A DNA stretch of 24,000 nt, from positions 58,013-82,012 of the forward strand of contig NZ_JBHXVP010000003.1 of assembly GCF_042672245.1 (NCBI RefSeq), written 5' to 3'. The translations under genes were made by a program, and so were the position numbers. This DNA is from Rhodococcus sp. NPDC127527 (lineage in GTDB: Bacteria > Actinomycetota > Actinomycetes > Mycobacteriales > Mycobacteriaceae). The notes below the pieces were generated by a model. That model worked only from the letters and a program-made list of their open reading frames with translations, was not told the origin of the DNA and did no database searches. Of the stretch, positions 1-24,000 are shown piece after piece. Numbering within the stretch: the first letter of the stretch is position 1; every line of letters starts with the position of its first letter.

Positions 1-111
1 TTGCGTCACGTCGGTGTCTCCATGTCCTCGGGCGGTCCTCCGCCGGGAAAGCTACTCGCAGCATCCGGCTGCTGCCCGACTATCGGCGTTTCGAATCGGC
101 AACGTGGCAGG

Positions 112-147
112 CGGTCGATTCGGCCGACTCGGGTGCCGAATCGACCG
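112..147. terminator. Perfect 13-bp-stem hairpin (cGGTCGATTCGGC - 10 nt - GCCGAATCGACCg). It is probably the terminator of the off-window upstream gene, or an operator in front of the AAA+ gene.
   Basis: Inverted repeat read directly: 112-124 pairs with 135-147. A third partial copy (TCGAATCGGC) lies at 91-100. The region 1-168 has poor third-position GC, so it is likely non-coding. Confidence 0.4.
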
Positions 148-168
148 AACACTCGTAGCGTTGGTGAG

Positions 169-1560
169 GTGACTGTCGCCAATCCCGAACCCCGCCCGCG
201 CACACTCGGTGAGCTGCGCGCGTCCGGACACGTGCAGCGCCCGATCAAGGATGAGATCCGCGAGAACCTGCTCGGCGCGTTGCGTGACGGCCGCGACCCC
301 TGGCCCGGCATCGTCGGGTTCGGCGAGACCGTGTTGCCGCAGCTCGAGCGCGCCCTGATCGCCGGCCACGACGTGGTCCTGCTCGGTGAACGCGGCCAGG
401 GCAAGACCCGACTGCTGCGGACCCTCCCGCTGCTGCTCGACGAGTGGACGCCGGTGATCGCGGGTTCGGAACTGGGCGAGCATCCCTATCAGCCGATCAC
501 CCCGGCCTCGATCCGCCGGGCTGCCGAGCTGGGCGACGCGCTGCCGGTCGCGTGGCGGCACCGAAGCGAGCGGTACGCGGAGAAGCTCGCGACCCCGGAC
601 ACCTCGGTGGCCGACCTGGTCGGCGACGTGGATCCGGTCAAGGTCGCGGAGGGCCGCAGCCTCGGTGATCCGGAGACCATCCACTTCGGTCTGGTCCCGC
701 GTGCGCACCGTGGCATCGTCGCGGTCAACGAGCTGCCCGACCTGGCCGAGCGGATCCAGGTGTCGCTGCTGAACGTCATGGAGGAACGCGACATCCAGGT
801 TCGTGGCTACACGATCCGGCTTCCGCTCGACGTGTTGCTGGTGGCCAGCGCCAACCCGGAGGACTACACGAACCGCGGCCGGATCATCACCCCGCTCAAG
901 GACCGCTTCGGTGCCGAGATCCGGACCCACTATCCCAGCGAGCTGGCCGACGAGGTCGCGGTGATCGAGCAGGAGGCGCAGTTGCGCGCCGAGGTGCCGG
1001 ACCACCTGCTCGAGATCCTGGCGCGGTTCACCCGGTTGCTGCGCGAGTCGCCGTCCGTGGACCAGCGGTCCGGGGTGTCGGCGCGGTTCGCGGTGGCCGC
1101 CGCGGAGACGGTGAGCGCGGCGGCGGTGCATCGTGGGGCGGTGCTGGGGGAGGCCGATCCGACGGCGCGACCGGTGGACCTCGGCACCGTGGTCGAGGTG
1201 CTGCGCGGCAAGATCGAGTTCGAGTCCGGTGAAGAGGGCCGCGAGCTCGAGGTGCTCGAGCACCTGCTGCGCCGGGCCACCGCGGACACCGTGCGCGAGC
1301 GGCTCGGCGGCCTGGACCTGGCGCCGCTGGTGGCGGCGATCGAGTCCGGCTCGCCGGTGGTCACCGGCGAGCGGGTCGCGGCGAAGGACCTGCTCGGCGA
1401 GCTGCCGGAGCTGGCGGTGTTCGACGCGCTCGCCGACCGGCTCGGCGCCGAGAGTGTGGGGGCGCGGGCCTCGGCGGTCGAACTGGCGCTCGAGGGCCTT
1501 TACCTGGCGCGCCGGATCGCCAAGGATCCCGACGACGACGGGCAGCTGGTGTACAGCTGA
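169..1560 (+). CDS. ChlI/BchI-like (Mg-chelatase-like) AAA+ ATPase, Rv0958-like
   Basis: Walker A GERGQGKT, Walker B-like IVAVNELPDL, and ANPEDYTNRGRIITPLKDRF typical of the ChlI family. GC3 becomes coding-like only after the GTG at 169 (VTVANPEPRPRTLGELRASGH), so the TTG at position 1 in the ORF track is probably not the start. Confidence 0.85.
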   Translation: MTVANPEPRPRTLGELRASGHVQRPIKDEIRENLLGALRDGRDPWPGIVGFGETVLPQLERALIAGHDVVLLGERGQGKTRLLRTLPLLLDEWTPVIAGSELGEHPYQPITPASIRRAAELGDALPVAWRHRSERYAEKLATPDTSVADLVGDVDPVKVAEGRSLGDPETIHFGLVPRAHRGIVAVNELPDLAERIQVSLLNVMEERDIQVRGYTIRLPLDVLLVASANPEDYTNRGRIITPLKDRFGAEIRTHYPSELADEVAVIEQEAQLRAEVPDHLLEILARFTRLLRESPSVDQRSGVSARFAVAAAETVSAAAVHRGAVLGEADPTARPVDLGTVVEVLRGKIEFESGEEGRELEVLEHLLRRATADTVRERLGGLDLAPLVAAIESGSPVVTGERVAAKDLLGELPELAVFDALADRLGAESVGARASAVELALEGLYLARRIAKDPDDDGQLVYS

Positions 1561-3509
1561 TGTACCAGCGGTACGGGCCTTATCACGGCGGCGACGACCC
1601 GCTGGCGCCGCCGCTCGACCTGCGCGAGGCGTTGGACGCCATCGGCAACGACGTGCTCGAGGGTTCGTCGCCGCGCCGGGCGCTGCGCGAGCTGCTGCGG
1701 CGCGGCACCGACCGCACCCGCGGGCTCGACGAGCTGGCGGCGCAGGCGAACCGGCGACGACGAGAGTTGTTGGAACGCAACAATCTCGGTGGCACGCTCG
1801 ACGAGGTGCGTGAGCTGCTCGACCGTGCGGTGCTCGCCGAGCGCAAGGAACTCGCCCGGGCCCTCGACGACGGCGCGCGGTTCGCGGAGTTGCAGCTGAG
1901 CGAGTTGCCGGCGTCCACCGCGCAGGCGGTGCGGGACCTGTCCGAGTACGACTGGCGCAGCCCGCAGGCCCGCGAGGACTACGAGAAGATCCGCGACCTG
2001 CTCGGCAGGGAACTGCTCGACCAGCGCTTCGCGGGCATGAAGTCGGCGCTCGAGCACGCGACGCCGGAGGACCGCGCCCGCGTGGACGAGATGCTGCGCG
2101 ACCTGAACGACCTGTTGGACAAGCACTCTCGCGGCGAGGACACGGACGAGGACTTCGCCGAGTTCATGGACAAGCACGGCGAGTTCTTCCCGGAGAACCC
2201 GCGCGACACCGAGGAGCTGCTCGACGCGCTGGCCCGCCGGGCGGCGGCCGCCCAGCGGCTGCGGAACTCCCTGACCCCCGAGCAGCGTGCGGAACTGGAT
2301 GCGTTGGCGCAGCAGGCGTTCGGCAGTCCGAGCCTGATACAGCAGCTGGACCGGTTGGACGCGAACCTGCGCGCGGCGCGGCCGGGGGAGAACTGGGACG
2401 GCAGCGAACGGTTTCGCGGCGACGACCCGATGGGTCTCGGCGAGGGCACCGCCGCGTTCGCGGACATCGCGGAGCTCGAGCAGCTGGCGGAGCAACTGTC
2501 CCAGGAGTACGCGGGCGCGCAGCTCGACGACATCGACCCCGACGCGCTGCTGCGTCAGCTCGGGGAGGAGGCTGCAGCCGACGCCCGCACCCTGGCCGAC
2601 CTCGAACGGGCACTGCAACGGCAGGGCTTCCTCGATCGCGGGGCGGACGGTCAGTGGCGACTGTCGCCGAAGGCGATGCGTCAGCTCGGGCAGTCGGCGC
2701 TGCGTGATGTGGCGCAGCGACTCTCGGGTCGCCGCGGTGAACGCGACACCCAACGAGCGGGTGCGATGGGCGAACCGACCGGGGCGAGCCGCTCCTGGGA
2801 GTTCGGCGACACGGAACCGTGGGACGTGACCCGGACCGTCACCAATGCGGTGCTGCGCGCGGCATCGGCAGGGCTGACGGAACTTCCCGTGCGGCTGCAG
2901 GTCTCCGACGTCGAGATCGCCGAGACCGAGCAGCGTGCGCACGCTGCGGTCGCGTTGCTGGTGGACACCTCGTTCTCGATGGTGATGGACGGCCGCTGGG
3001 TGCCGATGAAGCGCACGGCGCTGGCACTCAACCACCTGATCACCACCCGGTTCCGCGGCGACGACCTGCAGCTGATCGGCTTCGGCAGGCTCGCGCAGCA
3101 GCTGAGCCCGGCCGAGCTGGCGGGACTGGACGGCGCCTGGGACCAGGGCACCAACCTGCATCACGCGCTCCTGCTCGCGGGCAGGCATCTGCGTGGCAAC
3201 CCGAACGCGCAGCCGGTCGTCCTGATCGTCACGGACGGTGAGCCGACCGCGCACCTCGAACCCGACGGGCGCGCGTTCTTCGACTACCCGCCGCACCCGA
3301 AGACGTTGGGGCTCACCGTCCGTGAGCTCGACAACCTGGCGAAGCTGGGTGCACAGGTGACCATTTTCCGGCTCGGCGACGACCCCGGGCTGGCCCGCGT
3401 GGTGGACCGGATGGCGCAGCGGGTCGGCGGGCGGGTGGTGGCGCCGGAACTCGACGGGTTGGGCGCGGCGGTCGTCAGCGACTACATGCGGTTGCGGCGG
3501 AGGCGCTGA
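1560..3509 (+). CDS. VWA (von Willebrand factor A) domain protein, ChlD-like partner of the AAA+ ATPase (Rv0959-like)
   Basis: The ATG overlaps the upstream TGA by one nucleotide (cTGATGt). The C-terminal VWA domain has the MIDAS motif DTSFSM and the LIVTDGEPT motif. The N-terminal half is long, acidic and helical. Confidence 0.85.
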   Translation: MYQRYGPYHGGDDPLAPPLDLREALDAIGNDVLEGSSPRRALRELLRRGTDRTRGLDELAAQANRRRRELLERNNLGGTLDEVRELLDRAVLAERKELARALDDGARFAELQLSELPASTAQAVRDLSEYDWRSPQAREDYEKIRDLLGRELLDQRFAGMKSALEHATPEDRARVDEMLRDLNDLLDKHSRGEDTDEDFAEFMDKHGEFFPENPRDTEELLDALARRAAAAQRLRNSLTPEQRAELDALAQQAFGSPSLIQQLDRLDANLRAARPGENWDGSERFRGDDPMGLGEGTAAFADIAELEQLAEQLSQEYAGAQLDDIDPDALLRQLGEEAAADARTLADLERALQRQGFLDRGADGQWRLSPKAMRQLGQSALRDVAQRLSGRRGERDTQRAGAMGEPTGASRSWEFGDTEPWDVTRTVTNAVLRAASAGLTELPVRLQVSDVEIAETEQRAHAAVALLVDTSFSMVMDGRWVPMKRTALALNHLITTRFRGDDLQLIGFGRLAQQLSPAELAGLDGAWDQGTNLHHALLLAGRHLRGNPNAQPVVLIVTDGEPTAHLEPDGRAFFDYPPHPKTLGLTVRELDNLAKLGAQVTIFRLGDDPGLARVVDRMAQRVGGRVVAPELDGLGAAVVSDYMRLRRRR

Positions 3510-3542
3510 CGGTCGCGTCGGAGGTCGCCAGGGCGTGCGAGG

Positions 3543-4469
3543 TCAGGCGAGCGTCCACGCTGCGAGGCCGATCGCGGGGATCGAGGCCAGGGTGGTGACG
3601 AGGGCGCAGTCGCGGGCCAGCACGACACCGCGCTGGTACCGGCTGGCGTAGACGAACACGTTCTGTGCGGTCGGCAGCGCGGAGACCACGACGACGGCGA
3701 ACAGTTCGTGGCCGTCGAGACCGAGCAGGAAGCGGCCCATCCCATACGCCAGGACGGGCTGCAGCCCGATCTTGAGCGCGGAGGCGAGGGCGATCTCGCG
3801 GCGTGGGCTCAGTCCGCGTTGGAGCACCCGCACCCCGTAGAGCGAGATCCCGAACGCCAGCAGGGCGCCTGGCACCGACGCGCCGCCGATGATGTGGAAC
3901 GGCTGGACGAGCGCTTCCGGCGGCGTCCACCCGGACAGCGAGACCGCGAGGCCCGCGATCCCGGCGACGACGATCGGGTTCTTGAACGGGGTGGTGACGG
4001 TCTCGGCCAGCGAGGCGCCGCGTCGGGTGGTCGCCAGGTCGAGCGCGGTCAGCGCGATGGGGGAGTAGACGACGATCTGGAACAACAGCAGCGGCGCCAC
4101 GAAGGACGCATCGCCGAGCACGAACACGGAGATCGGGATCCCCAGGTTCGCGGAGTTGACGTAGCTGGCCGCGAGCGCGCCGATCGTCGCTTCCGGCAGG
4201 GGCTTGCGCAGCCAGCCCATCGCGATCGTCAGGTAGATGCCGCCCACCACGAACGCCGTCGCGGCCGCGACCGCGAGGGTCGGCGAGAAGATCACGGCGA
4301 GGTCCGAGGTGGCGAGGGTGTCGAACAGCAGCGCGGGGGTGGCGACGAAGAACACCAGCCGGCTGAGCACGAACTCGCCGTGCTCGCCGAGCACCCGGGA
4401 GCGGCCCAGCGCGTACCCGATCGCGATCACCACGAAGATCACGGTGAAGCCCGCGAACACACCCGACAC
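3543..4469 (-). CDS. AEC (auxin efflux carrier, Mem_trans) family transporter
   Basis: 308-aa polytopic membrane protein whose N-terminus MSGVFAGFTVIFVVIAIGYALGR...LSRLVFFVATPALLF is typical of the AEC family. GTG start at 4467-4469 with an AGGAGG RBS just upstream. Confidence 0.85.
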   Translation of the reverse strand: MSGVFAGFTVIFVVIAIGYALGRSRVLGEHGEFVLSRLVFFVATPALLFDTLATSDLAVIFSPTLAVAAATAFVVGGIYLTIAMGWLRKPLPEATIGALAASYVNSANLGIPISVFVLGDASFVAPLLLFQIVVYSPIALTALDLATTRRGASLAETVTTPFKNPIVVAGIAGLAVSLSGWTPPEALVQPFHIIGGASVPGALLAFGISLYGVRVLQRGLSPRREIALASALKIGLQPVLAYGMGRFLLGLDGHELFAVVVVSALPTAQNVFVYASRYQRGVVLARDCALVTTLASIPAIGLAAWTLA

Positions 4470-4577
4470 CCGCGAACCTCCTAGAGAACAACCCCGGAGA
4501 GTCTAGTGGGTAGCAGTGCGAACGAATTCGCCGCGCGCCGCCTTGCCGCCGGGCCCGGTTGCACTCAGGATGACCTC

Positions 4578-5372
4578 ATGGCGACCTCTGGCACGTCTGC
4601 GCGGCGAGTCCTCGCGATCGCGGCGGCCCTGTTCCTCGGCGTCACGGGATGCGCGAGCGACATCGGCGGTACCGCCCTGCCGGCGCCCGGCGCGCCGTCC
4701 GCTCTTGCCGGGCCGACGACGACCGCCGCCACCGGGACCACCGCCACCGCGGCACCGGCGGCGTACACCGCAACCAGCATGCGGGTGTCGGGCGACAACG
4801 GTCGCGTCCGCTACGACGTCGTGCTGCCCCAGGTCGCGGGCGGCGCTCCCGCCGTCGCGGGGGAGTTCAACGAGTCCGTCCGCGCGGCGCTGCAGGACCA
4901 GATCGACGGTTCGCCGGGCGAGCGGTTCACCCTCGAAGGACGCAACGAGTCGACGGTTGCCCGCATCGGCGCCAGGGTGCTGGCGGGTCTGCTGGTCACC
5001 TCGTGGAACGCGGACCCACCCGGCGCGCACCCGACGCCGCTGGTGGCGACGGTGGTGATCGACGCGGACAACGCCCAGCCCATCACTCTCGGCGCCCTGT
5101 TCCCCGACCTGCCCGCGGGGCTGCGGCGACTGTCGGACGAGTCGGCGCGGTTGCTGCCCGCGACCGCGGCCGGCCCGGGCTTCGACCGGTCGGGGATCGA
5201 GCCGACGGAGGCCAACTTCGCGAACTGGATCCCCACGCCGGCGGGCATGGAGATCCACTTCGCCGACTACCAGGTCGGCCCGCACGCGGCCGGGCTGGTC
5301 GTGGTGACGGTGCCGTGGGACCGGCTCGACGACGTGATCGCCCCCGGCCTGCGGGACGTGGTCCGGAGCTGA
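4578..5372 (+). CDS. Putative secreted lipoprotein of unknown function (possibly DUF3298/RsiV-like; that assignment rests on weak memory)
   Basis: ATG at 4578 gives MATSGTSARRVLAIAAALFLGVTGCAS, a signal peptide with lipobox V-T-G-C followed by a Thr/Ala/Pro-rich linker. The upstream 24 codons in the ORF track are unlikely to be translated. Confidence 0.7.
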   Translation: MATSGTSARRVLAIAAALFLGVTGCASDIGGTALPAPGAPSALAGPTTTAATGTTATAAPAAYTATSMRVSGDNGRVRYDVVLPQVAGGAPAVAGEFNESVRAALQDQIDGSPGERFTLEGRNESTVARIGARVLAGLLVTSWNADPPGAHPTPLVATVVIDADNAQPITLGALFPDLPAGLRRLSDESARLLPATAAGPGFDRSGIEPTEANFANWIPTPAGMEIHFADYQVGPHAAGLVVVTVPWDRLDDVIAPGLRDVVRS

Positions 5373-5403
5373 CGGGCCCGGCCTCAGGGGAGCCCGGCAC
5401 GCA

Positions 5404-5439
5404 GAAAGGCCGCGCAGTCCGGGGACTGCGCGGCCTTTC
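5404..5439. terminator. Bidirectional intrinsic terminator between the convergent lipoprotein gene and rpsR2
   Basis: 16-bp perfect stem GAAAGGCCGCGCAGTC / GACTGCGCGGCCTTTC with a 4-nt loop, read directly. T-run on the minus-strand side. Confidence 0.65.
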
Positions 5440-5451
5440 GAGTGCTTCTGA

Positions 5452-5709
5452 CTACCGGCTCGTGAACGGCAGCAGGGCCATCTCGCGGGCGTTCTTCACC
5501 GCGACGGCGACCTGACGCTGCTGCTGCGGGGTCAGGCCGGTGACGCGCCGGCTGCGGATCTTGCCGCGGTCGGAGATGAACGTGCGGAGCAGGTTCACGT
5601 CCTTGTAGTCGACGTGCTCGATCTTCGCCGCGAAGAGCGGGTTCTTCTTGGGCTTGCGACCCGCGTCAGCGCCGCGGGGCTTCTTCGACGGGGCTCTCTT
5701 GACTGCCAT
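5452..5709 (-). CDS. rpsR2: 30S ribosomal protein S18, Cys-free (zinc-independent) paralog
   Basis: [13 protein letters not shown]...[57 protein letters not shown] is an unmistakable S18 with no Cys. True ATG at 5707-5709; the upstream 46 codons of the ORF overlap rpsN2. Confidence 0.92.
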
Positions 5710-5728
5710 TGCTTCCCTTACGGCTCGA

Positions 5729-6034
5729 TTACCAGCTGGACTTGCGGACGCCTGGCAGTTCCCCACGATGGGCCATCTCGCGAACGCGCACACGGGACAG
5801 GCCGAACTTCCGTAGGTGACCTCGCGGACGTCCGTCCGCAGCGTCACGATTTCGCAATCGTACCGGACTCGCGTCGCGCGGCAGACGCTGCAGGGCGGCC
5901 TGGGCCGCGGCGCGCTCGTCGGCCGAGGTGGAGGGCAGGCGAATGGTCTCCTTCAGCTCGGCGCGACGCTCGGCGTACCGGGCGACGACCGCCTTCCGCT
6001 GCTCGTTCTTCGCGATCTTGGACGTCTTGGCCAT
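5729..6034 (-). CDS. rpsN2: 30S ribosomal protein S14, long 101-aa Cys-free (zinc-independent) form
   Basis: [28 protein letters not shown]...[28 protein letters not shown]. Long form with no CxxC motifs. Confidence 0.92.
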
Positions 6035-6036
6035 CT

Positions 6037-6201
6037 CTAGCGCTCCTCCCTGAAATCGACGTGTTTGCGGACCGCCGGGTCGTACTTGCGCAGCACCAGC
6101 CGGTCCGGGTCGCCCAGGCGGTTCTTGCGCGTCACGTAGGTGACGCCGGTGCCCGCTGTCGACTTCAGCTTGACGATCGGACGGACCTCGTTGCGGGCCA
6201 T
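6037..6201 (-). CDS. rpmG: 50S ribosomal protein L33, Cys-free paralog (not in the supplied ORF track; translated by hand)
   Basis: Reverse-strand hand translation gives [54 protein letters not shown] (54 aa). TAG at 6037-6039, ATG at 6199-6201 overlapping the rpmB2 stop (TAATG). No Cys residues. Confidence 0.9.
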
Positions 6202-6437
6202 TACAGCCGAACCCCCTGTGCGCGCAGTCGGGCGACGACGGCCTCGATTCCGTCGCGGTCGATGGTCTTGATGCCCTTGGCGGAGACGGTCAGCGTGATC
6301 CGCCGCCGCTCGCTCGGCAGGTAGTAGGTCTTGCGCTGGATGTTCGGATCCCAGCGCCGGCTGGTTCGGGTGTGCGAATGCGAGACGGACTTGCCGAAAC
6401 TCGGCGAGCGTCCGGTCACCTGGCAGTGTGCCGACAC
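6201..6437 (-). CDS. rpmB2: 50S ribosomal protein L28, alternative (zinc-independent) paralog
   Basis: GTG start at 6435-6437 gives (M)[77 protein letters not shown]. This closely resembles my memory of M. tuberculosis RpmB2. AAGGAGG RBS at 6443-6449. Confidence 0.9.
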
Positions 6438-6452
6438 CGCGGCCTCCTTGCT

Positions 6453-6471
6453 AACGAAAATCGTTTTCGAC
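6453..6471. promoter_or_regulatory. Zur-box-like palindrome 1 (aaCGAAAATCGTTTTCGac), immediately upstream of the rpmB2 RBS
   Basis: Core CGAAAA-tcg-TTTTCG at 6455-6469 is a 6-3-6 palindrome read directly. It resembles the actinobacterial Zur operator (TGAAAAT-N-ATTTTCA type) and sits in front of a zinc-independent ribosomal protein operon, the classic Zur target. Confidence 0.6.
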
Positions 6472-6507
6472 AATGGCGGGGTTTCACTGTAGCGTCGCGG
6501 TCGGTTA

Positions 6508-6525
6508 TTGACAATCGTTGTCGAA
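6508..6525. promoter_or_regulatory. Zur-box-like palindrome 2 (TTGACAATCGTTGTCGAA), immediately upstream of the COG0523 gene
   Basis: Imperfect palindrome sharing 13 of 18 positions with box 1, including the AATCGTT centre. The two centres are 54 bp apart, and the site ends 13 nt before the GTG at 6538. Confidence 0.5.
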
Positions 6526-6537
6526 AGGGGTGCTGTC

Positions 6538-7785
6538 GTGACCGACAGTCGAACGCCGCTCATCGTGATCGCGGGCTGGTCGGATGCCGCCGAATCCACC
6601 GCACGGTCTCTGCTGGCGGACGGGACGGTGCTGGTCCACCACGACCTGAGTCACCTCGGGGAGGGGGTGGTGCGCCGGACCGTGACCGACCCGGACGGGC
6701 GCACCCGCACCACCGTCCTGGAGCTCGCGCACGGCTGCGTGTCCTGCACGCTGCGGGAGGACCTGCTGCCGCTGCTGCGTCGACTGCACGCGCGCAGCTC
6801 GGTGCGGCGCATCGTGCTGCAGCTGGACCGGACGCTCGAACCGGAGGCGCTGTGCCGTGCGGTCGAGGACGTCGTCGTCGCGGGGGTCGTCGGGCAACTC
6901 GACGGCCCCGCGTCCAGGGACGTGCGGATCGAGGCCGTCGTCGTGTGCGTGGCCGCCGACAGCTGGCTCGACGACGCCACCGGAGACCAGGCCCTGGTCG
7001 AACGCGGACTCGGCGTCGGCGACGACGAGCGCACCGTCGCGCAGGTCGTGGTCGGGCAGGTCGAGTACGCCGACGCACTGGTCGTTGCGGGCGCGGGCGA
7101 GGACGGGTGGAACCAGGCCCGACTGCATGCGGTGCTGGCGCGGCTGGCCCCCGCCGCCCCGATCGACTGGATCGGAGACGACCTCGCTCCCGACGCGCCT
7201 CGACTGCTGACCCGGATCCCCGGCAGCGCCCGACGTGGCGCCGCCGCCGACGCGCACGCGCCGCTGCTGCGCGGTCAACCGCCGCTCGCGACGGACTGCG
7301 GCGTGAGCCTCGTCGAGTTCGTCGCCGAGCGGCCCTTCCATCCCGAGCGCCTGCACGAGGCTCTCGACGTGCTGCTCGACGGGGTCGTCACCGCGCGCGG
7401 GCGGTTGTGGCTGGCCACCCAACCGGACCGCGTGCTGTGGCTGGAGTCGGCGGGCGGGGGACTGCGGGTCGCCGACGGCGGGCGGTGGCTCGCCGCGATG
7501 ACCCCCGGCGAGCAGGAGCGGGAGCCGACCGCGCGGCGGGCGATGGCGGCCGTGCGCTGGGACGCGAGGTTCGGCGACCGGGACGTGTCCCTCGTGGTGC
7601 TCGCGCACGCCGCCGACCCGAGCGATATCGACCGCGCCCTGCAGTGGGCGCTGGTCACCGACGAGGAACTCGACTGCGAAGAGCAATGGCCGACATGGCC
7701 GGACCCGTTCGGGCACTGGCACCAGGACCCCTGCGCTTCGAGCGAGTCACCGTACAGCGACGTCAACAGAGAGGGCACGGCATGA
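6538..7785 (+). CDS. COG0523 (CobW/ZigA/YciC-type) family protein with degenerate nucleotide-binding motifs; Rv0106 / M. smegmatis Mrf-like
   Basis: Start chosen at the GTG at 6538 (RBS GAAAGGGG 7 nt upstream), giving (M)[15 protein letters not shown]. The GCVSCT motif replaces the canonical GCxCC, and there is no GxxGxGK[ST] P-loop. The C-terminal CobW_C-like region [25 protein letters not shown] closely resembles my memory of Rv0106. The stop overlaps the rpmE2 ATG (ATGA). Confidence 0.8.
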
Positions 7786-8033
7786 AGAAGAACATCCATC
7801 CCGACTACCACCCGGTGGTCTTCCAGGACGCGAGTACCGGGAGCGCGTTCCTGACCAGGTCCACCGTCACCGCTGAGCGCACCGTGGAATGGGCCGACGG
7901 CAACACCTACCCGCTGGTGGTCGTCGACGTGACCAACGAGTCGCACCCCTTCTGGACCGGCGCAGCCCGAGTGATGGACACCGCCGGCCGGGTGGAGAAG
8001 TTCGAACGCAAGTACGGCCGCCGCACACGCTGA
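7782..8033 (+). CDS. rpmE2: 50S ribosomal protein L31 type B (Cys-free, zinc-independent)
   Basis: [29 protein letters not shown]...[25 protein letters not shown]. No CxxC motif. These are the last 84 codons of the long 6372..8033 frame. Confidence 0.92.
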
Positions 8034-8047
8034 CCCCCTGCCCCCGC

Positions 8048-8100
8048 CTCTCCGATGTCACACCGGTTCGGTCAGACCTACCGAATGTGACATCGGAGAG
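8048..8100 (+). terminator. Long hairpin after rpmE2 (15-bp perfect outer stem plus 6-bp inner stem); probable factor-independent terminator without a U-tract
   Basis: CTCTCCGATGTCACA (8048-8062) pairs with TGTGACATCGGAGAG (8086-8100). The inner stem TTCGGT/ACCGAA encloses a 7-nt loop, with a 4-nt bulge. Confidence 0.5.
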
Positions 8101-8290
8101 ATCGGGGGCTGGGGCTACCATTTCTCCTCGCATGACGTTGTAGCCGCGCCGGTGACCCGAGCGTCGTCCCCCGGTCACGCAGCACGGACGGCTGTCCCGG
8201 CCGCCCGCGACCGCGCCGGATCGTCCGGACTCCCGGGTATGAATCCACGCTCCGGCTCGGCGTCGCGCAACGCCCATCCCGAGGAGCACC

Positions 8291-9760
8291 GTGCCCGACA
8301 ACACCGAGCCCGCCGCCGCAACGACGTCGGCAGCACCAGCACACCCCGACCAGCACCAGCCGGGGCTGTCCCGGCAGCTGTCCAACCGGCACATCCAGCT
8401 CATCGCCATCGGCGGGGCGATCGGCACCGGACTGTTCATGGGGTCCGGCAAGACCATCTCCCTCGCCGGACCGTCGGTGATCTTCGTCTACATGATCATC
8501 GGCACGATGCTGTTCTTCGTCATGCGGGCGATGGGCGAGCTGCTGCTCTCCAACACCGGCTACAAGTCCTTCGCGGACTTCGCCGCCGACCTGCTCGGCC
8601 CGTGGGCCGGGTTCTTCACCGGATGGACCTACTGGTTCTGCTGGATCGTCACGGGTATCGCCGACGTCATCGCGATCGCCGGCTACGTCTCGTACTGGTG
8701 GGGTTCGTTGCCGCTGTGGATCCCCGCCCTCGCGGCGGTGGCGCTGCTCGTCGGCCTCAACCTGCCCACCGTGAAGGCGTTCGGCGAGACCGAGTTCTGG
8801 TTCGCGCTGATCAAGATCATCGCGATCGTCAGCCTCATCGTGGTCGGCCTGGCCATGGTCTTCTCGCACTTCACCGCGCCCGGTGGCGCCGAGGCCTCGT
8901 TCGCCAACATGTGGAACGACGGCGGGTTCTTCCCGACCGGGGTCATGGGCTTCGTCGCAGGCTTCCAGATCGCGACGTTCGCGTTCGTCGGCATCGAACT
9001 CGTCGGTACCACCGCCGCCGAGGCCAAGGACCCCGAGAAGAACCTGCCCAAGGCGATCAACTCGATCCCGGTCCGCGTGATGCTCTTCTACGTGGTCGCC
9101 CTCGTCGTGATCATCTCGGTCACCCCGTGGCGGGAGATCACCGCCGACCGCAGTCCGTTCGTGGCCATGTTCACCCTCGCCGGCCTCGGCATCGCCGCCT
9201 CGGTGATCAACTTCGTCGTGCTCACCTCGGCCACCTCCTCGGCCAACTCGGGCATCTACTCGACCTCACGGATGGTGTACGGGCTCGCCCAGGAGGGCGA
9301 CGCGCCGGCGTCGTTCAGCAAGCTGACCAAGCGCCGGGTACCCGCGAACGCGCTCTACCTGTCCGGTGTGTTCCTGCTGGCCGGTGTGGTGATGGTCGCG
9401 GTCGGCAGCTCGATCATCGAGGCGTTCACCATCGTGACGACCATCTCGTCGCTCTGCTTCATCTTCGTGTGGTCGATCATCCTGATCAGCTACATCGTGT
9501 ACCGCAAGAAGCGCCCGCAGCTGCACGAGGCATCGAAGTTCAAGATGCCCGGCGGCGTCCCGATGTGCTACGTCGTCCTTGCCTTCTTCGTGTTCCTGAT
9601 CTGGGCCTTCACCCAGAAGGAGGACACCCTGCACGCCCTGCTGGTGACCCCCCTGTGGTTCGCGGGCCTCGGCGTGGCGTGGGCGGTGCTCCGGCGCCGG
9701 CCGATTCAGATGGCTCGGGCGGCGGCATTCAAGGGCGAGCAGGCCACGGCGGGCGAGTAG
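8291..9760 (+). CDS. cycA: D-serine/D-alanine/glycine:H+ symporter (APC superfamily, AAT family)
   Basis: Near-colinear with E. coli CycA as I remember it: NRHIQLIAIGGAIGTGLFMGSGKTISLAGPS.IFVYMIIG.MLFFVMRAMGELLLSN, FAFVGIELVGTTAAE.KDPEK.LP.AINSIP, INFVVLTSA.SSANSG..STSRM. GTG start at 8291 with a GAGGAG RBS at 8281-8286. Confidence 0.88.
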   Translation: MPDNTEPAAATTSAAPAHPDQHQPGLSRQLSNRHIQLIAIGGAIGTGLFMGSGKTISLAGPSVIFVYMIIGTMLFFVMRAMGELLLSNTGYKSFADFAADLLGPWAGFFTGWTYWFCWIVTGIADVIAIAGYVSYWWGSLPLWIPALAAVALLVGLNLPTVKAFGETEFWFALIKIIAIVSLIVVGLAMVFSHFTAPGGAEASFANMWNDGGFFPTGVMGFVAGFQIATFAFVGIELVGTTAAEAKDPEKNLPKAINSIPVRVMLFYVVALVVIISVTPWREITADRSPFVAMFTLAGLGIAASVINFVVLTSATSSANSGIYSTSRMVYGLAQEGDAPASFSKLTKRRVPANALYLSGVFLLAGVVMVAVGSSIIEAFTIVTTISSLCFIFVWSIILISYIVYRKKRPQLHEASKFKMPGGVPMCYVVLAFFVFLIWAFTQKEDTLHALLVTPLWFAGLGVAWAVLRRRPIQMARAAAFKGEQATAGE

Positions 9761-9765
9761 CCGCG

Positions 9766-10377
9766 GTGCTGGAGAGAATCATCGAACTCGCCGGGATCGT
9801 CGCGTTCGCGGCATCGGGTGCGATGGTCGGCGTGTCCAAACGACTCGACATCTTCGGGGTGTGCGCGGTCGGGGTGACCACCGGAATCGGCGGCGGCATC
9901 ATCCGTGACCTGCTGCTCGGTATCCACCCGCCCGCCTCGCTCAGCGAGTGGCCGAACTTCACCACGGCGCTGATCGCCTCGCTGCTCACCTTCTTCCTGC
10001 ACCCGGCGGTGCGGCGGCTCCGGATCGGGGTTCTCACGCTCGACGCGGTCGGCATGGGCCTGTTCGCCGCCTCGGGGTCGGCGCTGGCTCTGGCGGCAGG
10101 GGCGAGCGGCCTCGCCGCCTGCCTGATCGGCGGGACCGCGGCCGTCGGCGGCGGGATCCTGCGCGACATCCTGGTCAACGAGATGCCGCTGCTGCTGCAT
10201 CGCGACCTGTACGCGATACCGGCGCTGATCGGGTCGACGGTGGTGGTGGCCTGCTCGGGCCTGGGGCTGACCTCCAACACGGGCCTGGTCGTGGGGACGG
10301 TCTCGGCCTCGGTGATCCGACTGCTCGCGCTGTGGCGGCACTGGAGCCTGCCGGGGCCGCGGCTGGTCGACGACTGA
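9766..10377 (+). CDS. UPF0126 / TRIC-like membrane protein (Pfam Gly_transporter-type repeat pair)
   Basis: 203-aa, seven-TM-like protein with the two hallmark repeats GIGGGIIRD and AVGGGILRD. GTG at 9766 lies 5 nt after the cycA stop. This is the C-terminal part of the artefactual 8152..10377 frame. Confidence 0.8.
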   Translation: MLERIIELAGIVAFAASGAMVGVSKRLDIFGVCAVGVTTGIGGGIIRDLLLGIHPPASLSEWPNFTTALIASLLTFFLHPAVRRLRIGVLTLDAVGMGLFAASGSALALAAGASGLAACLIGGTAAVGGGILRDILVNEMPLLLHRDLYAIPALIGSTVVVACSGLGLTSNTGLVVGTVSASVIRLLALWRHWSLPGPRLVDD

Positions 10378-10405
10378 TCGGTCTCGGCGCAACTCCACCG
10401 ACACG

Positions 10406-10435
10406 CCTCAGCGACCTCTCAGCCGGATCTCAGTT
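10406..10435 (+). promoter_or_regulatory. MprA-box-like direct repeats upstream of mprA: CCTCAGCG-acc-TCTCAGCC-gga-TCTCAGTT
   Basis: Three 8-bp direct repeats with 3-bp spacers (11-bp phasing), read directly. The two 3-prime repeats (10417-10435) match the published M. tuberculosis MprA-box architecture of two 8-bp direct repeats separated by 3 nt. Confidence 0.6.
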
Positions 10436-10449
10436 CACAGGTAGAAACT

Positions 10450-11142
10450 ATGAGCATGCGCATCCTGGTGGTCGACGACGACCGTGCCGTGCGGGAATCG
10501 CTCCGCCGGTCCCTCACCTTCAACGGTTACACCGTCGACCTCGCGGTCGACGGGCTCGACGCGCTCGAGCAGATCGCCGCGGGCAGGCCCGACGCCCTCG
10601 TGCTCGACGTCATGATGCCCCGACTCGACGGCCTCGAGGTGTGCCGTCGACTGCGCAGCGCGGGCGACGACCTGCCGATCCTGGTGCTCACCGCGCGGGA
10701 CTCGGTCTCCGAGCGGGTCGCGGGCCTGGACGCGGGCGCCGACGACTACCTGCCGAAGCCGTTCGCTCTCGAGGAGTTGCTCGCGCGACTGCGCGCACTG
10801 CTGCGGCGGGCCGCCCCGGAGGTCGGCGCGGACTCGGAGACGATGTGCTTCGAGGATCTGACCCTCGACCCGGTCACCCGCGAGGTCACTCGCAAGGGTC
10901 GCTCGATCAGCCTGACCCGCACCGAGTTCTCGCTGCTGGAGATGTTGCTGGCGAACCCGCGTCGGGTGCTCAGCCGCAGCCGCATCCTCGAGGAGGTGTG
11001 GGGCTACGACTTCCCGACCTCGGGTAACGCGCTCGAGGTGTACGTCGGGTACCTGCGCCGCAAGACCGAGGCAGACGGGGAACCGAGGCTCATTCACACC
11101 GTCCGCGGTGTCGGCTACGTGCTGCGGGAGACGCCCCCGTGA
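10450..11142 (+). CDS. mprA: OmpR-family response regulator MprA
   Basis: Nearly identical over long stretches to M. tuberculosis MprA as remembered ([124 protein letters not shown]). The start could be the ATG at 10450 or the ATG at 10456. Confidence 0.93.
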
Positions 11143-12668
11143 TGGTTGCCCCCTTCGGACGCGGCGCGGCGCAGCGGTCCACCGCACCCGACGCATCGCC
11201 GGATCGACCGCTCGGGGCCGGCGGCGCCACGCGCCCGGACCCGGCGCCGGTACCCGAGATGCGCCCGCCCATGCCGCTGACCCGATCGGTGTCGCTGCGC
11301 TGGCGCGTCACCCTGCTGGCGGCCTCGGTCGTGGCCATCGCGGTGGCGGTCATGGCGATCGCCGCCTACGCGGTGGTCTCGCGTGCGCTCTACAACGAGG
11401 TCGACTCGCAGTTGCGCACCCGCTCGGCCACCCTGATCAACAGCAACCTCGACGCGCTCGACATCCGGACGATCTCGCTGGCCACCGTCTACTCCAACGA
11501 CATCAGCGTCGCGCTGATCTTCCCGGACATGAAGGTGTACATGCCGCCGGGCTCGAACGCGCCGATCGGTGACGCCGAGATGTCCGTCGCGCGCGGCGAA
11601 CACGACTCGGCCCTGCGGACCATCGCCGGTCAACGCGTCCTGAGCCAGAAGACGAATCTCGGCAGCACCCTGGTGATCGCCCAGCGGCTCGCGCCCACCG
11701 GTGAGGTGCTCGACCGCCTCGCCTGGGTGCTCTTCATCGTCGGCGGGTGCGGCGTCGGACTGGCGGCGGTCGCGGGAATGGCTGTGGGCCGCACCGGTCT
11801 GCGGCCGATCGGCAGGCTGACGGCTGCCACCGAGCGGGTGGCACGCACCGACGACCTCACCCCGATCCCGGTGACCGGCAACGACGAACTCGCCCGGTTG
11901 ACGGTCTCGTTCAACACGATGTTGCGGGCCCTCGCCGAGTCGCGGGATCGGCAGAGCCGGCTGGTGGCCGACGCCGGGCACGAGCTGCGGACGCCGCTCA
12001 CCTCGCTGCGCACCAATATGGAACTGCTCATCGCGGCCGGCCGACCCGGCGCGCCCGCCATTCCCGACGAGGACATGGCGGAGCTGCGCGCCGACGTGAT
12101 CGCCCAGATCGAGGAGCTGTCCACGCTGGTCGGCGACCTGGTGGACCTGGCCCGAGAGGATGCGCCGGAGACGGTGCACGAGCGGATCGACGTCGGCGAC
12201 GTCGTGGAGCGTTCGCTCGAGCGGGCCCGCAGGCGTCGCAACGAGGTCGACTTCGAGGTCGAGACCGTGCCGTGGTTCGTCTACGGCGACGGTGCCGGGC
12301 TCGCACGGGCCGTGCTCAACGTGCTCGACAACGCCGCGAAGTGGAGCCCGCCGGGTGCGCAGGTGCGGGTGCGGATGCGACAGTTGGATGCGGGGCACCT
12401 CGCGCTGACCGTCGACGACGCGGGACCGGGTATCCCGCCCGAGGATCGGCAACTGGTGTTCGAGCGGTTCCACCGGGCCACGGCCGCGCGGTCGATGCCC
12501 GGATCGGGGCTGGGCCTGGCGATCGTCCGGCAGGTGGTCGTCAAGCACGGCGGCACGGTGACCGCGGGGGAGTCCACACGGGGTGGGGCCCTGATCACCA
12601 TCGTGCTGCCCGGCGAGGCTGAGTTCGTCGCGGAGGGCCGTGCGGACAGCAGGATCTCGGCAAACTGA
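11142..12668 (+). CDS. mprB: Sensor histidine kinase MprB
   Basis: HAMP plus HisKA (DAGHELRTPLTSLRTN) plus HATPase (DNAAKWSPPG, GSGLGLAIV), colinear with M. tuberculosis MprB. The ATG at 11142 overlaps the mprA TGA. The ATG at 11259 (MRPPMPLTRSVSLRWRV) is an alternative that would remove a Pro/Ala-rich 39-aa extension, but GC3 in that extension is coding-like. Confidence 0.9.
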   Translation: MVAPFGRGAAQRSTAPDASPDRPLGAGGATRPDPAPVPEMRPPMPLTRSVSLRWRVTLLAASVVAIAVAVMAIAAYAVVSRALYNEVDSQLRTRSATLINSNLDALDIRTISLATVYSNDISVALIFPDMKVYMPPGSNAPIGDAEMSVARGEHDSALRTIAGQRVLSQKTNLGSTLVIAQRLAPTGEVLDRLAWVLFIVGGCGVGLAAVAGMAVGRTGLRPIGRLTAATERVARTDDLTPIPVTGNDELARLTVSFNTMLRALAESRDRQSRLVADAGHELRTPLTSLRTNMELLIAAGRPGAPAIPDEDMAELRADVIAQIEELSTLVGDLVDLAREDAPETVHERIDVGDVVERSLERARRRRNEVDFEVETVPWFVYGDGAGLARAVLNVLDNAAKWSPPGAQVRVRMRQLDAGHLALTVDDAGPGIPPEDRQLVFERFHRATAARSMPGSGLGLAIVRQVVVKHGGTVTAGESTRGGALITIVLPGEAEFVAEGRADSRISAN

Positions 12669-12676
12669 CAGGACGA

Positions 12677-12695
12677 TCTCAGGCCTCTCTCAGAC
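12677..12695 (+). promoter_or_regulatory. MprA-box-like direct repeat upstream of pepD: TCTCAGGC-ctc-TCTCAGAC
   Basis: 8+3+8 direct repeat read directly, 85 nt upstream of the pepD ATG. In M. tuberculosis pepD is a direct MprA target. Confidence 0.6.
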
Positions 12696-12779
12696 CGTCC
12701 GGGCAGTCTCGAAGACAACGAGATCGAATCGAAGGCCGCGCCCTCGAGGCGCGCAGGGGAGAACGGACATCACACAGCC

Positions 12780-14234
12780 ATGAGCGACGACCAGCACAAC
12801 CAGGGTCAGGACTCGCCCTGGGCCCCCCAGCCCGCCACCAACCAGCCGCCGCAGACCCCGCAGGCGCAGTCGGACGACCAGACCGCGGTGAACCCGGCGG
12901 CCCACAACCCGGCCGAGCAGTACCCGACCGTGGCGCATCCGACCGCCCAGCACCAGCAGTACCAGCAGCAGGCGTACCAGCAGTCCGGGTACCAGCAGCC
13001 GTCGTACGGCAGCTACCAGCAGCAGGATGCGTACGGCGCGACCGCCCAGTACCCGACCGCGGGTGGCCCCTCCACCGCCGGCATGGCGACACCGATGGCC
13101 GGCGCCCCGGCCGCGGGCAAGCCGAAGTCCGGCCGCACCGCGATCGCGGCGGGCGCCATCGCGCTCGCGCTGGTCAGCGGCGGCATCGGCGGCGCGGTGG
13201 GCGCGTGGTCCGCCAACAACGGGAGCGGTTCGGGCCCGGTGACCAACGCGCTCAACGCCCCGCGGACGAACGCGACCCAGACCGCGAACGCCCCGGCCGG
13301 CTCGGTGCAGTCGGTTGCCCAGAAGGTGCTGCCGAGCGTCGTGCAGATCCAGGTCACCGGCAGCCGCGCCGAGGGTGAGGGGTCCGGCATCGTGCTGTCC
13401 TCCGACGGTCTGATCCTGACCAACAACCACGTCGCAGCGGGCGCCGGACCGGACGGCAAGCTGGCGGTCGCGTTCTCCGACGGCTCCACTGCCACCGCCA
13501 AACTGGTCGGCACCGACCCGACCTCGGACATCGCGGTGATCAAGGTCGACGGCCGCACCGACCTCACCCCCATCGAGCTGGGCACCTCCGCGGATCTGCA
13601 GGTCGGTCAGCCGGTGGTGGCGATCGGGTCGCCGCTCGGCCTCGCCGGCACCGTCACGAGCGGCATCATCTCCTCGCTCAACCGCCCGGTGTCCACCAGC
13701 GGAGAGTCCGGAAACCAGAACACCGTCATCGACGCGATCCAGACGGACGCGGCGATCAACCCCGGCAACTCGGGCGGCGCGCTGGTGAACATGGACGGAA
13801 AGCTGATCGGCATCAACACCGCGATCGCCACCCTCGGCGGGGAGGCCGCCAGCGGACAGCAGGGCGGCTCGATCGGGCTCGGCTTCGCGATCCCCGTCGA
13901 CCAGGCCCGCCGCGTCGCCGACGAGCTGACCAAGACCGGCAAGGCCAGCCAGGCGATCGTCGGAGTGTCGGTGTCCTCGCGGGACACCTCGCACGGCGCG
14001 GGCGTACAGGACGTCACCCAGGGCGGTCCCGCCGACCAGGCGGGCATCCCGAAGGGCGTGGTGATCACCAAGGTCGACGATCGGATCATCGACAGTGGTG
14101 ACGCGCTGATCGCGGCGATCCGCTCGCACGCCCCCGGCGACAAGGTGAAGGTCACCTACACCGATGCCAACGGCGGAAATTCGAAGACTGTCGAGGTCAC
14201 CCTCGCCGCGGCGCCCACCACGGGCGGCCGGTGA
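12780..14234 (+). CDS. pepD: HtrA/DegP-family (S1C) serine protease with C-terminal PDZ domain, PepD-like
   Basis: Catalytic-region motifs GSGIVLSSDGLILTNNHV, TDPTSDIAVIKV and INPGNSGGALVN. PDZ region GVQDVTQGGPADQAGIPKGVVITKVDD. One TM helix (aa 120-143) follows a Q/Y/P-rich cytoplasmic tail. Confidence 0.88.
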   Translation: MSDDQHNQGQDSPWAPQPATNQPPQTPQAQSDDQTAVNPAAHNPAEQYPTVAHPTAQHQQYQQQAYQQSGYQQPSYGSYQQQDAYGATAQYPTAGGPSTAGMATPMAGAPAAGKPKSGRTAIAAGAIALALVSGGIGGAVGAWSANNGSGSGPVTNALNAPRTNATQTANAPAGSVQSVAQKVLPSVVQIQVTGSRAEGEGSGIVLSSDGLILTNNHVAAGAGPDGKLAVAFSDGSTATAKLVGTDPTSDIAVIKVDGRTDLTPIELGTSADLQVGQPVVAIGSPLGLAGTVTSGIISSLNRPVSTSGESGNQNTVIDAIQTDAAINPGNSGGALVNMDGKLIGINTAIATLGGEAASGQQGGSIGLGFAIPVDQARRVADELTKTGKASQAIVGVSVSSRDTSHGAGVQDVTQGGPADQAGIPKGVVITKVDDRIIDSGDALIAAIRSHAPGDKVKVTYTDANGGNSKTVEVTLAAAPTTGGR

Positions 14235-14242
14235 TGATCACT

Positions 14243-14276
14243 CCGAACGGCCGCGCCTCCGGGCGCGGCCGTTCGG
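14243..14276 (+). terminator. Intrinsic terminator after pepD
   Basis: Perfect 15-bp stem CCGAACGGCCGCGCC / GGCGCGGCCGTTCGG with loop TCCG, starting 9 nt after the pepD stop. Confidence 0.7.
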
Positions 14277-14338
14277 CCGTATCCCGTATTTACGGCCAGG
14301 TCGGTGCCACCGGCCGGTCAGCCACTACCGTAGGAGTC

Positions 14339-14836
14339 ATGGACATCGAAACCCCGCTGGCCGGCCGCGCTCTCGTGGTGATCGTCGACGATCGAACCGC
14401 CCACGGCGAGGGGGTGGATTCGATCGGACCCCTGGTCGCCGAGCTGCTCGGGGAGGCAGGTTTCCTCGTCGATGCCACCGTGGCGGTGTCCGCGGACGAA
14501 GTGGAGATTCGCAACGCGCTCAACACCGCGGTGATCGGCGGCGTCGACCTGGTGATCTCCGTCGGTGGCACCGGTGTCTCACCGCGTGACGTCACCCCCG
14601 ACGCGACCGCCGCCGTGCTGGACCGGGAGATCCCGGGTATCAGCGAGGCGCTGCGGTCGTCGGGACTCGCCGCCGGGGCGCTCGACGCCGGCCTCTCGCG
14701 CGGGCTGGTCGGAGTGTCCGGCAGTACCCTGGTGGTGAACCTGGCCTCGTCCCGCGCCGCCGTGCGCGACGGAATGGCCACCTTGACCCCGCTCGCCGGC
14801 CAGGTGATCGGCGAACTCTCCTGGATAGAGGACTAG
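14339..14836 (+). CDS. moaB2: MogA/MoaB-family molybdenum cofactor biosynthesis protein
   Basis: ATG at 14339 with an AGGAG RBS at 14332-14336. ALVVIVDDR...DLVISVGGTGVSPRDVTPDAT...PGISEALR is typical of the MoaB/MogA fold. Its position after pepD matches Rv0984. Confidence 0.85.
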   Translation: MDIETPLAGRALVVIVDDRTAHGEGVDSIGPLVAELLGEAGFLVDATVAVSADEVEIRNALNTAVIGGVDLVISVGGTGVSPRDVTPDATAAVLDREIPGISEALRSSGLAAGALDAGLSRGLVGVSGSTLVVNLASSRAAVRDGMATLTPLAGQVIGELSWIED

Positions 14837-15027
14837 TCATCACCGACCACGCCGAGCAGGCACGCCCCAGCCGGGACCCGATCGATCGGGCCCGGCTGGC
14901 GCGCATTTTCGGTGACGTCCTCCCCGAGACCACGCGCGACGAGCGCGGCGACGGCGACTCGCCTGGATCCTCCGAGTCCGTCGGCGACGAGTGGTTGCGT
15001 CGGCAGGTTCCCCCGCATCACGGCTGA
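14836..15027 (+). CDS. Candidate small protein (about 63 aa) with no canonical start codon: (V)ITDHAEQARPSRDPIDRARLARIFGDVLPETTRDERGDGDSPGSSESVGDEWLRRQVPPHHG
   Basis: Hand translation of frame 1 from the nucleotide overlapping the moaB2 TAG to the TGA at 15025-15027. By my count about 53 of 63 codons end in G or C, which is typical of real genes here. There is no ATG/GTG/TTG in frame between 14590 and 14994. Possible starts are ATC at 14839 or CTG at 14821, after a GAGGA at 14828-14832. Confidence 0.4.
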   Translation, partial: VITDHAEQARPSRDPIDRARLARIFGDVLPETTRDERGDGDSPGSSESVGDEWLRRQVPPHHG

Positions 15028-15314
15028 GCCGACGCGGGTGCGTGCGACACGTCCGTGAACATCTTCCCGACGTTGTCGCCTCCAGCCGTCCCCCGATCGC
15101 GGCTCGTGCCCGTGAATTGTTTCCTTAACACTGTGTGACGACTCACCCCGCACTATCGAAAACTATTCATTGCCAGGGGACTCCGCCCTGGTTAGCCTCC
15201 TCGCGAGTCAGCTCAGGAATGGCCCGACGGGCCGTCGATGGGTAGGTCCGCCCGGTGGAGGCGCGGTTTGTCGATGGCGACTCATCGGTAAAGCGTGCAC
15301 CAACAAGTAGTCAC

Positions 15315-15326
15315 CGTGAATTCACG
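15315..15326. promoter_or_regulatory. Perfect 12-bp palindrome CGTGAATTCACG in the porin A1 leader; candidate operator
   Basis: Read directly. The 9-mer CCGTGAATT also occurs at 15110-15118. It lies 104 nt upstream of the A1 ATG inside a lower-GC 400-bp non-coding region. Confidence 0.3.
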
Positions 15327-15429
15327 CTGCGGTAATCACAGTTGGCAATACTTCGCCGGGTCTTATGGGACCACTCGTCAATCTCGGCGGTCGAGGTTGA
15401 GTAGTAGCAGAACGTGATGAGGGGAACGA

Positions 15430-16101
15430 ATGAGCGAGAACCGCAAGTCCGGCCTGCGCCGTGGCGCCCGAATCGTCGGTGGCGCGGCCGTTGCGGCCGT
15501 TGCCGTCGGCCTGGTGTCCACGGGTGTGGCGGGTGCCGACACGTTCGTGCCGTTGCCGGACGGGTCGAAGACCACGCCGGGTGTGGTCGTCTCGCGTACG
15601 GGTGAGAGTGCGTTGATCTCGCCGTCGTTGGCGGCCAACGGTGCCGGTCGTACGGCGTGGGTGTCGGGCACGGTCACCGCGGACGTGTCGTCGATCGCCA
15701 AGGAGGGCGAGGTGGGTCCGTTCAACGGTGCGAAGAACGATCCGGGTACGAACAACTCGTCCACGCACGGGGTTTCGCGGATCAGCACCGGGTACATCGT
15801 GGGGTGCCAGGTGGACATCACGGGTCTGGGCGGGTCGTTCGGTGGCGGTATCGACCTGAACGGTCCGTCGTTGTCGGCGTCGTTGACGGTGCCGGTGTCG
15901 GCGGGTCAGGTGAAGTTCGTGAACGTGGCGGGCAAGGACATCAAGAAGAACGGCAAGTACTCGGTGCAGTTCCAGGACACCCAGTTGGAGATCCAGAACT
16001 GCGGCGGGTACGCCCAGGCCCGGTCCTACACCGTGGTGGAGATCGTGGGGGACAACTACTCCAAGACCACCCTGTACGGGCAGCCGTTCTCCATCGGCTG
16101 A
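15430..16101 (+). CDS. MspA-family porin, type A, copy 1 (223 aa)
   Basis: Signal peptide ending VAGA followed by DTFVPLPDG. Landmarks alignable to M. smegmatis MspA: WVSG (cf. WFHSGRAK), GYIVGCQ (cf. GYQIG), and C-terminal TLYGQPFSIG (cf. TTYGEPWNMN). GAGGGG RBS 5 nt upstream. Confidence 0.85.
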   Translation: MSENRKSGLRRGARIVGGAAVAAVAVGLVSTGVAGADTFVPLPDGSKTTPGVVVSRTGESALISPSLAANGAGRTAWVSGTVTADVSSIAKEGEVGPFNGAKNDPGTNNSSTHGVSRISTGYIVGCQVDITGLGGSFGGGIDLNGPSLSASLTVPVSAGQVKFVNVAGKDIKKNGKYSVQFQDTQLEIQNCGGYAQARSYTVVEIVGDNYSKTTLYGQPFSIG

Positions 16102-16153
16102 TCGCGGCTTCGCCGCCTGATATTCCGAAATCTGAACCCTCGAAAGGGAATTG

Positions 16154-16831
16154 ATGAACGCCAGCAAGACCGGCCTGCGTCGCGGGCTGCAGATCGCTTC
16201 CGTCGGTGCGGCCGCTGCCGTGGCCGTCGGCCTGTTCTCCGTCGGTGCCGCGAACGCGGACACGTTCGTGCCGTTGCCGGACGGCAGCATCTCCGAGACC
16301 CTGGTCGACGGGACGATCGTGAAGATCACCCGCACCGGCGAGTCGGCGAACGTGTCGCCGTCGTTGGGTGCGACGCCGTTGCACCGCAACGTGTGGGTGT
16401 CGGGTTCGGCGAAGGTCGAACTGATCGGCCCGAACGCCGACGGTGGCAAGATCGAGCCCGGCTACGTGGTGGGGTGCCAGCTGACCCTCGGTGGCAAGTC
16501 CGGTGCCGACTCGGGCATCGGGTCGAACTACGCGGGCGACAAGACCACCCAGTCGGCGAAGGGGTCGGGCACCGTCTCGATCGGACCGGGCCAGGCCGTG
16601 AACCACCGGCTGCTCGACCTGGAGAAGGCCGACGACTACGGTTCCGAGTCGCACTCGGGCGCCAACAGTTTCAAGGGCAAGGGCGGCAGCGTCACGTGGG
16701 CCGACGAGACCATTGCCGTCAACGGGTGCGCCGGCTACGCCCAGGCCCGCAACTACGTCAAGGTCACCGCGAACACCAAGAACGTCAACAGCACCATCAC
16801 CCTGTGGGGTCAGCCGTTCAGCATCGGCTGA
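16154..16831 (+). CDS. MspA-family porin, type B, copy 1 (225 aa)
   Basis: ATG at 16154 (RBS GAAAGGGA). Signal peptide ending ANA followed by DTFVPLPDG; HRNVWVSGSAK, GYVVGCQL, SIGPGQ (cf. MspA GNGPGIQ), GCAGYAQAR, TLWGQPFSIG. Starts 52 nt after the A1 stop. Confidence 0.85.
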   Translation: MNASKTGLRRGLQIASVGAAAAVAVGLFSVGAANADTFVPLPDGSISETLVDGTIVKITRTGESANVSPSLGATPLHRNVWVSGSAKVELIGPNADGGKIEPGYVVGCQLTLGGKSGADSGIGSNYAGDKTTQSAKGSGTVSIGPGQAVNHRLLDLEKADDYGSESHSGANSFKGKGGSVTWADETIAVNGCAGYAQARNYVKVTANTKNVNSTITLWGQPFSIG

Positions 16832-16911
16832 CCCATCGGTGACCTGAATCACTTACGGACGGAACGGGTTACGCTCACATGTGAGACCGATCACGATTCG
16901 ACCCCTCTTGC

Positions 16912-16954
16912 GAAGCCGGGGACCACGCGGAGAAACCCGCGGGTTCCCGGCTTC
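16912..16954 (+). terminator. Intrinsic terminator after porin pair 1
   Basis: 18-bp stem (one G-U pair, one bulged A) with a 6-nt loop: GAAGCCGGGGACCaCGCGG-agaaac-CCGCGGGTTCCCGGCTTC, followed by GTGGTGTTTCG. Confidence 0.7.
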
Positions 16955-17104
16955 GTGGTGTTTCGCCCCGTTCCCGCACAGTTAACGATGCGTAAAAGTG
17001 AGGTTCGCACCCTTTCGGACGTCCGTCCAAGGTTCTAGCTTTGCGGGGCAACCAAGCTCAGCCCCCGACCGCCGGGGCTGGGCCGACACCTGTGAGGGGT
17101 ACGA

Positions 17105-17776
17105 ATGAGTGAGATCAGGAAGTCCGGCCTGCGCCGCAGCACCCGAATCGGTGGTGTCGGCGCCGTTGCCGCCGTCGCGATCGCGCTGACGTCCACCGGC
17201 GCCGCGAGCGCCGACACCTTCGTCCCACTGCCCGACGGGCAGAAGGCGGGTCCGGGCGCGGTGGTGACGCGGACCGGCGAAAGTGCGTTGATCTCGCCGT
17301 CGTTGGCGGCCAACGGCGCGGGTCGCACGGCGTGGGTGTCGGGCACCGTCAGCGCGGACGTCACGGGTGTCGCCGAGGAAGGCGAGGTCGGTCCGTGGAA
17401 CGGTGCGACCAACGATCCGGGTACGAACAACTCGTCCACGCACGGGGTTTCGCGAATCAGCACGGGCTACATCGTCGGGTGTCAGGTCGACATCACCGGA
17501 CTGGGCGGTTCGCTCGGTGGCGGAATGGACCTGTCGGGTCCGTCGCTGTCGGCATCGATGACGGTGCCGGTCTCGGCCGGTCAGGTGAAGTTCGTGAACG
17601 TGGCGGGCAAGGACGTCAAGCGCAACGGCAAGTACTCGGTGCAGTACCAGGACACCCAGCTCGAGATCCAGAACTGCGGCGGCTACGCCCAGGCCCGGTC
17701 GTACACGGTGGTCGAGATCGTGGGCAACGACTACTCGAAGACCACCTTGTACGGGCAGCCGTTCAGCATCGGCTGA
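17105..17776 (+). CDS. MspA-family porin, type A, copy 2 (223 aa)
   Basis: Colinear with A1. Same signal-peptide architecture (ASA then DTFVPLPDG) and the same Cys positions (126 and 191). Confidence 0.85.
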   Translation: MSEIRKSGLRRSTRIGGVGAVAAVAIALTSTGAASADTFVPLPDGQKAGPGAVVTRTGESALISPSLAANGAGRTAWVSGTVSADVTGVAEEGEVGPWNGATNDPGTNNSSTHGVSRISTGYIVGCQVDITGLGGSLGGGMDLSGPSLSASMTVPVSAGQVKFVNVAGKDVKRNGKYSVQYQDTQLEIQNCGGYAQARSYTVVEIVGNDYSKTTLYGQPFSIG

Positions 17777-17852
17777 TCGGGTTCGGCTCGTCCAAGTCCT
17801 CGTTCACTTCCGTCTCGACTGATGTGAGACGGATTCCCCCAGAGGGGTTTTC

Positions 17853-18530
17853 ATGCGTACTTCCAACAAGAGCCTGCGTCGCGGGCTGCAGATCGCTTCC
17901 GTCGGTGCGGCCGCTGCCGTGGCCGTCGGCCTGTTCTCCGTCGGTGCCGCGAACGCGGACACCTTCGTACCGCTGCCCGACGGGTCGATCTCCAAGACCC
18001 TGGTCGACGGCACCGTGGTGACGGTGACCCGCACCGGTGAGTCGGCGACGGTGTCGCCGTCGATGGGGGCGACGCCATTGCATCGCAACGTGTGGGTGTC
18101 GGGATCGGCGAAGGTCGAGATCTCCGGACCGAACGCCGACGGCGGCAAGATCGAACCCGGCTACATCGTGGCCTGCCAGCTGACCCTCGGTGGAGAGGCG
18201 GGTACCGAGTCCGGGACGGGTGCGGGCTGGGACGGTACGCCGGGCGAGCCGTCCGCCGGGGGTACCGGCAACGTGTCGATCGGTCCCGGTCAGGCGCAGG
18301 CGTTTTCGGTGCTCGATCTCGAGGCGCCGGACGACTTCGGCGGGGAGTCGCACTCGGGTGAGAACTCGTTCACCGGCAACTCGGGTTCGGTGACGTGGGC
18401 GGACTCGACGATGGGTATCGACGGTTGTGCCGGGTACGCGCAGGCGCGGTCCTTCGTGAGGGTGAAGGTCAACACGGAGAACGTGTCGAGCACGGTCACC
18501 CTGTGGGGCCAGCCCTTCAGTATCGGCTAG
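17853..18530 (+). CDS. MspA-family porin, type B, copy 2 (225 aa), strongly acidic variant
   Basis: Colinear with B1 and identical to it over signal-peptide residues 8-35. AGAGGGG RBS. Starts 76 nt after the A2 stop. Confidence 0.85.
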   Translation: MRTSNKSLRRGLQIASVGAAAAVAVGLFSVGAANADTFVPLPDGSISKTLVDGTVVTVTRTGESATVSPSMGATPLHRNVWVSGSAKVEISGPNADGGKIEPGYIVACQLTLGGEAGTESGTGAGWDGTPGEPSAGGTGNVSIGPGQAQAFSVLDLEAPDDFGGESHSGENSFTGNSGSVTWADSTMGIDGCAGYAQARSFVRVKVNTENVSSTVTLWGQPFSIG

Positions 18531-18546
18531 GAATGCTCGAAACAGG

Positions 18547-18578
18547 CTGGGCCCGTACCGTTCTCGGTACGGGCCCAG
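18547..18578. terminator. Bidirectional terminator between porin B2 and the convergent mscL
   Basis: Perfect 14-bp stem CTGGGCCCGTACCG / CGGTACGGGCCCAG with loop TTCT. Confidence 0.7.
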
Positions 18579-18596
18579 GCCGGGTTCGAGGTGGGG

Positions 18597-18986
18597 CTAC
18601 TGCCTGCGGAGCGCCGGGCTCTCGGCCAGCAGGTCGCGAATCTCGCCGAGCAGCTCGTTGTCGGTGGCCGTCTCGACGACGGGCTTGCCGAACCGCTGCT
18701 TGGCGTGGTTGTACGGCATGATGAGCACGAAGTAGACGACCGCCGCGATGATCACGAAGTTGATTGCTGCGGTGAGAACCGCGCCGATGTTCACGAATGT
18801 CGCCGGATTGTCGGTGATCTGGAAGCCGAAGCCCATCTCGGCGCTGCCGATGGAGGCGATGAGCGGATTGACGATGTTGTTGGTGAAGGCGGTGACGATG
18901 GCGGTGAAGGCCGCGCCGATCACGACCGCTACCGCGAGGTCGAGCACGTCGCCCTTCATCAGGAAGTCCTTGAAACCCTTGAGCAT
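18597..18986 (-). CDS. mscL: Large-conductance mechanosensitive channel
   Basis: MLKGFKDFLMKGDVLDLAVAVVIGAAFTAIVTAFTNNIVNPLIA is the canonical MscL N-terminus. True ATG at 18984-18986; the longer ORF-track start is unlikely. Confidence 0.93.
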   Translation of the reverse strand: MLKGFKDFLMKGDVLDLAVAVVIGAAFTAIVTAFTNNIVNPLIASIGSAEMGFGFQITDNPATFVNIGAVLTAAINFVIIAAVVYFVLIMPYNHAKQRFGKPVVETATDNELLGEIRDLLAESPALRRQ

Positions 18987-19077
18987 GGTGTGGTCTCCAT
19001 TCCGTCGGCCGGTTGGTGAGCGTGGACAACGATGCCAGGAACCCTGATGGCTGTCGAGCGAGCTCACATCCGGTCGA

Positions 19078-19737
19078 TCAGTGGAAGGTGACGGCCAGCG
19101 CGCCGGTGAGTGAGGCCGCGGCCACCGTGGTGGCGGCCTCGACGGGAAGCGCCAGCATGACCACCCGATCACGGGTGTTGCGGCCGGATTCCTTCTCCGA
19201 CACCAGGACTACGGTGGCGCTCGACGCCAGGACCCGCGGATCGGTGGAACGATCGCCGCCGACCGTCAGCACGTCCACTCGGTCGCCGACCCGAAGCACG
19301 TCGGTGACCTCGGGATCTGCCAGCCGGATCGGGACCACTCGGGCCTCCGGGCCGCCGACGGCCGCCTCCGCGAGGCGGGGGCCGAGCAGGCGCACGTCGG
19401 TCATCGCTTCGCCGCTGCGGGCCGGGCCGGCTACGGTGTGCCCGATCGCGTCGCCGGGCGCACGGAGGGCGCCCGCCGGAACGAGGTCGGCATCCATCGG
19501 TGTCACCCGAAGGTCGGAGAAGACGAGGACCTGGCCCGGGGCCAGGTCGCGCGCGGCGGTGACCACGGGGACCTCGTCGGTCTCCCGGTCGCCGCGGATC
19601 AGCAGGAACAGTGCCATCAGCACCAGGACACCCGCCGCGATCCGGCGGGCGAGGGTCGTACGGGCCCAACCAGGTCTGGTCAGTCGCGCGAGGCGGTCGC
19701 CGTAGGTGCGGGACAGGGTGTCGCGTCGGCGTGGCAT
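19078..19737 (-). CDS. SAF-domain membrane-anchored protein (CpaB/RcpC-like N-terminal architecture; Rv0990c position)
   Basis: N-terminal TM helix IAAGVLVLMALFLLI followed by a SAF-like region VPVVTAARDLAPGQVLVFSDLRV. The 219-aa size and the position between ruc and mscL fit the Rv0990c locus. Confidence 0.7.
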   Translation of the reverse strand: MPRRRDTLSRTYGDRLARLTRPGWARTTLARRIAAGVLVLMALFLLIRGDRETDEVPVVTAARDLAPGQVLVFSDLRVTPMDADLVPAGALRAPGDAIGHTVAGPARSGEAMTDVRLLGPRLAEAAVGGPEARVVPIRLADPEVTDVLRVGDRVDVLTVGGDRSTDPRVLASSATVVLVSEKESGRNTRDRVVMLALPVEAATTVAAASLTGALAVTFH

Positions 19738-19824
19738 GAACTCACGCTAGGGCCGCCGGGGTGTCGTCCGGCCCGCGCCGGACCCGTCCTGTGGACGGCT
19801 CCGGCGGCTGTGGACAACCCGAAA

Positions 19825-20124
19825 CTAGCTGGTGGCGGCGCTTGCGGCGGGTGCGGGGGTGCTCGCCGGCGCGGCGGAGGACGAGTCGCTCTTTGCTGCC
19901 GCCGAGTCCGACTTCGTGCTCGCCGCCTCGCTGGCGGTGCTGCTGCCGCCGCGACTGTCGGTCCGGTAGAAGCCGCTGCCCTTGAACACGATGCCCACCG
20001 AGTTGAAGAGCTTGCGGAGCTTGCCCGAACATTGGGGGCAGACCGTCAGGGTGTCGTCGCTGAAGGACTGCACGATGTCGAAGCGGTTGCTGCATTCGGT
20101 ACAGGCATAGGAGTAGGTGGGCAC
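19825..20124 (-). CDS. ruc: FmdB-type zinc-ribbon protein with a disordered Ser/Ala-rich C-terminus; Rv0991c (Ruc redox-regulated chaperone)-like
   Basis: MPTYSYACTECSNRFDIVQSFSDDTLTVCPQCSGKLRKLF carries CxxC...CxxC, followed by a low-complexity S/A tail. GGAGGA RBS. Conserved position next to the 5-formyl-THF cyclo-ligase gene. Confidence 0.8.
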   Translation of the reverse strand: MPTYSYACTECSNRFDIVQSFSDDTLTVCPQCSGKLRKLFNSVGIVFKGSGFYRTDSRGGSSTASEAASTKSDSAAAKSDSSSAAPASTPAPAASAATS

Positions 20125-20176
20125 TGAAGGGTCCTCCGCACGGGGTACTCAGGCCTGGGTAGTGATACCGCAGGCA

Positions 20177-20203
20177 TTGGCACTTTACAGTCAAGAGTGC
20201 CAA
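20177..20203. promoter_or_regulatory. CIRCE-like HrcA operator TTGGCACTT-N9-GAGTGCCAA upstream of ruc
   Basis: Read directly. It matches the CIRCE consensus TTAGCACTC-N9-GAGTGCTAA at 15 of 18 arm positions with the exact 9-nt spacer, and lies 53-79 nt upstream of the ruc ATG. Confidence 0.65.
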
Positions 20204-20270
20204 CGCCGCTAATCAGCTGCGCATTCCCCTGGATTGACGCCGCCCTTGGTCGGGCCGGTGGTGGTGACCG

Positions 20271-20852
20271 TCACCGGAGGAGCTGCAGGCCGTGTCCGGG
20301 TGTCAGTGCCTCGTCCATCCGCACGTCGTGTGGGTCCTCGGGCAGCTCGTCGACCAGCTCCTCGTCGCGGACCACGGCGACCAGGCGGGCGGCGGGATCG
20401 GCCAGGTCGAGGCTGCGGTCGTAGAAGCCCGCGCCGCGGCCGAGTCGCACCCCTCGGCGGTCCACCGCCAGTGCAGGCACCAGCACCAGCGCTGCCTCAC
20501 CGATCGTCTCCGGCGAGAGGTGCCCCTCGGCTGGCTCGAGCAGTCCGAAGGAAGCCCGGACAAGGGAATCGCGGCCACGGTACGGCGCCCATCGCAGCGG
20601 GCCGGGCTCGCCGGCGACGGGCAGCAAGACCCTGCCGACGACCCGGTTCAGCGCCTCGACCATCTCGATCGACCCCGGTTCACGGCCCACCGGGACGTAG
20701 GCGCAGACCGTCGCAGACGGACCGGCAGCGGACCCCAGAGCGCGGGCCGCCGCGGCGATCGCACCGGCCTCGGCGGCGCGGACGTCCGGTTCGAGTGCCC
20801 GACGGTCCGCGAGCACCCGCTCCCGCCACTGCGCTTTCGTCAGTGTCGGCAC
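20271..20852 (-). CDS. 5-formyltetrahydrofolate cyclo-ligase (MTHFS; Rv0992c-like)
   Basis: 193 aa with a GTG start. KAQWRERVLADRRAL...VCAYVPVGREPGS...LLPV...GFYDRSL is typical of the 5-FTHF cyclo-ligase family. Confidence 0.82.
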   Translation of the reverse strand: MPTLTKAQWRERVLADRRALEPDVRAAEAGAIAAAARALGSAAGPSATVCAYVPVGREPGSIEMVEALNRVVGRVLLPVAGEPGPLRWAPYRGRDSLVRASFGLLEPAEGHLSPETIGEAALVLVPALAVDRRGVRLGRGAGFYDRSLDLADPAARLVAVVRDEELVDELPEDPHDVRMDEALTPGHGLQLLR

Positions 20853-20931
20853 GGCAAGGTCTCGGTCGTTCGGATCATTCCGCTAACCCTAGGACTCAGT
20901 GTCGACACCGCCGATGGATAGGGTGTGTGCC

Positions 20932-21852
20932 ATGACAGAGCTCGGCACCAATCAGACCAGGGCATTCCGCACGGCGATCGTGCCTGCGGCGGGACTCGGT
21001 ACCCGGTTCCTGCCCGCGACGAAGACGGTGCCCAAGGAGCTGCTGCCGGTCGTCGACACCCCCGGCATCGAACTCGTGGCCGGTGAGGCAGCCGATTCGG
21101 GCGCCTCGCGGCTGGTGATCGTGACCTCCGAGGGCAAGGACGGGGTCGTCGCGCACTTCGTCGAGGATCTCGTGCTCGAGAGCAAGCTCGAGGCGAGTGG
21201 AAAGTCGCACCTGCTCGAGAAGGTGCGGAAGGCGCAGGGCCTGCTCGCGGTGGAGTCGGTGGTCCAGGACGAACCGCTCGGCCTCGGTCACGCTGTCGGG
21301 TGCGTGGAGTCGGTGCTCGACGACGACGAGGACGCCGTCGCGGTGTTGCTTCCGGACGACCTCGTGATGCCTCGCGGGGTCCTCGAGACGATGGCCCGTG
21401 TGCGTGCCAAGTGCGGCGGCAGTGTGCTGTGCGCGATCGACGTTCCCAAGGACCAGGTGAGCGCCTACGGCGTCTTCGAGGTCGAGGTAGAGCCGGGCGC
21501 GACGAACCCCGACGTGCTCAAGGTCACCGGGATGGTCGAGAAGCCCAAGCCGGAGGACGCGCCGTCGACGTTCGCGGCGGCGGGCCGCTACCTGCTTGAC
21601 CGTGCGATCTTCGACGCGCTGCGCCGGATCACGCCGGGGCAGGGCGGCGAGTTGCAGTTGACGGATGCGATCGCGCTGCTGATCGCGGAGGGGCACCCGA
21701 TGCACGTGGTCGTGCACCGTGGAGGGAGACACGACCTCGGAAATCCCGGCGGCTACCTGCGGGCTGCGGTTGACTTTGCGCTCGACAGCGAAGAATACGG
21801 TCCGTCGCTGCGCGAGTGGCTCGTGCAGCGATTGCAGCAGACGGGTCGGTAG
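20932..21852 (+). CDS. galU: UTP--glucose-1-phosphate uridylyltransferase
   Basis: AIVPAAGLGTRFLPATKTVPKELLPVVDTPGIELVA...VVAHFVEDLVLE...LLPDDLV...GMVEKPK...AAAGRYLLDRAIFDALRRI is near-identical to M. tuberculosis GalU as remembered. Start chosen at the ATG at 20932 (MTELGTNQ) by alignment. Confidence 0.92.
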   Translation: MTELGTNQTRAFRTAIVPAAGLGTRFLPATKTVPKELLPVVDTPGIELVAGEAADSGASRLVIVTSEGKDGVVAHFVEDLVLESKLEASGKSHLLEKVRKAQGLLAVESVVQDEPLGLGHAVGCVESVLDDDEDAVAVLLPDDLVMPRGVLETMARVRAKCGGSVLCAIDVPKDQVSAYGVFEVEVEPGATNPDVLKVTGMVEKPKPEDAPSTFAAAGRYLLDRAIFDALRRITPGQGGELQLTDAIALLIAEGHPMHVVVHRGGRHDLGNPGGYLRAAVDFALDSEEYGPSLREWLVQRLQQTGR

Positions 21853-21875
21853 TGGGGTCGGGAGGCAGTGACTAC

Positions 21876-23135
21876 ATGCGCTCGGTTGAGGAGCAGCAGA
21901 CCAGGGTGACCGCTGCCGCGGTCGCGCCCCGGCCGGTGCGCGTAGCGATCTCCGAGGCACAGGGCCTGTTGTGCGCGGAGGAAGTGGTCACCGAGCGTCC
22001 CCTACCTGGATTCGACCAGGCCGCCATCGACGGCTACGCCGTGCGAAGCGTGGATGTGGCCGGTGCGGGTGGCGACGTGCGCGGCGAGGACGGTGAGCCG
22101 ATCGAGGTGACCCTCCCGGTGGTGGGGGAGGTCTCGGCCGGGTCCCGGCAGCCGACCCGGCTGCAGCCGCGTCAGGCCGTGCGCGTGGACACCGGCGCGC
22201 CGCTGCCGACCCTCGCGGACGCCGTACTTCCGCTCGATCGCACCGACGGCGGGCAGAACCGGGTGCGGGTGCTGGCCCCGGTCCGCTCGGGCGACTACGT
22301 CCGCCGGATCGGCGACGACGTTCAGCCCGGCGACGTCGCGGTGCGCGCGGGCACGATCATCGGCGCCGCCCAGGTGGGCCTGCTCGCGGCGGTCGGGCGG
22401 GACAAGGTGCTCGTGCACCCCCGGCCCCGGCTGTCGGTGATCACCGTCGGCGGCGAACTCGTCGACGTCGACAGGACGCCGGGTCCCGGCCAGGTGTACG
22501 ACGTGAACTCGTACGCGCTCGCCGCGGCCGCCCGAGACGCCGGCGCCGACGTGAACCGGGTCGGGATCGCCGGCAACGACCCGCGCCGGTTGCGCGAGGT
22601 GGTCGAGGGACAGCTGATCCGGTCGGAGATCGTGATCATCGCGGGCGCGGTCGGCGGCGGGGCCTCCGACCAGGTCCGCGAGGCTCTGCGTGAGCTCGGC
22701 GATCTCGAGGTCGAGCGGGTGGCGATGCACCCCGGCTCGGTTCAGGGCTTCGGGCAGCTCGGCCGCGACGAGGTGCCGACCTTCCTGCTGCCGTCCAACC
22801 CGGTGAGCGCGCTGGTCGTGTTCGAGGTGATGGTCCGGCCCCTGATTCGTATCGCCCTGGGTCGTCGGCAGCCGATGCGCCGGATCGTGACCGCTCGGAC
22901 GGTCGCGCCGATCACCTCGATCGAGAAGCGCAAGGGATTCCTTCGCGGACAGCTGATGCGGGACGAGTCGACGGGGGAGTACCTGGTTCAGGCGCTCGGC
23001 GGCGCGCCGGGCGCTTCCTCGCATCTGCTCGCCACCCTGGCCGAGGCGAACTGCCTGGTCCTCGTCGACCCCGACGTCACCGAGATCCGAACCGGGGATC
23101 AGGTGGACGTGGCCTTCCTCGCGCAGCGGGGCTGA
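21876..23135 (+). CDS. moeA: Molybdopterin molybdenumtransferase MoeA
   Basis: MRSVEEQQTRV is a typical MoeA start (RBS GGGAGG at 21860-21865). Also PLPGFDQAAIDGYAVRS, GDYVRRIGDDV, VYDVNSYALAAA and the MoeA C-terminal beta-barrel domain. Confidence 0.9.
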   Translation: MRSVEEQQTRVTAAAVAPRPVRVAISEAQGLLCAEEVVTERPLPGFDQAAIDGYAVRSVDVAGAGGDVRGEDGEPIEVTLPVVGEVSAGSRQPTRLQPRQAVRVDTGAPLPTLADAVLPLDRTDGGQNRVRVLAPVRSGDYVRRIGDDVQPGDVAVRAGTIIGAAQVGLLAAVGRDKVLVHPRPRLSVITVGGELVDVDRTPGPGQVYDVNSYALAAAARDAGADVNRVGIAGNDPRRLREVVEGQLIRSEIVIIAGAVGGGASDQVREALRELGDLEVERVAMHPGSVQGFGQLGRDEVPTFLLPSNPVSALVVFEVMVRPLIRIALGRRQPMRRIVTARTVAPITSIEKRKGFLRGQLMRDESTGEYLVQALGGAPGASSHLLATLAEANCLVLVDPDVTEIRTGDQVDVAFLAQRG

Positions 23136-23139
23136 CGTC

Positions 23140-23796
23140 GTGGCGACGCCACTGCGCCGGTACACCGTCCATCCGGGCTGGCCCGCCGAGCTGGGACCGC
23201 TCGTCGTGAGTGCGGGGCGGGTGACGCTGCGGCCGATCCGGTTGCGCGATGCCGCCGCCTGGAGTCGGATTCGAATTCGGGACCAGGAACATCTCCGGCC
23301 GTGGGAACCGACCGGCGAGGGCCCGTGGGACGCGCGGCACCACATCGGTAACTGGCCGGGCCTGTGCTCCGCGCTGCGGTCGGAGGCACGCAAGGGGCGG
23401 ATGTTGCCCATGGTGATCGAGCTGGATGGCAAGTTCTGCGGACAGCTGACGATCGGCAACATTATCCGCGGGGCACTGCGCTCGGCCTGGATCGGTTACT
23501 GGGTGACCAAGGAGGTCGGCGGTCAGGGGGTTGCGACGGCGGCGCTCGCCCTCGGCCTCGATCATGGCTTCTCGGCGGTCGGCCTGCACCGGATCGAGGC
23601 GACGGTCCGGCCGGAGAACGCCGCGAGCCAGGCGGTGCTGCGGAATGTCGGCTTCCGGGAGGAGGGGCTGTTGCGTCGATACCTCGACGTCGACGGTGCC
23701 TGGCGTGACCACCTGCTGGTGGCGATCACGATCGAGGAAGTCGAGGCCACGGTCGTGGACCGGTTGGTGCGGTCGGGCAAGGCGACCTGGGGCTGA
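23140..23796 (+). CDS. rimJ: GNAT-family N-acetyltransferase, RimJ/RimL type (Rv0995 position)
   Basis: LRPIRLRDAAAW...WIGYWV....GQGVATAAL...F...GLHRIEATVRPEN.AS..VLRNVGFREEGLLRRYL.VDG.WRDH is a GNAT acetyl-CoA-binding core. GTG start 5 nt after the moeA stop. Confidence 0.8.
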   Translation: MATPLRRYTVHPGWPAELGPLVVSAGRVTLRPIRLRDAAAWSRIRIRDQEHLRPWEPTGEGPWDARHHIGNWPGLCSALRSEARKGRMLPMVIELDGKFCGQLTIGNIIRGALRSAWIGYWVTKEVGGQGVATAALALGLDHGFSAVGLHRIEATVRPENAASQAVLRNVGFREEGLLRRYLDVDGAWRDHLLVAITIEEVEATVVDRLVRSGKATWG

Positions 23797-24000
23797 GTGG
23801 TCCTGGTTACCTTTCCGCTACCCGGTGTGCAGGGATGCGGCAGTAGTGACTAATGTGGCATGTGGGAAAGGTGAGTCGGCGCGTCTGCGGGGAACAGCAC
23901 GCCGAGACAACTAGCCTGGGCATGCCACTTCGGTCAGGCGTGCTGGTGACAGCCGTGCCAACAGACGACGGAGAGGGAGGGTCGCCGACATGCCGAACTC

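Follow-up and report, generated by a model that had tools for sequence, protein, structure and literature searches.

Within a 24,000-nucleotide stretch of the Rhodococcus sp. NPDC127527 genome (hereafter the window), two types of MspA-family porin gene alternate as A1-B1-A2-B2 between moaB2 and mscL, and the best reading of the sequence is that they constitute two bicistronic operons (A1-B1 and A2-B2), each transcribed on its own (Table 1). On balance, we favor the fuller proposal that these two operons encode two hetero-oligomeric porins of the NfpA/NfpB type, assembly included, and that the two would differ in selectivity. The locus is already annotated in that all four genes carry the name "MspA family porin", and for this genome their naming is therefore a matter of routine annotation. 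What our comparative analysis newly adds is the concerted evolution of the two cassettes, the constancy of A alongside a diverging B, and the split in charge between B1 and B2.

Four MspA-family porin genes and their surroundings

It is close to certain that all four genes encode MspA-family porins, as an earlier note on this DNA had claimed. Each of the four proteins exceeds the gathering cutoff of the Pfam MspA profile PF09203 (22.9 bits), with scores of 88.1 for A1, 139.9 for B1, 86.4 for A2 and 155.8 for B2, and fold models of A1 and B2 agree with this assignment. In A1, B1 and B2, the best match runs from profile position 1-5 through to 179 of 179, while the A2 match is divided in two, with the best part covering positions 50-179. 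A1 is 100% identical to an "MspA family porin" of Rhodococcus sp. NPDC127528 and B2 shares 92% identity with its R. spelaei ortholog. By inspection, all four proteins begin with a signal peptide, comprising a basic N-terminus, an Ala/Val/Gly-rich hydrophobic core and an A-x-A motif followed by DTFVPLPDG, and they terminate in LYGQPFSIG (A) or LWGQPFSIG (B). B1 is 225 residues long when read from its ATG and 226 when read from a TTG at 16151. At the amino acid level, A1 and A2 are 85.7% identical and B1 and B2 74.2% identical, as compared to 37-39% between A and B; together with the order of the open reading frames, these values bear out the tandem duplication of an A-B cassette that had been noted before.

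Table 1. Features of the porin locus and its neighborhood, in window coordinates.
Feature	Coordinates	Strand	Evidence
mprA-like response regulator	10450-11142	+	Pfam Response_reg and Trans_reg_C
mprB-like histidine kinase	11139-12668	+	Pfam HAMP, HisKA and HATPase_c
HtrA/PepD-like serine protease with PDZ domain	12780..14234	+	Trypsin_2 4.7e-34, PDZ_2 1.2e-12
moaB2-like gene (MoCF_biosynth)	14231..14836	+	Pfam PF00994 5.2e-24
Conserved small ORF, ~64 aa, overlapping the moaB2 stop	14833..15027	+	tblastn
Cassette-1-specific conserved upstream block GTTGGYAATACTTCGCCGGG; candidate promoter/regulatory element	15341..15360	+	four-species alignment
A1, NfpA-type MspA-family porin subunit	15430..16101	+	223 aa; Pfam MspA 8.4e-25
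B1, NfpB-type MspA-family porin subunit	16154..16831	+	225 aa; Pfam MspA 1e-40
Hairpin after B1, then UGGUGUUUCG; likely cassette 1 terminator	16910..16956	+	folding energy
Cassette-2-specific conserved upstream block CACRGTTAANGATNNGTAAARGNGAG; candidate promoter/regulatory element	16977..17002	+	four-species alignment
A2, NfpA-type subunit	17105..17776	+	223 aa; Pfam MspA 2.7e-24
B2, NfpB-type subunit	17853..18530	+	225 aa; Pfam MspA 1.4e-45
Inverted repeat between convergent B2 and mscL; likely bidirectional terminator	18545..18581	both	folding energy
mscL	18597..18986	-	129 aa from ATG at 18986; Pfam MscL 4.1e-34

Upstream of the porins, the mprA-like and mprB-like genes make up a two-component system, and the HtrA/PepD-like gene that follows also precedes the porins in 46 of 77 related loci. 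The true start of the moaB2-like gene probably lies downstream of 14231, and its R. spelaei ortholog encodes 185 residues. By tblastn, the small ORF that overlaps the end of moaB2 shares 94% identity with a 64-residue R. spelaei gene and 57% identity over 47 residues with a 63-residue gene of N. farcinica. The mscL reading frame extends to 19172, with the Pfam MscL match beginning at residue 63 of this long frame, and the R. spelaei MscL protein is 129 residues in length. In line with the earlier note, we saw no mobile-element genes at the flanks among the ORFs scanned.

The genes within a pair are separated by spacers of 52 nt (A1-B1) and 76 nt (A2-B2), neither of which contains significant RNA structure, and across related loci the A-B spacer has a median length of 71 nt and is weakly structured. 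SD-like motifs (GAGGGG, AAGGGA or AGAGGGG) lie 5-8 nt upstream of each of the four starts. The hairpin that follows B1 has a predicted folding energy of -44.3 kcal/mol (z -4.96), and none of 200 shuffled sequences was equally stable. The two 14-bp arms of the inverted repeat beyond B2 (18547-18560 and 18565-18578) are 100% complementary, and its folding energies are -44.2 kcal/mol on the plus strand and -42.2 kcal/mol on the minus strand (z -6.5 and -7.5, respectively). Across related loci, a hairpin of -30 kcal/mol or lower follows 97% of B genes, as compared to 29% of random windows. Upstream of the cassettes, the cassette 1 block is invariant in four aligned Rhodococcus species and, within the clade, precedes the first A gene exclusively (6 of 6). 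The cassette 2 block, conserved across four Rhodococcus species, precedes the second A gene exclusively (4 of 4); each block is unique in the window. A simple scan for sigma-70 promoter-like sites returned none. Together, the folding data and the related loci support the predicted layout of two bicistronic units, each closed by a hairpin.

Relationship to NfpA/NfpB and MspA

The alternation of two subunit types had suggested a likeness to the NfpA/NfpB channel of Nocardia farcinica, for which we take nfpA to be nfa15890 and nfpB to be nfa15900. Having fixed the identity of the N. farcinica gene through an exact match of the published nfa15890 primers and through IFM 10152 coordinates, we found that A1 and A2 are 63-64% identical to its product and that B1 and B2 are 56-62% identical to the protein encoded downstream of the nfa15890-type gene (56-57% for B1 against the N. 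farcinica B-type proteins). Cross-type comparisons yield 35-41%, and the likeness therefore holds subunit by subunit: A is of the NfpA type and B of the NfpB type. The resemblance extends to the PF09203 subfamily, the A-then-B gene order with a short spacer, protein size (224/225 aa), signal peptides, a DTFVPLPxG N-terminus and a GxPFS(I/L)G C-terminus, and the A and B genes of the window are adjacent and co-oriented, as in an NfpA/NfpB-type porin. Published work identifies nfa15890 as a porin gene and, in the account of Klackta 2011 (BBA 1808:1601) given in PMC9233653, channel formation requires both NfpA and NfpB. The two systems differ in that the two N. farcinica pairs occupy separate loci whereas those of the window stand in tandem, and in that both N. 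farcinica B proteins are acidic whereas B1 and B2 lie approximately 10 charge units apart. The nfa15890/15900 pair adjoins cytochrome bd genes, and the characterized NfpA/NfpB is ruled out as the positional counterpart of the window's pairs, as the N. farcinica pair located between moaB2 and mscL consists of nfa49590 and its neighbor.

In AF2 monomer models, A1 and B2 adopt the rim-domain β-sandwich fold of MspA. MspA and its rim domain (1UUN and 2V9U) are the top two PDB matches for both models, with probability 1.00 (A1: 2V9U_A, E 3.2e-6, TMt 0.77, and 1UUN_A, E 1.1e-5; B2: 1UUN_A, E 9.3e-7, and 2V9U_A, TMt 0.80), and the rim strands are modeled at a pLDDT of approximately 80-90. In an MspA-type octamer, the amphipathic stem hairpins span the membrane and build a 16-strand barrel; in A and B, the position of the stem is occupied by a Gly-rich segment of 31-38 residues whose pLDDT falls below 50, and lumen-lining residues are therefore proposed from sequence alternation only. 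At the sequence level, M. smegmatis MspA is matched by BLASTP with 27% identity (pairwise E 3e-5), 1UUN was not retrieved at E ≤ 1 by phmmer or by a 13-sequence profile, and the hhalign probability against MspA is 3%; by these measures, the four proteins are not closely similar to the M. smegmatis Msp subfamily proper (MspA-D). Of the four MspA landmarks that the earlier note had aligned, three stand (WFHSGRAK with VWVSGSAK, GYQIG with GYIVA, and TTYGEPWNM with TLWGQPFSI), whereas GNGPGIQ and SIGPGQA are unaligned in either of two alignments. MspA, MspB, MspC and MspD of Mycolicibacterium smegmatis (PDB 1UUN) share with A and B their Pfam family, the rim-domain fold and, as predicted for A and B, the status of Sec-exported mycomembrane pores. 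Unlike A and B, which occur as two-type pairs and possess an invariant Cys pair, MspA lacks these cysteines, and the Msp paralogs are single genes whose products differ by at most 18 residues. The stem of MspA is also longer, at approximately 49 residues as counted on the 1UUN sequence. Mycolic acids measure C30-54 in Rhodococcus as opposed to C60-90 (PMC9233653), and the short stem of A and B agrees with this shorter length in Rhodococcus.

Distribution and concerted evolution of the A-B pair

Of 77 related loci from Rhodococcus and Nocardia, at least 43 show the gene order HtrA-moaB2-A-B-A-B-(mscL)-SAF, among them loci of R. opacus, R. spelaei and numerous Nocardia. This order is therefore the common state in Nocardiaceae, and the A-B-A-B locus beside the envelope-stress operon mprAB-pepD-moaB2 is old and widespread in this family; the suggestion that the pair had expanded locally in this genome is contradicted by the same arrangement at the same site in R. 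spelaei and these other loci. The earlier note's placement of M. smegmatis mspC near moaB2 proved accurate (MSMEG_5483 and MSMEG_5485, respectively; PMC13098993, PMC11656743), so that the two porin loci have a chromosomal neighborhood in common. RHA1 and DK17 appear to possess one A-B pair, which in RHA1 sits at the same moaB2-mscL site, and R. maanshanensis and R. oryzae harbor many dispersed A-B pairs in which B charges are bimodal. Throughout, a same-strand B gene lies directly downstream of A in 120 of 123 cases, the other three A genes being situated at contig ends, and it is the A-B pair, not the single gene, that disperses among related loci. That this unit is essentially never broken lends support to obligate hetero-oligomers well beyond N. 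farcinica.

Sequence comparisons indicate that the two cassettes undergo concerted evolution. Within genomes, the first and second copies are 70-100% identical for A and 70-88% identical for B, whereas between genera copies at matching positions are just as similar as copies at different positions, with A at approximately 64% and B at approximately 59%. The two cassettes of R. koreensis, R. opacus and sp. NPDC127593 have in common a tract of approximately 960 bp with 100% identity, and beyond it inter-cassette identity falls abruptly to 55-78%. In the window, A1 and A2 differ with a dS of 0.44 (dN/dS 0.22), and the dS between B1 and B2 is a mosaic of 0.09 in codons 1-35 and 1.27 in codons 173-225. 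We propose that gene conversion or unequal crossing-over homogenizes A together with the 5' end of B, with the 3' two-thirds of B probably remaining cassette-specific. In 8 of 8 Rhodococcus tandem loci, and in every one of 43 paralog comparisons within genomes (mean 92% versus 74%), A is conserved more than B, although A1 served as the seed for collecting the related loci, a choice that could raise the similarity between dispersed A paralogs to a modest extent. Within B, dN/dS is 0.52 in the stem segment as compared to 0.18-0.23 in the flanking regions.

Subunit charge and proposed channel assembly

The mature proteins of the window carry net charges of -1 (A1), -2 (B1), -4 (A2) and -12 (B2), and the stem segments of B1 and B2 carry +1 and -4, respectively. 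A near-neutral B1 (-1 to -3) and an acidic B2 (-12 to -19) were found in all seven Rhodococcus A-B-A-B loci scored, namely the window and six related loci, and the split recurs in CP118321 (-2 versus -18); the charge of A stays between 0 and -4. We did not see a neutral/acidic split in the Nocardia loci scored, and it is therefore not a general property of the A-B-A-B locus. The cation selectivity of MspA stems from acidic residues, and sequence predicts a cation-selective channel for cassette 2 but not clearly for cassette 1.

In the mechanism that we propose, all four proteins would be exported through Sec, fold into the MspA-like rim β-sandwich seen in the models, and span the mycolic-acid outer membrane with an amphipathic hairpin, the Gly-rich stem. 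On the precedent of NfpA/NfpB from N. farcinica, we infer that A and B form hetero-oligomers, probably as an alternating A4B4 octamer, in which A would act as a near-constant scaffold and B as the variable subunit that sets pore charge. Cassette 1 would pair A with the near-neutral B1 and cassette 2 would pair A with the strongly acidic B2, such that the cell could produce two pores, one general and weakly selective and the other strongly cation-selective, each presumably expressed from its own promoter. Combinatorial mixing, which the earlier note had raised, loses most of its relevance for A, given how little A1 and A2 differ; the meaningful difference between the cassettes resides in B.

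The genes could instead encode four independent homo-oligomeric MspA-like porins, with A-B adjacency reflecting mere co-regulation of two pore types. All four proteins possess a complete MspA-type rim domain, M. smegmatis MspA-D are regarded as homo-octamers, and the adjacent MspA-family genes porA and porB of R. ruber, a proposed operon, encode proteins that each formed channels alone and whose mixture behaved approximately as the sum of both, with no distinct hetero-channel (PMC9233653). The R. ruber proteins are Rhodococcus MspA-family porins like A and B, but they are set apart from these by description, PorARr and PorBRr being 267 and 213 residues long as compared to 223 and 225, and their relative PorARc of R. 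corynebacteroides is 41% identical to MspA (Piselli et al. 2022, PMC9233653). The nearest characterized relatives of A and B are instead NfpA and NfpB (56-64% identity), which need both subunits, and the unbroken pairing in 120 of 120 assessable cases, together with joint dispersal, makes self-sufficient subunits hard to explain; we therefore consider homo-oligomers unlikely. Free mixing of subunits into stochastic octamers (A1B2, A2B1 or mixed B1/B2), which would yield a graded pore population in place of two defined channels, seems similarly improbable to us. It draws on the near interchangeability of A1 and A2 (86% identical in the window, rising to 100% in the R. opacus group) and on the 86% identity of the N-terminal rim of B1 and B2, owing to which their interfaces are probably compatible, yet each cassette has its own terminator and its own conserved upstream block, which suggests that the two can be expressed at different times.

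We regard as very unlikely the notion that one cassette is a redundant recent back-up copy, similar to the other merely through its youth. RHA1 and DK17 appear to manage on one pair, MspB and MspD have been called back-up porins in M. smegmatis (PMC13098993), and the dS between paralogs (0.44-0.57) is only slightly above that between orthologs of this genome and R. spelaei (0.29-0.53). Against this, A-B-A-B occupies the same site in two genera, the position-specific upstream blocks are conserved across the clade, the B charge split holds throughout the scored Rhodococcus loci of the R. spelaei and R. opacus groups as well as in CP118321, and purifying selection acts on each of the four genes (dN/dS 0.09-0.38). 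Moreover, a 100% identical A beside an 80% identical B is incompatible with uniform recent duplication.

Returning to the two-operon, two-porin proposal, we tentatively extend it to Rhodococcus A-B-A-B loci at large, as a possible two-channel system built on a shared scaffold. Here, conversion would homogenize A and the 5' part of B, while selection would act on B charge classes, keeping the stem and C-terminal part of B near-neutral in one cassette and strongly acidic in the other, under separate promoters and beside the MprAB-PepD envelope-stress operon. If true, the pairing of a constant A with a variable B would also explain the dispersed pairs of R. maanshanensis and R. oryzae. Such natural neutral and acidic B subunits on a constant A offer material with which to probe how stem charge relates to selectivity in hetero-oligomeric MspA-type pores. 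Mycomembrane porins govern the entry of nutrients and antibiotics into mycolic-acid bacteria and serve as nanopore sensors. A substrate-uptake phenotype is on record for another Rhodococcus porin, RjpA of R. jostii RHA1, which is involved in cholate uptake (Somalinga and Mohn 2013; PMC8399759).

Four MspA-fold porin genes between moaB2 and mscL

Each of the four proteins encoded between moaB2 and mscL begins with a basic N-terminus and an Ala/Val/Gly-rich, signal-peptide-like segment with an A-x-A end, after which all four share DTFVPLPDG and a C-terminal (Y/W)GQPFSIG. Protein identity is 85.7% between A1 and A2, 74.2% between B1 and B2 and 37-39% between A and B, with corresponding DNA identities of 84.7%, 76.8% and about 58%. 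All four far exceed the gathering score of Pfam MspA (PF09203; E-values of 1e-24 to 1e-45), and none is covered by an NCBIfam model. Rhodococcus sp. NPDC127528 has a protein annotated as "MspA family porin" that matches A1 at 100% identity, so a family-level annotation of these genes already exists; R. spelaei is the next closest genome, at 90-92% identity. Beyond the moaB2-like gene, the upstream flank encodes an HtrA/PepD-like protease and an MprA/MprB-like two-component system. Neither Rfam nor tRNA scans gave a hit in the window.

Features of the porin block in the window
Feature	Position	Strand	Remarks
moaB2-like gene			flank of porin block; MoCF_biosynth
Cassette-1 conserved block GTTGGYAATACTTCGCCGGG	15341-15360		from alignment of four Rhodococcus species
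A1	15430-16101	+	ORF of 223 aa
B1	16154-16831	+	ORF of 225 aa
Hairpin	16910-16956	+	-44.3 kcal/mol, z -5.0
Cassette-2 conserved block CACRGTTAANGATNNGTAAARGNGAG	16977-17002		from alignment of four Rhodococcus species
A2	17105-17776	+	ORF of 223 aa
B2	17853-18530	+	ORF of 225 aa
Perfect 14-bp inverted repeat	18547-18578		between convergent B2 and mscL; -44.2 kcal/mol, z -6.5
mscL			other flank of porin block, convergent with B2

Direct sequence searches of the PDB missed MspA of M. smegmatis, as neither phmmer with A1 or B2 nor a profile of 13 B-type sequences retrieved 1UUN, and hhalign to MspA gave a probability of 3%; a fold comparison was thus needed for the link. AlphaFold2 monomer models (pLDDT 57.5 for B2 and 65.1 for A1) score about 80-90 in the strands of the rim, the MspA beta-sandwich domain, and below 50 in the segment at the position of the stem, the membrane-spanning hairpin of MspA. 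With E <= 0.001, the A1 and B2 models matched only two PDB entries, MspA (1UUN) and the isolated rim domain (2V9U; TMt 0.77-0.80). At the level of these predicted structures, membership of the MspA family and fold is solid, which, with the Pfam result, bears out the family assignment of the earlier note; judged by sequence, close membership of the Msp subfamily is not solid. In a pairwise BLASTP comparison with an MspA sequence that agrees with 1UUN_A at 183/184 residues, B2 shows 27% identity (E 3e-5) and aligns collinearly, starting at the first rim strands and reaching the C-terminus. Three of the four MspA landmarks that the earlier note had aligned, namely WFHSGRAK, GYQIG and TTYGEPWNM, were recovered, and the fourth, GNGPGIQ, did not align with SIGPGQA.

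The B proteins have 34-38 residues in the Gly-rich segment between GYxVxCQ and GPGQ and the A proteins 31-33, compared with about 49 at the stem position of MspA. Mycolic acids are shorter in Rhodococcus (PMC9233653), and a shorter stem is consistent with this, a link that we infer. Both subunit types also carry an invariant cysteine pair (C126/C191 in A1 and A2; C108/C192 in B1 and B2), one within GY.V.CQ just ahead of the stem and the other within (N/G)C(G/A)GYAQAR; MspA, by contrast, is without any cysteine. The pair may form an intrachain disulfide that clamps the base of the stem.

Distribution of the locus and its relation to NfpA/NfpB

With A1 as query and one genome per species, we collected 77 loci, retaining matches down to 60% identity, and classed every ORF in them by BLASTP against the window proteins. 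A same-strand B directly follows 120 of 123 A genes, the remaining three lying at contig ends. R. spelaei has the gene order of the window (RR-HK-HtrA-moaB2-small ORF-A-B-A-B-mscL-SAF-Zn ribbon), and HtrA-moaB2-A-B-A-B-(mscL)-SAF-Zn ribbon is present in at least 43 loci, carriers of the tandem ABAB order including R. tukisamuensis, R. koreensis, R. opacus and many Nocardia species. Single, dispersed A-B pairs make up 24 loci, and N. callitridis has one pair. In M. smegmatis, MSMEG_5488 to 5485 correspond to mprA, mprB, pepD and moaB2, with mspC at MSMEG_5483 (PMC13098993, PMC11656743), so a porin gene occupies the same neighbourhood in Mycolicibacterium too. The earlier note had proposed an old porin locus that expanded here; the position of mspC agrees with the first half of this proposal, and the presence of ABAB at the same site in R. 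spelaei and so many related loci contradicts the second. Judging from these gene orders, the ABAB arrangement is common in Nocardiaceae and no local innovation. An origin from a mobile element or by horizontal transfer was rejected because the flanks are conserved housekeeping genes whose order is kept in many species, and is further disfavoured by a G+C content (0.64-0.67) merely slightly below that of the surroundings (about 0.70).

The locus is of a known kind, that of NfpA/NfpB-type, MspA-fold, two-subunit mycomembrane porins, and A- and B-type homologs occur across Nocardia and Rhodococcus at about 60-66% identity. N. farcinica, in which nfa15890 is a porin gene and the channel is composed of NfpA and NfpB, possesses two A-B pairs at separate loci. 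The one between moaB2 and mscL, near 5.176 Mb of IFM 10152, contains the published nfa49590 primer sequences without mismatch; the other adjoins cytochrome bd oxidase genes and is an exact match to the nfa15890 primers. We equate nfa15890/nfa15900 with nfpA/nfpB of Klackta et al. 2011. Primers and coordinates thereby rule out the moaB2-mscL pair as NfpA/NfpB and identify it as nfa49590 with its neighbour. Given this assignment of the second pair, sequence identity places A with the NfpA type (63-64%) and B with the NfpB type (56-62%). The correspondence to NfpA/NfpB drawn by the earlier note accordingly holds for subunit type and fails for position, the window cassettes being positional counterparts of the nfa49590 pair. 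NfpA and NfpB form channels only when both are present, whereas PorA and PorB of R. ruber, encoded by adjacent genes, form pores singly (PMC9233653).

Several loci depart from the moaB2-A-B-A-B-mscL order. An uncultured Nocardiaceae MAG (L051, about 7763-13200) has A-B-A-B-A-B between moaB2 and mscL, three consecutive pairs that indicate that the tandem array can also expand. A further R. oryzae locus outside the moaB2-mscL neighbourhood (L014, about 9926-13500) holds two convergent pairs, A+ B+ B- A-, so pairs disperse and re-cluster as units. In 14 Nocardia loci (L034, L035, L039, L040, L047, L048, L053, L058, L060, L069, L072, L075-L077), mscL was not detected between B2 and the SAF-domain gene and HtrA-moaB2-A-B-A-B-SAF-Zn ribbon is kept; one Nocardia lineage has either lost mscL or relocated it away from the porin site. 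Draft assemblies of R. maanshanensis (L006 and L015), R. daqingensis (L005) and R. oryzae (L009) break within the array, leaving contigs that end with HtrA-moaB2-A-B and contigs that begin with A-B-mscL. Position-specific upstream blocks identify such fragments as two halves of one ABAB locus, and porin copy numbers from short-read assemblies are therefore unreliable.

Two other reading frames in the window drew attention. The moaB2 stop lies within a small ORF (14833-15027, +; about 64 aa) that has no obvious standard start codon in the window. This ORF is 94% identical to a 64-aa R. spelaei gene, and a 63-aa N. farcinica gene matches it at 57% over 47 aa; its conserved motif is ARLARIFGDVLP(D/E)TTRDER...W(L/W)R.Q.PPHH, and its called homologs have no recorded Pfam match. 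The ORF at 6372-8033 (+) matches Ribosomal_L31 over its last 80 or so residues only (about 7780-8030), and a short L31 paralog is probably the real gene here. The same neighbourhood in R. spelaei and R. jostii carries L28/L33/L32/L31 paralogs and a CobW-family gene upstream of the two-component system, a cluster that resembles a zinc-responsive alternative ribosomal protein cluster.

Cassette layout and concerted evolution

What the locus offers beyond its annotation is an unbroken A-B unit, concerted evolution, a constant A beside a variable B, and, in Rhodococcus, a split of B into neutral and acidic forms. The A-B spacers of the window (52 and 76 nt) are unstructured, and the hairpin that the earlier note placed after each pair folds strongly in both cases. 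Across 115 pairs, the spacer has a median length of 71 nt and a weak best hairpin (median -12 kcal/mol), compared with a median of -39.7 kcal/mol for the best 60-nt hairpin <=150 nt past B; a post-B hairpin of -30 kcal/mol or stronger occurs in 97% of cases versus 29% when windows are drawn at random from these loci. A simple sigma-70 scan returned 0 promoters in this 66% G+C region, and a T-tail terminator scan of it gave nothing useful, with one weak terminator at 15097-15115. The cassette upstream sequences differ and resemble each other only over the final 40 nt or so ahead of the A start. In the R. spelaei/maanshanensis/oryzae/daqingensis/tukisamuensis clade, the GTTGGYAATACTTCGCCGGG block occurs before the first A only (6/6) and the CACRGTTAANGATNNGTAAARGNGAG block before the second A only (4/4); such blocks are not detectable in the R. 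opacus group or Nocardia. Together, the position-specific blocks and the general hairpin layout would fit two independently controlled bicistronic units, and at the sequence level the predicted two-operon layout stands.

Copies 1 and 2 inside each genome share 70-100% identity in A and 70-88% in B. When genera are compared, same-position and cross-position identities are equal (A about 64%, B about 59%), and positional orthology is seen among close relatives only, as between the window and R. spelaei (A 92 vs 85%, B 93 vs 73%). Synonymous divergence between cassettes is mosaic: B1/B2 dS rises from 0.09 in codons 1-35 through 0.46 (36-109) and 0.84 (110-172) to 1.27 (173-225), and 60 nt from 16199 are 100% identical between cassettes. 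The cassettes of R. koreensis, R. opacus and sp. NPDC127593 are 100% identical over a tract of about 960 bp, which extends from the A start across the spacer to about 200 bp inside B, and identity then falls abruptly to 55-78%. Uniform duplication cannot account for such a pattern, which can be explained by gene conversion or by partial re-duplication. Of the papers that a library search on gene conversion among MspA porins returned, none dealt with actinobacterial porins.

Ancient duplication was weighed against repeated re-duplication through the position-specific upstream blocks. As these are detectable within one clade only, the case for a cross-genus age of the duplication would come from parsimony together with a faint positional signal towards the 3' end of B, where same-position identity is 57-58% and cross-position identity 54-56%. 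R. jostii RHA1 (L086, CP000431) and DK17 (L087) carry a single pair (genes at about 6001-9110), in which A and the acidic B2 are flanked by the upstream sequence of cassette 1 and the downstream sequence of cassette 2; a very close strain (L085, CP118321) has full ABAB, also with genes at about 6001-9110. The single pair is the expected product of unequal crossing-over in the identical tract, and is either such a deletion or a collapsed assembly repeat, which would look the same.

Constant A and variable B subunits

In 8/8 Rhodococcus tandem loci, identity between the A copies exceeds that between the B copies by 12-20 points, a trend that is weaker in Nocardia. For the dispersed and tandem pairs taken from six Rhodococcus genomes, 43/43 comparisons showed higher identity between A paralogs than between the B paralogs that accompany them (mean 92% vs 74%). 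As a caveat, loci had been retrieved with A1, but down to 60% identity, such that A paralogs above roughly 65% should not be missed. The dN/dS is 0.22 for A1/A2 and 0.38 for B1/B2, with a peak of 0.52 in the B segment at the MspA stem position, values that place all four genes under purifying selection.

In this segment the B proteins of the window also differ in charge, B1 (LTLGGKSGADSGIGSNYAGDKTTQSAKGSGTVSI) having net +1 and B2 (LTLGGEAGTESGTGAGWDGTPGEPSAGGTGNVSI) net -4, with mature net charges of -2 and -12. This split recurs in 7/7 Rhodococcus ABAB loci (the window and six related), which span the R. spelaei and R. opacus groups: mature B1 ranges from -1 to -3, B2 from -12 to -19, and A from 0 to -4. 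The B proteins of CP118321 split likewise (-2 vs -18), and those of dispersed pairs also fall into the same two charge classes; the Nocardia loci scored show no consistent split. Assembly of hetero-oligomers and a difference in their selectivity are both predicted from sequence. Acidic residues are credited for the cation selectivity of MspA, and by analogy we predict that A with B2 would form a strongly cation-selective channel and A with B1 a weakly selective one.

Follow-up and report, generated by a model that had tools for sequence, protein, structure and literature searches.

A locus of a soil Rhodococcus encodes two adjacent pairs of MspA-family porin subunits, A1–B1 and A2–B2, that probably build one strongly cation-selective, MspA-like pore (pair 2) and one weakly selective, near-neutral pore (pair 1). 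We infer the ion selectivities of both pairs, together with an A4B4 hetero-octameric stoichiometry, the latter by analogy with a characterized two-subunit channel. To our knowledge, little is understood about how hydrophilic solutes, anions above all, pass the mycolic-acid outer membrane of Nocardiaceae, and the MspA-family channels measured to date are cation-selective. The locus points to conserved, genome-wide acidic and near-neutral versions of the same two-subunit pore with B as the selectivity module, and the roughly ten diagnostic residues identified here give a testable route to different selectivities.

The porin genes form a quartet between a moaB-like gene and mscL. They lie in a window of 24,000 nucleotides, the whole stretch of DNA analysed, from a genome with R. 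spelaei as its nearest named relative; the B2 orthologue there is 92% identical. The genes of the locus are as follows:

14231-14836: moaB-like gene, flanking the porin genes on the A1 side.
15430..16101, plus strand: A1, A-type MspA-family porin subunit and partner of B1, 223 aa, mature net charge -1 (PF09203, 88.1 bits).
16154..16831, plus strand: B1, B-type subunit, near-neutral class, 225 aa when counted from the ATG, with a mature net charge of -2 (PF09203, 139.9 bits; neutral class in the tree).
17105..17776, plus strand: A2, A-type subunit and partner of B2, 223 aa, mature net charge -4 (PF09203, 86.4 bits).
17853..18530, plus strand: B2, B-type subunit of 225 aa from the acidic class, which is ancestral, with a mature net charge of -12 (PF09203, 155.8 bits; Foldseek match to MspA).
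18597-19172, minus strand: mscL, convergent with B2.

All four porin genes encode members of the MspA family, scoring far above the Pfam PF09203 (MspA) cut-off of 22.9 bits. The A and B genes are separated by about 50 nt in pair 1 and 76 nt in pair 2. The gene order HtrA-like protease, MoaB, A, B, A, B, MscL, SAF-domain protein is shared with R. spelaei and three other relatives. Each subunit begins with a basic-hydrophobic stretch ending in AxA before DTFVPLPDG; cleavage at this site, placed from the sequence itself, would leave mature proteins of 187 (A) and 190 (B) residues, against a family norm of about 184–190. Elsewhere in the genome, a third pair of the neutral class, A3–B3, occupies C3:30579-31848, its B3 closely similar to B1, and the assembly breaks inside two more A-type genes where contigs C18 and C21 end. 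The genome may hold additional porin pairs beyond those assembled.

The charge difference between the two B subunits resides in a single segment. B1 is numbered here from the ATG at 16154, although the ORF list begins it at the neighbouring TTG (16151); it aligns with B2 without gaps over 225 residues at 74% identity. Across residues 115–178, encoded in frame by 16496-16687 in B1 and 18195-18386 in B2, identity falls to 53%, compared with 82–83% outside the segment. The B1 segment holds seven basic residues (six lysines and one arginine) and has a net charge of 0; its B2 counterpart contains neither lysine nor arginine and has a net charge of -10. Ten of the eleven charge-changing substitutions in the segment shift B2 toward the negative, summing to -10 (binomial p = 0.012). 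Outside the segment, the mature proteins differ by three such substitutions up and three down, for a sum of 0. The entire B1/B2 charge difference therefore falls within the segment.

These figures agree with a preliminary description of this DNA. It had reported the gapless alignment with its strongly diverged stretch, and its tallies of basic residues were identical to ours on recount. Its hand counts of mature charge (about -1 for A1, -2 for B1, -4 for A2 and -12 for B2) match exactly the values we obtained by counting from DTFVPLPDG onward. It had further noted charge contrasts between A1 and A2, which are 86% identical and three charges apart. Among these, AKEGE versus AEEGE proved to be class-specific across relatives and GAKND versus GATND did not, while KDIKK versus KDVKR is a charge-neutral change.

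The first half of the segment corresponds to the membrane-stem hairpin. We linked the B subunits to MspA through Pfam, Foldseek and a MAFFT alignment with more MspA-like paralogues of the same genome, in which the MspA sequence equals 1UUN except at position 96 (R in the crystallised protein). Sequence alone did not lead to MspA: B1, A1 and a 30-sequence B profile, searched against PDB sequences, gave only chance matches to ankyrin-repeat proteins (DARPins). In the MAFFT alignment, B residues 110–143, between GY.V.CQ and SIGPGQ, correspond to MspA W72 to about G112, the stem hairpin with D90/D91 at its tip. AlphaFold models of the B2 and B1 monomers, the latter built with 120 sequences, gave pLDDT values of 80–95 for the rim and below 50 for the stem, and in both models residues 110–143 form a low-confidence gap flanked by confident rim strands. 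Foldseek matched the rim of the B2 model to MspA (rim domain 2v9u_A, TM 0.82, rmsd 2.9; 1uun_A, E = 1e-7). The B1 model contains a small low-confidence hairpin in the gap, with its tip between AG and DK.

The second half of the segment lies outside the stem. It comprises a B-specific insertion of about 15 residues (LDLE.ADD.G.ESH), absent from MspA and from the A subunits, followed by an end (SF.G..G) that aligns with MspA loop 136–141, including the mouth residue E139. D134 and E139 are pore-mouth residues in MspA, and charge reversal there raised DNA capture about 20-fold (PMC9038099). The earlier matching of the first part of the segment to the MspA region that forms the stem and holds D90/D91 is upheld by the alignment. 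The resulting assignments are:

16481..16582, plus strand: B1 stem hairpin, residues 110–143, with K115, D119, D129, K130 and K136 (net +1), all on the polar face read as lumen-facing (MspA alignment, two-residue periodicity, AlphaFold hairpin).
18180..18281, plus strand: B2 stem hairpin, residues 110–143, with E115, E119, D127 and E132 (net -4) on the polar face and no basic residue (MspA alignment, periodicity).
16610..16687, plus strand: B1 post-stem loop region, residues 153–178 (LLDLEKADDYGSESHSGANSFKGKGG), net -2 (MAFFT alignment with MspA).
18309..18386, plus strand: B2 post-stem loop region, residues 153–178 (VLDLEAPDDFGGESHSGENSFTGNSG), net -6 (MAFFT alignment with MspA).

Periodicity and homology both support a lumenal rather than lipid-facing position for the stem charges. 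We judged sidedness from the strict two-residue periodicity of the stems in 35 complete B proteins from eight genomes. One face carries 321 apolar and only 5 charged residues, reading L, L, G, A, A, S, M/I, S, W down the first strand and V, Q, A, G, G, V, I up the second. The opposite, polar face carries 174 charged and 54 apolar residues; invariant glycines alternate with the charged positions. An ungapped count from the conserved GY anchor pairs B residues 115 and 119 with MspA G77 and S81, which we infer to lie on the polar face S73-G75-G77-N79-S81-T83, opposite L74, V76, I78, F80 and Y82. With 174 charges on one face against 5 on the other, the stem portion of the segment is predicted to line the pore, as had been suggested, rather than the outside of the barrel. 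Near the predicted hairpin tip (monomer models only), B2 has D127 and E132, A1 and A2 have one aspartate each, and B1 has a D129–K130 pair plus K136. The A1 stem, VDITGLGGSFGGGIDLNGPSLSASLTVPV, carries two acidic residues, as in 32/32 A stems recovered.

The difference between acidic and near-neutral B subunits is a conserved class split, not drift. We searched 14 other genomes of the same genus, seven of which carry B-type genes, and extracted all of these, with 3–9 B-type matches per genome. Net charge across the 35 complete B proteins of the eight genomes, which are close kin so that class counts are not independent, is bimodal: 21 proteins fall at -1 to -4, 14 at -11 to -20, and none between. 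Both classes are present in all eight genomes. The following positions (precursor numbering) distinguish them:

Residue 115: K in 21/21 neutral proteins; E in 13/14 acidic proteins.
Residue 136: K in 19/21 neutral; mostly G in acidic.
Residue 152: K or R in 21/21 neutral; uncharged in acidic (S, P or A in 13/14).
Residue 170: A in 20/21 neutral; E in 13/14 acidic.
Residue 174: K in 21/21 neutral; E in 10/14 acidic.

Genomic organization is conserved along with charge. An A gene lies directly upstream of B in 33 of the 35 cases, and the other two B genes are near contig starts. The quartet between moaB and mscL, with the neutral pair first and the acidic pair second, recurs in four relatives. 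In three related genomes, an acidic pair sits directly downstream of a P-type cation ATPase, a context that fits a cation-uptake role for the acidic class. We ruled out that B1 is a decaying copy, given that its class is kept in eight genomes, its dN/dS is low and the genome carries the closely similar B3. Our literature search found no description of a conserved, co-resident acidic/near-neutral B dichotomy with stem charges on the lumen face.

Pairs 1 and 2 are most likely separate transcription units. Direct folding of the intergenic regions, together with comparison of orthologous loci, picked out three elements:

16910..16956, plus strand: terminator-like hairpin after B1, between pairs 1 and 2 (-44.3 kcal/mol, z = -4.9).
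16976..17006, plus strand: block before A2 (CGCACAGTTAACGATGCGTAAAAGTGAGGTT) that is conserved in 5/5 orthologous loci and may act as promoter or operator of pair 2.
18536..18590, no strand assigned: strong hairpin in the gap where B2 and mscL converge, a probable bidirectional terminator (-45 kcal/mol, z = -5.8).

The hairpin after B1, the distinct block before A2 and the second hairpin before mscL together argue for independent transcription. The first hairpin keeps its position in four of four orthologous loci, with near-identical sequence in relatives G010 and G013 and a different sequence with T-rich tails in G004 and G006. The regions upstream of A1 and A2 have little in common beyond a Shine-Dalgarno stretch. 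A scan for consensus promoters and terminators detected neither a sigma-70-like promoter nor the hairpins that follow B1 and B2, and an Rfam search of 14700-18700 returned no RNA family, so no riboswitch clue to substrate. The earlier proposal of two differently charged channels at one locus thus describes a conserved design, with both classes in 8/8 genomes and the pairs most likely transcribed apart.

Purifying selection acts on the segment within each class. Pairwise Nei-Gojobori estimates of segment dN/dS were 0.08–0.10 for B2 against its orthologues in G010 and G013 and 0.22–0.31 for B1 against its orthologues, and the loop region gave 0.00–0.01 for B2 in the same two genomes. Between classes, dN/dS reached 0.70 in the stem, compared with 0.15–0.23 in the rim. 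We looked for positive selection in these between-class comparisons; the stem peak is raised yet below 1. The stem is the fastest-evolving part, with dN/dS of 0.36–0.64 against orthologues in G004 and G006, and its sequence drifts between more distant orthologues while the charge class stays.

Gene conversion has overwritten the 5' halves of B1 and B2, stopping just before the stem. Codons 11–40 are identical DNA in the two genes, and pS is 0.25–0.38 up to about codon 110 and 0.46–0.73 thereafter. Over the N-terminal rim, B1 and B2 differ less from one another (pS 0.34) than from their G006 orthologues (pS 0.40–0.46); the C-terminal rim shows the opposite. The conspicuousness of the segment, its left edge included, is owed in part to the conversion tract ending just before the stem. 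Conversion likewise partly accounts for the weaker negative charge of B2, -12 against -16 to -20 in acidic paralogues that escaped it.

The segment could on this evidence be a by-product of mosaic conversion combined with loose constraint, its charge difference having no effect on selectivity. The step in pS, the similarity of the paralogous N-terminal rims and a stem that evolves fastest even among orthologues would all be expected from such a history, which we nevertheless consider unlikely. Loose constraint does not sit well with a charge that is kept while the sequence drifts, as at residue 115, with a bimodal net charge that is empty between -5 and -10, or with within-class segment dN/dS of 0.08–0.31. 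Nor does it sit well with ten of eleven charge-changing substitutions running in one direction. The 3' rim, moreover, has an equally high pS but a low pN, so age alone is insufficient to explain the segment.

The A subunits contribute little to the class split. The charge of the A stem does not vary with class, two acidic residues being present in every case, and the sole A position that tracks class is mature residue 55, which is K in 20 of 21 neutral-B partners (K in A1, E in A2). This constancy points to B as the variable, charge-setting subunit and A as its near-constant partner. The mean net charge of A nevertheless follows the class of its B partner (-3.5 with acidic B versus -0.9 with neutral B). 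The B charges might therefore serve partner recognition (A1 with B1, A2 with B2) or form salt bridges to acidic residues of the A hairpin rather than tune solute passage. Both the trend in A charge and the single diagnostic A position lend themselves to that explanation, as does the geometry, since in a 16-stranded barrel each B hairpin would adjoin A hairpins that always carry two acidic residues. We give it only a small chance: with A stem charge the same in both classes, the stem offers no class-specific complementary surface, and lysines paired with A aspartates would neutralise the lumen anyway, with the same functional outcome as tuning by B.

Very improbable, finally, is that the segment varies at the cell surface because phages, predators or cationic antimicrobials use or attack exposed porin loops, which would make the difference one of evasion rather than transport; the second half is indeed a B-specific insertion beside the loop aligned to mouth residue E139, surface-accessible if that loop is exposed as in MspA, and B-type genes are multiplied to 3–9 matches per genome, but the largest and most diagnostic differences lie in the membrane stem, and the near-invariance of the loop region within class (B2 against G010 and G013) is the opposite of diversifying selection. 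Tuning of the pore by B is the reading we carry forward.

The acidic class is ancestral. For a tree of 123 B-type proteins, we excluded the stem and loop columns. The neutral proteins of this clade nest within an acidic grade, and Nocardia and the R. jostii group are likewise mostly acidic. Near-neutral forms also occur in the R. koreensis group and in Nocardia (P0041, P0052, P0060 and P0100). The tree needs six changes of class, at least four of which are forced by well-supported branches. Nesting of the neutral class within the acidic grade means that the acidic form came first and that the lysine-lined B1 type is derived, probably recurrently. B2 thus represents the MspA-like starting state and B1 a neutralised derivative. 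This reverses the polarity implied by the preliminary wording: at -12, B2 matches the net charge of mature MspA, and it is B1 that is derived in the tree.

These observations suggest how one locus could yield two pores. Each subunit would be exported by a Sec signal peptide and would supply a single beta-hairpin to the transmembrane stem of a goblet-shaped oligomer, probably an A4B4 hetero-octamer by analogy with NfpA/NfpB of Nocardia farcinica. The A hairpin, with two acidic residues in both classes, would be constant, leaving B to set the charge of the pore through a lumen side that is acidic in B2 (-4 per subunit) and mostly lysine in B1 (+1 per subunit). Under the assumed A4B4 arrangement, the stem of pair 2 would carry 4×(-2) + 4×(-4), or about -24, the same as the 24 aspartates of the D90/D91/D93 ring in octameric MspA. 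The stem of pair 1 would carry 4×(-2) + 4×(+1), or about -4. Post-stem loops would add -24 in pair 2 and -8 in pair 1. Conversion has homogenised the 5' halves of the B genes, and the stem and loop region have remained class-specific.

Published work on related channels provides precedents. Acidic residues near the periplasmic opening have been credited with the cation selectivity of Rhodococcus porins (PMC9233653), and charge changes at MspA D90/D91/D93 and D118/D134/E139 alter passage through the pore (PMC9038099; PMC7824896). By the attribution made for the Rhodococcus porins, pair 2 would behave like MspA or NfpA/NfpB and be strongly cation-selective. Pair 1 would be weakly selective and far more permissive for anions such as phosphate and organic acids; it need not be anion-selective.

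A more speculative extension, which we hold only tentatively, is that the B1 class is a natural, lysine-lined MspA-type pore through which anions (phosphate, sulfate, organic and aromatic acids) cross the Nocardiaceae mycomembrane, and that it evolved from the acidic form several times independently, with separate origins in this Rhodococcus clade, the R. koreensis group and Nocardia. The B1 class would then be a molecular candidate for less cation-selective or anion-permeable cell-wall channels. It would also be the natural counterpart of engineered MspA, in which a neutralised acidic constriction passes DNA. MspA needed D90/D91/D93 neutralised and basic residues added before it passed DNA in nanopore sequencing, and natural lysine-lined relatives could serve as starting scaffolds for nanopores.

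Compared with known systems, the subunits share several features with MspA of Mycolicibacterium smegmatis (1UUN, 2V9U; PF09203). They have in common the family, the rim fold and a single stem hairpin per subunit between GY... and GPG, and B2 equals MspA in mature net charge and has acidic residues near the hairpin tip. They differ in several respects. MspA is a homo-octamer, whereas the genes here come in A+B pairs. At 34 residues versus about 41, the B stem falls about 7 short of that of MspA, and it is rich in Gly, Ser and Thr. B has a 15-residue insertion before the loop aligned to 136–141, and A has a 20-residue insertion after MspA E59. A and B contain a conserved Cys pair that MspA lacks, and in B1 lysines replace the acidic lumen.

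In organization, the locus consists of MspA-family members arranged like the two-subunit channel of Nocardia farcinica, NfpA/NfpB, which is likewise encoded by two adjacent MspA-family genes. As summarised in later papers, channels were reported there only with both subunits present (Klackta et al. 2011, cited in PMC9233653 and PMC4239869). The same summaries describe the channel as cation-selective, with a strongly negative lumen in a published A4B4 homology model (PMC9233653, PMC4239869). The N. farcinica pair that we examined has the same make-up, one A-type and one B-type gene, though its identity with NfpA/NfpB itself is not established. We know of no description of a near-neutral counterpart channel in Nocardia.

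Within the genus, PorA/PorB of R. ruber and PorA of R. corynebacteroides are likewise MspA-family cell-wall channels encoded by adjacent genes (PMC9233653). The R. ruber subunits are each pore-forming alone, and both are equally cation-selective (PMC9233653); their ability to act alone weighs against the hetero-octamer assumed here. Unlike the subunits described here, these porins have a reported 30–41% identity to MspA (PMC9233653) and appear to belong to a more MspA-like subfamily. Judged by those reported identities, the counterparts of the R. ruber-type subfamily in this genome would appear to be tandem genes on contig C11.

Two further systems offer functional parallels. In E. coli, the paralogous porins OmpF/OmpC and PhoE are separately transcribed, and different lumen charges give them a preference for cations or anions. 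The analogy is functional only: these proteins have an unrelated fold (16-stranded monomeric barrels in trimers), lie in another membrane and show no subunit pairing. In the channel sets of R. equi and C. glutamicum, the anion-selective members are small polypeptides that are not known to be MspA-like. Accounts cited in PMC9233653 place channels of opposite or different selectivity in one mycolate wall in both organisms (R. equi PorA/PorB; C. glutamicum PorA/PorH versus PorB/PorC). In the locus described here, by contrast, both charge classes would arise within a single family, through swaps of lumen residues.

The genome of Rhodococcus sp. NPDC127527 is predicted to encode MspA-type channels of three or more kinds, because it carries, besides the A/B porin pairs (an A-type gene followed by a B-type gene), three further MspA-family genes from other subfamilies:
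C11:10492-12100, minus strand, tandem MspA-family pair, mature net charges -7 and -10
C9:99644-100351, singleton MspA-family gene, net charge -4
The tandem pair looks much closer to MspA itself, the porin of Mycolicibacterium smegmatis.

Three complete A/B pairs in this genome represent a lower bound, since the assembly is evidently broken by repeated porin cassettes. Two more A-type genes are truncated where their contigs begin, on C18 (3-422) and C21 (3-188), and their B partners are absent from the assembly. Across the genus the A/B pair system is present in only part of the membership, as 7 of the 14 other genomes searched from the same GTDB genus gave no B-type match at E <= 1e-20.

Some relatives carry a strongly acidic A-B pair in a distinct neighborhood. 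In Rhodococcus sp. MTM3W5.2 and two other related genomes (G007 and G005), such a pair, with a B net charge of -18 to -20, is flanked by a P-type cation ATPase with a small ORF and by an AIM24-family gene:
L014:2577-7516, ATPase-linked acidic pair locus, related genome
L025, ATPase-linked acidic pair locus, related genome
L032, ATPase-linked acidic pair locus, related genome
The P-type cation ATPase and small ORF are also present in NPDC127527 (C9:139887-142493), where neither a porin pair nor an AIM24 gene was found beside the ATPase.

Two details concern pair 1, whose B subunit is near-neutral. In B1, a TTG at 16151 lies immediately 5' of an ATG at 16154 (window 16151-16156). The ATG is more likely the start, judging by the 225-aa product, equal in length to B2, and by a GGGAA Shine-Dalgarno-like motif a few bases upstream. 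Preceding A1 is a long untranslated stretch:
window 15028-15429, untranslated, 5' of A1, about 400 nt
It resembles the A2 upstream region only around the Shine-Dalgarno stretch, and G+C over window 15001-16000 is 0.64 against about 0.70 elsewhere in the window.

The neutral-class B1 orthologue of R. spelaei (L019:4727-5296) carries LDLEAPDAFG in its loop region. This loop resembles that of acidic B2 (EAPDD) and differs from that of B1 here (EKADD), which suggests that short conversion patches may also have passed from B2 to B1.

Sequence comparison found exactly two cysteines in every A and B subunit, the first in G-C-Q after GY.V and the second in G-C-A/G-G-Y-A-Q-A-R:
window 15805-16002, cysteine positions of A1
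residues C108 and C192, cysteine positions of B
Both B cysteines are invariant in alignments of 30 and of 120 B proteins, and a disulfide within the rim domain is plausible. Unlike these two-cysteine subunits, MspA has no cysteines.
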